The notes beneath the pieces are model-generated. The model ran no database searches. It was not told the origin of the DNA and saw only the letters and a program-made list of their open reading frames with translations. A stretch of DNA of 64,000 bases from an uncultured Gemmatimonadota bacterium (GTDB lineage Bacteria > SM23-81 > DAOVCL01). Below are positions 1 through 64,000 of the stretch, one piece after another. Position 1 is the first letter of the stretch. Every line of letters starts with the position of its first letter. The DNA lies in contig CAZVGK010000004.1 in the NCBI GenBank assembly GCA_964626665.1, forward strand, positions 90,613 through 154,612. The letters are read 5' to 3'. The translations under genes and the position numbers were made by a program.

Positions 1-1236
1 AACTCCATCCATCAAAATGTTGCCGAAAGGGACACCAGCGTCATTTTTAGGGTGGCCTTGGGCAAAAGGGTGGGGGTGGCCACAGCCAACTCCCTAAATA
101 AGGGGAGGTTGATAGACACATTGAAGGAAGCGGTGAAGATAGCTAAGCACCAGGTGGAGAACCCGCATTTTTCCTCCCTTCCCTCTGCCCAGGAGTATAA
201 GAGGCTAGAAACCTTCTTTGAAGAGACGGCAGATTTCACCCCCGAGGAGAGGGCGGAGAGGGTGGGGAGAATCATCAAAATGGTGGAGGATAAGGGCTTG
301 CAGGTGGCCGGGGCCCTTTCCACAAGCAGCGGGGAGATAGCTGTTCTGAACAGCTTTGGGGTGGCAGCCTATCAACCCCTCAGTGCAGCAACTTTGCGAA
401 TAGTGGTTAGCTCCGCGGACAGCTCTGGCTATGCTGATTCCCTCTGCCGAGATATAGGAGAGCTTGATGTTGATGAGCGGACAGAGGTGGCCATAAAAAG
501 GTGTCTGGAGAGCAAGGGCCCACGGGACCTAAAGCCAGGGAGATACGATGTTCTCTTGGAGCCCCCCGCCGTAGGGGAGCTTATCGAGTGGATGAGTATG
601 ATCGGTTTTGGGGCCAAGAGCCTTCAGGAGGAGACGAGCTTCCTCAGCGACAGGTTAGGGGAAAGGATAGTCTCTGAGAAGGTGACCATCTACGATGATG
701 GCAATGATCCCTCAGGGATAGCTATGCCCTTTGACTTTGAGGGTATTCCCAAGCAGAGGGTTTACTTCATTGATAAGGGTGTTGCTCAGGGGGTGGTCTA
801 CGATTCGGAAACCGCCAACCGGGAGGGAAAAACCTCCACGGGCCACGCCCTCCCACCCACATCCCATTCCGGCCCAATGCCGCTGAATGTCTTTTTCGCG
901 CCGGGAGATGAGGGGGAAGAGGAGATGCTCAACTCTATGAGGAGGGGGATTTTGGTCACCCGCTTTCATTATGTCAACGGTTTGCTGAACACCAGGGAGG
1001 CCCTTTTCACCGGTATGACCAGGGATGGGACATTCTTCGTAGAGGATGGGAAGGTCAAATATCCCATAGAAAACTTAAGGTTCACCGAGAGTATGCTGAA
1101 GGCCCTCTCCAATGTGGAGATGGTTTCCAGGGAGAGAAAAGCCATCAACGCCTGGTGGGAAGCAGTGGGGGCAGCAGTTGTTCCCTCCCTTTTGATCAAG
1201 GATTTTAACTTCTCCGGAAAGACCTCCGGACAATAG
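1..1236 (+). CDS. TldD/PmbA family protein (PmbA/TldE-like), 5' end outside window
   Basis: Frame is open from base 1 (NSIHQNVAERD...). Motifs PFDFEG, STGHA, GMTRDG and NLRFTES are typical of TldD/PmbA; no HExxxH, so TldE-like. Confidence 0.85.
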   Translation, partial: NSIHQNVAERDTSVIFRVALGKRVGVATANSLNKGRLIDTLKEAVKIAKHQVENPHFSSLPSAQEYKRLETFFEETADFTPEERAERVGRIIKMVEDKGLQVAGALSTSSGEIAVLNSFGVAAYQPLSAATLRIVVSSADSSGYADSLCRDIGELDVDERTEVAIKRCLESKGPRDLKPGRYDVLLEPPAVGELIEWMSMIGFGAKSLQEETSFLSDRLGERIVSEKVTIYDDGNDPSGIAMPFDFEGIPKQRVYFIDKGVAQGVVYDSETANREGKTSTGHALPPTSHSGPMPLNVFFAPGDEGEEEMLNSMRRGILVTRFHYVNGLLNTREALFTGMTRDGTFFVEDGKVKYPIENLRFTESMLKALSNVEMVSRERKAINAWWEAVGAAVVPSLLIKDFNFSGKTSGQ

Positions 1237-1246
1237 GTTTGATCGC

Positions 1247-1565
1247 TAGCGAAGCTTCGCCTTCCCGGCCCGGGACGGGCAAACCGACGAGGTTTGGCAG
1301 TATAAACTGGGCGAAGCTTCGAATGTAAAATTCACCCCGTTAAATATTTGCTTATTTTACAAGGTTGCATCCTTCTTCTCATAACTCCGTTTCCGCTTCT
1401 CTAATTTTTGGTGAAACTTGCTATTTAACGGGGTGAAGAATGTAGAATTAAGAATGAGAAAACCTGCAGCCAAGGGGCCTGGGGCTAAGCTTATTGTCCA
1501 CTTCTTTCTTTCTGCCCTCAAAACTTGACATAAATTTTAAGATCTTGCCTTATGAAGGAGGTTAG
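1247..1565. repeat. Composite intergenic repeat, copy 1 (copy 2 at 31788-32168)
   Basis: Near-identical blocks TAGCGAAGCTTCGCCTTCCCGGCCCGGGACGGGCAA...CAGTATAAACTGGGCGAAGCTTC and AAAACTTGACA.AAATTTTAAGA..TTGCCTTATGAAGGAGG.TAG at both loci. Confidence 0.9.
1331..1437. mobile_element. MITE-like element with perfect 16-bp terminal inverted repeats
   Basis: TTCACCCCGTTAAATA (1331-1346) and TATTTAACGGGGTGAA (1422-1437); absent from the homologous site near 31870. Confidence 0.8.
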
Positions 1566-2022
1566 AGCCCATCAGTTAAACCTGAGCATTTTCCGGCTCC
1601 TCTGGCTCAGCGTTTTGCCCCTTCTCCTTTTTTTTGGCTGCAGCAAAAGGGAGAGGGAACCACAGACTTCTCAGGGGATGACCACAATTACGGTTGCCGG
1701 CCATCCCCTCAAGGTAACCGTCTGTCAGACCCCGCAGTCCCGCCAAAGGGGACTGATGTTTAGGAAGAGCCTTCCATCAGATGAAGGGATGCTCTTTGTT
1801 TTTCCCCAGGAGGGCTATTACCCCTTCTGGATGAAGAACACCTATATCCCTTTAAGTATTGCCTTTATCAGCCGAGAGGGAAGGATAATTCAAATCGATG
1901 AGATGGAGCCGCTGAACATCACGCCTCATACTCCTTTGGGCCACATTCTCTATGCTCTGGAGACAAATAAGGGCTGGTTTAAGAACAAGGGGATAAAGGT
2001 AGGGGATGAGGTAAGGTTTTAA
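1552..2022 (+). CDS. DUF192 domain lipoprotein
   Basis: RGLMFR, GMLFVF, FWMKNTYIPLSIAFI, ALETNKGWF; lipobox-like LFFGC. Confidence 0.9.
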   Translation: MKEVRAHQLNLSIFRLLWLSVLPLLLFFGCSKREREPQTSQGMTTITVAGHPLKVTVCQTPQSRQRGLMFRKSLPSDEGMLFVFPQEGYYPFWMKNTYIPLSIAFISREGRIIQIDEMEPLNITPHTPLGHILYALETNKGWFKNKGIKVGDEVRF

Positions 2023-2163
2023 GCAATTAGCCTTGGGAAATGAGGAAAAAACACCAATGACACCGAGACATCAAAAAGCAGTAAAGCACTCTCCCTTAGG
2101 TGAGAAATCTCCTATTGCCCGAATGGATGTTCTTGTTTCCATAAATCTTGCACCCAGGAGGGG

Positions 2164-3021
2164 TTATATATACCCCCTCTGCAGGGTCCGTTTGATCCTG
2201 ATAAGTAGATTCCGCATCTGGGCATCTCCCCACTTCATCTCCTGGATGATATATACTCCCACCCCTCGCCTTCCCTCGACCAGGCCGATATGGGTCAGAT
2301 CCCCAATGATGTTCTTTTTCATTTGAGTAATTTCCTCCTGGGAAAGGGCTGGAACCTTGGGAGCTCGCTTGGGTTGGTTTTGACAGTTGATAACGAAGAG
2401 ATGGGCCCACCGCAATGGCCTATATTCCTTGAGAAGGAGCCTATCTGCGTAGTTCTTCAAACTGAGGGGTTGGGCCAGTATCTTGGAGACGTCAACCTTA
2501 GAGGCTATCAACTCCAATAGGGGCTCAGGTAACTGGGAAAAATCTATGGAAGGTTCCTCTAAATCCTTATCCTTCTTTCCCCGGGAGGCTCCGGTTAACA
2601 GGGGCAACAAACTTCCTCCGAACTGCTGGACAAAGGCTAAGGAGAGGCGATGGGCCAGTTCCTTCCGGGGGGGAAGTATATGCCCTTGCGGAGGGGGTGG
2701 GGAGAGGAATATGGTCAACGAACCAGAGAGCTCATATTTTAGGCTGTCATAATCGGAGGAGTTGGCCTCAATCACACTCAGCATGGGTTCATTATCCCTC
2801 CAGAAGAGATATTCCCTATGGCCTTCCTGCACCCTTTCCAGATCTTCTCCCTTTCGCAAGATTGTTGCTCCAGGAGGAGAGGAAAAGTTAGCTGAATTCT
2901 TGTCCCCCGGCAGCCAATGATAGAAGGAAGGGATAAAATAGGGCAACTTTTCCTCTATTGTCTCTATTAAAGCTGTCTTCCCCGATTTTCGCGGGCCAAT
3001 AACAAAAATTTGGTTATCCAT
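2164..3021 (-). CDS. Hypothetical protein with N-terminal P-loop
   Basis: 285-aa ORF; IFVIGPRKSGKT Walker A; SD-like AGAGG upstream. Confidence 0.6.
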   Translation of the reverse strand: MDNQIFVIGPRKSGKTALIETIEEKLPYFIPSFYHWLPGDKNSANFSSPPGATILRKGEDLERVQEGHREYLFWRDNEPMLSVIEANSSDYDSLKYELSGSLTIFLSPPPPQGHILPPRKELAHRLSLAFVQQFGGSLLPLLTGASRGKKDKDLEEPSIDFSQLPEPLLELIASKVDVSKILAQPLSLKNYADRLLLKEYRPLRWAHLFVINCQNQPKRAPKVPALSQEEITQMKKNIIGDLTHIGLVEGRRGVGVYIIQEMKWGDAQMRNLLIRIKRTLQRGYI

Positions 3022-3076
3022 TTTACCTCTTTACATGGAGTTCGTTAAAGAAAACCGTGGTATGGTTATTTTCTCC

Positions 3077-3547
3077 TCAATCCAGATATGACTCTAAGAC
3101 CTTCCAGGAGATCTTGCCGCCTGAAGAGACCCTAAATTCGAGGAGCATCCATCCCCCCCTGTGTCCATCCTCAAAATAGGCAAATACCCATTGTTTGCTT
3201 AAAACCCATATCATATCTGCGGAGTAGAATCCCATCCTTCCTCCGTTAACGCCTTTGTAAGGTATTAACTCAGGATGTTTTTGTAGATCCGCGACAATCT
3301 CTTTCAATGGGTTTTTTAAGCCCTTCCTTTGGAATTTTTCTAAATCCCATCTGTTTAATCCCGGTCTTCTCTCCAGTAGCTTTTGGTGTTTATTCAGCGA
3401 AGACCTCAGATCTTCAATTTGGGTGAGCAGACTGGCCTTCTGTTTTGTGTGCTTAATTTGCAAGAGAAGGGTTAAACCCGCCAGGCCAATGAAAAGGACA
3501 ATCCAGAGGTAGCGGCCAAATATAGGGGTTTGTTTAAGGGTTTTCAT
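3077..3547 (-). CDS. Hypothetical membrane-anchored protein
   Basis: AAGGAG SD; N-terminal TM helix; C-terminal WVFAYFEDGH domain of unknown function. Confidence 0.7.
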   Translation of the reverse strand: MKTLKQTPIFGRYLWIVLFIGLAGLTLLLQIKHTKQKASLLTQIEDLRSSLNKHQKLLERRPGLNRWDLEKFQRKGLKNPLKEIVADLQKHPELIPYKGVNGGRMGFYSADMIWVLSKQWVFAYFEDGHRGGWMLLEFRVSSGGKISWKVLESYLD

Positions 3548-3578
3548 ATTAGCTCCTTGCGGTATTGTTTGGTCAAAT

Positions 3579-4187
3579 TCATTTTTGCAGGTAAGCTATG
3601 CCACTTTTTATCAGCATTGCCATATAGCCAAATAGTATAAGTCCCAAAATTCTAATGAGATAAATAAAATATTTGCTTTTAAGCAAACTTTTGCCTCTGT
3701 GAGTAACGAGAGCAACTGAGATTTTTGATCCGACTAAAAAGGCGTAGAATCCGAGCAGGAATAGACCACAATCCAAGGTGTTACCTCTAACCAAGAAGGA
3801 TCCGCCGACGGAAAGCCAAAATATATATGGATGAGGATTAAGCGCATTTGTAATGACAGCTTTTTGAAGAGATCGGCCTCTATTGCTTTTTGTCTGAAGT
3901 TTGCTTAGATTTACTTTTAAATTCTCGTATCCAAGGTATCCGAGAAAAAGCCCTCCCGATATTGAGATAAGTGCTAAGGGAGTGTTTGAATTCTTCAGTT
4001 GATCAAAGACTAATAATGTGACCACAATTATGGGTAAGTCTGTAAGGAGGGGAGCAAGAGCTACTTTAATCCCGCTTTTTCTGCCCTGCTGCAGTGTTTC
4101 TGAGATGACTAATGTTAAAAGTGGCCCCGGTGACAACCCCGCCGTTAATCCAAGGAGAATCCCAGGCAATAAAAAATTAGCAATCAT
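3579..4187 (-). CDS. LysE family translocator
   Basis: GLSPGP, TDLPII and NALNPHP motifs; highly hydrophobic. Confidence 0.9.
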   Translation of the reverse strand: MIANFLLPGILLGLTAGLSPGPLLTLVISETLQQGRKSGIKVALAPLLTDLPIIVVTLLVFDQLKNSNTPLALISISGGLFLGYLGYENLKVNLSKLQTKSNRGRSLQKAVITNALNPHPYIFWLSVGGSFLVRGNTLDCGLFLLGFYAFLVGSKISVALVTHRGKSLLKSKYFIYLIRILGLILFGYMAMLIKSGIAYLQK

Positions 4188-4337
4188 TTAACCACTTTAA
4201 TTTCGGTTTTTGTAGTATGGCACCAAAAGTATTTGCAACTCTGTAAAAAAGGTTTTGCTGTATCCAAAGGCATAAAGAAAGTGATTTCCTCTACTTCCAA
4301 CATTTCTGAAGGGGTTCATAGACCATTATAAAAATAT

Positions 4338-4376
4338 GCCAGAAAACCCCCGCTCGTGAGCGGGGGATGAATGGTA
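4338..4376. mobile_element. Solo IS200/IS605-type end hairpin
   Basis: GCCAGAAAACCCCCGCTC-GT-GAGCGGGGGATGAATGG; no transposase nearby. Confidence 0.5.
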
Positions 4377-4560
4377 TCCTTGATTCTCCTCAGGTTCTCC
4401 TCCTCTTAAAAGAAGTCATCAAAGGATGATAGGCACTATGGTAACAGATCAATCTGAAAATTTTACTATTATATTTAGCACACTTTATGGCTATCATTTT
4501 TATTCATATTTTAAAAGAATCCAGAGCTTACTTTCACCCCATCTACGAGGATTGTTAATC

Positions 4561-5520
4561 TCATTTTTGATCGTTCAACTTCATATTTTTATAAAGTTCT
4601 TTAGCTAAGTTCCAATAATGATTGGTATTGACCTTGCCTTTAGCATAATCATTATGCCATCCGACGGGGACGGGCATGTCTCTATATAAATTTTCCCGTC
4701 TGGCTTCAAGCAACATCCTGGGTTTTTTCATGAAATCAGCTCCACAAATAACCTTTTTATCTGTTCTGGAGGATAGGCACTTTATCCATTTAGCTCCTTC
4801 ATAATTTCTCATTAAATGGTGGTCGAGGATTAAAATATCGACTTTTTGAGAAAGCCGTTTAGCATTGTACCAGGCTTTCTTAACTTGGCTTCTGGAAAAT
4901 CTATGAGATAAATAAAGAGGAGGTCCACCAACTAATGCAATATCAGGTCTCCATTCTAATATTTGGATAACAGCCTCATTATTAAGGAGCTGGATATCGG
5001 AAGCATGCACAAAGACGCAATCTTCTGCAATTTTGGTCATCATTACTTTTCCTAATCTGTTATTCGCTTCTCCATGAGGGACTGATTTGGAGAAAGCCAT
5101 TATCCCCTGTTCCTTCCCTTCTCCTTCAATTAAATCTTTCTTTAAAACCAGAGAAAGGGAGTCTGCTCTTTTCTTCTCGAGTGGGGAAAGGTGAGCCAAG
5201 ATCTCGGTCCATATTCTGACTTTTGGATTTAATTTAGCTACCTTCTTGATGTTGAATTGATAAGGATTTGCATCCACTAAAGGAACATGGTCTCCATGAA
5301 AATGGCTGATTATTATATCCGTAGCTTCAGACCACCTTTTAACAATCTTCTTTTGTATCTTTTCGTCTACTGCTACTTGAAAGGGATGGGGGAGTAAACC
5401 GTATCTATGATAACCTAAGGCGATACCTGGGTCAATCAATATCTTTCTGTTCTTTGTTTTTATAAAACAGCAAAGTCCCCTTACCCCCAAAGATTCAGCT
5501 CCTAAAATTTCAATATCCAT
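4561..5520 (-). CDS. MBL-fold metallo-hydrolase (UPF0282-like)
   Basis: ESLGVRG, DPGIALG, SHFHGDH, ASDIQ, DHHLMR. Confidence 0.85.
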   Translation of the reverse strand: MDIEILGAESLGVRGLCCFIKTKNRKILIDPGIALGYHRYGLLPHPFQVAVDEKIQKKIVKRWSEATDIIISHFHGDHVPLVDANPYQFNIKKVAKLNPKVRIWTEILAHLSPLEKKRADSLSLVLKKDLIEGEGKEQGIMAFSKSVPHGEANNRLGKVMMTKIAEDCVFVHASDIQLLNNEAVIQILEWRPDIALVGGPPLYLSHRFSRSQVKKAWYNAKRLSQKVDILILDHHLMRNYEGAKWIKCLSSRTDKKVICGADFMKKPRMLLEARRENLYRDMPVPVGWHNDYAKGKVNTNHYWNLAKELYKNMKLNDQK

Positions 5521-5832
5521 ATTCTATCCTATCCAAACCCACTCATCGCATTAGAGATGAGGAACCTTATGTTTATTATTGTTTTTGCCGTGCTAAATTC
5601 CCTTTCTCTCGTAATGACTATCAAGAAAGTTTAGACCATAATGTCGAGGGGTGTTTGAAGTTCCGACGCAGGTCGGGATTCAATTATGGCAGCTTCACAA
5701 TCAGATAAGTGTCGGGAAAGGTTGGTGGAGCCCTAAAGAGAAGTTAGCGACCAAAAGGGGGATAAGTTCTGAGGGGGGAACACCCACCCCTAAAATATTA
5801 GCTACTACTGGGGGCCACTAATTAGATTAACC

Positions 5833-5951
5833 ATCATTGCGAGTCCCGATGAAATCGGGACGAAACAATCCAAACTACTGAATGGGAGTTTAAACTATGA
5901 GATTGCTTCGTCGAGTTCCCTCGCTTTGCTCGGGACAAGCCTCGCAATGAC
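5833..5951. repeat. Palindromic element (TCATTGCGAG...CTCGCAATGA) with nested hairpins
   Basis: Inverted termini; nested GTCCCGAT-GAA-ATCGGGAC; related partial copy at 10936-10996. Confidence 0.75.
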
Positions 5952-6204
5952 CAGTGAAATAACAATGTGCAAACTATAATGTGGCCTGAATAATAAGATT
6001 CTGCTTTATTGTTTTACCTTTCGGGAAGTGCTATAGGTCGTCGTTCAGAAAGACACATTCTCTTCAACTACAGGAAATACTGGGTGAATTCTCGGTTGGT
6101 ATCCATCGATTATAATGCCTAATGTTAGCTACCACATTAGAACGGAGATCCTTAAACTCAATACGGTGAGGTTACTTACCGCACCGTATTGAGTGAGAAA
6201 GCTT

Positions 6205-6519
6205 TCATCTCCTCCAGTGGCCAGGAACCCAAACCCAACCCCTTGGCCGTCTCTGCCAGTGGCCCGGGACCCAGGCCGTGCCCTTGGGTTTCAGCTCCCA
6301 ATGGCCAGCTATCCAGACATAGCTGCCCCTCCTCCACTGCCAACGGCCGGGGATCCATACGGCATAAGACGCGGGCCGGGCTACCCTCACCTCAACTCTG
6401 GGGGCAGGGGGGGACTTGAGCACATAGACTGTGCGACTGGCACAACCAATCAACCCCATCCAGAGGATGCCTAAAATGAAAAGGAGTGTAACCATCCTCT
6501 CTTTATTTTTTGCTATCAT
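6205..6519 (-). CDS. YXWGXW-repeat lipoprotein
   Basis: Lipobox LIGC; repeats WIPGRW, WIAGHW, WVPGHW x2. Confidence 0.9.
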   Translation of the reverse strand: MIAKNKERMVTLLFILGILWMGLIGCASRTVYVLKSPPAPRVEVRVARPASYAVWIPGRWQWRRGSYVWIAGHWELKPKGTAWVPGHWQRRPRGWVWVPGHWRR

Positions 6520-6534
6520 AGCTCTTCCTTTAGC

Positions 6535-7029
6535 CTACTTGGGCTGTGGGGGTTGTGGGGGTAGCGGCTGTGGTGCGAAGCGTGGCCGCCAGGGCCTGGG
6601 GGGCAATTGGCGGGGGGGCCTTCGCCGCTTCCTCTGTCTAAAGAGTTGCCTTTTCCTCCCGCGCAGCTTCTTTCGTTGCTCAGGGTTGAGAAGGTTACGA
6701 ATTTCTAACCTGGTATCGATGCGGTTCCTCTCCAGCCTGGTGCGGAGGGCTCCTATCTCGTCCAACTTCTTATAGATGGCCTGCTTATCGGGATGCTCCG
6801 CCTGCAAGAGACCCCTCAGGTCGAGATGGGCTAACTTGAGGTCTGCCTTCAGTTTGATGGTCTTCCTCTGTGCCTTTAGCCTAATTTCCTCCAACCTCTG
6901 TGTCTGCTCTGCCGAGAGGCCCAACTCTGAGGAAAGATCTAAGATGTCTGGCCCCCGGGCAAAGCTATTGCCGCCCAGGAGGAGGAGGAGGAAAGCCAGA
7001 AGAAGTCCTGTCTTCTTCATTTTTCTCAC
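6535..7029 (-). CDS. Spy/CpxP-family periplasmic protein
   Basis: Signal peptide; LGLSAEQ and LLNPEQR (LTXXQ-like) motifs; Pro-rich tail. Confidence 0.8.
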   Translation of the reverse strand: MRKMKKTGLLLAFLLLLLGGNSFARGPDILDLSSELGLSAEQTQRLEEIRLKAQRKTIKLKADLKLAHLDLRGLLQAEHPDKQAIYKKLDEIGALRTRLERNRIDTRLEIRNLLNPEQRKKLRGRKRQLFRQRKRRRPPRQLPPRPWRPRFAPQPLPPQPPQPK

Positions 7030-7499
7030 CTCCTTTCCCTTTGATGTTCCCTTATGCCTTTGATGATCTCTCTAATTCGCTTTTCAAAGTCCCTTTGGAA
7101 GATGAGGAGCTCTACTCTCTGTCTAAGGGTCAATATCTGAGAGGTCTGCAGCCAGAAATCCCTCTGTCCCTCTCCCTTCTTGATGCGATTCTCCTCCACC
7201 CTTTTTAGGAGGGCCCTCATCTCCTTCTCCTTGGGTCTCTCCTGCCTCAACACATCTTTCAACTGATCCAACAATCTGTTCCTCTCCTGGTCCAACTGGC
7301 GCTTCTCCTTTTGAAATTGGTTGAAAAGGGGGAAGAACCGCATAGACTGTTCCTGGTTCAGGTTCAAAGCCTCGGTCAACTTCCACATCCTTATAGTTTC
7401 TATCTGTTTCCTTACCCTCTCCCTGGGTTGGGGTTGGGAATAAGCCAACCCACTAATTAAGAGGGGGAAAAGGAGAAATTTAAGGATCTTACTTTTCAT
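7026..7499 (-). CDS. Spy/CpxP-like periplasmic protein
   Basis: Signal peptide; WKLTEALNLNQEQSMRFFP and ILTLRQR. Confidence 0.75.
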   Translation of the reverse strand: MKSKILKFLLFPLLISGLAYSQPQPRERVRKQIETIRMWKLTEALNLNQEQSMRFFPLFNQFQKEKRQLDQERNRLLDQLKDVLRQERPKEKEMRALLKRVEENRIKKGEGQRDFWLQTSQILTLRQRVELLIFQRDFEKRIREIIKGIREHQRERR

Positions 7500-7509
7500 C
7501 TCTTCCTCC

Positions 7510-8112
7510 TTAGGTTCCCTTTAATTGGTTTTCTAATTCCTGCAACTCACTTGCGGAAAGCTCTCCGGTTGCTTTATCTATATCCAAGTCCTGGTAGAGG
7601 AGATCTGAGGCGAGGTTGGCCTCATCCCCGAATTGAGAGGCCAATCTTTCTAACAGCTTCTCCCCTTCCTCCTTTCCTAATCCCCCTAAATCCACTTGCC
7701 CATAAGTCAGTTCTGTCACCCCCTTCTGTAGAGCATCCAACCTAAATACCTGCACCAAAGAGGTAGAGAACTTCTCTAACTGGGCCGCCGAGTCTATCCC
7801 GGATAGCTCCCCGCCCTCATAGGCCCCTTTCAGGGGAGGGGAGGGGATGTTCGGGGGGTAGATTTGGGGTCGAAACAGGAGGAATGCTATGATTAAGAGT
7901 CCTAAACCACCGGCCAGAAGGGGGATAGGGTGGAGATGAACCCTCCCTCTCTCCTCCATCTTTCTCCTCAGATTGGGGAGGTAGGAGGCCCAAAAGTGAG
8001 CCGGGGGTTGAAAATCCTCCTCCTTCTTGAGGATCTCCTGCAGGGTCTCCAACTCCTGGCGCTCCTTTTCCACTCCTTTCCCTATGATTTTACTTTGTTT
8101 GCTTTTACGCAT
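7510..8112 (-). CDS. Putative anti-sigma factor
   Basis: Overlaps the ECF sigma stop; PPAHFW motif followed by a single TM helix. Confidence 0.65.
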   Translation of the reverse strand: MRKSKQSKIIGKGVEKERQELETLQEILKKEEDFQPPAHFWASYLPNLRRKMEERGRVHLHPIPLLAGGLGLLIIAFLLFRPQIYPPNIPSPPLKGAYEGGELSGIDSAAQLEKFSTSLVQVFRLDALQKGVTELTYGQVDLGGLGKEEGEKLLERLASQFGDEANLASDLLYQDLDIDKATGELSASELQELENQLKGT

Positions 8113-8653
8113 AAGCCTTTAACGTCCTCTGTAACTTCTTTATGGCCTGAAAATAGTTGGCCTTTATTGTCCCTTCCCTTTTATCTAAGAGTTGAGCTAT
8201 CTTCTGATGGGGTAATCCCTCATAGTGGTGGAGGACGAAAGCTATCCTCTGTTGTGGGGGGAGGTGGCTAATGGCCTTATCGATTGCCTGGGAGAGCTGA
8301 TTCCTCTCATAGGAGAAGTCAGGGGAGTCCTTGGTTCGGGAAAGTGGCCTCCTCAGATCGCTAAGGGAGAGAAAGGAACGAAATTTCTCCCTTTTGATGA
8401 AGTTCAAGCAGAGATTGCAGGTTATCCGGTAGAGCCAAGTAAAGAATGAGGAATTCCCCTTAAAGTTTTTTAAGCTCTTGTAGGCTTTAAGGAATGCCTC
8501 CTGGGAGAGGTCCAGAGCGTCTTGGTGGTTTCTTACCATACGCAAGGCAAGATAGTAGATCTTCTCCTTGTGCCTCTCCACTAAGAGGTTAAAGGCCTTT
8601 TCCTGGCCCTGGCGAAAGAGATCAACCAGCTCCGAGTCAGATAGTTCCTCCAT
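8105..8653 (-). CDS. ECF-subfamily RNA polymerase sigma factor
   Basis: DALDLSQEAFLKAY, FFTWLYRI, region 4 HTH (EGLPHQKIAQLL). Confidence 0.95.
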   Translation of the reverse strand: MEELSDSELVDLFRQGQEKAFNLLVERHKEKIYYLALRMVRNHQDALDLSQEAFLKAYKSLKNFKGNSSFFTWLYRITCNLCLNFIKREKFRSFLSLSDLRRPLSRTKDSPDFSYERNQLSQAIDKAISHLPPQQRIAFVLHHYEGLPHQKIAQLLDKREGTIKANYFQAIKKLQRTLKAYA

Positions 8654-8665
8654 CCCTTAATTACT

Positions 8666-8694
8666 TAGACACCGCCGGGCGTAAAATGGTTTAA
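8666..8694 (-). promoter_or_regulatory. Candidate ECF autoregulatory promoter
   Basis: TAAACC-N16-TGTCTA just upstream of the sigma gene. Confidence 0.5.
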
Positions 8695-8700
8695 GGGGGA

Positions 8701-9726
8701 TTATCCCCTCCCTGATCTGATGAGCATCTTGGAATAATGGTTCAAATTGTCCAGAACCCTGCCAGATCCCTTCACCACACAGGTCAGGGGATCATCGACG
8801 AGGTTCACTGGAAGGTTAGTCTCCTGTCTTAGCCTCTTGTCAAACCCCCTAATCATTGAGCCCCCTCCAGTCATTACCATCCCTCTATCCAGTATATCTG
8901 AAGCCAGCTCTGGTGGGGTTCTCTCTAAAGCCTGCTTCACCGCCTCCACAATGGCCCCTATGGGCTCACTCAGGGCCATCCTCACCTCCTCAGAGCTTAT
9001 CTTCATAGTTTTGGGGATCCCAGCGACAAGGTCCCTTCCCTTTACCTCTATTTCCATCTCCTCCGGGAGGGGGAATGCCGACCCTATTCTCATCTTTATC
9101 CCTTCGGCAGTGGAATCACCGATCAGGAGATTGTAAGTCTTCTTCAGATATTGGACTATGGAGCTTCCCATCTCGTCTCCTCCTATCCTGATGGAGGTGC
9201 TGGTAACGATCCCGGAGAGAGCCACCACGGCGATCTCCGATGTCCCGCCCCCTATATCGATGATCATATTCCCCGCGGGCTGTTCCACGGGCAGTCCCAT
9301 CCCAATTGCCGCGGCCATCGGCTCATGGAGAAGGTAAACCTCCCTGGCCTCCGACTCCGCTGCATCCCTGACTGCCCTCTTCTCCACCTCGGTGATCCCT
9401 GAGGGAACGCAGATGATGATGCGCGGCCTCATAAAGAACCTGTGCTTGACCACCCTGCGAATGAAATAGCGAAGGAGTTTCTCGGTGACCTCAAAATCGG
9501 CTATTACCCCATCCTTCAATGGTTTAATGGCCTTTATCTCATCCGGAGTCTTACCGAGCATCTGTTTGGCTTCCTTGCCAATGGTTAAGACCTCTTCGGT
9601 GGAGGAGTCTAAAGCCACCACTGTCGGTTCGTTTAAGACAATCCCTTTACCCTTTATGTAGATCAGGGTGTTTGCCGTTCCCAGGTCAATACCAATATCG
9701 CTGGAAATAAAATCGAAGAATCCCAT
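8701..9726 (-). CDS. mreB: Rod shape-determining protein MreB
   Basis: DIGIDLGTANT, VPSGITEVEKRAV, DIGGGTSE, LERTPPELASDI. Confidence 0.97.
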   Translation of the reverse strand: MGFFDFISSDIGIDLGTANTLIYIKGKGIVLNEPTVVALDSSTEEVLTIGKEAKQMLGKTPDEIKAIKPLKDGVIADFEVTEKLLRYFIRRVVKHRFFMRPRIIICVPSGITEVEKRAVRDAAESEAREVYLLHEPMAAAIGMGLPVEQPAGNMIIDIGGGTSEIAVVALSGIVTSTSIRIGGDEMGSSIVQYLKKTYNLLIGDSTAEGIKMRIGSAFPLPEEMEIEVKGRDLVAGIPKTMKISSEEVRMALSEPIGAIVEAVKQALERTPPELASDILDRGMVMTGGGSMIRGFDKRLRQETNLPVNLVDDPLTCVVKGSGRVLDNLNHYSKMLIRSGRG

Positions 9727-9756
9727 TCCTTCCTCCTTGGAGCTCAGTTTTGCTAA

Positions 9757-9823
9757 ATACTAACACAACTTTTCCCCTCAGTCAATATAAATATTTGACA
9801 AACTTATCAGCTTGTCCTATATT
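9757..9823. promoter_or_regulatory. Back-to-back sigma70 promoters (mreB and GGDEF gene)
   Basis: Minus strand TTGACT(9785-9780)-N17-TAGTAT; plus strand TTGACA(9795-9800)-N17-TATATT. Confidence 0.75.
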
Positions 9824-9830
9824 GGGGGTG

Positions 9831-10847
9831 ATGAGCCACAATATCCTAATTATCTCCCACTTGGAGTTCAATGTGGGGCCGCTGAGGAAGGTGATAGAGG
9901 GTGGAGGAAATAGGGTTCTGCTCTCCTCCCATCTGGAGGAGATACTGAAGTTGAGTGAGGAGGGGAAGGCCGATCTGATCATCATCGATGCTGATGATTC
10001 CTCCTTAGACGGCTATGAGATCTGCCAAAAGCTAAAGGGGTTGGGGCTTACCCTGCCCATCCTCATCCTCTCCAGCAAAAGGGGAAAGGAGGATTTGCTG
10101 AAGTGGCTGAGGAGCGGGGTAGATGACTTTCTCTCCAAGGGGATCAGTGATGATGAGCTTCTGGTGCGCATAGATGCAAACATCACCCGCAGTCAAAGGA
10201 TCCTGGATGCCAATCCCACCACCAAGCTGCTGGGGAATGCCTCCATTAATCGGGAGATAGACAAGAGAATAAAAAGTGGGGTGACCTTCGCCGTCTGTTA
10301 TGCGGATCTGGACAATTTCAAGGCTTACAATGATCGGTATGGCTATTTCAATGGGGATAAGATTATCCTCTTGACCTCCCACATTCTGCGCGACATTGTG
10401 CGGGATCTCTCCCCGGGAGACAACTTCATCGGCCACATAGGTGGGGATGACTTCATCTTTATCGTGCCCCCAGAGAAGGTGGATTTGGTCTGTGGGCAGA
10501 TCATCAAGACATTTGATACCATCATCCCTTATCGCTACAGCGAAGAGGATAGGAAGAAGGGGTACATAATATCTACAGACCGTAAGCACCGGGCGGGGGT
10601 CTTTCCCCTGATGAGCATATCCATTGGGGTGGTGACGAATAAGACAAGGACATTCTTCCATCCCGCCCATGTGAGCCAGATAGCCACCGAGATGAAGAAC
10701 TATGTGAAGACAATGGAGGGGAGCAGATATGCAGTGGATAGAAGGGGCGATGATGAGGAGTTCATCTCCCGGCAGAAAAAGGCCGAGCTCATTATGCGCA
10801 AGTGGAGGCAGAGATGGGTGAAGAGGCATGTCAAAAAGTTCGGCTAA
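9831..10847 (+). CDS. Response regulator / diguanylate cyclase (REC + GGDEF)
   Basis: REC domain (DLIIIDAD...GVDDFLSK); DLDNFKAYNDRYG; GHIGGDDF. Start moved to ATG 9831, downstream of the promoter. Confidence 0.9.
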   Translation: MSHNILIISHLEFNVGPLRKVIEGGGNRVLLSSHLEEILKLSEEGKADLIIIDADDSSLDGYEICQKLKGLGLTLPILILSSKRGKEDLLKWLRSGVDDFLSKGISDDELLVRIDANITRSQRILDANPTTKLLGNASINREIDKRIKSGVTFAVCYADLDNFKAYNDRYGYFNGDKIILLTSHILRDIVRDLSPGDNFIGHIGGDDFIFIVPPEKVDLVCGQIIKTFDTIIPYRYSEEDRKKGYIISTDRKHRAGVFPLMSISIGVVTNKTRTFFHPAHVSQIATEMKNYVKTMEGSRYAVDRRGDDEEFISRQKKAELIMRKWRQRWVKRHVKKFG

Positions 10848-11090
10848 GCAGGGATTCCGCCTGAGTAGAATAAAAATGTGTATGCAAAACCTAAGAGTTA
10901 GGCAGATTATTACGGAAACGCAAAATAGGTTACATGTCATTGCGAGCGCAGCGAAGCAATCTAAAAAAACTGAATGTAGGTTGAAACTAAAAGATTGGTC
11001 GCATTTATGGGACCCGCACCGGCTTGATAAATCAAGCCCCCTACACTCTACGAGCTATCTGGTGCCCTCATCCGAGAGCAAAGGGATTGC

Positions 11091-14000
11091 CTAAAACTCC
11101 GCCCCTAAGGAAAAGTAATACTTTGGCTTGGAGACTTGAGAGAGATCTGTCCTCCAGGCGCTATCGAACTTGAGGATAAAAAATCCCAAATTTGCCCTGG
11201 CCCCATAACCAAAGCCCACTTTGAGATCTTTTAATCTGGGGTCATCGTCCTTGGTTGTCCCCCCCTTGAATTTCCCGGGTTCATTCCAGACACCTCCCAT
11301 ATCCAGAAAGAGGCTCCCTCCCACCCTCTGCAGGCTAAACTTCAGCGGCCAATGGAAGGCGAGGTAATCCAAGAAGGGATACCTGAACTCTATATTGGTC
11401 AGGGCAAATCTCTTCCCCGTAAACTGGTAGTAATCGTAGCCTCGCAGGGGAAAGACCATTGAGGAGAAGTAGAAGTTTTTCACCCCAGAAATCTGCCGGC
11501 GGACCACCTTTGGTGCTATCCAGTTCTGCACTCCCCCTAAAAAGAACCTCTGGGCATCCGGGCCCCAGCTTCCTCCTGCAGACAGCCGGAAAGCGAAACC
11601 ATATCTCCTCAGAAAATGCAGATAGCGGCGGTAATCCCCCTGCAGGGTGTAGAAGCGCAGGCTGTTCTTTATCCCTGGAGGGGAGAGCTCAAAGCGGAGA
11701 TAGGATCTGGATCCGTTAACCGGGCCGGTGAATCCCCAGAGGACGGTGTCATTGGTTAACTCCAGAGTGGGAAGGAGGACCCTGGTGGATGAATCCTCGT
11801 AGGGAGGGTCATAATAGGTGCGGTCTATGGCCACCTCGGTGAGCTCGAGATCGGCACGGGTGAACTTGCTAAAGGGGTAGCTGAAGAGAAGATTAAACCC
11901 ATATACCCGATCGGAGAAGAGTCTATTGGCTTCATCGATGTAATATTCCTTGTAGTGAAAGATCCCTCCCCCATAATGAAAGCGGTGGGGAAGGTAGGTA
12001 TAGAAGAGGAAGAGGTTGCTCTCGGTGAGGGAATAATAGAGGTCACTGGCCAAAAAGATGCTGTGATTCCCTAAGACATCGCTTATCTGGATATAGGACT
12101 GCCCCTGCAGGCCGAAGTAGGTGTCATACCCTAAGGTGGCGGTGACCAAATCAGGGGTAAACCTGGTCTTGTATTTCCTGGTCTTATACTCCCCATTGGG
12201 GAGCCTGTAGCTTATGGTCTCGGGTTGGGCAGTGCTGGTCTCCTGGGGGGCCACATTCTCCTCGGAAGGGGGACGGAAGACATAGGTCTCCAAGCTCTCC
12301 AACTTAAACTCTGTCCCTGGGGAGGGGGTCGCGGCTAAGGGTTTGGGAGGGGTTTCCTCCCTTTTTTTAGCTAAAGTGCGAGCAGGTTTAAGCCCTGAGG
12401 GAAGGGGCTTGAGTTCCCTTAAGATGTATAGGTCCCAACCTCCCTTGTTAAAGAGGGAGACAACGACCCTTTTCCCATCAGGGGAGACCGAGGGGGAGAA
12501 ACAGCCGGTGAGAAGGTTGGTCAGGGGGGAAACAGCGGCTGAATCTAAGTTTGCCTCATAGAGGTTATAGATCCCATTCCGGTCGGAGACAAAGATTATC
12601 TTTTTCCCCGTGGGGAACCAACAGGGGGAGATGTCATCCGCCGGGGATCTGGTGATCCTCTCTATTCCTTTCCCCTTAAGGTGGTAGAGAAAGAGGTCAT
12701 ACTGCCCTGAGGATGTGTCCGCAGATGCGGAGTCCCGATCAGAGGAGAAGCAGAGTTCTTCTCCCCGGGGGTCCCAGGATGGTTCCCGGTCATCAGCCAG
12801 ATCATCTGTGACCTTCTGCAGGGTCCCAGTGGAGAGATGGAGAAGGTAGATATCCGCGTATCCGTTTTTTAGGCCGGAGAAGGCAATTAGGTTTCCCTGC
12901 GGTGACCAGGAGGGGGAAAAGACGCCATCTAAGCCAAGGTCATATTTTTTTATTATCTTTTTCCTCTCCACATTGAGTAAACAGAGGGATTCTCTGCCCT
13001 CTGACTTGGCCACAAAGCCAATTACCCTGCCGTCTGGAGACCAACAGATGCCGCTGCGGAAGGAGTGAAACTCCTCCAATCCCCCGGATCTCTCCCCCTT
13101 TACCAATCTGCCCAATATCTTCCCACTTATGGAGGAGATGAAGTAGATATCTGTATAGTCGCTCCGGTTGGAGAAGAAGACTATCTTATCCCCTTTGGGG
13201 GAGAAAGCCGGTTTGAGGTTTAGGTATGAGCCATCTTTGGTGTGGTCTGTCAGCTGACGGGCAATCTCCTTTCCCTCCTGGCGGCTCCCCACCTCCGGCC
13301 AATATTCCTTCTTCAATTGGTGGGACCACCGCTGGTTCAACTTCTTCAGGTCAATGCCCAGGGTAGCCTTGAGGGCCTTATTTGTATCCTTCTTTAGCCT
13401 GCAGTTGGAGATGAGCTCTCCCACCTTCTCCCTTCCATAGGTGTCGGCAATGTAGTTCATCACCGATTGCCCCTCCTTGTAGACTAGATACCCCCCTACT
13501 TCCTCTAAGGGGATGATGTAATCATTAATGGTGGCATCCCGCATTACCATATCCGCCTCGGGGTCCCAGCCCTTGGATGCAAACTCGGCATATCCCTCTG
13601 CCACCCAGAGGGGAAGCTGGAAGAAGGATCCTCCGGTGAGCAGGGAGCCGATGGCCCCTCCATAGAGCATATCGTTGGTAAAGGCATGGGTGAGCTCGTG
13701 GGTAATCAGTTGGCGGAAATCCCTCCAGGAGCCATTGAAGTGAACCACCACCCTGTTCTTGAACTGTTCGGTAAATCCCTGAACCCCTTCCTCTAAGATT
13801 ACAGGTACCACATTGGTCTGCTGAAAATCGTCAATGGAGTTGTAGACGATGATGGGAATCCTTTTCTTCGGCTGATACTTAAGGTTATAGCTTATCCGCA
13901 GGTAGGCCTTCTCTGCTGTGGAGGCGGCGAACTCGGCCAACCCCCTTCCCTCTTTGTAATAGTAAATGTCAAAATGGGGGGATTGGATATACAGCCAATG

Positions 14001-14117
14001 GAACTCCTTATATTGCACCTTGTTCTTGCCAAAACCCCAGGCCCTCCCCTGGCAGATGAAAAGAAGGGAGAGGAGGAAGAGAGCCCCCACCTTTAGCTTA
14101 TTCACTGCCCCCTCCAT
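11091..14117 (-). CDS. Omp85/BamA-type outer membrane protein with N-terminal zincin-like and PD40 propeller domains
   Basis: Signal peptide; FGKNKVQY; HELTH...AEGYAE; repeated P.WSP.G units; PLRGY and C-terminal YFSLGAEF. Confidence 0.85.
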   Translation of the reverse strand: MEGAVNKLKVGALFLLSLLFICQGRAWGFGKNKVQYKEFHWLYIQSPHFDIYYYKEGRGLAEFAASTAEKAYLRISYNLKYQPKKRIPIIVYNSIDDFQQTNVVPVILEEGVQGFTEQFKNRVVVHFNGSWRDFRQLITHELTHAFTNDMLYGGAIGSLLTGGSFFQLPLWVAEGYAEFASKGWDPEADMVMRDATINDYIIPLEEVGGYLVYKEGQSVMNYIADTYGREKVGELISNCRLKKDTNKALKATLGIDLKKLNQRWSHQLKKEYWPEVGSRQEGKEIARQLTDHTKDGSYLNLKPAFSPKGDKIVFFSNRSDYTDIYFISSISGKILGRLVKGERSGGLEEFHSFRSGICWSPDGRVIGFVAKSEGRESLCLLNVERKKIIKKYDLGLDGVFSPSWSPQGNLIAFSGLKNGYADIYLLHLSTGTLQKVTDDLADDREPSWDPRGEELCFSSDRDSASADTSSGQYDLFLYHLKGKGIERITRSPADDISPCWFPTGKKIIFVSDRNGIYNLYEANLDSAAVSPLTNLLTGCFSPSVSPDGKRVVVSLFNKGGWDLYILRELKPLPSGLKPARTLAKKREETPPKPLAATPSPGTEFKLESLETYVFRPPSEENVAPQETSTAQPETISYRLPNGEYKTRKYKTRFTPDLVTATLGYDTYFGLQGQSYIQISDVLGNHSIFLASDLYYSLTESNLFLFYTYLPHRFHYGGGIFHYKEYYIDEANRLFSDRVYGFNLLFSYPFSKFTRADLELTEVAIDRTYYDPPYEDSSTRVLLPTLELTNDTVLWGFTGPVNGSRSYLRFELSPPGIKNSLRFYTLQGDYRRYLHFLRRYGFAFRLSAGGSWGPDAQRFFLGGVQNWIAPKVVRRQISGVKNFYFSSMVFPLRGYDYYQFTGKRFALTNIEFRYPFLDYLAFHWPLKFSLQRVGGSLFLDMGGVWNEPGKFKGGTTKDDDPRLKDLKVGFGYGARANLGFFILKFDSAWRTDLSQVSKPKYYFSLGAEF

Positions 14118-15378
14118 CTGAGTTAATCCTCTCTATCTTTGCCCCCAGGGATTTAAGCTTTTCCTCCATCCTCTCATACCCCCTGTCTATATGGTAGACT
14201 CTTAATATTTCAGTGGTTCCCTCTGCCTTGAGGCCGGCCAAGACCAGGCTGGCCCCAGCCCTGATATCGCTACACATAAGTGAGGCCCCCTCCAGCCTCT
14301 CCTGCCCAAAGACTGTGGCCTCGTTACCGCTGACCCTGATATCAGCCCCCAGCCTGATAAGCTCCATCACCTGGGAAAACCTCTCCTGAAAAACGGTTTC
14401 CCTGATGTGACTGGTTCCTGAGGCTACTGTGGCTAAGGCCATAATCGATGGCTGGAGATCAGTGGGAAATCCGGGGTAGGGGTAGGTAAGAGTGTTGGTC
14501 GGAGATAACTTCTGCGGGCCCTGAGCAGTTATCCAGTTCTCCCCTTCCTCAGTTTTCACCCCCATCCCCTGCAATTTCTGTAAGACCATCCTCAGGTGAT
14601 CGGCATTGGCCCCTTCCACCTTCACCTTGCCTCCGGTAATAGCTCCGGCCATCAGGTAGGTGCCGGCCTCCAGTCTGTCCCTCATAGGGAAGTAGTCAAC
14701 AGCCTGGAGCTGGCTCACCCCTTCCACCTCAATCAAATTTGTGCCTGCCCCGGCTATCTTGGCCCCCATCTGATTTAGAAAACTGGCCAGATCTACAACC
14801 TCCGGATCAGTTGCCGCATTTATGATCTCGGTTTTCCCAGAGGCCAGAGATGCTGCCATTAAGATATTCTCCGTTCCGGTATGGGTGGGGCGATCAAAGG
14901 GGATTATCCCTCCCCTTAATCTCTGGGATGTGGCCCTGATATAGCCGTGTTCCTCCTCTACCTGGGCCCCCAATCGGCGAAAGCCTTCCAAATGGAGGTT
15001 GACGGGGCGCGGTCCCAACACACATCCCCCAGGGAGGGAAACCTCAGCCTGGCCGAACCTGGCTAAAAGTGGGCCCATTACCAGGAAAGAGGCCCTCATC
15101 TTCCTTACCAGATCATAGGGAGCCACATAACCGCTTAGATCTTGTGCGTCTATGGTCACGACCCCCTCTGAGGTGGACCTCTCCACCTGGGCCCCTAAGT
15201 TCTCCAAAACCTTGAGGATCCAGGTTATATCGGCGATGTCCGGGACATTCCTAATTGTGGTCTGCCCCTTTTTGGCCAGGAGGGAAGCGGTAAGAATGGG
15301 AAGGACAGCATTCTTGGCCCCTGCCACCCTTACCCTACCGGAGAGCCTCTTTCCCCCTTCTATCAGAAACTTATCCAT
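14098..15378 (-). CDS. murA: UDP-N-acetylglucosamine 1-carboxyvinyltransferase
   Basis: GAKNAVLP, KMRAS, LPGGCVLG (catalytic Cys), YPGFPTDLQ, HIDRGYE. Confidence 0.97.
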   Translation of the reverse strand: MDKFLIEGGKRLSGRVRVAGAKNAVLPILTASLLAKKGQTTIRNVPDIADITWILKVLENLGAQVERSTSEGVVTIDAQDLSGYVAPYDLVRKMRASFLVMGPLLARFGQAEVSLPGGCVLGPRPVNLHLEGFRRLGAQVEEEHGYIRATSQRLRGGIIPFDRPTHTGTENILMAASLASGKTEIINAATDPEVVDLASFLNQMGAKIAGAGTNLIEVEGVSQLQAVDYFPMRDRLEAGTYLMAGAITGGKVKVEGANADHLRMVLQKLQGMGVKTEEGENWITAQGPQKLSPTNTLTYPYPGFPTDLQPSIMALATVASGTSHIRETVFQERFSQVMELIRLGADIRVSGNEATVFGQERLEGASLMCSDIRAGASLVLAGLKAEGTTEILRVYHIDRGYERMEEKLKSLGAKIERINSDGGGSE

Positions 15379-15387
15379 TTAACCAAC

Positions 15388-15416
15388 AAGTTAAAGGGAA
15401 AGTTCCCAAAAGTCAA
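15388..15416 (-). promoter_or_regulatory. sigma70 promoter of murA
   Basis: TTGACT-N17-TAACTT, 9 nt from the ATG, no SD. Confidence 0.65.
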
Positions 15417-15458
15417 GCAATTTCCCCGTCTAAATTGGAGAACCACAAGGATCAGTTA

Positions 15459-15615
15459 TCAAAAGTGAGGTGGCAGAATCCGATTCTGCCACCACCTTCT
15501 CCTTCCGTCAGGTGAGGGCACCTGACGGCTCGTGGGGATTTATCAAGCCTTCAAGATGCGGGTCGCATAAAAGGTTCCTGTAACCTCCCGCAGGTTCCAA
15601 ACCTGCGGGAGGTTT
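15459..15615. repeat. Cluster of REP-like hairpins
   Basis: GGTGGCAGAATC-C-GATTCTGCCACC; CCGTCAGGTG..CACCTGACGG; AACCTCCCGCAGGTT..AACCTGCGGGAGGTT; relatives at 16358-16515 and 44515-44548. Confidence 0.75.
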
Positions 15616-15738
15616 ATACTTGACATCGTCAAATTAATCTATGTGTAACCCACAGAGTCACAGAGAAAAAATGCCTTAATTTGCCTCTCTGTCCCATAAA
15701 CATGAAGATCTTGTTTTTTTAACAAAATTTTTCGTAGC

Positions 15739-15867
15739 AGCCGCAAAGCTACTAAGATCGCAGAGAAAATAAAAAGCAAGAGAGAGATGAAATAAAACGA
15801 TAGTTAATAATCTTTAAACTTTGAGACTTTGCGGTGAATTGTTTGGTTGTGGCTTCGCTGCGCCGTG
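15739..15867. repeat. ~128-bp dispersed repeat (copy at 21002-21130)
   Basis: Shared AGAGAGATGAAATAAAACGATAGTTAATAAT core and a GCGGCTTTGCCGCGCTGTG-type end. Confidence 0.9.
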
Positions 15868-15887
15868 AGGACAATCCTGATAATTTT

Positions 15888-15915
15888 TGAAACAATATCC
15901 CCATTTTCCCGTCTA
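15888..15915 (+). promoter_or_regulatory. ECF (SigW-like) promoter
   Basis: TGAAAC-N16-CGTCTA upstream of the DUF6249 gene. Confidence 0.6.
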
Positions 15916-15947
15916 TATGGGTAGATAATCGAACTTAAGGAGGGAAA

Positions 15948-16307
15948 ATGGGTTTTATACCTGAAACATTAGCAATACTTGTTCCCATAGTGGCCATTAT
16001 TGCGGGGATTGCCGTGGCCATAGTGGCCATTTGGACTGACTTCAAGAACAAGCAACTGGAACACAATTTGAAGCTCAAAGCCCTGGAGAAAGGGATAGAA
16101 TTACCTGCTGAACCCCCTAAGCCTCGTCCCTATCCCTACCGTTCTGGGTTGATATGGGTTGTTATCGGAGTGGGAATGTTTGTGAGCATCTGGGTATCTT
16201 CTGGCAGCCTTGAAGGGGCCATCTGGGGAATAGTCCCCTTTCTCATTGGCTTAGCTCTGATCATTTCAGTCAAGCTAAGGAAAGAGGAAGTTAGCTCGGA
16301 AGGATAA
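15948..16307 (+). CDS. DUF6249-like membrane protein
   Basis: AAGGAGG SD; TM, then LKALEKGIELP, then two TMs. Confidence 0.75.
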   Translation: MGFIPETLAILVPIVAIIAGIAVAIVAIWTDFKNKQLEHNLKLKALEKGIELPAEPPKPRPYPYRSGLIWVVIGVGMFVSIWVSSGSLEGAIWGIVPFLIGLALIISVKLRKEEVSSEG

Positions 16308-16735
16308 GGTTATGGTTCAGGAACTTTAACCCCAGTTTGTGCGTTTAAAGCTCCCTTGTAGGGGCTTGATTTATCAAGCCCGCGGGAATCTGGTTGCATA
16401 AAGGTGACCTCTACATGCTTTTACCTTTCGGGTGTAAATGAACTCTTCACAATGAGATGGCAGAACTCCTGTTCTGCCACTTGGCTTTGCCGTCAGAACA
16501 GGGTTCTGACGGCTCGGACAGGCGATCTGACCGCTTAGCCGGTAGTTAGGTTGGGCAGTAAGCCCCTTTATTTTTTGAGGATGTTATCATCCTAAGTGGC
16601 TATTGGCAATTGCCTGCTGATGGTCAATAGCCACATAATGTCCTGTATGCTTGTCCACGAATTCCCCAAAATGCCCGACTGCCCAATTGTAAGCATCCAT
16701 AATTACTTCCCTTATTTTAGGAAAGGACAACAAGC

Positions 16736-16954
16736 TTATGCTAATTCGACTTCCAACGGAATATGAACCTCTTTGGCCTTGTCCTTTTCTTTCAAAAAAT
16801 TCAACTTTTCAAATCCTATAACTCTTCCCGCTTTATCCTTAACCAGAATCACCTCGTCTCCGGTCTCCTCACAGATATATTCCAAAGAGGGATCATCAAA
16901 CCAGACATTGAGGGTGTTTCCCTCTTTATCAAAAAAGAGCCTTATTTTCTCCAT
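16736..16954 (-). CDS. DUF2283 domain protein (putative antitoxin)
   Basis: FFDKEGNTLNVWF...DEVILVKDKAGRVIGFE. Confidence 0.85.
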   Translation of the reverse strand: MEKIRLFFDKEGNTLNVWFDDPSLEYICEETGDEVILVKDKAGRVIGFEKLNFLKEKDKAKEVHIPLEVELA

Positions 16955-17256
16955 ATCTGTCTCCCTTCTTTTATCTTCTCCGTAAAATAGGCAGTGATGA
17001 TAAAACCCTGATCATTTAGGTTTTTTACAACCACGCACAAGTATTTGTCCTCAAGATATAAGTAGTAAAGGTGAACGTTTTCATCGGACTTACTCGCCCT
17101 AATTTCAAACGGGGTTTCTAAGGCTCGTTTAACCTCTTCTTCCTTACCTCTTATTGAAGGATGTTTAGTTTCAACGATCTTCTTCCAATGGGATTTCGTG
17201 GCTCTAATTTGTTTTCCTAAGGGCGTTGTTACAAAGATACTCAATTCTGTGGCCAA
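16942..17256 (-). CDS. DUF4258/PBECR-like putative RNase toxin
   Basis: HWKKIVETKHP...LCVVVK...GFIITAY; overlaps the DUF2283 gene. Confidence 0.75.
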   Translation of the reverse strand: MATELSIFVTTPLGKQIRATKSHWKKIVETKHPSIRGKEEEVKRALETPFEIRASKSDENVHLYYLYLEDKYLCVVVKNLNDQGFIITAYFTEKIKEGRQIWRK

Positions 17257-17296
17257 ATCAAGGATTCCTTTCCCTCTTGAAAGTTATATCGTCATA

Positions 17297-17663
17297 CACT
17301 ACTGTCCGGTTATTAGTTGAATAATGACAATTGCTTATAGCATTCGCCCTTCGGCTCTTTGCGCGCGAAATCCGTAAGCACCTGTAAGATAGGCGATTTT
17401 TCGAAAATGGTGACGCTCAAAATCTGTAGAATTGTGTAGAAACTGAGGTCCAGATGAAGCCGTTTCTTAACAATGGCGACAAGGATATACACTGAGATGG
17501 CAATCCATATTGGAGTCTTCACAGCATTTTCGGATGTGCCGTAGAAAATGGAATGACCATAATATACAAAGGATTTGAAATCAATAACAGTCATTTTAGC
17601 TCACAACTCAATTTAGTTAATGCAGTTACAACAAAGTCAAGAACAAATAACCGGACAGCAGTG
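17297..17663 (-). mobile_element. Internally deleted IS4-family element with TIRs and 9-bp target duplication
   Basis: TIRs CACTACTGTCCGGTTA / TAACCGGACAGCAGTG; ATCGTCATA at 17288-17296 and 17664-17672; transposase C-terminal remnant FYGTSENAVKT.IWIAISVY...KQLSLFN. Confidence 0.9.
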
Positions 17664-17717
17664 ATCGTCATAGTTAATCCGATAAATCAGAGGATCAAAA
17701 GTGTAAATCTCTTGGTA

Positions 17718-18082
17718 GTTCTCTCTCCCCTGGTGGGAGAGGATTAGGGTGAGGGGGAAATGGGAGATAATTCTCATTCTCTCCTTAATCCTCCCTCATC
17801 AAGGGGGAGGGTAGTGTTTTGGATGCCCGCCCTGTGGGCGGGGAGGTTCACTTTTGCTTCTACCCGGCTTTAGCCGGGGTAACCTCTTTGGGGCTTTAGC
17901 CTATTCTTAGGGTTTAAAGACCCTGAACCCGCACTAAAGTGCGGTAGAACACTTCTATCTATCTTTGTTTGAAACTCCCTTGAGGTAGCATCCCGATAAA
18001 TCGGGATGCTACCTTTGCCGTCGGAATAGGGGTTCTCATAGCAAAGCCCTTCCTCGGACAGGTCTAAAGCCCTGTGCCTACA
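17718..18082. repeat. Stack of different palindromic elements downstream of lysS
   Basis: GGGAGAGGATTAGGGTGAGGGG type; IS605-like end GCCCGCCCTGTGGGCGGGGAGGTTCAC; CTTCTACCCGGCTTTAGCCGGG (also at 60853); GCATCCCGATAAATCGGGATGC. Confidence 0.75.
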
Positions 18083-18083
18083 G

Positions 18084-19535
18084 CTAATCCTCAGGCTTAA
18101 GTTGGGGGAAGAGGATGACATCCCTTATTGACGGCTGATCGGTAAGGAGCATTACCAGTCGATCGATCCCTATACCCAGCCCTCCGGTGGGAGGCATCCC
18201 ATACTCCAAGGCGGTGAGGAAATCCTCATCTATCTTGCTCTCCTCTCCCTTTTGAGCAGTAAGTGCCTGGAACCTCTCCCTCTGCTCCAAGGGATCATTC
18301 AATTCAGAAAAGGCATTACCCAGCTCCAGCCCTCCGATGAAGAGCTCAAACCTCTCCACCACCTTAGGCTTGCTGCGGTGAGATTTGGCCAAAGGGGAGA
18401 TCTCCTGGGGGTAGTCTATGAGAAAGGTGGGTTGCCGTAGCTTGGGCTCGACCAACTGGTCCAACAGTTTTTCTATCAGCTTCCCCCTACCGGAAAGCTC
18501 AGCGGTATCAATCCCCTGAGAACGGCAGAGCTCTTTCAGCTCCTCATCAGAGGCCCTTTCTATATTCAACCCTCCCCATTCCAAGAGCGAATCCCTCACC
18601 GCAATTCTCCTCCAGGGAGGAGAGAGATCCAACGCTTCCCCCTGACAATTTAGCTGCAGGGAACCGTTGAGGTTCTGGGCTAAACCCGTGATCATCTCCT
18701 CGGTAAGATCCATTATATCCTGGTAATCGGCGTAGGCCTGATAAAGCTCCAATTGGGTGAACTCCGGGTTATGAGTGCGATCCATACCCTCATTTCTGAA
18801 GTCCTTGCCAAACTCATAGACCATTTCGAATCCACCTACAATCAACCTCTTCAGATAAAGCTCATCTGCTATCCGCAAGAAGAGGGTTTGGTCAAGGGCT
18901 TGATGATGGGTGAGAAATGGTTGGGCAAAGGCTCCCCCATAAAGGGGTTGCAGGATGGGGGTCTCTACCTCCCAGAATCCTTTCTCATCTAAAAACTTCC
19001 TCAGATACCTGATTGTCTCCGTCCTCTTTTCAAAAACCATCCTTGCCTGGGGATTGGCTATGAGGTCCAGATACCTTTGCCGGTATTTTAACTCCTTATC
19101 CTTTAAACCATGCCACTTCTCCGGTAGGGGATGCAGGGACTTGGAGAGGAGCTTCAGCTCCTCTACTTTTAGGGTGGGTTCGCCTGTTTTAGTCCTGAAG
19201 AGCCCTCCCTTTACCCCCAAGAAATCTCCCACATCCAGAAGCTTGAATAGGCTATAGGCCCCTTCTCCCACTTCATCCTGCCGGACATATATCTGGAGCC
19301 TTTCCTGGCCATCTGTGAGATGGGCAAAGCTGGTCTTCCCATGGCCCCGCAGGGAGATCAACCTGCCAGCCAGAGAGATAATCTCTTCTTTGGAGGAGAG
19401 GTCCTCAAAACTCTCAATAACGGCCCTTAAACTATAGGTCCTCTCAAACCGGTAAGGATAGGGATCAACCCCCAACTCCCTTATCTTCTCTAATTTCTCC
19501 TTCCTTGCCTGTAAAAGAAAGCTCTCCTTTTCCAA
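18084..19535 (-). CDS. lysS: Lysine--tRNA ligase (class II)
   Basis: [43 protein letters not shown] start after AAGGAGG. Confidence 0.98.
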
Positions 19536-19726
19536 ATTCCTCCTTAGTTGAACATTTCTGACAGGATGTTAGGATTTACAGGGTTTTTATTCTATCCAGG
19601 GAAACATCGAGTGATACCGAAACTGTAAAAGCACACATTTCCCCTAAGGGTTTCTTGTCATTTCGGTGATTTTCGGTGTTTAATATTGTTAATCCTGTCC
19701 ATCTTGACAATCCTGTTTAAAAATGG

Positions 19727-20828
19727 TTAAGCAGAGGGTGGCTTCCGCAACCAGGCCTCGATGAACTCATCGATATCCCCATCCATCACCGCCTGCACAT
19801 TTCCCTTCTCCAGTCCGGTGCGGTGATCCTTGACCATACTGTAGGGATGGAAGACATAAGACCTGATCTGGCTACCCCACTCTATCTTCTTCTTTTGGCT
19901 CTCCCTGCTGCTTCTCTTTGCCTCCTCCTTTTCCTGATAATGTCTGTAAAGCCTGGCCCTTAAGACCTTTAAGGCGTTTTCCCTGTTGCGATGTTGAGAT
20001 CTTTCGGATTGACATTGCACTACTATCCCTGTGGGCAAGTGGGTAACCCTCACCGCCGAGGAGGTCTTGTTCACATGTTGTCCTCCAGCACCACTGGCTC
20101 GAAAGGTGTCTATCTTTAGCTCAGAATCCTCAAGCTTTACCTCAATGGAATCCTCCACCTCCGGATAGACCCAAACGGAAGCAAAGGATGTATGCCTCCT
20201 CCGGTTGGCATCAAAGGGGGAGATACGCACCAACCTGTGCACGCCAGATTCGGCCTTAAGATAACCGTAGGCATATTCTCCTTTGGTTTCTATGGTAACG
20301 TTTTTTATCCCCGCCTCATCCCCTGGTTGCAAGTCCAGGACTAAAGCCTGGTAGCCCCTCTTCTCAGCCCACCTCAGATACATCCTCATCAACATCTGGG
20401 CCCAATCCTGGGACTCCGTTCCCCCAGCACCGGGATGAATGGTAAGCAGGGCGTCCTTGTGGTCATCCTCCTCTGCCAAGAGGAACTCTATCTCCATCCC
20501 CCCGATGAGGTCTTCCAACCCCCTTATCCCCTCCTCTACCTCCTTTGCCGTGGGTTCATCCTTTTCCTCTTCGGCCAGTTGTAAAAGGAGGGATAGCTCC
20601 TCCAATTCCCCATTTACCTTCTGCCACCTCTCAATCAACCCTTTGTTGGCCTTTATGTGGGTCAAGATCTTCTGGGCAGCATTTTGGTCATCCCAGAAGC
20701 CGGGTTCTCCCAGCTTTCGCTCCAGCTCCTTAATCTCCGTTCGCTTCCTCTCCAGGTCAAAGATACCCCCTGATCTGGGAGAGCCTTTTGGTATAGCCAC
20801 GCAGTCTATCCTCTAAATCCTCAAACAT
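19727..20828 (-). CDS. prfB: Peptide chain release factor 2 (programmed +1 frameshift)
   Basis: ATG 20828 MFEDLE...IRGYL, then CTT-TGA-C at 20762-20756 preceded by AGGGGG-TAT; downstream frame has SPF and GGQ. Confidence 0.97.
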
Positions 20829-21147
20829 CTCTCTCCCTTCTTTTAAGTGGATTTGATAACAATATATCAATTTCTTACTCCTTAAGTCAAATCCTTTTTC
20901 CCCTGCTTTATGAATTGACAAGAGAGAGGCCAATCCTTATTTTAAAAACGCCGATGCCGATAGGAATCGAGGCGAGGAGACCTCTCCCCAAAGGGGTATC
21001 TAACCGCAGAGCCACTAAGACCGCAGAGGAAATAAAAAGCGAAAGAGAGATGAAATAAAACGATAGTTAATAATTTTTAAACTTTGCAACTTTGCGGTTA
21101 ATTATTTTATTGCGGCTTTGCCGCGCTGTGAACAGTTGTTAAAAATA

Positions 21148-23646
21148 ATGTGTGAACTCTGGTCAAAGATAGAAGGACTTTTACCCCTTGTGCAGAAGCC
21201 ATCCCGTTACACCGGGGGCGAGTTAAACCAAATCAGAAAGGATCCTCAAGGGGTAAAAGTCAAGGTGGTTTTAGCCTTCCCCGATCTCTATGAGGTGGGG
21301 ATGTCCCATATCGGGCTAAAGATCCTCTATCATATCCTCAATCGTCGGGATGATGTCCTGGCCGAAAGGGTCTATGCCCCCTGGTCTGATATGGAGGAGA
21401 AGTTAAGGGAGAGGGATATTCCCCTCTTCTCCTTGGAGTCCCATACCCCGCTCAAGGAGTTCGATATAATTGGATTCTCCCTTCAGTATGAGTTGGACTA
21501 TACCAACATCTTAAATATGCTCGATCTGGCTGGCATCCCCCTCTTCTCCACGCAGAGAGGGAGGGATAATCCCCTCATCTTGGCTGGTGGCCCTTGTAGC
21601 TTCAATCCTGAGCCCCTCACGGACTTTATCGATGCTTTTGTTATCGGGGATGGGGAGGAGGTCATCGAGGAGATAGTGGAAACCACCCAGGGATATTCGA
21701 AGAGGGAGGAGCTGCTGCAAATCCTCTCCCAGATCCCTGGCGTCTATGTTCCCTCCCTTTACCAGGCAGATAATCACAGGTTAAAGCCACTCAGGGAAGG
21801 AGTCCCCGCGGCCGTTAAGGCTCGCAAGGTCAAGGAGCTTTTGTCGGAGTTCTATCCTACCCAGCCAATTCTTCCCTTTATGGAGGTAATTCACGATAGA
21901 GCCGCAGTGGAGATTATGCGGGGGTGCACGCGCGGATGTAGGTTCTGCAATGCCGGGACCATCTATCGCCCGGTAAGGGAGAGGAAAGTAGAGGACATCC
22001 TCCAGGAAGCCCATCAGGTGATTGGGCATTCGGGTTGGGATGAGGTCTCATTTGTTTCCCTCTCCTCGCCTGATTACACCAACTTGCTCCCTCTCTTGGA
22101 GAGATTTCATAACCATCCCGGGGGAGGGAAGGTAGCCACCTCCATCCCCTCTATGAGGCCGGATACCTTTTCGTCCTCTTTGGCTGGGTGGCTGAAGAGG
22201 GTAAGGAAGAGCAGCCTCACCTTTGCCCCGGAGGCGGGAACAGAGAGGTTACGCAGAGTAATCAACAAGGATATCTCCGAGGATGACCTCTTCCGGACGG
22301 TGGAGATCGCCTACCAGGAGGGGTGGAACCTAATCAAACTATACTTTATGATTGGCCTTCCTACTGAGAGAGAGGAAGATATAAGAGCGATTTGGAGGAT
22401 GGTAAAGGAAGTTTCCCGTATAGGAAAAAGGCTCGGAGGAAAGAAGGTAAACATCTCTCTCTCCCCCTTTGTGCCCAAACCCCACACGCCATTCCAATGG
22501 GAGAGACAGGCTACTCGGGAGGAGATATGGTCCAAGGTCGATATTTTAACTTCTTCACCTATTAAAGGAGCCCATTTCAAATGGAGGGACTCCAAGGTTG
22601 CCCGATTGGAGGGAATACTGGGCAGGGGGAACAGGAAATTGGGGGGGGTAATCTATCAGGCCTGGAGGAAGGGGGCGAGGCTCGAGGCCTGGAGCGAGAA
22701 GTTCCAACCCCACCTTTGGGAGGAGGCTTTTGAGAGCGAAGAGATTGACCCTCAGGCCTATCTCGGGGAGATAGACCCCCAATCTCCCCTTCCTTGGGAT
22801 CATATTCACAGTGGGGTAACAAAGGAGTTTCTTCTCCAGGAGAGGAAGAGGTCAAGAAGGGGGGAGCTCACCCCGGACTGCCGCCAGGTGGGCTGCCAGG
22901 AGTGGTGTGGGATCTGCGAAGATGGACTTGCCCCCAGGATTGATTCACCAGCAGAGGGAGAACCGATTAAGCTGGAATTTGGCCGGGGGGGAAAGAGAAA
23001 GTCGTACTTGCTGCCTCTTCAGAGGTTCAGGTATAGGCTCAAATACAGCAAGAGAGAGGAGTTGAGGTTCATCTCCCATCTCGACCTGATGAGGGCCTTT
23101 ATTCGAGCTATAAACCGCTCACAAATTCCTATCTCCTATTCAGAAGGATACCACCCCCATCCCAAACTGGCCTCTGGCCCCCCACTACCACTGGGTTATA
23201 CCTCCCAGGCAGAATACCTGGATATGGATCTTGCTAAACCATTTGCTGGGGATATAGCCGGCTATCTGAATGACTATCTCCCTCCGGGTTTGAGGATAGC
23301 TCAGGTCAAACCGATCTTATCCAAGGTTCGCTCCTTAAATTTTCTGCTTGAATATGGTGAGTATCTGGTGCGATTCCCCTTTTCTGAATCCAGGGAACTA
23401 AGAGAGAGAGTTGAAGATTTAGGTGATAATTTTGTTGGTATTGAGGAGATAGTTTTTTCTGATGAGGAAAGTCAGTTGAGGATCCTCCTCAAAATCGGGG
23501 GGCAGAATCACACAAAATTGAAGGAGATTTTGGGGACAGGATTAGGTCTGAAGGAGGAGGAAATAGCCTTAGCTCGGATTGAGAGAATCGGCCTCTATGC
23601 AAGAAGGGGGGGTAAGTTCCTCTCTCCTATGGAGGTGGAGGTTTAG
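21148..23646 (+). CDS. TIGR03960-type B12-binding radical SAM protein fused to TIGR03936/DUF2344 domain
   Basis: FPDLYEVGMSH; RGCTRGCRFC; FAPEAGTERLR; FISHLDLMR...YSEGYHPHPK. Confidence 0.92.
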   Translation: MCELWSKIEGLLPLVQKPSRYTGGELNQIRKDPQGVKVKVVLAFPDLYEVGMSHIGLKILYHILNRRDDVLAERVYAPWSDMEEKLRERDIPLFSLESHTPLKEFDIIGFSLQYELDYTNILNMLDLAGIPLFSTQRGRDNPLILAGGPCSFNPEPLTDFIDAFVIGDGEEVIEEIVETTQGYSKREELLQILSQIPGVYVPSLYQADNHRLKPLREGVPAAVKARKVKELLSEFYPTQPILPFMEVIHDRAAVEIMRGCTRGCRFCNAGTIYRPVRERKVEDILQEAHQVIGHSGWDEVSFVSLSSPDYTNLLPLLERFHNHPGGGKVATSIPSMRPDTFSSSLAGWLKRVRKSSLTFAPEAGTERLRRVINKDISEDDLFRTVEIAYQEGWNLIKLYFMIGLPTEREEDIRAIWRMVKEVSRIGKRLGGKKVNISLSPFVPKPHTPFQWERQATREEIWSKVDILTSSPIKGAHFKWRDSKVARLEGILGRGNRKLGGVIYQAWRKGARLEAWSEKFQPHLWEEAFESEEIDPQAYLGEIDPQSPLPWDHIHSGVTKEFLLQERKRSRRGELTPDCRQVGCQEWCGICEDGLAPRIDSPAEGEPIKLEFGRGGKRKSYLLPLQRFRYRLKYSKREELRFISHLDLMRAFIRAINRSQIPISYSEGYHPHPKLASGPPLPLGYTSQAEYLDMDLAKPFAGDIAGYLNDYLPPGLRIAQVKPILSKVRSLNFLLEYGEYLVRFPFSESRELRERVEDLGDNFVGIEEIVFSDEESQLRILLKIGGQNHTKLKEILGTGLGLKEEEIALARIERIGLYARRGGKFLSPMEVEV

Positions 23647-23864
23647 TGTATCTGGTTCTTTTCCACTTTGGTTGTCAGGAGTTGAAGAGTTAATGAGTTA
23701 TTGAGTTTTAATAGCTTATTTTTTTAGCACTCCCCTTTTCTAACTCATTTCCTCACTAACTCACCCTACTCATTTTACTCCTTAACTTGCCAAAATTTCC
23801 CTTGACAAATTTTTGTAATATTTTAATTTCAGCGTAACGGTGAAAAACCAAAAGCGGTGAAAAT

Positions 23865-24968
23865 ATGCATGAGAGAGGAATTTTAGATAAGGCGATAGGC
23901 GTCCTGAAGGAAAGCCTGGATTCTCCAGAGGTATTAGCATTTAAGATAGAGCCAGCTCCAGCTCTTGTCAGAGGAAGGGCTCCTGATGCGATATTTCGCA
24001 TTGAAATTGGGAAAGGACGGAAGAAATTAGAAGACTTGAGGAAAGAATCCGTAGAGTCTAAGCTTGCAGGAAAAAATTTTGTTGTGGAAGTCCGAATGAG
24101 TGTCCAACCTCGATTCTTAAGAAGTGGTATCTCGTACCTAAAGGAGATTAAAGAAGAATTTCCTGATTGGAATCCTCTTATAGTAACTCCTTACATTGGT
24201 CCAGGTGCAAGAGCGCTCTGTCGTAGGGAAGGAGTGAGCTATATAGATACCTTAGGAAATGTAGGTATCTTTCTCAAAAGTGTCTTCATTCTGAAAGAGA
24301 GTAAAGAGAGTCTGAAAACAGAAAGAAGAGAATTGAAGTCGTTATTTTCACCCAAATCTACACGCGTTATAAGAATTCTTCTGGAAAATGCTTCAAGAAT
24401 ATGGTTGTTTAAGGAGCTTGCCTCCACAACTCAGGTAAGTTTGGGACAAACATATAATGTTATAAGAAAATTGATTGATGAAGAGTATCTAAAGAGAACA
24501 GAAAAGGGGATAAAATTAGCTAAGCCTTCCGAACTCCTGGAGCGATGGAGCACTGTATATAAGGTTGCGCAGACGAATAAGATGGAAAGTTTCTATTTGT
24601 CAGAGAACGTTTATAGAAGACTTATTAAGCGAATAGCAGATATTGCTGAAAAAGAGAATTATTCCTATGCTTTTACTCTCTTCGCCGGCGCAAATTTAAT
24701 TACTCCCTGGGTGAGGACGCCTCATATGCATCTTTATCTGCTTGGTAATATTAAAGAGTTTGCCGAAAAAACTAATCTGAAGCCTGTTACCTCAGGTGGC
24801 AATGTCCATCTTATTCTCCCTTATGACGAGGGTGTATTTAATCCAATTCAGATGATAGAAGGGGTGAAAATTGTAGGCAATATACAGCTTTACCTTGACC
24901 TTGTAAATTATCCAGCGAGGGGGAAAGAACAGGCTGAGGTATTAAGAGAAAAAGTTATCAGGTTTTAG
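23865..24968 (+). CDS. AbiEi-like (type IV TA antitoxin / wHTH regulator)
   Basis: GVSYIDTLGNV, LFSPKSTRVIR, wHTH (ELASTTQVSLG), GGNVHL, QLYLDL...RGKEQAE; AT-rich. Confidence 0.8.
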   Translation: MHERGILDKAIGVLKESLDSPEVLAFKIEPAPALVRGRAPDAIFRIEIGKGRKKLEDLRKESVESKLAGKNFVVEVRMSVQPRFLRSGISYLKEIKEEFPDWNPLIVTPYIGPGARALCRREGVSYIDTLGNVGIFLKSVFILKESKESLKTERRELKSLFSPKSTRVIRILLENASRIWLFKELASTTQVSLGQTYNVIRKLIDEEYLKRTEKGIKLAKPSELLERWSTVYKVAQTNKMESFYLSENVYRRLIKRIADIAEKENYSYAFTLFAGANLITPWVRTPHMHLYLLGNIKEFAEKTNLKPVTSGGNVHLILPYDEGVFNPIQMIEGVKIVGNIQLYLDLVNYPARGKEQAEVLREKVIRF

Positions 24969-24971
24969 GAA

Positions 24972-25829
24972 ATGGTTGATGTAAGAGTATACGATTTGAA
25001 GACAGTAGAGACCTCAAAGAGTATTCTTCTGGAGGTCTCCGCGCTTCTGAAGGAATATAGAGAAAAATTTGTATTAGTTGGAGGATGGGCGCCTTATTTT
25101 CTGCTGAAAAGGTATAAGCCAAAGGAAGCTGAGTTTGAACATATAGGTTCAATAGATATTGATATTGCCTTTGACCTTAAAGAGATGCCGGATATGGATG
25201 AGGTTTATGAAAGCATCAGGCAGAAGCTGGAGCGAAATGGATACAAAATTAGAAAAAGCAAGGACGGTCAGCTTATCCCTCATAGTTTTGAGAAAGAAAT
25301 GGAGGGAATGATAATTCATGTAGATTTGCTTGCCTCTGAATATGGTGGGACTGGAGGGCGGCGCAGACATCAGAGGATACAGGACATATTGGCAAGAAAA
25401 GTGAGGGGTGTGGATATAGCCTTTCAAGCCAATGAAAAGTTTGAGTTAGAAGAGTATCTTCCTAATAAAGCGAGATATAAGCTGCAAATAAGAGTTTCAG
25501 ATGTTGTAGCAGTCATTACAATAAAAGCAATAGCCTTTAACACGGATATAACCAGAACTAAGGATGCGTATGATATATATTCCGTTCTGAGATATTACAA
25601 AAATGGGGTGGCCAGTGTGATTGATGAAGTAAGACCCTGGTTAAAGCACAAGTTGGTAAGAGAGGCAATAGAAAAGCTGTCTTCTTTATTTTCTACAATA
25701 GATTCAGTGGGGGCCGTCGGTTTAGCAGATTTTATACTTCCAGAAGCCCGGAACTCTGGAGATTGGGAATTCTATAGAAGAGATGCTTTTGAATTAGTTC
25801 AGGAATTTTTAAAAGGGTTAAAAGGATAG
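24972..25829 (+). CDS. AbiEii-like nucleotidyltransferase toxin
   Basis: LVGGWA, GSIDIDI, KDAYDIY; 3 bp after the AbiEi-like gene. Confidence 0.8.
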   Translation: MVDVRVYDLKTVETSKSILLEVSALLKEYREKFVLVGGWAPYFLLKRYKPKEAEFEHIGSIDIDIAFDLKEMPDMDEVYESIRQKLERNGYKIRKSKDGQLIPHSFEKEMEGMIIHVDLLASEYGGTGGRRRHQRIQDILARKVRGVDIAFQANEKFELEEYLPNKARYKLQIRVSDVVAVITIKAIAFNTDITRTKDAYDIYSVLRYYKNGVASVIDEVRPWLKHKLVREAIEKLSSLFSTIDSVGAVGLADFILPEARNSGDWEFYRRDAFELVQEFLKGLKG

Positions 25830-26056
25830 GGTGCTTCCGCAGCTTAAGAATGGTCGATGGGGTCAGGCTGAAAATTAGGAGTTAAGGACATAGAAGACAA
25901 CACACCCAAAGTGCTTAACAGTTTTTGTATCGCTGTCCCCTTTCCTGTGTCAACTGGCTCATAGCTAAGGGACAAGTCAATCCTGTGGCAAAAGCCATCT
26001 TCAGTAGATGGAAAAGCTAATGCACTTTCTGCACCACCATCCCCAATTTCCCCAAA

Positions 26057-26495
26057 CAGAATATACTTGGATCTTGACATTTCTGAGCCATTTGCTGGGG
26101 ATATAGCCGGCTATCTGAATAACTATCTCCCTCCGGGTTTGAGGATAGCTCAGATCAAGCCGATCTTGCCCAAAGCCCGCTCCTTAAATTCCCTGTTTGA
26201 ATATGGTGAGTATCTGGTGCGATTCCCCTTTTCTGAATCCAGGGAACTAAGAGAGAGAGTTGAAGATTTAGGTGATAATTTTGTTGGTATTGAGGAGATA
26301 GTTTTTTCTGATGAGGAAAGTCAGTTGAGGATCCTCCTCAAGATCGGGGGGCGAGGTCACACCAGATTGAAGGAGATTTTGGGGACAGGATTAGGTCTGG
26401 GGGAGGAGGAAATAGCCTTAGCTCGGATTGAGAGAATCGGCCTCTATACCAAAAAGGGAGGCCAATTTCTCTCCCCTATGGAGGTGGAGATTTAA
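26057..26495 (+). pseudogene. Duplicated 3' end of the radical SAM gene (homologous to ~23210-23646)
   Basis: Long identical stretches (e.g. GAATATGGTGAGTATCTGGTG...GATCCTCCTCAA) with scattered substitutions toward both ends. Confidence 0.95.
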
Positions 26496-26594
26496 CTCAC
26501 CTATTCTACGGACGGAAAGGAAAACTATCGAGAAAAGTCCTTGACTCAATGAGAGAGCTTAAGTAAACTGATCTAAGAAAATGAAAGCTGGGGT

Positions 26595-27392
26595 ATGCTT
26601 ATGTTAGACTTAAATAAAATTTTTGAAGGTGACTGCTTTGAGTTAATTCATAAAATTGATTACGAAAGCCTCGATTTAATTGTGTGTGACGGACCCTACG
26701 GTGTAACTGGAAAAAGGTGGGATAAAGTTGCTAACATTCAGGAATTCAATCTAAAGCTCATTCAGGTTTTCTCAAAGAAATTGAAAAGGGGAGGAGCGTT
26801 GTATCTATTTGGTAAACCAAATTGTATTGACTTCATTGATTACACCCCCTTTTTAACATTGAACGCAAGAATTGTTTGGTATCAACCAAGCAGATTAGCA
26901 CAGGGCAGGACTAACTACACGAATAATTATGATATTATCGCTTATTTCACTAAAGGGAAAGCGCGGACTTTCAACTTAGATGATATACGAGTGCCCCAAT
27001 TAGTAGAGTTGGAACACAGAAAAAGGTGCGAGAAAGTCCCCTCTGTTGTATATGGTAAATTCGGAAAAACAAAGTTTAACGAAAAAGGCAAAAATCCTGG
27101 TGACGTGTGGGTCGATATTAAACAGCTGACCTATAAATCAAACGAATTATTGAGTCGAGATTTTCTTCACACTATACAAAAACCAAAGAAACTGATTGAA
27201 AGAATTGTAAAGGCAAGTTCACAAAAGGAAGATTTAGTTTTAGATCCATTTGTAGGGACAGGAACAACTCTTGTTGTTTGCGAAGAACTTAAACGAAATT
27301 ATATCGGATTTGAATTAGACCCAAAACTATTTCAAATTTGCATAGAGCGCTTAAGAGAAATTAAAATGAAGCATGAACTTATGTTGCTGTAA
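26595..27392 (+). CDS. Site-specific DNA methyltransferase (beta class N4/N6)
   Basis: Motif IV DGPY near the N-terminus; HTIQKP; VLDPFVGTGTT; promoter TTGACT-N17-TAAACT at 26541. Confidence 0.92.
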   Translation: MLMLDLNKIFEGDCFELIHKIDYESLDLIVCDGPYGVTGKRWDKVANIQEFNLKLIQVFSKKLKRGGALYLFGKPNCIDFIDYTPFLTLNARIVWYQPSRLAQGRTNYTNNYDIIAYFTKGKARTFNLDDIRVPQLVELEHRKRCEKVPSVVYGKFGKTKFNEKGKNPGDVWVDIKQLTYKSNELLSRDFLHTIQKPKKLIERIVKASSQKEDLVLDPFVGTGTTLVVCEELKRNYIGFELDPKLFQICIERLREIKMKHELMLL

Positions 27393-27911
27393 TGATGTCA
27401 GAGAAAATAATAGCACAAATCATAGCATTAGTTCGAAAAGCACAGAATTTAGCCTTGAAAATAGGTATTCCTAATATCCTGCAGCCAGGTTTAGTGAAGA
27501 AAATAATTATCGCTGAGATTATTAGATCATAAGTTAATAGTATCAAAAAGAGATGCGGATGCTTGTGATAGAAATAACCCCAATGTTAAATATGAATATC
27601 TTACTTGTTATGAAGGTGGCACAGGACAATTGAATAGAATGTTCAAAGAACCACTAAATAAACGAGAAGATTCCTTATACCGAATCAAGAGGAATAAGAA
27701 GATTTATTTTGCCGTTTTTTACAAAAGCAACCCGCTAATAGTGAAAGTTCTCTATGAAGTCGCGCCTTATATTTTATTAGAAGAAGCAGTAAGACAATTA
27801 GATAGAAGCAAGAATCCTATTTCTCATGTAGGTTTTTCAGAAAATTGGGTAAAAGAAAATGGTATAGTAATTTACGAAGACAAAGCACGTCGACCAAGAG
27901 AAAATGGTTGA
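27392..27911 (+). pseudogene. Frameshifted PvuII-like type II restriction endonuclease
   Basis: TAATG coupling to the MTase; removing one base near 27521 gives a ~172-aa ORF (AQNLALKIGIPNILQ...DADACD...YEY...WVKENGIVIY). Confidence 0.7.
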
Positions 27912-28152
27912 CTTTTTATAGCAAAAATAAATTTGGGGTCAAATCTTTAATTACAAACCCCGTCAAACTAGCTCGAATTTTTCACTTTTTTGGGCACTTT
28001 TCTTATCGGAAGCACTGCCAACGGAAAATTTTAGGATTCTGTACCGTCAGGGCTTCTGCCCTGACGAAAGAAGTCCCTTTGTGGATGATAACATCCACAA
28101 AGAGCGCTAGGTTCTCCCCCCTTTTCAGATTTTGCCTGCAGAAAATCCCAAG

Positions 28153-28752
28153 CTACTTCAGCAAAATCATCTTTCGGGCCTTACTCACCTTTAACCTATC
28201 ACCTTTCACCTCTAACCTATAGAAGTAGATGCCGCTGGGGAGGGAACTCGCCTCCCACCTAACGGTTTTGTATCCGGCTTTCTGCCTGGCATCAACCAAG
28301 GTGGCCACCTTCTGGCCCAAGATGTTGTAGACCTCCAACCTGACCGCCGTCGGTCGTCCGCCGTCCGCGGACAACTCATAACGGATGAGGGTAGTTGCAT
28401 TGAAGGGATTGGGGTAGTTCTGTAGCAAACCAAAGGATCTGGGTGGCTCCAGCAGGTTTTCTGTTCTCACCCCCACAGGAACCCCCTCTCTTACCAGCGC
28501 CGGGCCCCCATAAAGATTGTAATCAAACATATTTTGGTATTCATAAAAATGATCCCAACCAAAGTTATAGTGAACATAGGACTTTGAGTTATAAAGAGCT
28601 TCGCCAATCCTCTCAGGTCCACTTGGCCCATCGATCATGTAATGATTGAACTCATAGCACATTGCCTCAGCACCAGCATGATATACAGACCAATCCACTG
28701 AAACAGCAGCTCCACTGAAATGTTGCCGGCAAACGCTATCCGCAAAGCCCAA
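28153..28752 (-). pseudogene. 3' fragment of a secreted protein with T9SS-type C-terminal sorting domain (C25 peptidase-like tail)
   Basis: YNLYGGPAL, QNYPNPFNATT, VYNILGQKVATL, LPSGIYFYRL, KMILLK; no signal peptide or good start. Confidence 0.7.
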
Positions 28753-29032
28753 AGTTCTCTATTGGTGATCTTAAAGACCCATCTAAACCGTTTTACCGTT
28801 TACTCCAATCAGAGGACCTTGCGGGCTCTCAGAAGGTTTGGCTGGGCCAAATTGACCCAAGAGACCCAATAATATAAGAAAATTGACCTGATAAATCAAG
28901 GTCAATTTTAAACGGTCACAAATATTACCTAACCCAATCTATTCACTATGTAGATTTTTTGTAAATAATTCGGGTTTATAGCCCTTAAATCTAAAGGGGG
29001 AAATAGAACATATCAGCCAAATTTGTCAAATG

Positions 29033-29578
29033 TCAAGGGCTGACCCTTGTTTTTTGGACATACTCATACCCCCGATCAAAGGCCTGCAGGTTCAGCTCCA
29101 CAAACCTGGAGGGGACGGATTCAGGGATGGTTCTCTTCATCGCCTCTACCGAAACCACCTTGGTAATCCCGGTAAAAAACCCCAACATAACCATATTGGC
29201 AATGATGCGCATCTTCAGCTCTTCAGCAAACCTGGTGGCCGGAATGGGGTAGAAGTTGGAGGTTCCCCTTCCTTCCAACTTGACCAGATCCGCATCGCTA
29301 AGCAGCACCCCCCCCTCCCGCAAAGTGGAGGCAAACTTGTTGTATGCCTCCTGGGACATCACGATGAGGACATCGGGGTTGTCCACAAACGGGTAGTTTA
29401 TGGGTCCCTCGCTAACCACGACCTGGGAGGAACAGGCCCCTCCCCGGGCCTCTGGGCCATAGGACTGGATAAGGCTGGCCTCCTTCTTATCATAAATCGC
29501 TGCCGCCTTACCGATTATGTAGCCTGACCTCATAATTCCCTGGCCCCCAAATCCTGCCACCCTTATCTCAGCCATCAC
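29033..29578 (-). CDS. korC: 2-oxoacid:ferredoxin oxidoreductase gamma subunit
   Basis: GFGGQG, QSYGPEARGG, ANMVMLG. Confidence 0.9.
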   Translation of the reverse strand: MMAEIRVAGFGGQGIMRSGYIIGKAAAIYDKKEASLIQSYGPEARGGACSSQVVVSEGPINYPFVDNPDVLIVMSQEAYNKFASTLREGGVLLSDADLVKLEGRGTSNFYPIPATRFAEELKMRIIANMVMLGFFTGITKVVSVEAMKRTIPESVPSRFVELNLQAFDRGYEYVQKTRVSP

Positions 29579-30384
29579 AAACCCCTTCTTAGTTCAATCA
29601 GTTTATCCGTGTAGGTGGGTCTCTCTATATCCACAAACTTGCCCAGTATTATCTCTCCACCCACCTCAATGTCGGTAAGCTGGACATCGATCCCGTTCCT
29701 AATCACGCTCTTCTCCTTGAAGTATTTCATCATATCAATCCCCTCCGGTAGCTGGTTCTTGCGTCCGTAATCCGTAGGGCAAGGGGAGAGAACCTCCAGG
29801 AAGCTGAAACCACGCTTCTTGAACATCTCCGCTATGGCGCGCTTCAACTGAAAAACATGGAAAGCTGTCCATCTAGCTACATATACTGCCCCCGCAGCAG
29901 CAGCCAGGTGAGCGACGTTGAAAGGCCGTTCAATGTTCCCATAAGGGGCCGTAGTAGCCTTAGCCCCAGTAGGGGTGGTGGGTCCCATCTGCCCCCCGGT
30001 CATCCCATAGATGAAGTTGTCTATGCAGATTACCTTGATATCCACGTTTCTGCGGGCCGCATGAATGAAGTGATTCCCTCCAATGGCGAACAGGTCGCCA
30101 TCGCCGCTAAACACGAAGACCTCAAGGTTGGGATTGGCCAACTTAATCCCGGTGGCAAAGGGAATCCCCCGTCCATGGGTGGTATGAAACGAATCGAGGT
30201 TTAAGTAACCGGGCACCCTACCGGTGCACCCAATGCCCGATACAACAGCGAGTTTCTCCTCAGGGATGCCCAATTCCTCTATCGCCTTGATCGTGCAAGA
30301 GAGGACAGTGCCTATACCACAACCTGGGCACCAGATGTGGGGGAGCCTCTCCGTTCTCAGTAGATGATCCCTGGGATGGTTCAT
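29575..30384 (-). CDS. korB: 2-oxoacid:ferredoxin oxidoreductase beta subunit
   Basis: HIWCPGCG, SGIGC, GDGD...GGNH, YGMTGGQ. Confidence 0.92.
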   Translation of the reverse strand: MNHPRDHLLRTERLPHIWCPGCGIGTVLSCTIKAIEELGIPEEKLAVVSGIGCTGRVPGYLNLDSFHTTHGRGIPFATGIKLANPNLEVFVFSGDGDLFAIGGNHFIHAARRNVDIKVICIDNFIYGMTGGQMGPTTPTGAKATTAPYGNIERPFNVAHLAAAAGAVYVARWTAFHVFQLKRAIAEMFKKRGFSFLEVLSPCPTDYGRKNQLPEGIDMMKYFKEKSVIRNGIDVQLTDIEVGGEIILGKFVDIERPTYTDKLIELRRGL

Positions 30385-31532
30385 TTGGCAGCCTCCTCTA
30401 TGGCCTGACACACCTCACCAGGGGTCTGTATCTTGCCTCCTGGATTACCGACAAAGAGAGTCTTGGCAACCGAGCATCTCTCTACCTCATAGAGGATCTG
30501 GCCCAGATTCATCTCCACCATCACAAATCCAGAAATTTTTTCGGATAGCTTCCTTATCCGTTGTTCCGGGAATGGCCAGATGGTTATCAGTCTCAGGTAA
30601 CCCACTTTGATTCCTTTTTTGCGGGCAAGCTCAATCCCCGGCCAGATAACTCTTGATGTTATACCATAAGAGACAACAACCACATCGGCATCAGCGGTGT
30701 CTATCTCTTCCAGCCTTATTATCCTCTCCGCATTTAGGTTAATCTTATCCACCAACCTCTTCACCAATTTCTCCTGTACCTCCCCATTCATCACTGGATA
30801 GCCCCGCTCATCATGGGTAAGGCCAGTTGTATGAATGCGGTAGCCATCCCCCACTTTGATCAGCGGGGGGACAAAACCACCATCAAGCTCATAGGGAAGG
30901 TAATCTCCTGGCGCTCGCTTGGTATATCTCCTCTCCACGATGTGGAACTCCTCGGGAGGGGGGATGACCACCTTTTCCGTCATATGGCCCACAATGGCAT
31001 CGGAGAGGATGATCGTGGGCACCCGATACTCCTCGGCCAAATTGAAGGCCTCAATGGTCAGGTTAAAGAACTCCTGTGGGGAGTTGGGGGAGAGGGCAAT
31101 TATCTCATAGTCTCCATGGGAACCCCATCTGGCCTGCATCATATCGGATTGTCCCCACATAGTGGGCAGGCCGGTAGATGGGGAACCCCGCTGCACATTA
31201 ACCACCACACAGGGAACCTCCATCATTACGCCCAGGCCAATATTCTCATTCATCAAGGAGATACCTGGCCCCGATGTTGCCGTCATCGTCTTCATCCCGG
31301 CCCAGGAGGCGCCCAAAATGGAGGCTATGGAAGCTATCTCATCCTCAAACTGCACGAAGACCCCGCCCAACTGGGGCAGCCTCTCGGACATCCGTTCCGC
31401 TATCTCCGTCGCTGGCGTGATGGGGTAGCCACCAAAGAACCTACACCCAGCGGCTATCGCCCCTTCGGCACAGGCTATATCCCCTTGGATAAAGTGTTCC
31501 CCGGTCAAAACAGCTTTCCCCTGGGCTCTCAT
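30381..31532 (-). CDS. korA: 2-oxoacid:ferredoxin oxidoreductase alpha subunit
   Basis: YPITPATE, EDEIAS, TATSGPG, QRGSPSTG, TGLTHDERG. Confidence 0.92.
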   Translation of the reverse strand: MRAQGKAVLTGEHFIQGDIACAEGAIAAGCRFFGGYPITPATEIAERMSERLPQLGGVFVQFEDEIASIASILGASWAGMKTMTATSGPGISLMNENIGLGVMMEVPCVVVNVQRGSPSTGLPTMWGQSDMMQARWGSHGDYEIIALSPNSPQEFFNLTIEAFNLAEEYRVPTIILSDAIVGHMTEKVVIPPPEEFHIVERRYTKRAPGDYLPYELDGGFVPPLIKVGDGYRIHTTGLTHDERGYPVMNGEVQEKLVKRLVDKINLNAERIIRLEEIDTADADVVVVSYGITSRVIWPGIELARKKGIKVGYLRLITIWPFPEQRIRKLSEKISGFVMVEMNLGQILYEVERCSVAKTLFVGNPGGKIQTPGEVCQAIEEAAK

Positions 31533-31771
31533 TCTTCCCCCTCTGCCGTGCTCCAAATGGCAAACTCAGGGCATAAAAGCTCACACAAATGACAGTTAAT
31601 GCAAGTCGGGGATTTGACCCTGGGGGGGTGATATCCTCGGACATTGAACTCATCTGAGAGCTCAAGCACCTCCTTAGGACAGAACTCCACGCAGAACCCA
31701 CAGCCCTTGCACCTATCCTTGATAATGTGCACCTGGCCTAAGGAGGCTCCTACCTTCACTGATGATTTCAC
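31529..31771 (-). CDS. korD: 2[4Fe-4S] ferredoxin delta subunit
   Basis: CKGCGFCVEFCP and CINCHLCELLCPEFAI; GTG start after AAGGAG. Confidence 0.88.
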   Translation of the reverse strand: MKSSVKVGASLGQVHIIKDRCKGCGFCVEFCPKEVLELSDEFNVRGYHPPRVKSPTCINCHLCELLCPEFAIWSTAEGEE

Positions 31772-31787
31772 CTTCAGCTCCTTTAGA

Positions 31788-32168
31788 TAGCGAAGCTTCG
31801 CCTTCCCGGCCCGGGACGGGCAAGCCGACAAGGCCTGGCAGTATAAACTGGGCGAAGCTTCAAATGTAAAATGGAGAATTTAGAATTAAGAATGAAAAAA
31901 CCTGAGGGCGAGGAGCCTGAGCCGAACTTAGCTCCCTTACGGTCGCTAACTTCTCCGGAGGGCCTCACCGGCCCTATGGCGCTCCGCAATCCTACACCTG
32001 CTCGGATTGCTCCGCTGTCATGATTGAAGGGGGCATGCCCCCTTCAAACAACCCCACATTTCGGAATTTCTAAGAAATTCCGAAATGTTAAGCTCATTGT
32101 CTTCATCTTTCTTCCTGCCCCAAAAACTTGACACAAATTTTAAGAAGTTGCCTTATGAAGGAGGCTAG
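31788..32168. repeat. Composite intergenic repeat, copy 2, with its own palindrome-rich insert (~31925-32088)
   Basis: Homologous to 1247-1565; insert has TTGAAGGGGGCATGCCCCCTTCAA and the 15-bp stem ACATTTCGGAATTTC-TAA-GAAATTCCGAAATGT. Confidence 0.88.
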
Positions 32169-33043
32169 CTCTGTGGAGGGAGGGCAGCGCGCATCAGTAC
32201 CCCCACCTCCGCCGGTTCCCTGGCCACTTTAATTCCCACCTTCTCAAACGCGGCGATCTTTCCTTCGGCGGTTCCGGCACCGCCGGAGATTATCGCCCCC
32301 GCATGTCCCATTCTCTTTCCTGGAGGAGCGGTCAGGCCGGCGATAAAGGCCACCACCGGCTTATGGAAGTGCTCCTCAAAGTAGCGAGCTGCCTCTTCCT
32401 CATCCTGGCCGCCTATCTCACCGACCAGGACAACCCCCTGTGTCTCTTCATCCTCTTCAAACAACTGGAGGCAATCTATGAACTTTAGTCCGATAATGGG
32501 GTCACCCCCCACTCCGATACAGGTGGATATTCCCAACCCTGTAGAGACAATGTGGGTGGCTATCTCATAGGTGAGGGTGCCACTGCGGGAGATAACGCCA
32601 ATCCCTCCTGGCTGGAATATGAGGGCGGGAAGTATACCCACCTCAGCCTCCCCCGGCGAGATCAGGCCTGGACAGTTGGGGCCGATCAACCTTACCCCCC
32701 TATCGGAGAAGAACTTCACCACCTTGACCATATCCAGGGCCGGAATCCCCTCTGAGATGCAGACCACCAGCGCGACCCCTGAATCCCCTGCCTCGTAAAG
32801 GGCATCAACGGCGAACTTGTAAGGAACGAATACGATGGAGGTATTAGCTCCCGTCTCCTTAACCGCCTCCTTTACCGTGTTGAAGACAGGAACTCCAGCT
32901 ATTACCTCTCCCCCCTTACCTGGCGTCACCCCAGCCACGACTTGAGTGCCATATTGGAGCATCCGCGCCGTGTGAAATGAACCATCCCTACCGGTGATCC
33001 CCTGGACAACCAATCTCGTGTTTTCATCAACTAAGATACTCAT
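32165..33043 (-). CDS. sucD: Succinyl-CoA synthetase alpha subunit
   Basis: [31 protein letters not shown]. Confidence 0.97.
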
Positions 33044-33112
33044 CTTCCATGGAAATCCGAATTTCTAAATCCGAATGACGAAAAAATCAATTCTCAAATT
33101 CGTCATTAGTCA

Positions 33113-33478
33113 TTAGGATTTCGTCTTCCCCCCCTTTCTTCTAATTGCCGCAAGTATCAGGTTCAGCTCTCTCACTTCTTTCCCATAACTACTTGCTTCC
33201 TTTTACAGTTCCGGGGTAACCTTACCAATCATCCTTAACCAGTACCCACATTCCCTCGATTCCTTCTTACAGATTCCGATCTTATGCAAGAAATCTTTCT
33301 TGGATTCGGCATCATCGGCCTCACAATAGTTTGCTCCCACACTTGTGCCCGCCCTGACCAACTGCCCAATAAGTGGAAGAGTCACAACGTTCTTGGGAAT
33401 TTTCTTAGCAAACTCGATAATTGCTTCCCCAAACTTAGCTGTCCTTTCCTCCAAATCATATATTTTCTTATTCGTCAT
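33113..33478 (-). pseudogene. Four-helix-bundle (23S rRNA IVS/TIGR02436-type) gene with in-frame TAA
   Basis: DLEERTAKF...QLVRAGTSVGANYCEA...KESRE..YWL; TAA at 33203-33205, then the frame continues EVRELNLILAAIRRK to 33113. Confidence 0.85.
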
Positions 33479-33488
33479 TCGTCATTCG

Positions 33489-34637
33489 TCATTCTGATTT
33501 CGTCATTTTCTTTACCAGTTCTATCGCCTTTTTTGCCCCCGCGGACATCGAGGAGACGGGAGTAAGGGGAGTTGCCTTGAGTATCTCCCTGGCCTTATCC
33601 TCATTCGTCCCAGTCAACCGCACCACTATGGGCAGGGAGAGCGGCCCCTTGCCGATCGCCTGGAGAAGGCCATTGGCCACATCATCACACCTGGTAATCC
33701 CCCCAAAGATATTGAACAAGACGGCCTTTACGTTCTTGTCCCGCAGAAGGATATCCATAGCATTGGTCACCTTCTCCGGGGATGAGCTCCCCCCCACATC
33801 GAGAAAATTGGCCGGCTCTCCCCCATATCTTTTAATCAGATCCATCGTAGCCATAGCCAGGCCCGCCCCATTTACCACACAGCCGATATCTCCGGACAGC
33901 TTGATATAGGAGAGCCCCTTGGACTTAGCCTCGATCTCGGTGGCCTCCTCTGGAGTTGGCTCCCGCATAGCCTGAATATCCGCATGCCGATACAGCCCAC
34001 TGTCATCTATATTTATCTTGGCATCCAGTGCCCAGACCTGATGGTCCCGGGAGACAACAAAGGGGTTTATCTCAGCCAGGCTGGCATCTGACTCAACAAA
34101 TGTCTGGTAGAGTTTACCCAACACATCCGCGGCCTGCAGCACGATCCCGTAGTCATCATAGAGATGAAAGCCAAGCTCCCGGGCCTGATGGGGAAGCAGG
34201 CCGGTAGATGGGTCCACCGGATACTTATGAATCTTCTCCGGGGTCTCCGCGGCAACCTGCTCGATCTCCACCCCTCCCGCCGCAGAGACCATCACCACGG
34301 GCCTCTTGCTCCCCCGGTCCACAATTATACCCAAGTAAGCTTCGGAAAGGACATCTATGGCCTGAGTCACCAAAACCTTCTTGACCACCTCTCCTTTAAT
34401 GCTCATCCCCAATATCTGCTCAGCAAGTTTCTCCGCTTCCTGGGAAGATCTGGCGATCTTCACCCCCCCGGCCTTTCCCCTTCCCCCCACCAAAACCTGT
34501 GCTTTGACCACAACCTCCCCCCCCATCTCCGCGGCAATCTCCCTGGCCTCCTCAGGGTGAGAGGCGACCTTGCCTGAAGGCACGGGAATCCCATATCGCT
34601 TAAAAATCTCCTTTGCTTGATATTCCTGGATTTTCAT
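33489..34637 (-). CDS. sucC: Succinyl-CoA synthetase beta subunit
   Basis: KAQVLVGGRGKAGG, EINP, NGAGLAMATMD, NIFGGITRCD. Confidence 0.97.
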   Translation of the reverse strand: MKIQEYQAKEIFKRYGIPVPSGKVASHPEEAREIAAEMGGEVVVKAQVLVGGRGKAGGVKIARSSQEAEKLAEQILGMSIKGEVVKKVLVTQAIDVLSEAYLGIIVDRGSKRPVVMVSAAGGVEIEQVAAETPEKIHKYPVDPSTGLLPHQARELGFHLYDDYGIVLQAADVLGKLYQTFVESDASLAEINPFVVSRDHQVWALDAKINIDDSGLYRHADIQAMREPTPEEATEIEAKSKGLSYIKLSGDIGCVVNGAGLAMATMDLIKRYGGEPANFLDVGGSSSPEKVTNAMDILLRDKNVKAVLFNIFGGITRCDDVANGLLQAIGKGPLSLPIVVRLTGTNEDKAREILKATPLTPVSSMSAGAKKAIELVKKMTKSE

Positions 34638-34921
34638 TGGCTTTCATCCGCCACTATAAGGTTAAAAAAATAGACAAAGGGGGAGTTTCCCTCAACCGAC
34701 TGGCTAAAAATTGCCCAGAAAACAGCCCTTGTCCACTAAGCCAGGCTTGTGGCTTTCCCTTGCTCTGTCCGGAGGAGGCTAGCACTATTATCTCCGCGCC
34801 CTTTGGGCAGGCAAACAAGAAAAGCTTCGCTTCCAAGGCGGGCAAACCGCCTTAGGTATGGCCACATAAACTGGAGACAACTTTTAAGCGGTTGCCCTAT
34901 AAGCCAGCAAAGATACCCAGC

Positions 34922-36580
34922 TCAGAATATATCGATCATTCTGGCCAGGGCCGCCTTCCCCCTATACTCGGGCAGGAGCATGGGAGCCCGCCTCTGCGGC
35001 TTGATGCCCGCTTTCTTCAGGGTCTCCACATACCTGTGCAAATGCTCAAGGGTTAGTTTACCCCCCTTCTTCCCCGACTGCACCCACTTGGCGGCAGACA
35101 TCCCCGCCCTCCTGCCAAAAACCATAGTGTCAAGAGTTGAATTTCCCATGAGTCTATTCTTGCCATGAACACCTCCTGATACCTCGCCAGCAACCCAGAG
35201 TCCTTCAAGAGTGCTATGGCCCCATGGGTCTGTTTCTACTCCCCCGTTCTGATAATGAAGTGTAGGGAATACAAGAACAGGATCTTTTGTCATGTCTATG
35301 TCATATCTATTAAACATTCTTCGCATCCCTGGGAATGCTTTTTCAATATAACCTTTACCATTCTTTACCTCAATCATAGGCGTATCAAGCCATACACCTC
35401 TTATGCCAACAGGGGTCGTAATTCCCTTGCCTCTAACATAACATTCCCTTATTAAGGCAGCTGCTTCAACATCTCTTGGCTCAAGTGGAAATACAAATGC
35501 CTCTCCATCTACATTTACTGGCTGGGCTCCAGAGCTGCGGAGCTTCTCTGTAAGAAGATAACCTATTATTTGCACTGGATATGCAGCACCTGTGGGGTGA
35601 TACTGAACTGTGTCTACATCTCTTAACTTTGCACCTGCACGATATGCAAGAACAAGACCATCAGCAGTAGCACCATAATGATTTGTTGTAGGAAATCCTC
35701 TTATGTGTAGTCTCCCAAAACCACCTGTCGCCAGAATAGTAGCTTTTGCTTCCACTATTTTATATTCTCCTGTCTCAAGGTTGTATAAGAGTGCGCCAGT
35801 AACTCTATTCTCACCATCTGTGAGAAGTTCAATCGCAGGATAGTGTTCAATACATCCTATCTCTCTACTTCTAAATTCGTCTCTTATTACTCTGAATTCC
35901 TCAAGTCCTGTATAATCTCTACAAGAATGCAATCTCCTTATTGATGTTCCACCTCCCCATTTTTCCACAAAATCTCCACTTTCTTCCTTGTCAATTATTG
36001 CTCCTAATTCATGTAGCCAGTAAATTATGAAAGGAGCATCCTCAACCAGCGCTCTTAAAACATCTGGTTTGTTTGTAAAGTGCCCCCCACCCATAGTATC
36101 CAGGTAATGTCTCTGTATAGAATCAACTTCTCTATCTGCTGCCTGAGTGCCTCCTTCTGCCATTATTGAATTAGCATCACCATGCCTTAATTTATTAACA
36201 AGTAATATTTTATCTTTTGAAATCCCTTGTTCATTCGCCCAGATACAAGCAGTCGTGCCGGCAAGCCCTCCACCTATTACCATAATGTCTACACTATAAT
36301 CAACTTTTTTAATGTCAACTTCTCCTTCCTCTACAAGAGGGTATGCCTCAAGTAAATCAACCACTGGATTTGTGCCAAAATCTCCTTTATTCTGACCAAT
36401 TGATATTTTCCTTTTCCCCCCAGCCACATAATCTGGATGTAGTTTGAGCGTTTCCTCTCGCTCCTCCATACTCATAGCAGGAGGAATGTAATCTTTTCTT
36501 TTTTGCCTGGTCTTATGCACTTTATCTATAAGTTTATACATATACTCAGGATAACCCTCAATGTATTTTGCCTCAGCCAT
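34922..36580 (-). CDS. frdA: Soluble fumarate reductase/succinate dehydrogenase-family flavoprotein
   Basis: GGGLAG; ANSIMAEGG; QYHPT; TEKLR; PRD; LHYQNGG; HGKNRLMGNS. Confidence 0.85.
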   Translation of the reverse strand: MAEAKYIEGYPEYMYKLIDKVHKTRQKRKDYIPPAMSMEEREETLKLHPDYVAGGKRKISIGQNKGDFGTNPVVDLLEAYPLVEEGEVDIKKVDYSVDIMVIGGGLAGTTACIWANEQGISKDKILLVNKLRHGDANSIMAEGGTQAADREVDSIQRHYLDTMGGGHFTNKPDVLRALVEDAPFIIYWLHELGAIIDKEESGDFVEKWGGGTSIRRLHSCRDYTGLEEFRVIRDEFRSREIGCIEHYPAIELLTDGENRVTGALLYNLETGEYKIVEAKATILATGGFGRLHIRGFPTTNHYGATADGLVLAYRAGAKLRDVDTVQYHPTGAAYPVQIIGYLLTEKLRSSGAQPVNVDGEAFVFPLEPRDVEAAALIRECYVRGKGITTPVGIRGVWLDTPMIEVKNGKGYIEKAFPGMRRMFNRYDIDMTKDPVLVFPTLHYQNGGVETDPWGHSTLEGLWVAGEVSGGVHGKNRLMGNSTLDTMVFGRRAGMSAAKWVQSGKKGGKLTLEHLHRYVETLKKAGIKPQRRAPMLLPEYRGKAALARMIDIF

Positions 36581-36633
36581 CTTTCCCTCCTAAATTTAGG
36601 TATTTAGGTATCTATGTATTTAGGTGTTTGTAG

Positions 36634-37410
36634 TTAATCTGTTTCTCTTTCTCGCTCAGCATATAATTTTTCAAGTTCCTCTCTGCTGAGACTTGTAATT
36701 TTATCCATATCTTTATTGAACTTACCTTCTTTTATTTCTTTTATTCTCGTTAAAAGGTGTTCTGGTTCAGGGCTACTATACCTTCCATACATTCTCCTTC
36801 CAAGCTGTGCCACATTATATTGCACAATCTCTGAGGGACATCTCAGTGCACAAAGTCCACACTGAATACAATCAAAAGACTCATTGGCAACTGCTTCAAA
36901 ATCTCCTTTAATTGCTGCCTGAACGTAGTCCATTACTTCAAGATCCTGAGGACAGGCTTTTGTGCAAGTATTACATGACACGCATCTTGCTACCTCAGGA
37001 TAATACTTAAAAAATACATTAACATTATATTCTTCTTTGCCAATATCATAGGGGGCTTTCTCTGCTGGTGTAAATGGTATCTGGACAAGATACATCCCAT
37101 CTTCTACACGAGTCTGACAGGCCATGGCAGTCTGCAGTTTATACTCTCCTTTTTTTCGATAAACTGTGGAACAAGCACCGCAAAAACCCTGCCTGCACCC
37201 ACAGCCCCTTATAAATTTATACCCTGCATACTCTATTGCAGTTAGTATTGTTAAATCAGCCGGAACTCTATATCCCCTTCCCATAATATAAATTGTTACC
37301 CAGTGCTCAACATCCTTCTCTTCAACCCCAGCGACCATAGGTCTGCTCGCAGTGGCGATCCTTTCCATTATCTCCTTTGGATCTAATCTTTTGGTTTTTT
37401 CTCCTTTCAT
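36634..37410 (-). CDS. frdB: Fumarate reductase-type Fe-S subunit (2Fe-2S + 2[4Fe-4S])
   Basis: GCRQGFCGAC...MACQT; CVSCNTCTKACP; CIQCGLCALRCP. Confidence 0.82.
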   Translation of the reverse strand: MKGEKTKRLDPKEIMERIATASRPMVAGVEEKDVEHWVTIYIMGRGYRVPADLTILTAIEYAGYKFIRGCGCRQGFCGACSTVYRKKGEYKLQTAMACQTRVEDGMYLVQIPFTPAEKAPYDIGKEEYNVNVFFKYYPEVARCVSCNTCTKACPQDLEVMDYVQAAIKGDFEAVANESFDCIQCGLCALRCPSEIVQYNVAQLGRRMYGRYSSPEPEHLLTRIKEIKEGKFNKDMDKITSLSREELEKLYAERERETD

Positions 37411-37464
37411 TGTTGCCTCCTCTACTAACAGGGATTTTAAGAGATTGAAAGAGATTTTTTTCTT

Positions 37465-37923
37465 TTATCTATTATATTCTCTTTTCATCCCTGTTAATTT
37501 AAAAAAAGCATTCTCTTCCAAACTCAATCCTTCTTTCTCTATTTGATAGAAATTGTCAAATCTTTTAAATTCTAACTTCTTTTTGGCAAAGTTAACTAAA
37601 AATCCAATCAAAATTTCACTTATCCTCAATTGTGATATTAATTGGGCCTTATGATCCTCGTTCAACTCCTTTACTGCTTTAACTTCGACTATAACCTTCC
37701 CTTCTACCAATAAATCTAGAATATACTTGCTAACCTCTTGATTTTCGTATATAACAGGAAATCCCTTTTCAGAATCAACTTTCAAATCCTTGCTTAACTC
37801 AATAAATAAAGCTCTATGGTACCTTCGCTCTAATAAACCTGGACCAAATTGATTATGTACTTTATAAAAAGCCTTAATAATTTTATCGGTAATACCTCTA
37901 TACTTAGAATCATCCCATTTCAT
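37465..37923 (-). CDS. GxxExxY protein (PD-(D/E)XK-like)
   Basis: VHNQFGPGLLERRY, DLLVEGKVIVEVKAV, GFLVNF. Confidence 0.92.
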   Translation of the reverse strand: MKWDDSKYRGITDKIIKAFYKVHNQFGPGLLERRYHRALFIELSKDLKVDSEKGFPVIYENQEVSKYILDLLVEGKVIVEVKAVKELNEDHKAQLISQLRISEILIGFLVNFAKKKLEFKRFDNFYQIEKEGLSLEENAFFKLTGMKREYNR

Positions 37924-37933
37924 TTTTTATCTC

Positions 37934-38860
37934 TTAATCTCTCTTCCAATCCCTGTTTTTTTTTGTGGGACTCAAAAGACTCTTTTTCACAAGTAATGGT
38001 TCTGGATTAATATAATTTAAGTCAAATCTGCAATACTTTTTGTCTATCCCAAATGCAACTGCCATAAGCTGAGTAAAGTAAAATATAGGAATTTCCTTAA
38101 AATCAGGGTGTTTTTCTTTTACCTCTCTTTGCCTATTATCCAAATTAAAAGCACATAAAGGGCAACTTGTTACCATTGCTTCTGCCCCCTCTCTTTGGGC
38201 ATGGGTGAGAATATCGTAGGCCAGATCAGCAACTACCCACTTATCCTGCACTGTCTGGTAGCTGCCGCAGCAGACCTTCTTGTAAGGATTGTCCACCACC
38301 TCTGCTCCTAAGGCGGAGAGGAGATCGGCCTCAATGGTGGGATCTTCGGGGTCGTCTATGGCCACCTCCTTGGGCCGCAACAACATACACCCATAGTAGG
38401 GGGCAACCTGCAGGCCCTTCAGGGGCATCTTCACCTTTACCTTTTCAAAACCCATCTCCTGAAGCAGGGAGAGAAAATGCACCACCTCCACCTCCCCTCG
38501 GTAATCCTCCTCCAGATACATCAGGTCATTGAGCTTAGTTAAGTCCTCTGGGTTCTCCTTCATCCGGAGATTTGCCTGTTTCAGGGTGTTGTAACACATT
38601 GAACAGAGGGTAATCAACCGGTGCTCATCATTGAGAGTACCATTCTCGTTTAGCTCCTGCACGCGGATGAGGTTTCTGATGGGAGCCAAATGGTGGATGA
38701 GGTCATCCGCCGTCAGGGAGAAGACTGTCCCACAACAGTTCCACTTGGGGAGCTCCACCAGCTCGATACCCAAAGTCTTGGCCACAGCCAGCGCGGAATC
38801 CTCAAAGTTCTTTGCTGTAGTCTTCAGCGTACATCCAGGATAATATGGCAGTTTCATCAT
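37934..38860 (-). CDS. hdrB: Heterodisulfide reductase subunit B (copy 2)
   Basis: YYPGC, WNCCG, CSMC, YYGC, VCCGS, SCPLC; start at MMKLP. Confidence 0.92.
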   Translation of the reverse strand: MMKLPYYPGCTLKTTAKNFEDSALAVAKTLGIELVELPKWNCCGTVFSLTADDLIHHLAPIRNLIRVQELNENGTLNDEHRLITLCSMCYNTLKQANLRMKENPEDLTKLNDLMYLEEDYRGEVEVVHFLSLLQEMGFEKVKVKMPLKGLQVAPYYGCMLLRPKEVAIDDPEDPTIEADLLSALGAEVVDNPYKKVCCGSYQTVQDKWVVADLAYDILTHAQREGAEAMVTSCPLCAFNLDNRQREVKEKHPDFKEIPIFYFTQLMAVAFGIDKKYCRFDLNYINPEPLLVKKSLLSPTKKNRDWKRD

Positions 38861-38888
38861 ATTAGTGCGTAAGACATAAGTGCGTAAG

Positions 38889-39242
38889 TTAGATGCTTCT
38901 GTGGAATTTCCATAATAGCTTCCCAACTTCTGTGTGTAAATCTTGCAATTTTCTATGCTCTTCAATGGTAAGGTAATTCAATCTTAAAGAGAAATCTAAA
39001 AGATATTCTACTTCTGCAGAAGAACCTAAAGCAATATTAAGAAATTGTTTTAACTCTTTTTTATTTTGTCTTCCATATCCTTCTACTATATTTGTAGGGA
39101 TTGATAAAGCTGCTCTTTGCAATTGAGAAGTAATCCCATAGATTCCTTCTTTTGGGAATTTTTTTGTTTCTAAATAAATTTAAAATGCCAATTCATCTGA
39201 TTTTCGCCAAACTATTAACTTTTTATATCCTTTCTCTTCCAT
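38889..39242 (-). pseudogene. Four-helix-bundle gene with in-frame TAA at codon 21
   Basis: MEEKGYKKLIVWRKSDELAF*IYLETKKFPKEGIYGITSQLQRAALSIPTNIVEG...FLNIALGSSAE. Confidence 0.88.
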
Positions 39243-39295
39243 TCTGCCACCTTTTACTTATGCTCTTATGCTCTTATGCTCTTATACTCTTTCAC

Positions 39296-39700
39296 TCATC
39301 CGGTAAACTTGCGAAAACCGCTTACCAAGGCAATCTGGGGCAACCTGTTCATCTCATCCGCGGGAATTTTCTTTATATCAATATGGTCTATGGCTTTTCT
39401 CAAAGTTATCTGCCTTAATGCCTCTGCTACCTTTGATACATCTAATCCGCGCGGACACCTCACAGTACAGGTAAAACAAGAAGCACAGAGCCACATAGCT
39501 TTGGATTCTAAAACATCCTCTTGACCCAATTGAACCCTTCTCATAAGCTGCGAAGGTGTTATATCCATCTCAGTAACCATCGGACAACTGCCAGAACAAA
39601 CACCACACTGGTCACAACGAGTTATTGCTTGCCCACTCAGTTCACTAACTTTATCCAAAAATTCTACATTCTTATCTGTAATTATAACCTTCTTAATCAT
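39296..39700 (-). CDS. hdrC: Heterodisulfide reductase subunit C (copy 2)
   Basis: CDQCGVCSGSCP; WLCASCFTCTVRCPRG. Confidence 0.92.
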   Translation of the reverse strand: MIKKVIITDKNVEFLDKVSELSGQAITRCDQCGVCSGSCPMVTEMDITPSQLMRRVQLGQEDVLESKAMWLCASCFTCTVRCPRGLDVSKVAEALRQITLRKAIDHIDIKKIPADEMNRLPQIALVSGFRKFTG

Positions 39701-39746
39701 ATCAGTTCACAAGTGCATAAGTCATAAGTGCACAAGTCTTATGCTC

Positions 39747-42116
39747 TCATGCTCTCTTCTCCAATGTTTTCCTCTTCTCGTCAGGAATTGGACCCGCTTT
39801 TTTAATGAAGTCTGCTAAACTGTTTATATTATTAACAAATCCCCCTAACATTACAGTAACAAACTGGACAAATCTTACTCTCTCTTCTTCTATCCCTTCT
39901 TCTCTCAAAATATTATTTACTTTAGCAATATTTGACTTTATTGCTGAAATAACATGGGGATATGGAGATGACTTTTCTTCAGCCTCTCCCAAAAGTATTC
40001 CATCAGTCCCCGCTGCAAAAGCTTGCAATATAAGTTTAGGTGTAACCCTGCTACAACTCGGAATCCTGATTATCCTTGAATTTAAAGAATAAGACATCTT
40101 TGCTGTCCCAACATTGTCAGATAACCTATAAGCAGTCATATCATCTGCGAAAACAAGAAATCTTGTTTCTCCTTTTTTCTTACTTTTTAAGACAGACTCG
40201 ACTTCTGCCAGAAGTTGGGAATTTGTATAAACATGCAAATCCAGAGCATCTTTGGGACAAGACCCAATACAACTACCACATCCTTTACACAGAGCCTCAT
40301 TTATTTGGGCTAATTTTTCGGAAATTGATATTGCATTAAATGGGCATTGGTCTATGCATAGTTTACATCCATCACAAAGTTCTTCATGAACAAATGCCAT
40401 AATAGGGTCCAATGAATATTCTCCCTGATTCATAAGCCTTATAGCCCTTGAAGAAGCCGCCGATGCCTGAGCTACAGTATCTGGTATGTCTTTAGGTCCT
40501 TGAACTGTCCCAGCTAAAAATACACCATCGACAAGGGTATCAACAGGCTTAAATTTTGGATGTGCCTCCTGTAGAAAACCATCAGGGCTTTTGGCAAGTT
40601 TCAACATGTCTGCAATTTTATCAGTTCCTTTATTTGGACGCAAACCAACTGAGAGCACAACTGTATCAAATTCCGATTCTATTATCTGACGGGTAAGTGT
40701 ATCTTCAACTTTCAAAATCACTCTTTTATGGTCAGAATTTTTCATTACTTCTGCCACCCTGCCACGAATAAACTTAATTCCCATATTCTGTGCTCTTTTA
40801 TAATATTCTTCGAATCCCTTCCCATAAGCCCTAAGATCTGTATAAAATATATAAATATCCCTTTTCGGATTAGAATGTTTCAATAAACTTGCAAGTTTTG
40901 TTGCATACATACAGCATATTCTTGAGCAATACTCATTTCCGACTTGTTCATCTCTGGACCCCACACATTGAATAAAGGCAATTCTTTTCCCCAGGTCTCG
41001 TATTGGAGCACCCTCCGATGCATGGACTATCATTCGTTCCATCTGCAATGCAGTTACCACATTTTGGAATTTTCCGTAACCATAAACCTTCTTTTCTCCG
41101 GCATCAAAAATATCGTAGCCTGTGGCAACAATTATAGTATCGGCAATAAACTTTACCTTTTCCGGTTTCTGGTTAAAATCCACAGCACCCCCTGGGCAGT
41201 ATTTTTCACAGAGACCGCATACTTTTCCTCCTTTAGTAAGACGCAAACAAGTGTTCTCATCAATCAAATTTTTATAGGGAACCGCAAAACCAAAGGGTAT
41301 GTAAGTCGCCTTGCGAGAAATTAACCCTTCCTCAAACTCATCTACCACCTTAACAGGGCACTTCTCTTCACAGATTCCGCAGGCAGTGCATTTATCCATA
41401 TCTATATATCTCGGTTTTTTCTTAACAGTAACCTCAAAGGTCCCAAGATAGCCATCAATGTTTTCTATTTCTGAATATGTGAGCAAATTTATATTAGGAT
41501 TAGCTGGAACATCAGCCATTTTGGGTGAAAGTATACAGGCTGCACAATCCTCTGTCGGAAAAGTCCTTGATAGTTGTGCCATTTTGCCACCTATAGAAGG
41601 CTCTTTCTCAACAAGATAAACATCAAAACCTGCATCACCTAAATCTAATGCTGCTTGAATCCCTGCTATGCCTGCTCCTATCACTAATACCCTTTTGCCA
41701 ATAGGCATCATTTTTTTCTTTAAAGACTCATCCAATCTCGCTTTTGCTATAGCCATATTAGTGAGGTCTTTGGCTTTTTCTGTTGCATCCTTGGGAAAGT
41801 CAAAATGGGGCCATGCACATTGCTCTCTGATGTTTGCCATCTCAAAAACATAAGGAGATAAACCGGCTGCCTCAACAGTTCTCATAAAAGTTGCTCCCTG
41901 AAACTGTGGCGAACAGGCAGCTATTACTACTCTGTCCAATTTATGCTCCTTTACATCATCCAATACAAGTTTCTGCCCCAGATCCGAACACATATGCGTA
42001 TAATCCTTTGCCATAACAACATCAGGCTGTTTCTCGGCAAATGAGGTTACTTCCTTAACATCAATAACCTCAGATATATTACCACCACAGTGGCATACAT
42101 ATACCCCAATTCTCAT
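39747..42116 (-). CDS. hdrA: HdrA fused to a degenerate MvhD-like domain
   Basis: VYVCHCG, ANIREQC, GAGIAG, FPTEDCAAC, CVGSRD..CSRICCMYATK, EAHPK; MvhD-like C-terminus lacking most Cys. Confidence 0.92.
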   Translation of the reverse strand: MRIGVYVCHCGGNISEVIDVKEVTSFAEKQPDVVMAKDYTHMCSDLGQKLVLDDVKEHKLDRVVIAACSPQFQGATFMRTVEAAGLSPYVFEMANIREQCAWPHFDFPKDATEKAKDLTNMAIAKARLDESLKKKMMPIGKRVLVIGAGIAGIQAALDLGDAGFDVYLVEKEPSIGGKMAQLSRTFPTEDCAACILSPKMADVPANPNINLLTYSEIENIDGYLGTFEVTVKKKPRYIDMDKCTACGICEEKCPVKVVDEFEEGLISRKATYIPFGFAVPYKNLIDENTCLRLTKGGKVCGLCEKYCPGGAVDFNQKPEKVKFIADTIIVATGYDIFDAGEKKVYGYGKFQNVVTALQMERMIVHASEGAPIRDLGKRIAFIQCVGSRDEQVGNEYCSRICCMYATKLASLLKHSNPKRDIYIFYTDLRAYGKGFEEYYKRAQNMGIKFIRGRVAEVMKNSDHKRVILKVEDTLTRQIIESEFDTVVLSVGLRPNKGTDKIADMLKLAKSPDGFLQEAHPKFKPVDTLVDGVFLAGTVQGPKDIPDTVAQASAASSRAIRLMNQGEYSLDPIMAFVHEELCDGCKLCIDQCPFNAISISEKLAQINEALCKGCGSCIGSCPKDALDLHVYTNSQLLAEVESVLKSKKKGETRFLVFADDMTAYRLSDNVGTAKMSYSLNSRIIRIPSCSRVTPKLILQAFAAGTDGILLGEAEEKSSPYPHVISAIKSNIAKVNNILREEGIEEERVRFVQFVTVMLGGFVNNINSLADFIKKAGPIPDEKRKTLEKRA

Positions 42117-42248
42117 AAGCTTAGCTGGCTCTTAAATTTAGGTTATTTTCCCTTTTAGTGTTAACCATAAAGTTATTGCAGCGGGAACCCTATAGGCCGT
42201 TCCCATTATATCCAATTTCTTCTCCATAATTTACCGACAGGAAGCCCA

Positions 42249-42276
42249 AAAATAACCCAAATTCCTAATCTGTCAA
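42249..42276 (-). promoter_or_regulatory. sigma70 promoter for the hdrA2-hdrC-hdrB-frdBA module
   Basis: TTGACA-N16-TATTTT. Confidence 0.55.
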
Positions 42277-42412
42277 GTGGAAAAACGCAGATTTTATTTA
42301 TTTAGATGCTTCTTTTGCCTTATCTCCATCTCATCTTGTCAATCCAACTCCCTTTGATCGCCAACTGCTATGAAGGCTGGCATTCTCCCCGCAAACTCCT
42401 AAGTTGCCAAAA

Positions 42413-42862
42413 CTAATTTAACCTCAGATCCTCAGCTATCCTTGCGGCTAGCTCTGGGACCTTTGCCTGGATCTGGGGACTGCAGCCCAGGTGAAATCTG
42501 TCGTTCTCTACCACCTCTATGGCGTAGACCTCGATTAACCCCGGCACCTCATAACCCAACCTTTTCCCTAAACCAATCGCTGTGCCCAGCCCAACCCCGT
42601 GGCTGCCGGAGGGGAGACCCATCCCCAAATCCTCCAGCCGCAGCTTACGCATCCTCCCTAAATTTTTATCTCTCCCCTTGATGGAATCCACGATGATCGC
42701 CCTATCGTATCCGACAAGTTCCTCTAAGAGGGGAATCCCAGCCAGGTTGGCCTCCACCACTTCCACCCCGGAGAGAAGCCTCCCCACCTCCCTGGCTACC
42801 AAGATCCCCACCCCATCATCGGCCAGCAGGGGGTTACCCACCCCTACTATAACGGTCCTCAT
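42413..42862 (-). CDS. Hydrogenase maturation protease
   Basis: GVGNPLLADDGVG, IIVDS, GSHG. Confidence 0.93.
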   Translation of the reverse strand: MRTVIVGVGNPLLADDGVGILVAREVGRLLSGVEVVEANLAGIPLLEELVGYDRAIIVDSIKGRDKNLGRMRKLRLEDLGMGLPSGSHGVGLGTAIGLGKRLGYEVPGLIEVYAIEVVENDRFHLGCSPQIQAKVPELAARIAEDLRLN

Positions 42863-44319
42863 AGCTGGCGCAGGGTCCTCTCCACTCCCCCTTCCGGGTT
42901 CCTAATGTTCACCTCTAAGGGCATATCTCCGGGAAGGGAATGGGTGGCACAGGCCAGGCAGGGATCATAGGCCCGAAAGGCCATCTCCACCATGTTGAGC
43001 AGCCCATCGGAGACCTTCCCTCCCTTGATCAACCCCTTGGCCGCCTTTTCAATGGACATACAGACGGCCGCAGAGTTGTTCACCGTGGCCACGATCAGGT
43101 TTACCTCGGTAAGGATGCCTCGCTCATCTGTCTTGTAATGATGATAGAGGGTTCCCCGGGGGGCCTCCACCACGCCAATTCCTTCATCAGGAACAGCAGT
43201 GGGGATATTCCGCACCTGCGGATCGAGGATCTCCTCATCCTGAGCCAGCTCTAAGAGCCTCTCCGCGGCATAGAGGAGCTCCACCAACCTGGCCCAGTGA
43301 TAGGCCAGGGTGTTGTGGGCCGGCTTCCCCCCCAATGTCTCATACATTTTCTCATATTCCTGTTGGGCCAAGGGGGTGGCCATCCCCTCGGAGACGTTCA
43401 GCCTGGCCAAAGGGGCTACCCGATAGACGCCACTATCCTTCCCATCCACGAACCCCTTCCAGCCCACATCCTTGAGGTAGGGGAATTTTATGTAGCTCCA
43501 GGGTTCCACCCTCTCGGCGATGTATTTCAGATAATCCCGCGGCTTGAACTTGAGGAACTGGTGGCCCTCAGGATCAACCACCCTGATGTCGCCATCATAG
43601 AAGTTGACCTTGTTATTTTCATCAACCAACCCCATATAATAGGTATGATGCTTGTAGATATCCCCCACGATCACATCCACATACTCCTTGTTCTTGAGGA
43701 CAATCTCCTCAAAGGCCTGCAGGGCAAAGCGGGCAAACTCCACAGCATCCTTCCCGGTCTGGATATACTCCTCTCTCTCCTCTTTGCTCACCCCCTTGGA
43801 GACCCCTCCAGGGAGGTTGCATACCGGGTGGATGACCCTCCCCCCCTGCTTGCTGATAATGTCCCTCAACCTCCTCCTGATCTCTATCACCCTCTTGGCG
43901 GCATCCAACCCCACCTTCTGGATGACACCTAAGATGTTCCTCTCCCCGGCTGGCGCCTGGGGCCCCACGATGAAGTCCGGCCCCCCCAAGAAGAAGAAGT
44001 GGAGGGTGTGGTCCTCGGCCATAAAGGCGGAGTTGACCAGCTCCCTGATCTTCTTGGCTGCCGGTGGCGGATCAACCTGAAAGAGGTCATCGAGGGTCTT
44101 TCCCGAGGCCATATGGTGAGCGGTGGGACAGACCCCACAGATCTTGGGGGTAAGCCGGGGCATCTCCTCGGCCATCCGCCCCTCACAGAACTTCTCAAAC
44201 CCCCGCAGCTCCGGGACCTGGAAGTAGGCCTTCTCCACATCCCCCTTTTCATCCAAGAATATCTCTATCTTCCCATGACCCTCTAACCTGGTGATAGGGT
44301 CTATTGTGATCCGTTTCAT
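42859..44319 (-). CDS. mvhA: Group 3c [NiFe]-hydrogenase large subunit
   Basis: TRLEGH, RGFE, ICGVC, EAPRG, RAYDPCLACATH plus cleavable tail. Confidence 0.95.
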   Translation of the reverse strand: MKRITIDPITRLEGHGKIEIFLDEKGDVEKAYFQVPELRGFEKFCEGRMAEEMPRLTPKICGVCPTAHHMASGKTLDDLFQVDPPPAAKKIRELVNSAFMAEDHTLHFFFLGGPDFIVGPQAPAGERNILGVIQKVGLDAAKRVIEIRRRLRDIISKQGGRVIHPVCNLPGGVSKGVSKEEREEYIQTGKDAVEFARFALQAFEEIVLKNKEYVDVIVGDIYKHHTYYMGLVDENNKVNFYDGDIRVVDPEGHQFLKFKPRDYLKYIAERVEPWSYIKFPYLKDVGWKGFVDGKDSGVYRVAPLARLNVSEGMATPLAQQEYEKMYETLGGKPAHNTLAYHWARLVELLYAAERLLELAQDEEILDPQVRNIPTAVPDEGIGVVEAPRGTLYHHYKTDERGILTEVNLIVATVNNSAAVCMSIEKAAKGLIKGGKVSDGLLNMVEMAFRAYDPCLACATHSLPGDMPLEVNIRNPEGGVERTLRQL

Positions 44320-44377
44320 CTTTTACCTCTCGGTTGATAGGTAATAAGTAACGAGTTACAAGTGACAAGTAATGGAA

Positions 44378-44643
44378 TCATTTGAGGATTTTTCTCAATC
44401 CTACTATCATTTTGGATATTTCATCCAACTCGGCTAATCCCGCATTATTCATAAGAGTCCGTAGGGTGGTTTCGAATGACCAATAACTGAGAGGTCAGAT
44501 CCCCTGATCTAACCCTGGCAGAACAGGGGTTCTGCCACCTCGCTTTTGAATGGATAAAACCCTCGCCTCGGTTACCTCTGGCAAACCTTACCAATGAACT
44601 CTCTGCCTCTCTTCCACACATCCAACTTCAGGTGCGGTTTCAC
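44378..44643 (-). pseudogene. Decayed four-helix-bundle gene whose middle is replaced by palindromic elements
   Basis: N-end VKPHLKLDVWKRGREFIGKV from 44643; C-end AELDEISKMIVGLRKILK* ending at 44378; heptamer repeats at 44336-44373. Confidence 0.75.
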
Positions 44644-44656
44644 AACCCGTCGTTTG

Positions 44657-45637
44657 TTACTTCATTATCTTTCTGCGCAAGAGAGACGAGGGAAGGCTAT
44701 ACATATAGAAGAGGCCTGCCGGATCGGGGATCTGGTCAACCAACTTCTGCACCTCCTCGTCCGTCATCTGCTCTTCACCCTCGATCCCCAAGATGGAGGC
44801 CACAAAGGAGAGCACCCTTGCCCCCTGATCCTTCACCCCCTTTACCGGCCCAAAGCAACCGCGGCAGGGCATATGGGCATTGATGCAACGTTCCCCACAG
44901 CCGGATCTGGTCGCCGGTCCCAGGCAGATAACCCCCTGAGCCAAAAAGCATTTCTCCGGGTCCAAAATCACCTCATAAGGCCTTTTTATCTCCTTCATCA
45001 TCAACTTCTCAGGCTTGGAATCCGCCAGGGGACAGGTATCGCAGAGGGACTTATCCGGGGCCAGCACCGCCCCCTTCTCCGGCAGCTTTCCCTCCAATAT
45101 AGCATTTATCGCCTTCATTATGAGATCCGGGGGCGGGGCACAGCCAGGGATGTAGTAGTCCACCGGGATCACCTGATCAAGGGTATGCACCGTATTCCAG
45201 AACTCCGGTATGGTGAGCTCCTGGCCATCCACGATTGTCTTGGTCTGCGGCAGGACGCCTTTGGGGTTGTCCATAGTGGGCACCCCCTTGTAGACCCGCT
45301 CAAATATGGTCTCCCTGTTCCAGAAGTTGGCCAATCCGGGTATCCCCCCTATGTGGGCACAGGAACCGAAGGCAATCACCAGGCCTGACTTCCTTCGCAA
45401 AAGCTTAACCATCTCCTCCTGCTCCTCCGTCCTGATGGCCCCATTGATGAAGCTCACCGCGAGCTCCCCATCAGCCATTTGTTCCACATCCTTCTTCTTG
45501 AAGTCCAGGGCCACCGGCCAAAAGACTATATCCACCGCCCTAACAACCTCGAGGATATCCTCAGCCAGATCCACCACCGCCTCCTCACAGCCCCCACACG
45601 AGGCACACCAGTAAAATGCCACTTTCGGTTTAGCCAT
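44657..45637 (-). CDS. mvhG: Group 3c hydrogenase small subunit
   Basis: CASCGGCE, AFGSCAHIGG, IPGCAP, CLGPATRSGC, PCRGCFGP. Confidence 0.95.
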   Translation of the reverse strand: MAKPKVAFYWCASCGGCEEAVVDLAEDILEVVRAVDIVFWPVALDFKKKDVEQMADGELAVSFINGAIRTEEQEEMVKLLRRKSGLVIAFGSCAHIGGIPGLANFWNRETIFERVYKGVPTMDNPKGVLPQTKTIVDGQELTIPEFWNTVHTLDQVIPVDYYIPGCAPPPDLIMKAINAILEGKLPEKGAVLAPDKSLCDTCPLADSKPEKLMMKEIKRPYEVILDPEKCFLAQGVICLGPATRSGCGERCINAHMPCRGCFGPVKGVKDQGARVLSFVASILGIEGEEQMTDEEVQKLVDQIPDPAGLFYMYSLPSSLLRRKIMK

Positions 45638-46040
45638 CTTTCCCCCCTATTGGTCCTAACTCTGCCACCTTGTCGGCAAAATCATTCATCGCCCCCCGCA
45701 GCCGGGCAGATTCCCCGGTGGAAAACCACTCCAACCCCACCCTCTCTGGCTCAATATTAAACTGCTTAAGCAGGTTCCTCAGCAGGAAAACCCTTCTCCT
45801 GGCTTTATAGTTTCCGTTGTGTTCACATTCCCCAGGTGGGCATCCGGCAACCAATACGCCCCAGGCACCTTGAGATAACGCCTCTAATATCAACTCCGGA
45901 CTAACCCTCCCCGAACACATAGTGACGATGGGGTCAACCAAACTCTCATCTCCATAATAAGTCGATGAAGTAGAGAGCTGCAATCCTGGGCATACGGACC
46001 AGTTGCAGCAGAAAACGATTATCTTGGGAGCCTCTCTCAT
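45630..46040 (-). CDS. mvhD: MvhD-like 2Fe-2S protein (divergent)
   Basis: FCCNWSVC, MCSGRV, GCPPGECEH. Confidence 0.85.
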   Translation of the reverse strand: MREAPKIIVFCCNWSVCPGLQLSTSSTYYGDESLVDPIVTMCSGRVSPELILEALSQGAWGVLVAGCPPGECEHNGNYKARRRVFLLRNLLKQFNIEPERVGLEWFSTGESARLRGAMNDFADKVAELGPIGGKDG

Positions 46041-46041
46041 C

Positions 46042-46596
46042 TTACGCCTCCTGCAAGGAGCTTAACACCCTTTCCCCCAATTCCTCCGGGGTTATCCCCC
46101 ACCCTTCCCTCTGATAGATGGCCCCTGAGGGACAGGATGCCGCGCAGACGCCACAGCCCTCGCACTTCACCCTATCCACGGCTAGCTTCCCGTCGACCTG
46201 CACTAAGATGGCCTCTGGCTTACACACCGCGATGCAGATTCCGCATCGGCTACAGAGGTCATCATCGATGCTCATCGTGCTGCCCTGGACCTCGAGGCCT
46301 AACCCTTTCAGGTCGGCCCGCGCATCCCTGATGATCTCGGTTACCGGGACATTCGCCGAGCAGCTCTTTTCGCAGTTCTTGCAGTGGAAGCATTGAAATA
46401 TCTTTTCGGCAACATAGGAGGAGGCCTCAATCTCCCCGGTGAGCAGGCCATAAGCAAGCACGAGCTGTCCCCGCGGCGTATCCCCCTCCCAGTGGGAGGA
46501 CTTATAGAGGTGACAGAGCTCATAGCAGTAACCACACCTGATGCAGATGCTCAACTCATCTCGCCACTTCTTTAGCTTATCGAATTGCGCTCTCAT
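46042..46596 (-). CDS. Polyferredoxin: GlcF-type N-terminal dicluster domain + HdrA C-terminal-type dicluster domain
   Basis: Four CxxCxxCxxxC motifs; N-half resembles the N-terminus of 56334-57398; C-half resembles the HdrA C-terminus. Confidence 0.8.
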   Translation of the reverse strand: MRAQFDKLKKWRDELSICIRCGYCYELCHLYKSSHWEGDTPRGQLVLAYGLLTGEIEASSYVAEKIFQCFHCKNCEKSCSANVPVTEIIRDARADLKGLGLEVQGSTMSIDDDLCSRCGICIAVCKPEAILVQVDGKLAVDRVKCEGCGVCAASCPSGAIYQREGWGITPEELGERVLSSLQEA

Positions 46597-47021
46597 ACCC
46601 TTGCCTCCCCGAGCGGCAGTGGCCCCATTTGGCCTATCTGCTCAACGAACCCGTTGATCACCCTGGCAAACTTCGCTCCCTCAGATGCCGAGATCCATTC
46701 CAGGCGCAGCCTATCCGGTGCGATGCCAAAACCCCTGAGCACCTTCTTCAAAAGGAGGACCCTCCTCCTGGTCTTGTAATTGCCTGTCTGATAATGACAA
46801 TCCCCCGGATGACAGCCAGCCACCAACACCCCCCAGGCACCCTTTTCAAATGCCTCGAGGATCAGGCTGGGGTCGATTCTACTGGAGCAGAGGGTGGGGA
46901 TGATGGTAAAATCCGGCACCATCTGCATCCTTGATGTGCCCGCCAGATCGGCTGCCGCCGCAGAACACCACTTACAGGAAAAGGCAACGACCTTAACCCG
47001 CGAGTCCTTTTCTCTCTCCAT
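46593..47021 (-). CDS. mvhD: MvhD
   Basis: CKWCS..AADLAG, CSSRID, GCHPGDCHY, WISASEG. Confidence 0.93.
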   Translation of the reverse strand: MEREKDSRVKVVAFSCKWCSAAAADLAGTSRMQMVPDFTIIPTLCSSRIDPSLILEAFEKGAWGVLVAGCHPGDCHYQTGNYKTRRRVLLLKKVLRGFGIAPDRLRLEWISASEGAKFARVINGFVEQIGQMGPLPLGEARV

Positions 47022-47055
47022 TTCCTCTCACCTTTCCCGAAGCCCAACCGCAAGC

Positions 47056-47481
47056 TTACAGGAAAATCTCCCTTTTGGTGGGGTTGGGCCCCAAATTTTT
47101 GATCTTCCGGGCATAATCTCGCACCACCTGGGCAAACCTGACCCCCTCCGAGGCCGATATCCAGGAGAGCTGGAGTCGTTCCGCCTCCAGGCCTAAGCCA
47201 GCAAAAACGGCCTGTAAAAGCACAAACCTGCGGCGTGTATAGTAGTTCCCCTGCACATAATGACAGTCACCGGGGTGGCAGCCCCCAATAAGCACCCCAT
47301 CTGCCCCTTCCAGGAAGGTTTTAATCACCCCTAAGGGGTCCACCCTGCTGGAACACATCACCCTAATGGGGAGAAAAGACGGAGGATATTGGAGCCTACT
47401 TGTTCCGGCCAGGTCGGCAGCGGCGTAGGTGCACCACTTGCATATAAAGCCAATTATCTTGGGTTCGAACTCTTCCGGCAT
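47056..47481 (-). CDS. mvhD: MvhD
   Basis: CKWCTYAAADLAG, MCSSRVD, GCHPGDCHY. Confidence 0.95.
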   Translation of the reverse strand: MPEEFEPKIIGFICKWCTYAAADLAGTSRLQYPPSFLPIRVMCSSRVDPLGVIKTFLEGADGVLIGGCHPGDCHYVQGNYYTRRRFVLLQAVFAGLGLEAERLQLSWISASEGVRFAQVVRDYARKIKNLGPNPTKREIFL

Positions 47482-48582
47482 CTACCTCCCCACCTCTTGG
47501 AACTCCTTTTCCTTAAAAACAGTGAGGGGAACATCCTCCGCCAGATCCCTCCCCGGAACATAGTCAAACCTGGCCTGCACCTGCTCCCCCACCCGGTAGA
47601 AGATGGAACCAACCGGTATGGCTGCCGGACAGACATCTGTGCACATCCCACACCCCACACAGGAGATCCCCATATGGGTCAACCTGCCCAATTGATAGAT
47701 CAGGGAGTTGGGGGGAACCTTTATCCCTCCGCGCTCCGCAAGCTGAGCTAAATAGGTGGAAGGGTCATACTCATAGTCCCGGGAATCAAAGTCACAGAGC
47801 TCACAATAGCAAAGGGGGCAGGCATTGCCACAGGCATGGCAATTCAGACATCGGCCAAAGATATCCACCAATCCACTAAGGCCCAGCTCCTCTGATTTCA
47901 GTTCCTCGTAAAGCTCTTTCTTCGCCTCACCCCTCTTCTGCAGCAGCAGCTTCACTTCCTCTCCTGGAGCCTCCTCGTCGTGGATCTCCCCCTCCAATCC
48001 GGAGAGAAACTCCTCCCCTTTCTCCGTGTTCAGAATAAGGTCACACCTTTTGTTTAGCTCCCTATTCCCCGCCAGCTTCACTGTTATGTCTGCATTATAG
48101 GGCAGAAACTGGTTGCAGCCCCGACAGGTCGGCCTAATCCCCGCGGGGATCTCCCCCTGGCGCACCGCAATCCAATAATCTGCCTCCTTCACCCTACCTT
48201 GGGCAGCCAGCTTCAGGGGGTAAACCCCGCCACAGGTGGATGAGATAAAGAGAAAATTCTCTACGCTCCCCTGTTTGCGCTTCACCAGTTCCACAAAGGC
48301 ACGCAGCTCGCAGGGACGGAGAACGGCAGCCAGGGGCTCCTGCGGGCTTCCCAGCAGGGTAATTCGAGAGAGAACGGTTGCGGCGTTGGTCGGCATCAGG
48401 GGGTAAAGGGGCACGGCATCCTGAACTGTGGCTTGGTCGGTGATCAGGGCATAGGCCACTCCTCCATCCGGTAGCTTGAGCAGGGAGATGACCCCCTGCA
48501 CCTTGTGGCTGCGCAGCAGGAAGCGGAGAAGTTCCCTCATCCCCTCTTCCACCCCCTTTTCCATTCTCCAGACCTTGGCCAT
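47482..48582 (-). CDS. FdhB/FrhB-like Fe-S protein
   Basis: LRPCELRA, RPTCRGC, CLNCHACGNACPLCYCELC, SCVGCGMCTDVCP. Confidence 0.85.
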   Translation of the reverse strand: MAKVWRMEKGVEEGMRELLRFLLRSHKVQGVISLLKLPDGGVAYALITDQATVQDAVPLYPLMPTNAATVLSRITLLGSPQEPLAAVLRPCELRAFVELVKRKQGSVENFLFISSTCGGVYPLKLAAQGRVKEADYWIAVRQGEIPAGIRPTCRGCNQFLPYNADITVKLAGNRELNKRCDLILNTEKGEEFLSGLEGEIHDEEAPGEEVKLLLQKRGEAKKELYEELKSEELGLSGLVDIFGRCLNCHACGNACPLCYCELCDFDSRDYEYDPSTYLAQLAERGGIKVPPNSLIYQLGRLTHMGISCVGCGMCTDVCPAAIPVGSIFYRVGEQVQARFDYVPGRDLAEDVPLTVFKEKEFQEVGR

Positions 48583-48583
48583 C

Positions 48584-49762
48584 TCAGGACCTCCCCTCTG
48601 CCCGATAGGTCTCTAAGTAGGGCTTCTCTGCCCAGGCCAACTCCTCCTCCTTGTAGGCCACCAGCGGCAGGGCCGCCTCCATGCTTTCACCGGGACTATA
48701 GTCAAAGAGCTCCTGGGCTTCTTGGGCCACCAGGCTAACCACCTGGCCCACGGGAAGGGACATAGGACAGGCATCCTCACAGCTACCACAGGAGAGACAG
48801 GAGAGAGCGATATGAGACATCCGTCCTAAATGGAAGAGGAGGGTATCGGGGGGAAGCTTTAGACCCCCCTTCCTCTCCGCCCGCCTTATGTAGTTCTGGG
48901 GATCAAGCTTCAATGCACTGGATTCAAAGTAGCATTGGCGACAGTGACAGAGGGGACAGGCCCGCATACAGTTATGGCAGTTTATGCACTTACCAAAGGT
49001 CTGTAACAGCTTATCGTAACCCTTCACCTGAGAGCTTAACTCCCGAAACGTCTTCCTCCTCTTCTCCCGCCGCCTCAAAGTGGCCTCCCTCACCCATTCC
49101 TCCCAGTCCTTTATCTCTTCCTCCGGGGCAACCTCACATTCCTCTAACAGCTCTTCACCCCACCGGCTGCCCGCGAGGAGCAAGGGGCGACCATCTCCCC
49201 TTCCCAACAGCCCTATATGCAAGTCAGGGGGGGAACCGGCTTGATCGACCATACTAAACCTGTCGCATATCTGACAGAGAGGGCGCATCCCCTCACCCTG
49301 CCAATCCTCCAGGGCCCTTTCCCAAAGCTGCTTAGCCCCTGAGGGGTCGGCCAGCCAATCACTTAGGGGGACCACCCCTGGACAGTCATAGGTAATGACA
49401 AATATGTTGGCCAAATCCAACTGCTGCAACTTGGAGAGTTCAACCGCCGCCCGCCACTCACAGGGACGCATAACGGCCACAATCCTTTGGGTTGACTTTC
49501 CCTGCCTGGTTATGCTGCTCAGAGACTTGGCCCCCTGCACCGGCATCACCGGGGCAAAGGGGGCAGCCGCGGAGAGCAGGGAGCGGTCCTGGGCTGCCCA
49601 ACCAGAGAGGAGGACCCAGGCAAAGGAATCGCCGGCAGGTACCCTCATCGGCAACAGGGCAGCATCAAAGTAGCCCCTATCCAGCATCCCCCTTAAAAAA
49701 TCGCTGATCCCCTCCCCGCTGGTTTTCCCTCGGGGTAACAGTCCCACACGGCGAGGGCTCAA
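48584..49762 (-). CDS. FdhB/FrhB-like Fe-S protein (paralog)
   Basis: MRPCEWRA, RPLCQIC, CINCHNCMRACPLCHCRQC, SCLSCGSCEDACP. Confidence 0.85.
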   Translation of the reverse strand: MSPRRVGLLPRGKTSGEGISDFLRGMLDRGYFDAALLPMRVPAGDSFAWVLLSGWAAQDRSLLSAAAPFAPVMPVQGAKSLSSITRQGKSTQRIVAVMRPCEWRAAVELSKLQQLDLANIFVITYDCPGVVPLSDWLADPSGAKQLWERALEDWQGEGMRPLCQICDRFSMVDQAGSPPDLHIGLLGRGDGRPLLLAGSRWGEELLEECEVAPEEEIKDWEEWVREATLRRREKRRKTFRELSSQVKGYDKLLQTFGKCINCHNCMRACPLCHCRQCYFESSALKLDPQNYIRRAERKGGLKLPPDTLLFHLGRMSHIALSCLSCGSCEDACPMSLPVGQVVSLVAQEAQELFDYSPGESMEAALPLVAYKEEELAWAEKPYLETYRAEGRS

Positions 49763-50184
49763 GTATCCCTCCGCGACTTCAGCGGGTTGGGGCCCAGCTT
49801 CTTGATGTGATCGTTAAACTCCACTGCCGTATCCACAAACCTTCTCCCCTCGCTATGGGCCACATACCTGAACCAAATCCTCTCCGGCTCCAACCCCAGG
49901 GTGGAGAGGATAGACTTGACCAGGGCCACCCTCCGTCTGGCCCGGAAGTTCCCATCATTATAGTGACAGTCACCGGGATGACAGCCGGAGATCACCACCC
50001 CATCTGCTCCCTCTATCAAAGGCCGCAGCATCTGCACGGTGGAGAGCGAACCGGTGCAGTTGACCCGGGAGATGATTACATTCTCCGGATAATAGAGGTG
50101 ATGAGCTGCTGCGGTCTCGCTGCCCCCACTGCCACACCAGTTGCAGAGAAAATAGATTATCCGCGGGGTAAATTCTTCCTTCAT
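49759..50184 (-). CDS. mvhD: MvhD-like 2Fe-2S protein
   Basis: FLCNWC, VNCTGS, GCHPGDCHY. Confidence 0.88.
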   Translation of the reverse strand: MKEEFTPRIIYFLCNWCGSGGSETAAAHHLYYPENVIISRVNCTGSLSTVQMLRPLIEGADGVVISGCHPGDCHYNDGNFRARRRVALVKSILSTLGLEPERIWFRYVAHSEGRRFVDTAVEFNDHIKKLGPNPLKSRRDT

Positions 50185-53108
50185 AGAAGTAGAGCATCGA
50201 GCGCCGCAATCGATTGGTTGCCAATAAAATCCCTTAAATAGGAGGCATCATTGGGACAGGCCGCCACACAGGCCCCACAGGAATCACACAAAGAAGGCCG
50301 CACCACAGCAATCTTCCGCACCTCATCTATATAGCGGGCCGCATAGGGACAGACATCTACGCAGAGGCCGCACCCCATACACAGGGACTCCTTTACCTCG
50401 GCCACATAGGGCCCATTGGGAGGGGGCAGTTCCCCCTTACCCAAAAGCACCAACGCCCTCCCCGCAGCATCCCGGGCGGTCAACAGCGATTCCGCAAACC
50501 CCCGGGGGGAATGGGCTCCCCCCACCGGATAGATGCAGTTCGTTGCCCATTCGTAGGGCTTTGTCTGCTTCTTGATGATCTCCTCGTAGGGGTAGGCATC
50601 CGCATCGCTCTCCCAGAAACCATCCTGGTCCAGGGAATAGCCCAACAGGGCAGCTAACCTCTCATTGTTCTCCCTATCTGGGATAATACCCGTGCTCAAG
50701 ACCACTAAATCGGCCCTCTCCTCCTGGCCAGTGGGGAGTTTGACAACCAGGGATTTCCCCTCCCTGCTCACCTGGGGGTAACCAGCGGCGGGAAACCTGA
50801 CAAACTTCACCTGGGCCTCTACCGCCCTCCGGTAATAGTCCTCCACCCCATAGCTGGTTAGATCACGGTAGAAGATGGTCACCTGACTACCATTTTCCCT
50901 CAGGAGAAGCGCATTGCGCAGCGCCTGCTGGCAACAGACCCGGGAACAGTAACTGTGTTCCTCATCCCGCGAGCCCACACACTGGATCATAGCGATGAAA
51001 CCTATACCCTTCCATTTCTCCAGCCCATTCTGCAGCTCGGTTTGGGTGATCACCCCTTCATCCTGGCCATAGAGAAAGCCATCAGGACGGTATTCCCGCG
51101 CCCCTGTGGCCACGACGATTGCCCCTGCCTCCCCGGACTTCTCACCCTGTGGGGTGGTTAAGAGGAGGTAGAAGTTGCCCCCATATCCATCGACCCCTTT
51201 CAGCTCTGAATTCGTATATATTGTTATGCGTTCATCCCCCTCCACCTGGGAGATCAGCTTCTGAAGATAGCTCCTCTGTTTGGGGTTGAGATAAGCGGTC
51301 TTCCCCCCCAATTTCCCCTCCCGCTCCACCAGGGTTACCGGGAAGCCCCCTTGGGCTATCTCATAGGCTGCAACCAAACCAGCCCCTCCGGCCCCTAAAA
51401 CAAGGGCCGCTGGGGTAAAGCTGTCCCTCAGCACAGGGGCAATTCTTGCCCAGCGCACCTTTTCCACCCCTCCCCTAATTAGGGTCAAGGCCTTCTTCAG
51501 CATCTTCCCCTTATCCCTATGGACATTGATCACATCCTCCCGCAACGGCAGGAATTCGGCCAACAGGGGGCTCAGCCCAGCTCCCAGCACCGCGGAGCGA
51601 AACTTTCCGGACTTCTGAATGGGGGTACAGGCAGCCAAGACCACCCTGTTTACCCCAGAGGCCCTGATTCTCTCCGCGGTCTCCTTAATGGTGGCCGGCG
51701 TGCAACATCCGCGGATGATCTCCGCATGGGAGACCCCAGGAATTTCCGCGACCCTTTGGGCCAATTGCGGGAGATCCAACTTTGACTCAAAAGTGCCAAA
51801 ACAGCTACAGATAAAGACCCCTATCTTGGCCTCCTCTGAGGGTAGATCCCGCAACTGGGGGGACGGTGGGGGTTTAAAAGTCGGTTCTCCTAAGTATTTC
51901 AAAGCTTCGCTCAGGGCGGCACAGCCCTCCCAGATGGTCTCCGGATTGCCCTTGGGGCCGGTAAACTCCCCCACGGCAAAGATGCCATCCACATCGGTCT
52001 GGGTCGAGGAAAACTCCCTTAACCGACAAAAGCCACCGCGGTCAGGCTTTACCCCAAACAGGCGGGAGAGCTCACCCATCTGAGTAGGTGGCCTCTGTCC
52101 GGCAATGAGAATGACCAGATCATATCCTTCTCTCCTCTCCTCCCCCTCCAATTCATACTTCAGGGTTGCCTCCTCATTGGTCTGGGGAAGGACCTGCAGC
52201 CTCTCGGCCCTGACCACCTTTACCCCAGCGTTGACTGCCTTTACATACCACCTGTAGTGGGACTTGCCAAACCCCCGATAGTCCCGGAGATAGACGGCCA
52301 CTTGTGCCTCAGGGATAACCCCCTTAACCTTCAATGCCCGATAAACAGCGGTTACCGAAAGGTTGTATGGTTCATACTCCTTCCCCCTCTGAAAATGGGG
52401 GGTAATCACAATGGCCAATTTGTGGGGGAGCTGGCCAGAGGCCAACCTCAGGGAATCGCGCACAAAGTTGGTGAGAGACGATCTCCTGGCTAACTCGGAG
52501 TTGCGCACCACCCAGGGGAACCTCCCCACCCCAAAATCCCTTAACTCCTCATCAGTTGGCTCCTCAAACTCCCAGGCCAGGATGATGGCCCCCACCCTGA
52601 CCTCAACTACCTCTTCCTTCCTCTCCAACTTCAACGCCCCGGTGGGGCAGGCCTCCTCACACTTACCACACTTGGGGCAATTCTCCCAGTCAATAAGGTA
52701 GGTGTTTTCCCACATCACCTGAGGATGGACGGAGATGGGTTTCCTGCCGGCAACCTCCACCGGACAGGCCTCCACACAGCGGTCGCATTCAATACAGCTA
52801 TAGTTATCAACGAGCTGGTCCCTCTTCTTGAACTTCACCCGGAAATCCCCCCCCTGGCCCGTTACCTCAATCACCTCTGAATTATAGTAATCCTGCAGAC
52901 ATCCTAAGGACTTGAAGAGTCGCTGCGGAAATTGGCCACACAGCCAACAGAGATCCAGGGGAAGCTGGGAAAGGGCCTGATTCCTTACCTCGTTCACCCA
53001 GGAACCCCGATTGAGAAGGATTACCTTATAGCCCTTCTTGCATAAGGCATAAGCTGCTCTATATCCACCTAAGTTGGTCCCATAGATAAGGGCAGCAGCA
53101 TCCATCAC
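50181..53108 (-). CDS. Large tandem HdrA-like protein with degenerate first module
   Basis: Two HdrA-like modules; the second has GAGGAG, CVGSRD..CSRVCC and a C-terminal dicluster; the first has GTNLGG and lacks CSRVCC. Confidence 0.85.
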   Translation of the reverse strand: MMDAAALIYGTNLGGYRAAYALCKKGYKVILLNRGSWVNEVRNQALSQLPLDLCWLCGQFPQRLFKSLGCLQDYYNSEVIEVTGQGGDFRVKFKKRDQLVDNYSCIECDRCVEACPVEVAGRKPISVHPQVMWENTYLIDWENCPKCGKCEEACPTGALKLERKEEVVEVRVGAIILAWEFEEPTDEELRDFGVGRFPWVVRNSELARRSSLTNFVRDSLRLASGQLPHKLAIVITPHFQRGKEYEPYNLSVTAVYRALKVKGVIPEAQVAVYLRDYRGFGKSHYRWYVKAVNAGVKVVRAERLQVLPQTNEEATLKYELEGEERREGYDLVILIAGQRPPTQMGELSRLFGVKPDRGGFCRLREFSSTQTDVDGIFAVGEFTGPKGNPETIWEGCAALSEALKYLGEPTFKPPPSPQLRDLPSEEAKIGVFICSCFGTFESKLDLPQLAQRVAEIPGVSHAEIIRGCCTPATIKETAERIRASGVNRVVLAACTPIQKSGKFRSAVLGAGLSPLLAEFLPLREDVINVHRDKGKMLKKALTLIRGGVEKVRWARIAPVLRDSFTPAALVLGAGGAGLVAAYEIAQGGFPVTLVEREGKLGGKTAYLNPKQRSYLQKLISQVEGDERITIYTNSELKGVDGYGGNFYLLLTTPQGEKSGEAGAIVVATGAREYRPDGFLYGQDEGVITQTELQNGLEKWKGIGFIAMIQCVGSRDEEHSYCSRVCCQQALRNALLLRENGSQVTIFYRDLTSYGVEDYYRRAVEAQVKFVRFPAAGYPQVSREGKSLVVKLPTGQEERADLVVLSTGIIPDRENNERLAALLGYSLDQDGFWESDADAYPYEEIIKKQTKPYEWATNCIYPVGGAHSPRGFAESLLTARDAAGRALVLLGKGELPPPNGPYVAEVKESLCMGCGLCVDVCPYAARYIDEVRKIAVVRPSLCDSCGACVAACPNDASYLRDFIGNQSIAALDALLL

Positions 53109-55081
53109 CCCACCCTATCCTCTGAGGAGAGGATGGCCTCAGCCATTTTTAGTAGCTGCTCATCCCGGAAGTTGCGCTGCTGAGAGGCCCCCGAGGGACA
53201 GCCAGCCACACAGGAGCCACAACCTTCGCACTTTACCTCATTCACCTGGGCTATCTTCTTCCCCTCCTGCACCTCCATCTCCCGGGCATCATAGGGGCAG
53301 AGGGAGATGCAGAGCCCACAGCCACTACAGAGGTCCTCATCAACTGTGGCCACAATGGGATCATGGTATAGTTCCTCCTGGCTAAACAGCTCCAGCACCT
53401 TTGCCGCGGCCCCCGAGGCCTGGGCCACGGTGTCCGGGATGTCCCGGGGGGCCTGGCCGCAACCGGCCAGAAATATCCCTGGGGTCAGGGTCTCCATGGG
53501 CCGCAGCTTGGGGTGGGCCTCGGTGAGAAATCCATAAACATCTACACCTATCTTCAGCTTGCGCACCAAGTCCTCTATCCCCGGAGATGAGATTATGGCC
53601 ATCCCCAGGACAACGAGGTCGCACCTCACCTCCAGGGGCTTTCCGGAGAGAGTGTCGGCAGCCAGCACCACCAGCTCGCCATTGTTGGCATAGATCTTGG
53701 AGACCTTACCCCTGATGTAGGTTACCTGGTCCTCCTCCTGGGCCCGCTGCACAAACTCCTCATATCCCTTGCCATCAGAGCGCACATCGATATAGAAAAC
53801 GATGGGCTGACCGTCAGGGACCCGGTGTTTGTAGAGCATAGCATGTTTGGCCAGATACATACAGCAGACCTTTGAACAATAGGGCTTATGGAGCTCTGAA
53901 TCCCTCGAGCCCACACAGGAGATGAAGGCCACCCTCTTGGGGACCTGACCATCAGAGGGACGGCGCACCTCCCCCTCGGTGGGGCCGGAGGCGGAGAGGA
54001 GCCTCTCAAACTGCAACCCATTGATCACATTCTCATACCTGCCCCCCCCATACTCCCCTATCCTCTCCATCCCGTAGAGCTGATAGCCGGTGGCCACCAC
54101 AATGGCCCCCACCTCCTCCTCAACAATCACATCCTCTTGCTCATAATCTATCGCCCCTGTGGGACAGAGCTTCTCACATATCCGGCACTTTCCAGTTTGG
54201 AAGTAAAGGCAATGAGCGGCATCGATCACTGCCTTGGCAGGAACTGCTTGCGGGAAGGGAATGTAGATAGCCTTCCTCTTGGTCAACCCCTCTTCGAACT
54301 CCGAGGGAACCTCGACGGGGCATTTCTCCATACATATTCCACAGCCAATGCATTTATCGAAGTCCACATAGCCTGGCTTTTTCCTTATCTTCACCTGAAA
54401 GTTCCCCACATAGCCGGAGACCTCCGCGACCTCCGCATAGGTGTATAATTTGATATTGGGGTGATGCCCCACGGCCACCATCTTTGGTGTTAATATGCAC
54501 TGAGAACAGTCGAGGGTAGGGAAGGTCTCCGATAGCTGCGCCATATGTCCACCAATGGAAGACTCCCTCTCCACCAAGATTACTTCATAGCCGGCGTTTC
54601 CCATATCCAGGGATGCCTGGATGCCAGCGATCCCTCCCCCAATGACCAGAACCCGCTTGGTCATCGGAAGGGCCAAGGGGGTAAGCTCCTCATTGAGTTT
54701 AACCTTCTCCACCACGGCCTCGATGATGCGCACTGCCTTCCGGGTGGCCTGGGACCTGTTGGTATGAATCCAACTGCAATGCTCACGAATGTTGGCTATC
54801 TCACATCTGTAGGGGTTGAGCCCAGCCTGGCCCACGGCATTTCTGAAGGTCACCTCATGCAGGTTTGGCGAGCAGGAGGCCACTACCACCCCATTTAGCC
54901 CCTTCTCCTTTATGCGCTCTCGAATCATCTTCTGCCCCGGGTCAGAGCACATATACTGGTAATCCTCAGCGTGCACCACTCCCGGGTAGGTGCGGGCCGC
55001 CTCCACCGCCGCCTGCACATCCACCGTAGCGGCGATGTTTATCCCACAGTGACAGACAAATACACCTATTCTATCTTCCAT
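53105..55081 (-). CDS. hdrA: Heterodisulfide reductase subunit A
   Basis: VFVCHCG, ANIREHC, GGGIAG, FPTLDCSQC, QFERLL, CSKVCCMYLAK, EAHPKLRP. Confidence 0.96.
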   Translation of the reverse strand: MEDRIGVFVCHCGINIAATVDVQAAVEAARTYPGVVHAEDYQYMCSDPGQKMIRERIKEKGLNGVVVASCSPNLHEVTFRNAVGQAGLNPYRCEIANIREHCSWIHTNRSQATRKAVRIIEAVVEKVKLNEELTPLALPMTKRVLVIGGGIAGIQASLDMGNAGYEVILVERESSIGGHMAQLSETFPTLDCSQCILTPKMVAVGHHPNIKLYTYAEVAEVSGYVGNFQVKIRKKPGYVDFDKCIGCGICMEKCPVEVPSEFEEGLTKRKAIYIPFPQAVPAKAVIDAAHCLYFQTGKCRICEKLCPTGAIDYEQEDVIVEEEVGAIVVATGYQLYGMERIGEYGGGRYENVINGLQFERLLSASGPTEGEVRRPSDGQVPKRVAFISCVGSRDSELHKPYCSKVCCMYLAKHAMLYKHRVPDGQPIVFYIDVRSDGKGYEEFVQRAQEEDQVTYIRGKVSKIYANNGELVVLAADTLSGKPLEVRCDLVVLGMAIISSPGIEDLVRKLKIGVDVYGFLTEAHPKLRPMETLTPGIFLAGCGQAPRDIPDTVAQASGAAAKVLELFSQEELYHDPIVATVDEDLCSGCGLCISLCPYDAREMEVQEGKKIAQVNEVKCEGCGSCVAGCPSGASQQRNFRDEQLLKMAEAILSSEDRVG

Positions 55082-55937
55082 AGATTAGCTCACTTGCCTG
55101 GTAACGGTTCAGATCGAACCGCAACTCCTTTTCCCTTACCCCTAAGGCGGCTCCCATAATCTGGGTAAAGTAAACCACAGGCATCTGCACGAAATCGGCA
55201 TACTTATCCTGCACATCCTCTTGCCTGGTCTCCAAGTTGAACTGGCAGAGCGGACAACTGGTAGCAATTAGGTTGGCCCCGTTGTTCCGAGCCATATTCA
55301 CCATCTTATAGGTCCTCTCCACTACCAGATCCACCTGATCCACCGTCTGATATGCGCCGCAGCACTCGTTCCTGTACGGGAAGTCCACGGCCTCTATGCC
55401 CAGAGAAGCAAACAACCTCTCCAGAAGAGTTGGGTTTTCCGGATCGTCAATGGCTATCTCCCGGGGGCGAAGCAGGAGACAACCGTAATAAGGGGCAACC
55501 CTTAACTGCCCCAGCGCGGCCTGCACCTTTTGGGAGATGGCCGCAAACCCCACCTCATCCCTGAGCAGCTCCAAGATATGGAGCACCTCCACATCGCCCG
55601 TATAATTCTCCTCCCGATCCATAAACTGATTCATCTTCTCACCGGCCTCTTTATCCTCCCGGAAGAAGCTGTTGGCCCTCTTCAATGTGTTATAGCACAT
55701 TGAGCAGAGGGTGAGAACCCTCGAACCGCCCTCTTCCTTTACCCTAATCAGATTCCTCACTGGGGCCAGCTTATGGATCAGATCATCGGAGGCTAAGGAA
55801 TAGACCGTGCCACAACAGTTCCACCTCTTTAGCTCGACGAGCTCGACATCGAGCACCCTCAAAGCGGCAATGGCCGACTCCTCGAAGTTCTTCGCCGTGG
55901 TCTTTAGCGTGCATCCCGGATAATATAGTATCCTCAT
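55071..55937 (-). CDS. hdrB: Heterodisulfide reductase subunit B (copy 1)
   Basis: YYPGC, WNCCG, CSMC, YYGC, ECCGA, SCPLC. Confidence 0.94.
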   Translation of the reverse strand: MRILYYPGCTLKTTAKNFEESAIAALRVLDVELVELKRWNCCGTVYSLASDDLIHKLAPVRNLIRVKEEGGSRVLTLCSMCYNTLKRANSFFREDKEAGEKMNQFMDREENYTGDVEVLHILELLRDEVGFAAISQKVQAALGQLRVAPYYGCLLLRPREIAIDDPENPTLLERLFASLGIEAVDFPYRNECCGAYQTVDQVDLVVERTYKMVNMARNNGANLIATSCPLCQFNLETRQEDVQDKYADFVQMPVVYFTQIMGAALGVREKELRFDLNRYQASELIYGR

Positions 55938-55939
55938 CC

Positions 55940-56317
55940 CTAGGCAGTCCCTTTGCGGAAGTTGCCCACCAAGGCTATCTGGGGTAGCTTAGCCATCTGT
56001 TCAGAGGATATCCTCTTGATCTCTACCCGATCGATATTCTTCCGCAGCTGGATCTGCCGCAAGGCCTCCATTATCCTGGCTAAGTCAATTCCCCGAGGGC
56101 ATCTTACAGAACAGGTAAAGCAGGAGGCACAGATCCAGATTGTCTCCGAGTTGAGGGCATCATTCGATTGGCCGATTTGGAGCAGCCTGATCACCTCATT
56201 GGGGAGTATATCCATCTGCCAGACGCTGGGACAGCCCCCCGAACACTTGCCGCACTGATAACAGGCATAGAGGTTCTGCGCGGAAAGCTCGGAGACCCTC
56301 TTCATTAAGTTTTCCAT
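55940..56317 (-). CDS. hdrC: Heterodisulfide reductase subunit C (copy 1)
   Basis: CYQCGKCSGGCP; WICASCFTCSVRCPRG. Confidence 0.94.
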   Translation of the reverse strand: MENLMKRVSELSAQNLYACYQCGKCSGGCPSVWQMDILPNEVIRLLQIGQSNDALNSETIWICASCFTCSVRCPRGIDLARIMEALRQIQLRKNIDRVEIKRISSEQMAKLPQIALVGNFRKGTA

Positions 56318-56333
56318 TAACCTTTGGCCCCTT

Positions 56334-57398
56334 TCATCCGGCTAACGCCTCCCAGACCAGGTCCAGGAGATTCATTACCCGCATTTGGTCATCGCTCCTT
56401 TTTGCGGCATTTCCCAGGTTGAACTCACAGGTGGGACAAAGGGTGGTCAAAGTGTCCACCCCTAACTCCAGGGCCTGGTTCATCCTTTTGTCGGCCAGTC
56501 TCTGCGCCAACTTATCGTCTGTAGCCAACAACCCCCCCCCGCCTCCACAACACTCTGCCTGCTTGCCGTGGGTAGGAAACTCCACAACTTCAACGCCGAT
56601 CTGCCGCAAGACCTCCCGGGGCTCATCAACCATACCCATCCCCCGGGCCAGGTTGCAGGGGTCATGGTAGGTCACCTTGCGGCCTAACTTCCTGATTTTG
56701 CCCTGATAATTGGGCAGTCTCTCGGCAATCTCCTGAAGGACATACCTGGGTTGGAGATCCGGGTAGTTCTTGGAGATGAAGAAGATACAGGTGGTGCAGA
56801 GGCAGATGAACTTCTTATAGGGGAACCTGCGGCGAAACTTCTCCTGCTGAGCAGCCAGCTTCTCCTTATCCCCTAATACACCAAAGGGCATACCACAACA
56901 GGTCTCATCCACCACCTTGGGCTTAACCCCCAGCTTCTCCAAGATCTCCAAATACCTTTTGGCATCGTCCGTCCTCTGCAGCAGCCTGCACCCTAAGAGG
57001 ACAGGCACCTCCCCTTCCTGCACCGGAGGGGCAATTGACTCGCCGAAGATATTCCCTGACTGCTCGATCTTGCCTAAAAGGTCCAAATGCTCATCATATT
57101 CGTAGCCGGCATTGACCAGGTCGGCCCGGGCCGCGGTGAGTATATCGGGGATCGACACATTGGCGGAGCAACGTTCCACGCAGTCCTGACAGAAGGAACA
57201 CTGAAATATCTTCTCCGCCACATACTTCGATGGCTCAACCTCACCGGAAAGCAGTCCATAGGCCAAGACGGCCTTCCCCCGGGGGCCATCTGCCTCCCAG
57301 CTCAACTGTTTGAATACGGGACAGCCTTCAAAACAGTAGGCACACCTTATACAGACATTCAGCTCATTTTCCCATTGTTTCAGGTATTTAGTTTCCAC
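56334..57398 (-). CDS. GlcF/HdrD-like Fe-S protein (dicluster + CCG domains)
   Basis: CIRCAYC..CP, CSFCQDC; ETCCG; YHDPC...ECCGGGG...CPTC. Confidence 0.88.
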   Translation of the reverse strand: METKYLKQWENELNVCIRCAYCFEGCPVFKQLSWEADGPRGKAVLAYGLLSGEVEPSKYVAEKIFQCSFCQDCVERCSANVSIPDILTAARADLVNAGYEYDEHLDLLGKIEQSGNIFGESIAPPVQEGEVPVLLGCRLLQRTDDAKRYLEILEKLGVKPKVVDETCCGMPFGVLGDKEKLAAQQEKFRRRFPYKKFICLCTTCIFFISKNYPDLQPRYVLQEIAERLPNYQGKIRKLGRKVTYHDPCNLARGMGMVDEPREVLRQIGVEVVEFPTHGKQAECCGGGGGLLATDDKLAQRLADKRMNQALELGVDTLTTLCPTCEFNLGNAAKRSDDQMRVMNLLDLVWEALAG

Positions 57399-57443
57399 TG
57401 CCTCTCCTTAAGCGAATTTAACCGTCCTCCGGCGGGACTCATT

Positions 57444-57589
57444 TGACAGGATAACAGGGTTTACACAAAAAACACCGAATGACCTCGAAACCACTGAAAA
57501 ATCATAATGCACATTCTTCCTTAAAATCTCTTATTGTTTCAGTGATTTTCGGTGTTTAACGAATGTTATTTGTCCTGTTCATCCTGTCT
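57444..57589. repeat. Nested inverted-repeat element related to 19559-19718
   Basis: Outer GACAGGAT...ATCCTGTC; inner AAACACCGAA...GTGATTTTCGGTGTTTAA, shared with 19559-19718. Confidence 0.75.
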
Positions 57590-57754
57590 AGCCCGAATTA
57601 TTCATAGCGGATTGAGGTGATCTCTTGAGATTAGCGGGATCCTATATTGTCGTGTAGGGACAGACCTTCAGGTCTGTCCGTTTCCTCGGACAAGTCTAAA
57701 GACTTGTCCCCACGATTCAAGACGTTACTACAAATTTATGAATAGATCGGACTA
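57589..57754. mobile_element. MITE-like element enclosing a GTAG-type REP doublet
   Basis: TAGCCCGAATTATTCATA / TATGAATAGATCGGACTA imperfect TIRs; GTAGGGACAGACC..GGTCTGTCC and GGACAAGTCT..AGACTTGTCC inside. Confidence 0.6.
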
Positions 57755-57802
57755 AGATGGTAATTCTTATATTACGGACTTAACTCCGTTGTTGAAGGAA
57801 AT

Positions 57803-59248
57803 CTACCCCTCTACCATATATCGCAGCTTGGTGGCCGTCACCCAGTCATCAGGCGCATCCTGCAATTTGTGGGGGTTGAGGATGTTGTTGGGATCAAGCG
57901 CCTTCTTAATCGCCCTCATCACGGGCAAGAGGTCCTTCCTGGCCTTCTTCCAGGATGGGGCCTTGGAAAGAGCGATCCCATGCTCGCCCGAGGTAACCCC
58001 TCCTATCTTGTCCACATAGGTATAGAGCTCATCCACCACCTTGCGGGCATCCTCCCACTGGCTCCTCTTGGTTACATCCATCATTATCTTGGTGTGGATG
58101 ACCCCTGACCCACAATGGCCATAGACGGACATTATCACATTGTGCCGCTGGGCGATCTCGTGAATCTTCCCCGCACATTCGGCCACCTTGGAGTTAGGCA
58201 CGGCCATATCATCTGCCAAATCGGTGCAGATTATCCCCTCCTGATACCGGGACAAAGAGGCAAAGAGCTTCTTCCTCCCCGTGTATATCTTGGTGCGCTC
58301 CTTCTGGTCATAGCTGGTTTCGATCTCAAAGCCATTGTGCTTCTCGGAGATCTCCTTTATCCTCTCAATCTCGTAATCCACCGCCTCCCTCACCTGGCCA
58401 TCGGCCTCGAAGAGGATGATCGCTGCCACATCGGGCAGGCCCAAGTTCAGGTTCTTGTTCACCGCGGTGATCCCGATGTTGTCCATCAGCTCCAACATCG
58501 ATGGCAAGGCCCCGCTGGCCATCACCGCCGATACCGTCTCCCCAGCATCCTGCAAACTGTTGAACTTGGCCACCCCTAAGCAGCGCAACCTGGGCAGGGG
58601 GACTATCTTCAGCGTAGCCTCCACTACCACTGCCAAGGTTCCCTCCGAGCCCACCATCAACTTCTCCAACTGATAGCCTGAGGTGGATACCCTGGTGTTT
58701 GATCCCAGGTTAACCAGGTCCCCATTGGCCAGGACCACCTTCACCCCCAAGAGGGAATCCCTGGTTGCCCCGTATTTTACCGACCGCATACCGCTGGTGT
58801 TAGCCCCGATCTCCCCCCCAATCGTGGCGATACGCGAGGAGGCCGGGGCCGGCGGCCAGAAGAAGCCATAGGGCTTGAGCGCCCGATTGAGGTCATCATC
58901 GACCACCCCTGGCTCTACCTTGCAGAGCACATCCTGGGGCCTGATCTCTAAAATGCGGTTCATCTGCTTGAAGTCCATAACGATCCCCCCATCTATGGGG
59001 ACCGTATGGCCGGATGTGCTGGAGCCTGCCCCCCGGGGAATGACGGGGATAAGCTCGGCGTTGGCATATCGCAAAATCCGCTGCACCTCCTCTATCGTCC
59101 GCGGCCTGACGACCACCCAGGGGGTGGCCTCATGCACCGAGGCATCTGATCCATAGACATAGAGTTCAGCAGGATTGTCCCTTACATCATCCTCCCCCAC
59201 TATTCCCTTTAGATTTTTGACGAGTGCCTCTTTCATAAATTCCCCCAT
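57803..59248 (-). CDS. FAD-linked 2-hydroxyacid dehydrogenase (GlcD/D-lactate dehydrogenase family)
   Basis: PRGAGSS, ATIGG, KYGATRD, GSEGTL, GEHG, LDPNNILNP. Confidence 0.9.
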   Translation of the reverse strand: MGEFMKEALVKNLKGIVGEDDVRDNPAELYVYGSDASVHEATPWVVVRPRTIEEVQRILRYANAELIPVIPRGAGSSTSGHTVPIDGGIVMDFKQMNRILEIRPQDVLCKVEPGVVDDDLNRALKPYGFFWPPAPASSRIATIGGEIGANTSGMRSVKYGATRDSLLGVKVVLANGDLVNLGSNTRVSTSGYQLEKLMVGSEGTLAVVVEATLKIVPLPRLRCLGVAKFNSLQDAGETVSAVMASGALPSMLELMDNIGITAVNKNLNLGLPDVAAIILFEADGQVREAVDYEIERIKEISEKHNGFEIETSYDQKERTKIYTGRKKLFASLSRYQEGIICTDLADDMAVPNSKVAECAGKIHEIAQRHNVIMSVYGHCGSGVIHTKIMMDVTKRSQWEDARKVVDELYTYVDKIGGVTSGEHGIALSKAPSWKKARKDLLPVMRAIKKALDPNNILNPHKLQDAPDDWVTATKLRYMVEG

Positions 59249-59273
59249 TAGTTTTTATTCTAAATTTAGGTTA

Positions 59274-59302
59274 AAAATAAAGCAAGAATGCCTTCTTGTC
59301 AA
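59274..59302 (-). promoter_or_regulatory. sigma70 promoter for the dehydrogenase-hdr-mvh operon
   Basis: TTGACA-N17-TATTTT. Confidence 0.7.
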
Positions 59303-59482
59303 GAACTATTTTAAATTTTTTTACTAACATTCCGGGGGAACTTTACCCGGATTATCCAGAATTTAGCTCCTTTAACCGGCCTCTATGAGATGTAGATTAT
59401 GAGGATGTTTTTCTGCACAGGTAAAGAGAAAAAAAGGGGATTCCTGTGATACCGGGTTTCGTTATTAAACATTCTGATTTCA

Positions 59483-60727
59483 TCATTTTATCATCGGTAT
59501 CGTTATGCTTCCATCCATCAGAAAGAGAACCTTTACCTCGGGACCCTTCTCCTTTATGGCCCGCTCTACTGCCTCCTGGAGCGAATGGAACGGCCTGATG
59601 AAGACCGCCTCCATCTCCCGGTCAGCAAGTCCGGTTACCCCCCACATCTGGGCCCAGGTGGCTATCTCCGCCATCTTTGCCGCCTTATGGTAGCCTAACT
59701 TATAGCCCTTATCTATCTGCTGCAATGCCTCCTGCGGGGTTTGGCAACTGGATAGCAGGTCAAAAAAGACCCGATCCCCAATGCCTGTCCTGCATTGGGA
59801 GACCAGGATGAGGATGCCTCCCTTTTTAAGGGCTAATTTCCCATTGTCCAGGGCCTTCTGGGATTGGTATAAATCCACATCCATGGGATAGGGGGCAACT
59901 GAGACAACTATCTCTGCCTTTTCCTCTATCTCCACACAGAACACTTCCTTGGCCTTGGCAATGGCCGCATAAAAGGAGCCATGGATATGCCCGGCAGTGG
60001 CCGCATAAATCCTCCTATCCCTATCCATCACTGTTTGAATAGAGAAAATCTCCTTATCCTTAATCGTTTCCAAAGCATCGATCATATCCTCGTGCACCGG
60101 GTTTCCCTTGAGGGCGAGGGCTCTGGCCTCCGGCTTGAGGGCATACTTGTGGTTCTGTTCTATTGTCCGATAACTGGCGATACCAGGGAGAAAGGATTTC
60201 CTCCCCCCCGTGTAGCCGGCGAAGTAATGGGGCTCCACTGAGCCTATGGGCACAAGCTTATGGGCCTCTACCCCCATCCTGTTCACCCACATCTCGGTGC
60301 CGTTTTTCGACTTCCCGATATAGACCATATCCTCGTCCCTCTTCCCCTCATGCACCCAGATCCTCTCCTTGAACTGCTCATAATACCTGCCGAAGATGAA
60401 TTTGAACTCCTCCTGGGTGGGCCTCCTATGGATTCCTGTGGCTATAATGAACTTAAACTCCTTGCCCTTAATCCGTTCGTAGATAATCTCCAAGATCTTG
60501 GCCGTAGGGGTGGGCCTTGTCCCGTCATTGACGATGAACAAAACATCCTTGGCATCGGAGAGAAACTCCGTGAAGCCCTTAGAATCCACCGGGTTCTCAA
60601 TGGCCTTTACCAGGGTCTCCTCCTCATCCCCTACCATAACCTCATTGGGATAGATAATCCCTGATACATTTCTATCAGGGATTTGAATGAAAATTTTGCC
60701 TTTTCCGTAGGGTACTTTGATTTCCAT
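59483..60727 (-). CDS. larA: LarA-family nickel-pincer racemase/epimerase
   Basis: DGTRPTPT, ATGIHR, EPHYFAGYTGGRKS, IEQNH, YQSQK. Confidence 0.92.
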   Translation of the reverse strand: MEIKVPYGKGKIFIQIPDRNVSGIIYPNEVMVGDEEETLVKAIENPVDSKGFTEFLSDAKDVLFIVNDGTRPTPTAKILEIIYERIKGKEFKFIIATGIHRRPTQEEFKFIFGRYYEQFKERIWVHEGKRDEDMVYIGKSKNGTEMWVNRMGVEAHKLVPIGSVEPHYFAGYTGGRKSFLPGIASYRTIEQNHKYALKPEARALALKGNPVHEDMIDALETIKDKEIFSIQTVMDRDRRIYAATAGHIHGSFYAAIAKAKEVFCVEIEEKAEIVVSVAPYPMDVDLYQSQKALDNGKLALKKGGILILVSQCRTGIGDRVFFDLLSSCQTPQEALQQIDKGYKLGYHKAAKMAEIATWAQMWGVTGLADREMEAVFIRPFHSLQEAVERAIKEKGPEVKVLFLMDGSITIPMIK

Positions 60728-60787
60728 AACAAACATCCTCAATTAAGCAAAAAAAACTAACCTGAAACTTTCATAAACCGCAGCTAA

Positions 60788-61010
60788 ACCCAGCGCGGCA
60801 GCAGCAACCAAAAAACCATTGGGTATCGTTACTCGATCCCCCCGACTCCACACTTCTACCCCCGCTAAAGCCGGGTAGAAGTGTAAAGACCGCATTTGTA
60901 CGACCATCTATTCGTGTAGATTCGTTTATTCGTGTCATTCGTGTTCCAAAGATTCAGTGAAATCCGTGAAATCTGTGTCCCTTGTTTGGTTGCGGCTTTG
61001 CCGTGCTATG
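60788..61010. mobile_element. MITE-like element with nested repeats
   Basis: Ends CAGCGCGGCAGCAGCAACCAAA / TTTGGTTGCGGCTTTGCCGTGCT; internal ATTCGTG 9-mer arrays and CTTCTACCC..GGGTAGAAG hairpin. Confidence 0.65.
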
Positions 61011-61040
61011 TGAATCTGTAGTTCTCGCTGGGCTTGCCCA

Positions 61041-61790
61041 TTAGATCTCCCCACCGCTGGTAATCATATCCAGAAGCTTTCTTGGCCTTTCATCCTCAGG
61101 GTTATATTTAATGGCCAACTTAAGGCTCTCCACCGCTTTACTCCAATCCCGTGCCCCCCAATAGGCCTCCCCTAAATGGTAATGGGCAGTGGTATGTTCA
61201 GGATTTTTCTCGGTTACTTTTTTGAGGTGGGGAATGGCTTCCCGATACTTTCTGCGAGTAAGGTAGATGACCCCCAACCTGTAGTTGGCGATCACCGATT
61301 CCGGGCTTACTTGGAGGAATAACTGGTAATTCTGCAGGGCCTCGTCCATCTTTCCCCGGTAAAAATGGACAACCCCCAGCCAATAATGGGCGATGGCAAA
61401 ATCTGGATCGAGCTCAAGGACCTTCTGCAGCTCCCTCTCCGCATCCCTTAACCTGGCCACCCTGAAGTAGGCGATGGCCAAGGAGTAGTGGGCGTTGGCA
61501 AAATCTGGTTTCAGCTCTATGGCCTTCCGGTAACAGGAAATGGCTTCATTCACCTCGCCCAAAAGGTAGAGGATCTCCCCACAGTTGGTGTTGGCATGTG
61601 CGTCATTGGGGCGGAGCTCCACGACCTTCTTCCCCTCCTTTAGGGCGAGCTTCATCTTCCCCTTGAGGCGATACTCCATTGACCTCCGCACATAACATTC
61701 CGGACAGGGGCTAGCTTGGAGCTCCGTCCCGTCGTAGGGACAATAGACATAATCTTCGGGGAATTCCTTTCCACAGACCTTACAGATCAT
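61041..61790 (-). CDS. Zinc-ribbon + TPR protein
   Basis: CKVCG..CPYDG, CPEC, then about six TPR units. Confidence 0.85.
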   Translation of the reverse strand: MICKVCGKEFPEDYVYCPYDGTELQASPCPECYVRRSMEYRLKGKMKLALKEGKKVVELRPNDAHANTNCGEILYLLGEVNEAISCYRKAIELKPDFANAHYSLAIAYFRVARLRDAERELQKVLELDPDFAIAHYWLGVVHFYRGKMDEALQNYQLFLQVSPESVIANYRLGVIYLTRRKYREAIPHLKKVTEKNPEHTTAHYHLGEAYWGARDWSKAVESLKLAIKYNPEDERPRKLLDMITSGGEI

Positions 61791-62022
61791 TTTACCCCCT
61801 TCTTCGCACCGAAATGCTCAATGGGTTCACTGGGAAAAACAGCTTACCTAAACCCCGCTCATTTATTTACCAACAGGAAGACGACTTACAGGGATAATGC
61901 GCAGAGTTTGTGCCCATTTTCACACAGTCACACTCTTCTTCATCTAAATTAAAAGCGTTTTGGATATTGTCAAGAGCTTTTTTTACAGATGACTAAATTA
62001 TGTCAGCGATCTAAAGGCTAAC

Positions 62023-62040
62023 TTGTGAAAAAATTCACAT
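62023..62040. promoter_or_regulatory. Rex-like operator
   Basis: TTGTGAAAAAATTCACAT, one mismatch to TTGTGAA-N4-TTCACAA; weaker site TTGTGCCCATTTTCACAC at 61908-61925. Confidence 0.65.
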
Positions 62041-62255
62041 TTTCTCCTACTTCTTAAAGGGCGAAATTCTCTTAGCTCTTAACTATGAGCCCTTATCATA
62101 TGCTGAAACCTTCCATCTTAACCTCAGTCCAGCAGCCCTCTCATTGTAACCGGTGGGGCATTGGACCCTTTCTCTTTGCACGGGAAGATCAACCCCTATA
62201 GAGGATCTCAACGAGAAAACTCCAAGTAGCCCTCATCTTAAGCCTCTACCATCAC

Positions 62256-62813
62256 TTACCCCAATGCGTATCTCTTACTTCCTTCCTCATAGATGTTATT
62301 GCCGGCGGCATCAATGGCCACAATCAAAGGGAAGGATTCCACTACCATCTCCCTGATGGCCTCTGGCCCCAAATCCTCATAGGCGACCACCTTCACCTTC
62401 TTTATACTCCTGGCTATCAATGCCCCGGCCCCTCCGGTGGCCGCAAAATAGACCGCCCCATACTTAACCATAGCCTCTACTACCCCCTTATCGCGTGGAC
62501 CCTTCCCGATCATTCCCTTCAAACCCAAGGAGAGAAGCTTAGGGGTAAACGAATCCATCCTCCCGCTGGTCGTGGGCCCGGCAGAGCCGATTACCTGGCC
62601 CGGTTTGGCCGGGGCCGGCCCCACATAGTAGACCACCTGACCTCGCAGGTCAAAGGGGAGTGGTTCTCCCTTCTCGATAAGCTCCATCAGCCTCTCATGG
62701 GCAGTATCCCTTGCCGTGTAAACTATCCCGGAGAGCCTCACCGCATCCCCCGCCCTCAGCTCCCGCACCACCTTCTCCTCCAAGGGTGCCCTCACTTCCT
62801 TGTAAGCTTCCAT
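62256..62813 (-). CDS. Fe-S hydro-lyase (class I fumarase/tartrate dehydratase) beta subunit
   Basis: TARDTAH, GPTTSGRM, GMIGKG, DLGPEA. Confidence 0.93.
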   Translation of the reverse strand: MEAYKEVRAPLEEKVVRELRAGDAVRLSGIVYTARDTAHERLMELIEKGEPLPFDLRGQVVYYVGPAPAKPGQVIGSAGPTTSGRMDSFTPKLLSLGLKGMIGKGPRDKGVVEAMVKYGAVYFAATGGAGALIARSIKKVKVVAYEDLGPEAIREMVVESFPLIVAIDAAGNNIYEEGSKRYALG

Positions 62814-63658
62814 CAGATTACCACCTCTTTGTGTCTGGCCGCATGGCATTGCATATTTATGGCTAAGGGCAGACTGGCGATGTGACAGGGATGGGTCTTT
62901 ATATGCACAGCTAAGGTGGTTATCCTTCCCCCTAACCCCATCGGGCCTATGCCGGTCCCGTTTATCCTCTGCAAAAGTTCCTCCTCCACCTGGGCATATT
63001 CCGGATCAGGGTTCTTCTGGCCAATGGGCAACATTGCCGATTCCTTGGCCAACAGGGCGCACTTCTCGAATGTCCCCCCGATGCCCACCCCCACTATCCC
63101 CGGTGGACATGGGTTGCCCCCGGAATTCCTCACCCAGTCCACCACATAATCCTTTATTCCCTCAATCCCATCAGCCGGCTTCATCATCTTCACCGTGGAC
63201 ATATTCTCGCTCCCTCCGCCCTTGGGGGCAAAAGTTATCTTTAACCTCTCCCCGGGAACGATGCGCAGATGAATCACCGCGGGGGTGTTGTCACCAGTAT
63301 TCACCCGATGGAGGACGGGGTCCCTGTCTATGGATTTCCGCAGGTATCCCTCCCGGTAACCCTGCCTCACCCCCTCATTGATGGCGTCCTCGATATACCC
63401 ACCTTCTAAGTGCACATCCTGCCCCAACTCGATGAAGAAGACGGCAAATCCCGTATCCTGACAGATGGGCACCCTCTCCTTTTGGGCAATCTGGTCATTC
63501 TCGATGATCTGCCTGATCACCTCCTTACCAGCCGGTGATTCCTCCTTTTCCCGGGCCTTCTTCAGGAGCTCCAGCACATCCTGGGGTATGTCGTAGTTGG
63601 CCTCCATGCAGAGCCTCTTCACCTCAGCGGTGATCCTCTGCACATCTATCTCTCTCAT
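62813..63658 (-). CDS. Fe-S hydro-lyase (class I fumarase) alpha subunit
   Basis: PICQDTG, GDNTPA, KGGGSENMS, GNPCPP, CHIASLP, CHAARH. Confidence 0.93.
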   Translation of the reverse strand: MREIDVQRITAEVKRLCMEANYDIPQDVLELLKKAREKEESPAGKEVIRQIIENDQIAQKERVPICQDTGFAVFFIELGQDVHLEGGYIEDAINEGVRQGYREGYLRKSIDRDPVLHRVNTGDNTPAVIHLRIVPGERLKITFAPKGGGSENMSTVKMMKPADGIEGIKDYVVDWVRNSGGNPCPPGIVGVGIGGTFEKCALLAKESAMLPIGQKNPDPEYAQVEEELLQRINGTGIGPMGLGGRITTLAVHIKTHPCHIASLPLAINMQCHAARHKEVVI

Positions 63659-64000
63659 CCCTCTTCCTCCTTTCCATATCGTTGCTCGTTACTTATGCCC
63701 TAATATCCATCACTACTTTAGTGCAACTTCGGGGCATTTACCGGGCTCAAACCGGGTAGAGACCGCAGATCAACAAGATACCACCTTTGGAGATGGGTTG
63801 CTATAATAAGTTGCCCAATAAAAAAAAGCAAGAGCTTTTCTCTTGCTTAATGGGTCAAACCGTAGCACTTAAGGCCATTTATTTCTATTTCTTTTCGTGC
63901 CCCCTCTCTTATGCCCAGCCCTCATCTCAAGAAGCCCCCCCCCTGAATAACCATTCAGTTCAACATCTACAAGCTAAAAGGCAATCGGTTAAAAGCGAAG

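What the first reader, a model, noticed from the sequence alone, without database searches (positions are those of the whole stretch)
34922..42116. HdrA-MvhD*/HdrC/HdrB co-transcribed with a soluble, anchor-less fumarate reductase: candidate Hdr-coupled (bifurcating) fumarate reductase
Seen: one promoter-led unit, hdrA::mvhD*-hdrC-hdrB-frdB-frdA, directly upstream of sucCD-korDABC, with no membrane anchor and no NAD(H)-binding subunit. The flavoprotein keeps the dicarboxylate-site residues (QYHPT, TEKLR, PRD, LHYQ, NRL) but has ANSIMAEGG where SdhA/FrdA carry the covalent-FAD His. Established: non-covalent FAD favours fumarate reduction; methanogen Tfr uses thiols via CCG domains; the soluble Hydrogenobacter Frd uses NADH. 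Inference: here fumarate is reduced through HdrABC, either directly or via a thiol/disulfide cycle, possibly as the high-potential arm of HdrA bifurcation that supplies reduced ferredoxin to the neighbouring Kor.
Basis: partly seen in the sequence, partly recalled or inferred. Interest (0 to 1): 0.85.

Follow-up and report, generated by a model that had tools for sequence, protein, structure and literature searches.

The report
Hdr-wired soluble fumarate reductase cassette
A soluble fumarate reductase is encoded next to heterodisulfide-reductase and hydrogenase genes, probably forming one complex that uses hydrogen to reduce fumarate and ferredoxin together; others have already proposed this, but nobody has tested it at the bench.

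Summary
The genes are there as described: hdrA::mvhD, hdrC, hdrB, frdB and frdA on the minus strand, upstream of sucCD and korDABG. A GxxExxY gene sits between hdrB and frdB. A 23S-IVP pseudogene sits between hdrC and hdrB. mvhG, mvhA and hycI lie directly upstream. The cassette is also a low-GC recombinant mosaic.

FrdA has Asn at the covalent-FAD histidine position, and this Asn is invariant in 34 of 34 relatives. It keeps all the dicarboxylate-site residues. It is not the genome's NadB, and it forms its own clade apart from NadB and from the SdhA/FrdA/TfrA-like sequences. No protein in the cluster has a predicted membrane helix.

Synteny with hdrCB holds in 32 of 43 related loci across many bacterial and archaeal phyla. 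Only 2 of the other 11 loci have enough flanking sequence to count as real negatives. The electron-donor module varies: Mvh, FlxABCD or NuoEF-like.

A complex prediction places the first [4Fe-4S] motif of FrdB against the N-terminal CCG cluster of HdrB and the tail of HdrC (score 0.85, best control 0.00). This favours direct wiring over a thiol shuttle.

The bifurcation idea, including the supply of ferredoxin to Kor, is already in print as a hypothesis (Rubin-Blum 2019, Koendjbiharie 2019, Williams 2021, Mitchell 2024). I found no biochemistry. Verdict: a real feature, interpretation supported, and a new member of a proposed kind.

The parts
44657..45637 (-). mvhG-like [NiFe] hydrogenase small subunit (group 3c type)
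   Evidence: VhuG model 215.8 bits and Oxidored_q6. 90% identical to the same-genus G002 copy.
42859..44319 (-). mvhA-like [NiFe] hydrogenase large subunit
   Evidence: VhuA model 403.9 bits and NiFeSe_Hases. 94% identical to the G002 copy.
42413..42862 (-). HycI-type hydrogenase maturation protease
   Evidence: PF01750, E 1.8e-7.
42249..42276 (-). Promoter-like hexamers TTGACA-16-TATTTT in the 296-nt spacer before hdrA
   Evidence: This is the best-scoring site, but the number of such sites in the region is not above that in shuffled sequence.
39747..42116 (-). hdrA::mvhD fusion (HdrA2-type architecture)
   Evidence: HdrA2 model 933 bits over positions 1-774 of 777, below its cutoff of 1100. 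FlpD domain at residues 654-775. 752 bits to PDB 8rvu_a. Low GC.
39296..39700 (-). hdrC (134 aa, two [4Fe-4S] motifs)
   Evidence: HdrC models about 75 bits. Eight invariant Cys in 19 sequences. 134 aa is the usual length in this family.
38889..39242 (-). 23S_rRNA_IVP (four-helix-bundle) pseudogene with one in-frame TAA, inserted between hdrC and hdrB
   Evidence: Sequence read. PF05635, E 3.4e-30, for the part after the stop.
37934..38860 (-). hdrB (two CCG domains). Codons 16-215 are high-GC3 and codons 226-307 are low-GC3.
   Evidence: CCG 71.7 bits. Ten invariant Cys. 143 bits to PDB 9sfi_C. Mosaic shown.
37465..37923 (-). GxxExxY / PDDEXK_3 gene inserted between hdrB and frdB
   Evidence: TIGR04256 126 bits and PF13366 118.5 bits. 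Absent from all 43 related loci. One 151-nt contig at depth 2 skips it.
36634..37410 (-). frdB-like iron-sulfur subunit (2Fe-2S plus two [4Fe-4S] motifs)
   Evidence: Fer2_4 and Fer4 dicluster hits. Twelve invariant Cys in 26 sequences. No SdhB/FrdB chain appears among the 60 PDB hits shown, of 121 at E up to 0.01.
34922..36580 (-). frdA-like flavoprotein. It has a 95-aa N-terminal extension, no PF02910 C-terminal domain and Asn at the covalent-His site. Its last ~75 codons are high-GC3.
32165..34637 (-). sucC (33489-34637), a 23S_rRNA_IVP ORF (33203-33478) and sucD (32165-33043)
   Evidence: Translations. 75% and 85% identical to the G002 SucC and SucD. IVP ORF: PF05635, E 1.8e-13. The names sucC and sucD rest on homologous clusters and my reading of the sequence; no family search was run on them.
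29033..31831 (-). korD, korA, korB and korG (2-oxoacid:ferredoxin oxidoreductase, four subunits)
   Evidence: ORFs. Homologous clusters in related loci. The names rest on similarity and my reading; no family search was run on them.
62265..63640 (-). fumA/fumB class I fumarate hydratase at the far upstream end of the same-strand Hdr/Mvh supercluster
   Evidence: PF05681 394.7 bits at G000:C4:153434-154240. tblastn with FumA and FumB representatives.

Best explanation
The cassette encodes a cytoplasmic fumarate reductase with no membrane anchor, and its two-subunit catalytic core is plugged directly into a heterodisulfide-reductase scaffold. The core is FrdA (non-covalent FAD, fumarate site) and FrdB (one 2Fe-2S and two [4Fe-4S] clusters). 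FrdB docks its first [4Fe-4S] cluster against the N-terminal non-cubane cluster of HdrB and is clasped by the C-terminal tail of HdrC.

The proposed electron path starts at H2, oxidised by the MvhAG hydrogenase encoded just upstream. Electrons enter through the MvhD domain fused to HdrA and reach the HdrA flavin, where they split. The high-potential branch runs HdrA -> HdrC -> HdrB -> FrdB -> FrdA-FAD -> fumarate. The low-potential branch reduces ferredoxin, which the adjacent KorDABG and other enzymes can use.

Shown here:
- the gene content
- conserved cofactor ligands and active-site residues
- conserved synteny across phyla
- a predicted interface that passed its controls

Inferred:
- fumarate as the substrate
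- H2 as the donor
- the direction of the reaction
- bifurcation
- that HdrB acts as a wire rather than a disulfide reductase
For: 1. Active site. H328, E345, R348, R369, D370, H442 and R476 are invariant in 34 of 34 sequences, and Asn is invariant at the covalent-His position. The model is confident (pLDDT 88.7, pTM 0.89). Its best structural match is E. coli FrdA 1kf6_A (TMq 0.68), while E. coli NadB ranks 47th.

2. Only candidate. This is the only SdhA/FrdA-like flavoprotein in a genome that is 99.65% complete. The only other full-length PF00890 protein passes the NadB equivalog cutoff (566.7 against 452.75).

3. Synteny. HdrB or HdrC is present in 32 of 43 related loci and HdrA in 28 of 43. 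These loci come from Cloacimonadota, Atribacterota, Aminicenantes, WOR-3, Fermentibacteria, Eisenbacteria, Phycisphaerae, Bathyarchaeia, Hecatellales and Thermoplasmata.

4. Deeper relatives. Same-phylum genomes at 50-52% identity carry parts of one order, fumAB-hdrC-hdrB-hdrA-mvhD-frdB-frdA-mvhG-mvhA. G004 has it through mvhG, where the contig ends. G003 has hdrC to mvhA. G006 has NuoEF-like genes inserted.

5. Cofactor ligands. All are invariant: FrdB 12 Cys, HdrB 10 Cys and HdrC 8 Cys.

6. Predicted complex of HdrB, HdrC and FrdB. ipSAE was 0.82, 0.85 and 0.85 in three runs, and the best of 3 controls was 0.00. The runs share at least 81% of their contacts, and the partner's pLDDT is at least 71. 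In the tool's calibration this mark was reached by 58 of 80 solved complexes and 2 of 110 mismatched pairs. FrdB residues 127-170 (which hold C143, C146, C149 and C153) touch HdrB residues 9-14 and 39-42 (which hold C10 and C42). No solved SdhB-HdrB-type complex, and no whole-chain FrdB homologue, appeared in the PDB by sequence, so the pass is unlikely to come from memory of a solved complex.

7. Match to TfrB. FrdB, HdrC and HdrB map onto successive parts of the methanogen TfrB model (positions 20-82, 130-222 and 255-473).

8. Pathway neighbours. Fumarase, sucCD and kor lie nearby. Kor is present in 18 of 43 loci.

9. No DsrC-family thiol carrier was found in the genome.

10. Thermodynamics, from my own knowledge and no call. 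Fumarate/succinate at about +30 mV is a stronger acceptor than CoM-S-S-CoB at about -140 mV. The reaction 2 H2 + fumarate + Fd(ox) is therefore comfortably exergonic.
Against: - There are no biochemical data and no RNA data. No RNA run holding this DNA was listed.
- The complex score is the model's own confidence, and it used my own shallow alignments (19-26 rows).
- HdrA was not in the modelled complex, so an alternative docking site for FrdB was not tested.
- HdrB keeps every ligand of a disulfide-reducing site, so a thiol/disulfide chemistry is not excluded.
- Three loci carry frdBA without hdrCB nearby. L043 has NuoEF- and GltD-like genes instead, L039 has hyp genes and a PyrK-like gene, and G009 has none. 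The FrdAB core therefore does not strictly need Hdr.
- The same-genus relative G002 has mvhGA-hycI-frdBA with no hdrA::mvhD, hdrC or hdrB in between.
- In the window the cassette is a recombinant mosaic interrupted by two inserted small genes, so co-transcription is unproven.
- The active-site residues are shared with L-aspartate oxidase, so on their own they do not prove that fumarate is the substrate.
Confidence: 0.55

Rival explanations
1. A two-step thiol cycle, as in methanogens. FrdAB together with HdrBC acts as a split thiol:fumarate reductase: it oxidises an unknown thiol pair to a disulfide, and an HdrABC set (this one, or the second set at 53105-56317) reduces the disulfide again with bifurcation. 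Fumarate would then be the acceptor only indirectly.
For: HdrB keeps all ten Cys of the two CCG motifs that form the disulfide-reducing site in methanogens. FrdB, HdrC and HdrB together cover the TfrB model. The literature calls these genes tfrAB and allows a route through a DsrC-like protein (PMC11636981, passages read). The window holds a second hdrA/hdrB/hdrC set.
Against: FrdB has no CCG domain of its own. The predicted complex puts a FrdB cluster motif directly against the N-terminal CCG cluster of HdrB, which suits electron transfer. No DsrC family member was found in the genome. CoM and CoB are cofactors of methanogens (my own knowledge).
Confidence: 0.15
2. A plain, non-bifurcating soluble H2 (or NADH):fumarate oxidoreductase. 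HdrA, HdrC and HdrB serve only as a chain of iron-sulfur clusters, and no ferredoxin is reduced.
For: All the evidence for physical wiring fits this reading equally well. The FrdAB core also pairs with NuoEF/GltD-like partners (L043). [quoted passage not shown]
Against: HdrA is conserved along its full length with bifurcating methanogen HdrA, including both ferredoxin-like domains (752 bits over residues 2-644). Kor, which consumes reduced ferredoxin, is adjacent in 18 of 43 loci and is even interleaved between hdrB and hdrA in the Aminicenantes-type loci. Wasting about 440 mV would be unusual for strict anaerobes (inference).
Confidence: 0.12
3. The complex runs in reverse as a confurcating succinate dehydrogenase. 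Succinate and reduced ferredoxin are oxidised together to make H2 (or NADH). This would allow succinate or propionate oxidation without a membrane-bound complex II.
For: The family occurs in fermenters and putative syntrophs such as Cloacimonadota, Atribacterota, Aminicenantes and Fermentibacteria. Kor and SucCD could run oxidatively and supply reduced ferredoxin and succinate. No ATP citrate lyase signature was found, although that search had no positive control.
Against: By standard potentials the reaction is uphill: the mean of +30 mV and about -450 mV is well above -414 mV (my own knowledge). Non-covalent FAD is associated with fumarate reduction rather than succinate oxidation; this is established knowledge, recalled. 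In several loci fumarase and malic enzyme lie beside the genes, as expected for a reductive branch.
Confidence: 0.1
4. FrdA acts on another substrate (L-aspartate, or another enoate or dicarboxylate), so the cluster is not a fumarate reductase.
For: FrdA falls below every curated cutoff (best is TfrA, 295 against 718). It has a unique N-terminal extension and lacks the C-terminal domain. Its catalytic residues are shared with NadB.
Against: A true NadB exists elsewhere in the genome. The family is a separate clade from NadB. It is always paired with an Fe-S subunit (FrdB immediately upstream in 41 of 41 clustered pairs). Fumarase, sucCD and kor are its recurrent neighbours. The best structural match is E. 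coli FrdA.
Confidence: 0.05

Closest known systems
Hdr-linked soluble 'TfrAB' fumarate reductase clusters proposed from genomes: flxABCD-hdrABC-korABCD-tfrAB in tubeworm symbionts and Thioflavicoccus (PMC6315080); the Mvh-Hdr-TFR-OGOR-SCS-fumarase cluster in Ca. Celaenobacter, Cloacimonadota (PMC8542988); the 'succinate operon' of Pseudoclostridium thermosuccinogenes (PMC7282089, citing the Koendjbiharie & van Kranenburg 2019 preprint)
   Same: The same gene set and the same proposed logic. A two-gene soluble fumarate reductase lies beside hdrABC with an Flx or Mvh donor module, and kor, sucCD and fumarase are neighbours. The Aminicenantes-type loci found here (hdrC-hdrB-korDABG-hdrA-flxDCBA-frdBA) match the published description of a four-subunit OGOR 'in between HdrA and HdrBC' (PMC11636981, legend read).
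   Different: Here MvhD is fused to HdrA. The cassette is a low-GC recombinant mosaic carrying two inserted small genes. The predicted FrdB-HdrB/HdrC contact is new as far as my searches reach. It argues that 'thiol:fumarate reductase' is a misnomer for this enzyme.
Methanogen thiol:fumarate reductase TfrAB (Heim et al. 1998; recalled, and seen only as a citation)
   Same: Soluble. TfrA is the best-scoring curated model for FrdA. FrdB, HdrC and HdrB together cover the domain order of TfrB.
   Different: FrdA scores 295 bits against a cutoff of 718. It lacks the C-terminal third of TfrA and has a 95-aa N-terminal extension. FrdB has no CCG domains; these are supplied by a separate HdrB. No CoM/CoB context.
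MvhAGD-HdrABC of methanogens (PDB 5odc, 8rvu)
   Same: HdrA 752 bits, HdrB 127-143 bits, all cluster ligands kept, and an Mvh-type hydrogenase adjacent.
   Different: MvhD is fused to HdrA, as in HdrA2. HdrC is short (134 aa) and its tail is predicted to hold FrdB. The proposed terminal acceptor is fumarate, through FrdAB, rather than the heterodisulfide.
Quinol:fumarate reductase / succinate:quinone reductase (E. coli FrdABCD, M. smegmatis Sdh1; type E enzymes with the HdrB-like SdhE)
   Same: The FAD and capping domains fold as in E. coli FrdA (TMq 0.68). The active-site residues are kept. HdrB scores 138 bits on the SdhE 'anchor' model. That model gives a precedent, in name, for a CCG protein partnering an SdhAB core; the precedent itself is recalled.
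   Different: No covalent-FAD His, no PF02910 domain, no membrane subunit and no 3Fe-4S motif. All curated SdhA/FrdA cutoffs are missed.
Five-subunit NADH-dependent soluble fumarate reductase of Hydrogenobacter thermophilus (Miura et al. 2008; seen only as described in PMC13147460)
   Same: A soluble, multi-subunit fumarate reductase that works in a reductive TCA context.
   Different: The window has no NAD(H)-binding subunit. Homology of the subunits was not tested, as no sequences were available.

Membership tests
Thiol:fumarate reductase TfrAB | Flavoprotein reaches the TfrA equivalog score (NF004900, cutoff 718 bits) | tested here: not met
   295.2 bits, covering only model positions 6-410 of 546.
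Thiol:fumarate reductase TfrAB | Iron-sulfur subunit carries its own two CCG domains (TfrB, 488-position model) | tested here: not met
   FrdB has Fer2_4 and Fer4 hits only and no CCG. It matches TfrB positions 20-82 only. No longer fused form was found (1 unrelated hit).
Thiol:fumarate reductase TfrAB | Uses CoM-SH and CoB-SH as electron donors | not testable with these tools
   Needs an enzyme assay.
Membrane-bound quinol:fumarate / succinate:quinone oxidoreductase (SdhA/FrdA family) | Histidine for covalent 8-alpha-N3-histidyl FAD | tested here: not met
   Asn137 aligns with the His of E. coli FrdA and of M. smegmatis SdhA. The Asn is invariant in 34 of 34 sequences.
Membrane-bound quinol:fumarate / succinate:quinone oxidoreductase (SdhA/FrdA family) | C-terminal helical domain (PF02910) and the curated SdhA/FrdA scores | tested here: not met
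   No PF02910 hit. TIGR01812 scores 257.9 against a cutoff of 567.3, and all other SdhA/FrdA models are below cutoff.
Membrane-bound quinol:fumarate / succinate:quinone oxidoreductase (SdhA/FrdA family) | Hydrophobic anchor subunit(s) encoded with the catalytic genes | tested here: not met
   No cassette protein has a 19-residue hydropathy window above 1.49. The anchor families were not searched across the whole genome.
Membrane-bound quinol:fumarate / succinate:quinone oxidoreductase (SdhA/FrdA family) | Dicarboxylate-binding and catalytic residues (His, Thr-Glu, Arg, proton-donor Arg, His, Arg) | tested here: met
   H328, T344/E345, R348, R369, H442 and R476 align with E. coli FrdA. All are invariant in the family except T344, which is kept in at least 90% of sequences.
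L-aspartate oxidase (NadB) | Reaches the NadB equivalog score and groups with NadB in a tree | tested here: not met
   TIGR00551 scores 247.2 against a cutoff of 452.75. FrdA lies in a separate clade (SH-aLRT 99) from the NadB clade (100) that holds the genome's own NadB.
Heterodisulfide reductase HdrABC | HdrB with two CX(n)CCGX(m)CXXC motifs, HdrC with two 4-Cys motifs, and full-length HdrA | tested here: met
   Ten Cys invariant in HdrB and eight in HdrC. HdrA aligns over residues 2-644 to PDB 8rvu_a (752 bits). The curated equivalog cutoffs are not reached (933 against 1100; 154.7 against 345; 75.6 against 160).
Heterodisulfide reductase HdrABC | Reduces CoM-S-S-CoB | not testable with these tools
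   Needs an enzyme assay. I expect not, since the organism is not a methanogen (inference).
Published Hdr-linked soluble fumarate reductase clusters (Flx/Mvh-Hdr-'TfrAB'-Kor) | Two-gene soluble fumarate reductase adjacent to hdrABC and a donor module (Flx or Mvh), with kor, sucCD or fumarase nearby | tested here: met
   Window gene order. The same pattern is seen in 32 of 43 loci and in deeper relatives.
Published Hdr-linked soluble fumarate reductase clusters (Flx/Mvh-Hdr-'TfrAB'-Kor) | Sequence homology to the published tfrAB / fumarate reductase genes (Endoriftia, Thioflavicoccus, P. thermosuccinogenes, Ca. Celaenobacter) | not tested
Flavin-based electron-bifurcating enzyme | Reduction of a low-potential acceptor that depends on the high-potential acceptor | not testable with these tools
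   Needs an anaerobic assay.

The most novel reading that the evidence does not exclude
Fumarate is the direct high-potential acceptor of HdrA-based flavin bifurcation, with no thiol or disulfide intermediate. In this reading the two non-cubane clusters of HdrB, the textbook disulfide-reducing site, have been re-used as a plain electron relay onto which FrdB docks. The FrdAB-HdrCB unit would then be a horizontally mobile 'acceptor plug' shared by more than ten bacterial and archaeal phyla and combined at will with Mvh (H2), Flx (NADH) or NuoEF-like donors. It would be a new class of bifurcating enzyme, and it would feed reduced ferredoxin straight to 2-oxoglutarate synthase.
Probability: 0.4. 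Interest if true: 0.75.

Novelty: new member of a known kind. Interest (0 to 1): 0.45.

Why it matters
If the complex works as proposed, fumarate reduction pays for the production of low-potential ferredoxin. That would be a new type of flavin-based electron bifurcation. It would make the reductive branch of the TCA cycle (fumarate -> succinate -> succinyl-CoA -> 2-oxoglutarate) much cheaper for anaerobes.

The hypothesis has been in print since 2019 and remains untested.
- The family is very widespread and highly conserved (70-89% identity across phyla), so there are many candidate genes for expression.
- The Fe-S partner is not a TfrB, so the current 'thiol:fumarate reductase' annotation is probably wrong.
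- There is now a specific predicted FrdB-HdrB/HdrC interface that can be mutated.

Tried and rejected
- Assembly chimera as the cause of the GC mosaic: rejected. Per-run contigs of 3831 and 8606 nt, with 0 differences and even depth (124-140), bridge all four composition junctions. A run not marked as a possible source (X20) covers the junction near 35200 with a 1235-nt contig.
- Gene conversion from the paralogous hdrB as the source of the high-GC patch in hdrB: rejected. The only other match in the genome is 70% identical over 167 nt.
- Recent transfer from one of the loci in hand: no donor found. The best nucleotide identity is 76-81%.
- Rosetta-stone fusion of FrdB with CCG domains: not found. 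The only longer hit carries Fer2_4 and HATPase_c. The tool itself calls a blank here weak evidence.
- RNA evidence for co-transcription: no RNA holder was listed.
- ATP citrate lyase by PF16114: no match, but the family matched none of the 14 control genomes either, so the result is uninformative. One ordinary citrate synthase was found.
- The Koendjbiharie & van Kranenburg preprint is not held. The phrase 'bifurcating fumarate reductase' is in 0 papers of the library. 'Flx-Hdr' together with 'fumarate reductase' is in 1 paper.
- Promoter and terminator scans: counts are not above those in shuffled sequence, so they say nothing about operon structure.

Full report
**1. What is in the sequence**

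On the minus strand the window carries, in order:
- mvhG (44657-45637), mvhA (42859-44319) and a HycI-type protease (42413-42862)
- a 296-nt spacer
- hdrA::mvhD (39747-42116, 789 aa) and hdrC (39296-39700, 134 aa)
- a 435-nt spacer
- hdrB (37934-38860)
- a GxxExxY/PDDEXK_3 gene (37465-37923)
- a frdB-like gene (36634-37410) and a frdA-like gene (34922-36580)
- sucC, sucD and korD/A/B/G

Further upstream on the same strand lie four free-standing mvhD genes, Fe-S proteins, two more hdrA-like genes, a second hdrB/hdrC pair, an HdrD-like protein with a GlcD-like flavoprotein, and fumA/fumB.

The claim of a single promoter cannot be supported, because promoter-like and terminator-like sites are no more common than in shuffled sequence.

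**2. The flavoprotein**

FrdA has a PF00890 FAD domain at residues 98-481, a 95-residue N-terminal extension and no PF02910 C-terminal domain. Its best curated model is methanogen TfrA, at 295 bits against a cutoff of 718. All SdhA, FrdA and NadB models are also far below cutoff.

Aligned with E. coli FrdA and M. smegmatis SdhA, the covalent-FAD histidine is replaced by Asn137. In an alignment of 34 family members, the following are invariant: N137, H328, E345, R348, R369, D370, H442 and R476.

The AlphaFold model is confident (pLDDT 88.7, pTM 0.89). This includes the N-terminal extension, where each 10-residue block scores 78-95. Foldseek ranks E. coli FrdA first (1kf6_A, TMq 0.68, about 452 aligned columns) and E. 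coli NadB 47th.

The genome is 99.65% complete and has only one other full-length PF00890 protein. That protein passes the NadB equivalog cutoff (566.7 against 452.75).

I built a quick maximum-likelihood tree of 112 rows. These were the window protein, 9 family members from loci, 8 proteins from relatives, the genome's own NadB, and 93 representatives of 400-700 aa taken from the 150 best hits. Shorter and longer hits were left out. The family forms a 23-row clade (SH-aLRT 99). It is separate from the 30-row clade that holds the genome's NadB (100). It is also separate from a 39-row clade, where 5 of 5 sampled members score best on TfrA-type, PRK07803-type or SdhA/FrdA models.

**3. The iron-sulfur partners**

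- FrdB has twelve invariant cysteines in 26 sequences. C72/77/80/98 fit a 2Fe-2S pattern. C143/146/149/153 and C181/184/187/191 are two 4-Cys ferredoxin motifs.
- FrdB has no CCG domain. No whole-chain relative appears among the 60 solved structures shown, of 121 hits at E up to 0.01.
- HdrB keeps all ten cysteines of the two CCG motifs.
- HdrC keeps eight cysteines.
- HdrA aligns over residues 2-644 with methanogen HdrA (752 bits). It carries a fused MvhD domain, which is the HdrA2 architecture.
- FrdB, HdrC and HdrB match successive parts of the TfrB model, at positions 20-82, 130-222 and 255-473. The three proteins together therefore resemble a split TfrB.

**4. Is the linkage more than chance?**

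A protein search found more than 120 clusters at 75-89% identity. A scan of one genome per species returned 43 loci. They are labelled Cloacimonadota, Atribacterota, Aminicenantes, WOR-3, Stahlbacteria, Fermentibacteria, Eisenbacteria, Phycisphaerae, Bacteroidota, Acidobacteriota, Thermodesulfobacteriota, Bathyarchaeia, Hecatellales and Thermoplasmata.

Using tblastn with at least 35% query coverage, the counts among those 43 loci were:

| Neighbour | Loci of 43 |
|---|---|
| HdrB or HdrC | 32 |
| HdrA | 28 |
| Kor subunits | 18 |
| Flx-like genes | 13 |
| Fumarase | 4 |
| SucCD | 3 |
| Mvh | 1 |

Of the 11 loci without HdrB or HdrC, 9 have at most about 4 kb upstream of frdB, or only a fragment of frdA. 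The two informative negatives are these:
- L043: Mrp-like gene, frdBA, then NuoE-like, NuoF-like and a 1091-aa GltD/NuoG/molybdopterin-like protein.
- L039: hyp genes and an Mrp-like gene before frdBA, and a PyrK-like start after it. This reading is by eye, apart from the Mrp-like/NUBPL gene, which was scanned.

Two arrangements recur:
- hdrA(::mvhD)-hdrC-hdrB-frdB-frdA
- hdrC-hdrB-korDABG-hdrA-mvhD/flxD-flxC-flxB-flxA-frdB-frdA. Here the three Flx-like genes carry Fer4, Fer4_22, and NAD_binding_1 with DHODB_Fe-S_bind domains.

In more distant relatives from the window's own phylum (50-52% identity), the order is fumA-fumB-hdrC-hdrB-hdrA-mvhD-frdB-frdA-mvhG-mvhA. G004 shows it through mvhG, where the contig ends. 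G003 shows hdrC to mvhA. G006 has NuoEF-like genes added. G009 (45% identity) has frdBA alone.

The FrdAB core is thus a module that almost always travels with HdrCB, while its donor module is interchangeable.

**5. Predicted contact**

HdrB, HdrC and FrdB (the partner) were folded together from my own alignments of 22, 19 and 26 rows.
- Scores were 0.82, 0.85 and 0.85. The best of three controls was 0.00.
- The runs share at least 81% of their contacts. The partner's pLDDT is at least 71.
- In the tool's calibration this mark was reached by 58 of 80 solved complexes and 2 of 110 mismatched pairs. Those counts hold only roughly here, because my own alignments were used and the job had three chains.

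FrdB residues 127-170 and 192, which include the C143-C153 motif, touch HdrB residues 9-14, 39-42, 55-62 and 113-117, which include C10 and C42. They also touch the HdrC tail at 109-134.

This is the geometry expected for cluster-to-cluster electron transfer. No solved complex of this kind turned up by sequence, so the pass is unlikely to be recall of a known structure. It remains a model's own confidence, not a measurement. HdrA and FrdA were not in the job.

**6. Mechanism proposed**

Steps that are shown:
- the gene content
- conserved ligands and catalytic residues
- conserved linkage
- an interface that passed its controls

Steps that are inferred:
- H2 is oxidised by MvhAG.
- Electrons enter through the fused MvhD domain to the HdrA flavin.
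- One electron path goes through HdrC, HdrB, FrdB and the FrdA FAD to fumarate. The other goes to ferredoxin.
- Kor, adjacent here and in 18 of 43 loci, uses that ferredoxin.

From standard potentials (my own knowledge: H2 -414 mV, fumarate about +30 mV, ferredoxin about -450 to -500 mV), the coupled reaction is strongly exergonic.

No DsrC-family protein was found in the genome, which removes the usual bacterial candidate for a protein disulfide substrate. I could not show an ATP citrate lyase. The PF16114 search was blank but had no positive control, and one ordinary citrate synthase is present. The pathway role may therefore be a reductive branch, or a reversed-citrate-synthase cycle, rather than a classical rTCA cycle.

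**7. Rivals**

- A thiol cycle as in methanogens. HdrB keeps a complete disulfide-site motif.
- A non-bifurcating wire.
- Reverse operation as a confurcating succinate dehydrogenase.
- A different substrate.

Their evidence and odds are given in the Rival explanations section.

**8. History of this copy**

The cassette has GC 0.30-0.44, set in flanks of 0.50-0.58. The genome mean is 0.489, and 9.6% of 1-kb windows fall below 0.42.

Codon-level comparison shows the following:

| Gene part | GC3 | Note |
|---|---|---|
| frdA codons 1-460 | 0.12-0.40 | 71-93% nucleotide identity to low-GC relatives L018 and L020, mostly 78-93% |
| frdA, last ~75 codons | 0.68-0.78 | |
| hdrB codons 16-215 | 0.60-0.80 | |
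| hdrB codons 226-307 | 0.20-0.30 | |

The same-genus genome G002 has mvhG (90%), mvhA (94%), hycI, frdB (70%), frdA (73%), sucC (75%) and sucD (85%). It has uniform GC of mostly 0.50-0.57 (0.48-0.59 from sucD to the upstream hdrA) and no hdrA::mvhD, hdrC or hdrB between hycI and frdB.

In the tree the window's FrdA sits next to a Cloacimonadota sequence, while the G002 copy branches deeper.

Independent per-run contigs reproduce the mosaic exactly, at even depth. The simplest reading is that a foreign low-GC cassette recombined into a resident frd locus, with at least four breakpoints (about 42350, 38900, 38200 and 35200). No donor is identified; the best nucleotide identity is 81%.

**9. Comparison with what is known, and novelty**

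The idea is in print:
- PMC6315080 (passages read) describes flxABCD-hdrABC interspersed with korABCD and 'tfrAB'. It proposes a complex that shuttles electrons to OGOR and the fumarate reductase.
- PMC11636981 (passages read) reports co-expression and restates the model, with electrons going directly or through ferredoxin and a DsrC-like protein.
- PMC8542988 (section 9 read) reports, in Ca. Celaenobacter, one cluster holding TFR, OGOR, fumarase, succinyl-CoA synthetase, a group 3c Mvh hydrogenase and Hdr. That is essentially the arrangement in this window.
- PMC7282089 (passages read) treats the P. thermosuccinogenes 'succinate operon' the same way. [quoted passage not shown]
- PMC13147460 (passages read) summarises the proposal in 2026.

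I found no enzymology. The phrase 'bifurcating fumarate reductase' occurs in 0 papers of the library, although subscription journals and supplements were not searchable.

- The membership tests show that the enzyme is not a TfrAB, not a classical SdhAB/FrdAB and not a NadB.
- The module spans many phyla and its donor is interchangeable.
- There is a predicted direct FrdB-HdrB/HdrC contact.
- This particular copy has a recombinant history.

I therefore rate it a new member of a proposed, still untested kind. Interest is moderate.

Noticed in passing
window 37465-37923; 38889-39242; 33203-33478: Three small 'intervening-sequence' type genes sit in the intergenic spacers of this metabolic gene string. 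They are a GxxExxY/PDDEXK_3 gene, a 23S_rRNA_IVP pseudogene with an in-frame TAA, and a 23S_rRNA_IVP ORF between sucC and sucD. None of the 43 related loci has the GxxExxY gene. One (L059) has an IVP-like ORF next to frdB.
   Followed up: partly
window 35150-42350 (breaks near 35200, 38200, 38900 and 42350): Compositional mosaic. The low-GC cassette has a high-GC3 patch inside hdrB and a high-GC3 3' end of frdA. The same-genus genome G002 has a uniform-GC frdBA with no hdrACB at this site. This looks like multi-tract recombination with a foreign low-GC allele. The donor is unknown.
   Followed up: yes
window 37454-37924: In run X16, one 151-nt contig at depth 2 (main depth 140) joins 37454 to 37924 with 27 other letters in between. 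This is a rare variant, or a relative, that lacks the GxxExxY gene.
   Followed up: no
window 45630-57398: An unusually dense Hdr/Mvh supercluster. It holds four free-standing mvhD genes, three Fe-S proteins (two with weak FlxC-like and FrhB-like similarity), a 975-aa HdrA-like protein, a second hdrA-hdrB-hdrC set and an HdrD-like Fer4+CCG protein.
   Followed up: partly
window 56334-59248; L018 14033-19042; L050: A GlcD-like FAD-linked oxidase (481 aa) lies near the frd cluster in the window, in L018 and in L050. An HdrD/GlcF-like Fer4+CCG protein (354 aa) accompanies it in the window and in L018 (clusters c28 and c40). Together they could be a lactate- or glycolate-type dehydrogenase feeding the same Hdr system.
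   Followed up: no
window 39257-39291: A short tandem repeat of an 8-mer (AGAGCATA, about 3.5 copies) lies just after hdrC. Extra short contigs pile up here in all four runs, so the motif occurs elsewhere in these metagenomes.
   Followed up: no
window 24000-28000: A second low-GC island (0.37-0.40). It holds an ORF at 26595-27392 that looks, by eye only, like a DNA methyltransferase.
   Followed up: no
L045, L056, L058 (archaeal loci): In the Bathyarchaeia and Hecatellales loci, hdrC-hdrB-frdB-frdA is preceded by an HdrD-like Fer4+CCG protein and an ADP-ribosylglycohydrolase-family gene. No hdrA lies within the 4-8 kb of upstream sequence held.
   Followed up: partly

Follow-up and report, generated by a model that had tools for sequence, protein, structure and literature searches.

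The gene at positions 46042–46596 of the window (the whole 64,000-nucleotide stretch of DNA analysed here) codes, on the minus strand, for a 184-aa four-cluster Fe-S protein that we take, with a probability of about 0.7, for the Fe-S wire of a GlcD-type FAD-dependent D-2-hydroxyacid dehydrogenase, linking this enzyme via MvhD to an MvhD-accepting machine. The ORF has an ATG start and its stop codon lies at 46042–46044. Its N-terminal half (aa 1–105; 46282–46596, minus strand) is a GlcF/HdrD-type helical 2x[4Fe-4S] domain which, judging from Pfam and from a modelled interface, carries the predicted GlcD-docking face. The C-terminal half (aa 106–184; 46045–46281, minus strand) resembles the C-terminal domain of HdrA, being a 2x[4Fe-4S] ferredoxin of the bacterial type, and ends with a short C-terminal helix. 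An earlier note on this DNA had proposed that the protein docks on the GlcD-like dehydrogenase by one face and on MvhD by another; three computational lines, gene neighbourhood, gene fusion, and modelling, now make both probable.

Pfam identifies Fer4_8 at aa 14–83 of the protein (57.6 bits) and a Fer4_7 dicluster at aa 115–159 (60.7 bits). The cluster ligands of the N-half are C18, C21, C24, C28 and C69, C72, C75, C79, forming two invariant CxxCxxCxxxC motifs, and the cluster cysteines of the C-half are C115, C118, C121, C125 and C145, C148, C151, C155. The resemblance of each half to another protein of the window, pointed out earlier from the letters alone, is borne out. Residues 8–102 align without gaps to residues 6–100 of the GlcF-like protein encoded at 56334–57398 (55/95 identities, 58%, E 2e-38), and residues 109–180 align to residues 579–653 of the HdrA encoded at 53105–55081 (36/75 identities, 48%, E 1e-15). 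These two proteins are also the closest paralogs of the halves in the whole 3.17-Mb genome, the GlcF-like protein for the N-half (57%, E 1e-35) and the HdrA C-terminus for the C-half (49%, E 7e-15). The second-ranked genome-wide match of the N-half has an E value of 3e-4 and 24% identity. As sequence comparisons, both likenesses are well beyond chance.

The protein is nevertheless neither a complete GlcF nor a complete HdrA. According to Pfam, the ORF lacks the CCG domain (PF02754), which scores 86 bits in the local 354-aa GlcF-like protein, and lacks the FlpD/MvhD domain (PF02662), which is found as the separate next gene at 45630–46040. The FAD-binding thioredoxin-reductase-like core and the N-terminal cluster domain of HdrA are also absent, only HdrA residues 579–653 being matched, and the NCBIfam models of HdrA give the protein 35–44 bits for cut-offs of 1100–1400. 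It contains a single bacterial-type 2x[4Fe-4S] unit (aa 108–161), and the NCBIfam VhuB model gives 32 bits for a cut-off of 600. The family profile matches HdrA chains at residues 564–636 (5odc_A, E 1e-19), and also MvhD. A Foldseek search with the whole model returns matches to the C-half only, HdrA chains being the best, followed by PFOR delta and complex I TYKY, and no match to the N-half.

The two-domain architecture is, as far as sequences can tell, the trait of an old, widespread, and uncharacterised family. An alignment-based search of one-genome-per-species contigs finds 164 relatives in many bacterial and archaeal phyla, including Thermoplasmatota, Dehalococcoidia, Acidobacteriota, and Cloacimonadota. 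The alignment query is needed for this, as a query with the single protein finds only one locus. Three high-scoring proteins of a separate search of representatives that resemble assembly or frame chimeras (P0097, with 561 aa and FliG/GNAT parts, P0100, and P0101) were left uncounted. Sixteen cysteines, sufficient for four [4Fe-4S] clusters, are invariant in 30 aligned family members, and the family alignments show the same domain order with the 16 conserved cysteines in the window protein. Closer to the window, the full two-domain protein is found in only one of 40 related genomes searched, from the same genus; the other six matching genomes match only the ferredoxin and MvhD tails of long HdrA-like ORFs.

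All genes of the window cited here are on the minus strand. The target gene lies between two mvhD genes, as the earlier note had it, both flanking ORFs having PF02662. The downstream one (45630–46040, 129 bits) codes for the presumed cognate [2Fe-2S] adaptor and corresponds to the C-terminal domain that most family members carry as a fusion and that is encoded separately here; the upstream one (46593–47021, 171 bits) codes for a paralog that is not the fusion partner. Further downstream follow genes for an MvhG-type [NiFe] hydrogenase small subunit (44657–45637, NCBIfam VhuG, E 7e-64), an MvhA-type large subunit (42859–44319, NCBIfam VhuA, E 6e-121), both under the curated cut-offs, and a putative hydrogenase maturation protease (42413–42862), named from its position and size, whose homologs come after mvhA in related loci. 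The spacing is tight: the start of the target overlaps the upstream mvhD by 4 nt, 1 nt separates its stop from the downstream mvhD, and the latter overlaps mvhG by 8 nt.

On the other side, Pfam and the ORFs place hdrC, hdrB, hdrA (658 aa, 53105–55081), a gene for a 975-aa HdrA-like protein, an mvhD, two genes for FrhB_C+Fer4 proteins (392 and 366 aa), and another mvhD between 47056 and 56317, possibly HdrA-type recipients and further input modules. Next come the GlcF/HdrD-like Fe-S protein, with Fer4_8 and two CCG domains (56334–57398), which is a second candidate partner of GlcD; the GlcD-like FAD-dependent D-2-hydroxyacid dehydrogenase itself, the predicted partner of the N-half (57803–59248, Pfam FAD_binding_4 and FAD-oxidase_C); and a LarA-family nickel-pincer 2-hydroxyacid racemase (59483–60742, Pfam Lar_N and LarA_C). 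The best NCBIfam model for the last is malate racemase LarAH6 (389.6 bits, cut-off 500), with LarA at 303.9 bits (cut-off 460). Altogether, the window holds three HdrA-like genes and mvhD copies at 45630–46040, 46593–47021, 47056–47481, and 49759–50184, a fifth being an MvhD-like tail on a 789-aa HdrA. No gap exceeds 34 nt in the string of 13 genes, the target among them, that runs from the GlcF-like gene through mvhG (end 44657), and glcD is 404 nt upstream of this string on the same strand. Here glcD is followed by a complete GlcF-like gene, and the target is found about 11 kb downstream of glcD on the same strand, 11 genes lying between them. The genome codes for one close GlcD of the window type and for both Fe-S partners. 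Consensus scans are at chance level (18 promoter-like sites for 12.5 expected, 14 terminator-like sites for 19), and no terminator-like site falls between the genes of the string. Rfam gives no match within 39000–61500.

The association with GlcD is clearer in the rest of the family. Loci were counted in the best 80 of the 164 relatives, upstream genes in the 77 of these with at least 1.5 kb of upstream sequence, and MvhD in 79. In 62 of the 77 loci, the gene directly upstream of the family gene, with the same orientation, codes for a GlcD ortholog 60–75% identical to that of the window, and the start and stop codons frequently overlap. In five further loci only a GlcF-like gene stands between the two. 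Such a gene is present in 8 of the 80 loci, so both types of partner are encoded there. The phylogenetic tree of GlcD shows the proteins followed by GlcF-like partners interspersed among the ones followed by family members, the window GlcD being nested within. GlcDs with either partner therefore belong to one orthologous lineage. The closest relatives of the window protein (L010, L001, L018, and L052) have the gene among hdr and mvh genes and not beside glcD. All five genomes with the family gene away from glcD still carry a GlcD ortholog, 69–87% identical. A LarA homolog is present in 44 of the 80 related loci. A published paper mentions COG0277 and COG0247 near several groups of LarA homologs (PMC7583248).

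The family is also associated with MvhD. Of the 79 loci, 58 encode it as a C-terminal fusion and 20 as the adjacent downstream gene, and one has a frameshifted fusion (L056). Among database homologs, 64 of 94 carry PF02662. Compared with the MvhDs of the window, the fused domain in all 58 fusions and the adjacent MvhD in all 20 split loci are closest to the one encoded at 45630–46040, while the upstream one (46593–47021) is the best match of the fused domain in none of the 58. By these comparisons, the cognate partner is the downstream mvhD only. The ferredoxin and MvhD part of a fused member is colinear with the tail of the HdrA–MvhD fusion of the window (29% identity, E 6e-21). The mvhG–mvhA pair comes directly after the family gene in about 15 of the 80 loci (17 are listed, two of them with distant low-identity hydrogenases), and is found within 10 kb in only 33 of the 80. 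The hydrogenase is therefore not a universal endpoint.

Modelling of the window GlcD with the target predicts the interface that the earlier note had called for. The complex scores 0.92, 0.91, and 0.91, against 0.00 for the best of three controls, with a partner pLDDT of at least 83 and at least 91% of contacts shared between runs. Among solved complexes 58 of 80 come up to this mark, and among mismatched pairs 2 of 110, a rough guide since our own alignments fed the model. On the target side, the modelled interface includes only residues 12–82, i.e., the N-half alone. Conservation is no higher at the predicted interface than elsewhere, either in the target (0.69 vs 0.69, p = 0.44) or in GlcD (0.74 vs 0.78, p = 0.83). 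Identity between the target and the N-domain of the GlcF-like protein is mildly higher at the interface (22/33) than elsewhere (33/62), and at interface positions the window copy agrees with the family consensus at 0.71, the median of the other members being 0.69. The score may profit from solved relatives such as 9ojn_A, a 1042-aa "iron-sulfur-binding reductase" that matches the GlcF-like protein.

From gene context and the model, the N-half would dock on GlcD and receive electrons from its flavin. The C-half, with two more [4Fe-4S] clusters, would hand them to the [2Fe-2S] cluster of MvhD, as the fusions suggest. MvhD would then plug the dehydrogenase into an MvhD-accepting machine, the nearest candidate here being the [NiFe] hydrogenase MvhG/MvhA encoded just downstream, with an HdrA-type flavoprotein of the same gene string as a possible alternative recipient; for this last step the guides are gene order and the known role of MvhD. 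In the family as a whole, the disulfide- or quinone-reducing CCG domains of GlcF would thus be replaced by ferredoxin and MvhD. The neighbouring LarA-family racemase suggests a D-2-hydroxyacid, D-malate or D-lactate, as the substrate. Excerpts of the literature place the 2-hydroxyacid couple near −190 mV (PMC5861303). Evolution of H2 would therefore require either that H2 be kept very low or that the electrons be confurcated with those of reduced ferredoxin at HdrA. In the opposite sense, reduction of the oxoacid with H2 would be downhill, and electrons might flow in either direction. The earlier idea that GlcD has two interchangeable outlets, the CCG protein or MvhD, fits the data. A much more ambitious reading, which we offer as speculation and hold to be rather doubtful, would make GlcD, the wire, MvhD, and MvhGA an undescribed enzyme in which the oxidation of D-2-hydroxyacids (malate or lactate) directly drives the reduction of protons, or H2 is oxidised to reduce the oxoacid. 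In this genome, several MvhD-tagged modules, this one included, would dock interchangeably on HdrA-type flavoproteins, with a single GlcD switching between CCG and MvhD outlets, and the whole would form a multi-plug confurcation hub through which sediment anaerobes from many phyla could turn hydroxyacid oxidation into H2.

Other readings have to be compared with that of a GlcD wire. The earlier note presented the protein as a chimera, and a recent local recombination of the GlcF-like gene with hdrA nearby, giving a protein of no conserved function, would explain why the top paralogs of both halves are encoded at most 11 kb away in the window. Yet the domain order recurs in 164 species-level genomes with its 16 invariant cysteines, and all 81 N-halves, that of the window included, group in a single clade (SH-aLRT 99) to which the GlcF-like domains do not belong, the window N-half being 73% identical to the one of L010 and 58% to the local GlcF-like protein. 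Family spread and tree thus rule out a recent origin, to which we give practically no weight. One might also see in the protein an HdrC-like subunit for a CCG/HdrB-type protein, given that Fer4_8/Fer4_17 domains are common to HdrC and that some fused members are named "heterodisulfide reductase subunit C" by JGI, or else a free soluble polyferredoxin without a fixed partner. A protein so closely tied to GlcD and MvhD is hardly a ferredoxin without partners; as for the HdrC-like subunit, no hdrB gene adjoins the family gene in the 80 loci, and the genome matches at E ≤ 1e-3 do not include the local HdrC, the N-half being closer to the local GlcF-like protein as had been supposed. Both versions are very improbable.

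Re-use of the protein in this lineage as an extra ferredoxin subunit of Mvh/Hdr, in an MvhB-like role, with GlcD served only by the adjacent GlcF-like partner, deserves more attention, although we consider it unlikely. It would fit the translational coupling of the target to the mvhD genes on either side and the location of the gene, in the window as in L010, L001, L018, and L052, among mvhD, hdrA, and mvhGA genes away from glcD; in two of those relatives' genomes, GlcD followed by a GlcF-like gene is encoded elsewhere. Against it stand the high score of the window's own GlcD and target, the interface positions of the window copy, which fit the consensus as well as those of other members, the GlcD ortholog retained in all five such genomes, and the location of glcD on the same strand just ahead of the closely spaced string. 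A different last partner is a more serious matter: the endpoint could be HdrA instead of, or as well as, MvhAG. If HdrA took the place of the hydrogenase, a variant of the wire reading that differs from it in the last partner alone, GlcD, wire, and MvhD would be an input/output module of a bifurcating or confurcating Hdr complex in which each module has its own MvhD. We find this plausible, if somewhat short of even odds. A LarA homolog is the first gene recognised behind the fusion in 33 of the 80 loci, where no hydrogenase is adjacent, and four of five such genomes have HdrA homologs elsewhere (and MvhA homologs too). In Thermoplasmatota, the hydrogenase has a separate MvhD, and the GlcD–fusion pair is beside it within hdrA/hdrBC clusters. 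The several mvhD and three HdrA-like genes of the window point the same way, as do published passages in which Hdr takes various input modules via VhuD/MvhD (PMC13518236). On the other hand, mvhD–mvhG–mvhA directly follow here and in the about 15 loci mentioned, leaving no other mvhD for the hydrogenase, and, reasoning from standard potentials, a donor at −190 mV is unable to drive ferredoxin reduction with a heterodisulfide-type acceptor.

The protein that we read as a GlcD wire resembles several known systems in part. GlcF/HdrD-type subunits (e.g., of glycolate oxidase GlcDEF) have the same N-terminal helical 2x[4Fe-4S] domain, with 51–58% identity to 354/355-aa Fer4_8+CCG proteins, and the same gene position after glcD in the family generally, but not in the window. 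They have CCG domains where the family has ferredoxin and MvhD, so its outlet would be a Fe-S relay and not a disulfide or quinone site. D-lactate dehydrogenases made of GlcD and Fe-S/CCG subunits are known in sulfate reducers. The C-half and MvhD are colinear with the C-terminal ferredoxin and MvhD of HdrA fusions of the HdrA2 type (compare MvhAGD–HdrABC, PDB 5ODC), but the target has no flavin/thioredoxin-reductase body, so no bifurcating site, and has a GlcF-type domain attached instead. The polyferredoxin MvhB/VhuB also has multiple [4Fe-4S] clusters and is encoded with mvhDGA, and the family profile matches 9sw6_G via ferredoxin repeats. Yet MvhB matches through bacterial-type ferredoxin repeats only (nine stretches, the best at 35 bits), and has neither a GlcF-type domain nor an association with glcD. 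In the Mvh/Vhu hydrogenase, FdhAB, and MetFV–HdrABC–MvhD, MvhD is likewise a plug between an input enzyme and HdrA, as excerpts from the literature describe, and attaches different electron-input modules to it (PMC13518236; PMC5861303). Here the input enzyme would be a 2-hydroxyacid dehydrogenase. No description of such a GlcD plus ferredoxin–MvhD module was found in the literature searched, the supplementary tables of PMC7583248, which possibly hold context data, lying outside the search.

For cells that live without oxygen and do not respire, oxidising lactate or malate (about −190 mV) is a recognised thermodynamic problem, and the Etf-based confurcating lactate dehydrogenase is, to our knowledge, its only well-described solution. 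Ldh-EtfAB (LctBCD) of Acetobacterium woodii (PDB 7QH2) faces the same problem and its LctD is close to the window GlcD (E 2.9e-72), but its partner is EtfAB, with flavins and NAD, where four [4Fe-4S] clusters and MvhD would lead here to hydrogenase or Hdr. If our reading is right, the family would provide a second, all-Fe-S route from hydroxyacids into hydrogenases and Hdr-type bifurcating complexes, and a new class of input module for the Hdr/MvhD plug system, present in at least 164 species-level genomes that include groups abundant in sediments, peat, and digesters. The window is a useful natural variant, having the wire split from MvhD, beside mvhGA, and the same GlcD with a classical CCG partner. 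The two-outlet idea is therefore directly testable with four or five recombinant proteins. No RNA sequencing runs are listed as containing this sequence; the DNA sequencing runs that do come from salt-marsh metagenomes, and most of these may be sources of this DNA.

The target protein is encoded on the minus strand (46042-46596), starts with ATG, and is 184 aa long. Both likenesses reported in the earlier note were recovered by BLASTP: residues 8-102 align without gaps to the local 354-aa GlcF-like protein (56334-57398; 55/95 identities, E 2e-38), and residues 109-180 to the C-terminal ferredoxin of the local HdrA (53105-55081; 36/75 identities, E 1e-15). Pfam assigns aa 14-83 to Fer4_8/Fer4_17 and aa 108-161 to a classical dicluster ferredoxin, finds neither a CCG nor an MvhD domain in the ORF, and identifies the ORFs on both sides as MvhD (PF02662), as the earlier note had it. 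All NCBIfam models score below their cut-offs. The only close paralog of the N-half in the 3.17-Mb genome is the local GlcF-like protein (57%, E 1e-35; runner-up E 3e-4). HdrA chains top the Foldseek ranking for the AlphaFold model of the target (pLDDT 81, pTM 0.78), and the family profile matches solved MvhD (5odc_D, E 2e-30) and HdrA residues 564-636 (5odc_A, E 1e-19). The sequence itself shows four cluster motifs in the target, which joins a domain of GlcF type to one of HdrA-tail type.

A word-indexed search gave 94 homologs of 101-322 aa. About one third are stand-alone forms of 182-189 aa, and 64 carry PF02662, these being about 310-322 aa long and ordered as GlcF-type domain, ferredoxin, and MvhD. 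Sixteen cysteines, in four CxxCxxCxxxC motifs, are invariant across thirty family members and would be enough for four [4Fe-4S] clusters. In an exhaustive representative search the whole architecture is rare among 50%-identity clusters, and the next-best matches of the N-half are 355-aa Fer4_8+CCG proteins (51% identity). A tree of 103 domains unites all 81 family N-halves in one clade (SH-aLRT 99); the window N-half adjoins that of L010, a family locus from another genome (73% identical), and the window GlcF-like domain clusters with GlcF-like domains from other genomes. Because of this placement, the target and the local GlcF-like gene are old paralogous lineages, not recombination partners. 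Hence the description of the target as a GlcF x HdrA chimera stands for its two likenesses but not for a local origin: recombination of neighbouring genes is ruled out by the breadth of the family and by the domain tree. The ferredoxin and MvhD parts of a fused member are colinear with the tail of a 789-aa HdrA with a fused MvhD-like domain in the window (39747-42116, minus strand; 29%, E 6e-21). On alignment, that tail lacks the paired-Cys start and the Cys-rich loop of the family MvhD domains; it could be an MvhD domain that is purely structural and binds no cluster.

A scan with the family alignment, one genome per species, gave 164 relatives, of which the best 80 loci were kept and their ORFs labelled by BLASTP against the window proteins. 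These 80 loci come from Dehalococcoidia/Chloroflexota, Thermoplasmatota, Acidobacteriota, Cloacimonadota, WOR-3, Fermentibacteria, Coatesbacteria, KSB1, Armatimonadota, Spirochaetia, Planctomycetota, Syntrophorhabdaceae, and a Woesearchaeota bin. Co-occurrence with glcD and mvhAG, a check suggested in the earlier note, gave a GlcD ortholog directly upstream on the same strand in 62 of the 77 loci whose upstream sequence spans at least 1.5 kb, and mvhG/mvhA within 10 kb in 33/80. The upstream GlcDs are 60-75% identical to the window one, and their stop codons often overlap the start of the family gene. A GlcF-like gene is the sole intervener in 5/77 loci, and the remaining 10 show hdr/mvh genes, or no recognisable gene, on the upstream side. 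Downstream, among the 79 of the 80 loci with room, 58 have a fused MvhD and 20 have mvhD as the following gene; in the last, L056, the fusion carries a frameshift in its MvhD domain. The closest window MvhD to all fused (58/58) and split (20/20) homologs is the one downstream of the target (45630-46040), not the three others. Within 10 kb one also finds a LarA homolog (44/80), HdrA-like genes (28/80), and GlcF-like genes (8/80). Among recognised genes, the first after the family protein (and MvhD) is LarA 33 times, mvhG 17 times (two being distant low-identity hydrogenases), and an extra mvhD 15 times.

GlcDs preceding a GlcF-like gene (n = 6) are interspersed in the GlcD tree among those preceding the family gene (n = 58), with no clustering of partner labels on that tree (500/500 shuffles as low), and the window GlcD is nested within it. 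The window genome has one GlcD of this kind and one 34%-identical paralog. A GlcD ortholog (69-87% identical) is retained in all five genomes with the family gene away from glcD; in two of these, the gene after it is GlcF-like. Homologs of both HdrA and MvhA are encoded elsewhere in four of five genomes whose locus has only GlcD, fusion, and LarA. The exception is the Chloroflexota genome of L056, where the queries used found neither and where the frameshifted fusion lies at 10004-10801; co-loss or faulty assembly could explain this. Two tandem GlcD paralogs, from separate parts of the tree, occur in another locus (L046:1493-6441) in the order GlcD, GlcF-like, GlcD, fusion, so that each Fe-S partner has its own dehydrogenase. 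In a further locus (L052:2963-6399) the fused gene sits between mvhG and mvhA. GlcD orthologs are unusually conserved (mean column identity 75% in alignment A2) across archaea and a dozen bacterial phyla, and their tree is at odds with taxonomy, which suggests that the module was repeatedly transferred horizontally.

The docking of the target on GlcD foreseen in the earlier note was returned by a complex model in which each partner was supplied as a 33-row alignment (scores 0.92, 0.91, and 0.91; best of three controls 0.00). Partner pLDDT is at least 83, and contacts agree by at least 91% between runs. The mark for such scores, reached by 58/80 solved complexes and 2/110 mismatched pairs, is only rough since custom alignments were used. 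The modelled interface involves only residues 12-82 of the target, including the conserved W36-E37 and R42 region, and residues 23-36, 74-76, 92-95, 137-140, 329-343, and 476-478 of GlcD. The model is support for, not proof of, binding of GlcD by the N-half. Against binding, conservation at the interface positions does not exceed that elsewhere in either protein. The solved structure 9ojn_A matches the GlcF-like protein, and this relative may have contributed to the score through the memory of the model.

Fusion and neighbourhood suggest that electrons would enter the N-half from the GlcD flavin and leave the C-half for the [2Fe-2S] cluster of MvhD. Judging by gene order and published work, MvhD would then hand them on to MvhG/MvhA or HdrA. 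According to PMC5861303 and PMC13518236, the MvhD/VhuD cluster is close enough to an HdrA cluster for electron transfer, and different input modules attach via MvhD/VhuD and the N- and C-terminal regions of HdrA. No description of a GlcD plus ferredoxin-MvhD module was found in the literature searched, supplementary tables aside; it would be a new input module of the MvhD/Hdr/Mvh system, assembled from known domains. The potential of H+/H2 is -414 mV, and that of oxaloacetate/malate is near -170 mV. For lactate/pyruvate, PMC5861303 gives -190 mV. Making H2 from the hydroxyacid would thus cost energy except at very low H2 or with co-oxidation of reduced ferredoxin at HdrA; the opposite direction is energetically favourable.

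The substrate may be approached through the LarA homolog (59483-60742, minus strand). It scores 389.6 bits with the NCBIfam LarAH6 malate-racemase model (cut-off 500), against 303.9 with lactate racemase (cut-off 460). At the specificity positions named in PMC7583248, read off alignments, Tyr-Phe follows the catalytic His (Tyr-Lys in Mar2, Phe-Phe in LarA), the motif GRK is LarA-like (GHK in malate racemases), and the Gln before the catalytic Lys and the Lys at the Mar2 K351 position are Mar2-like. The homolog may act on a dicarboxylic 2-hydroxyacid; the signature is mixed, and D-malate is somewhat favoured over D-lactate.

On the minus strand of the window, the gene for the LarA homolog is followed after 234 nt by glcD (57803-59248), which codes for a GlcD-like FAD oxidase, and, after a further 404 nt, by a string of 13 genes spaced by no more than 34 nt: GlcF-like, HdrC, HdrB, HdrA, a 975-aa HdrA-like protein, MvhD, two FrhB_C+Fer4 proteins, MvhD, MvhD, the target, MvhD, and MvhG. 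The target shares 4 nt with the upstream mvhD and ends 1 nt before the downstream one, which overlaps mvhG by 8 nt. In this otherwise tightly packed string, a noncoding gap of 337 nt (44320-44656) parts mvhG from mvhA and a putative maturation protease; it has no Rfam match, and a terminator-like hairpin lies within it on the opposite strand (44516-44537). The window is particular in that the target is split from MvhD, lies about 11 kb from glcD beside mvhGA, and coexists with a CCG-type partner for GlcD. The same layout occurs in one same-genus genome, and the complete target protein was not found in the remaining 39 relatives searched. Four separate mvhD genes (45630-46040, 46593-47021, 47056-47481, and 49759-50184, minus strand) lie within 4.6 kb, with three HdrA-like and two FrhB_C+Fer4 genes (47482-49762) as neighbours; this clustering suggests several input modules with one MvhD plug each. 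Upstream of the cluster are genes for a two-subunit class I fumarase (62256-63658, minus strand). Downstream (34922-38965, minus strand), a PD-(D/E)XK nuclease gene interrupts a group coding for a fumarate-reductase flavoprotein (TfrA-like), an Fe-S protein of 258 aa, and a CCG protein resembling HdrB/SdhE.
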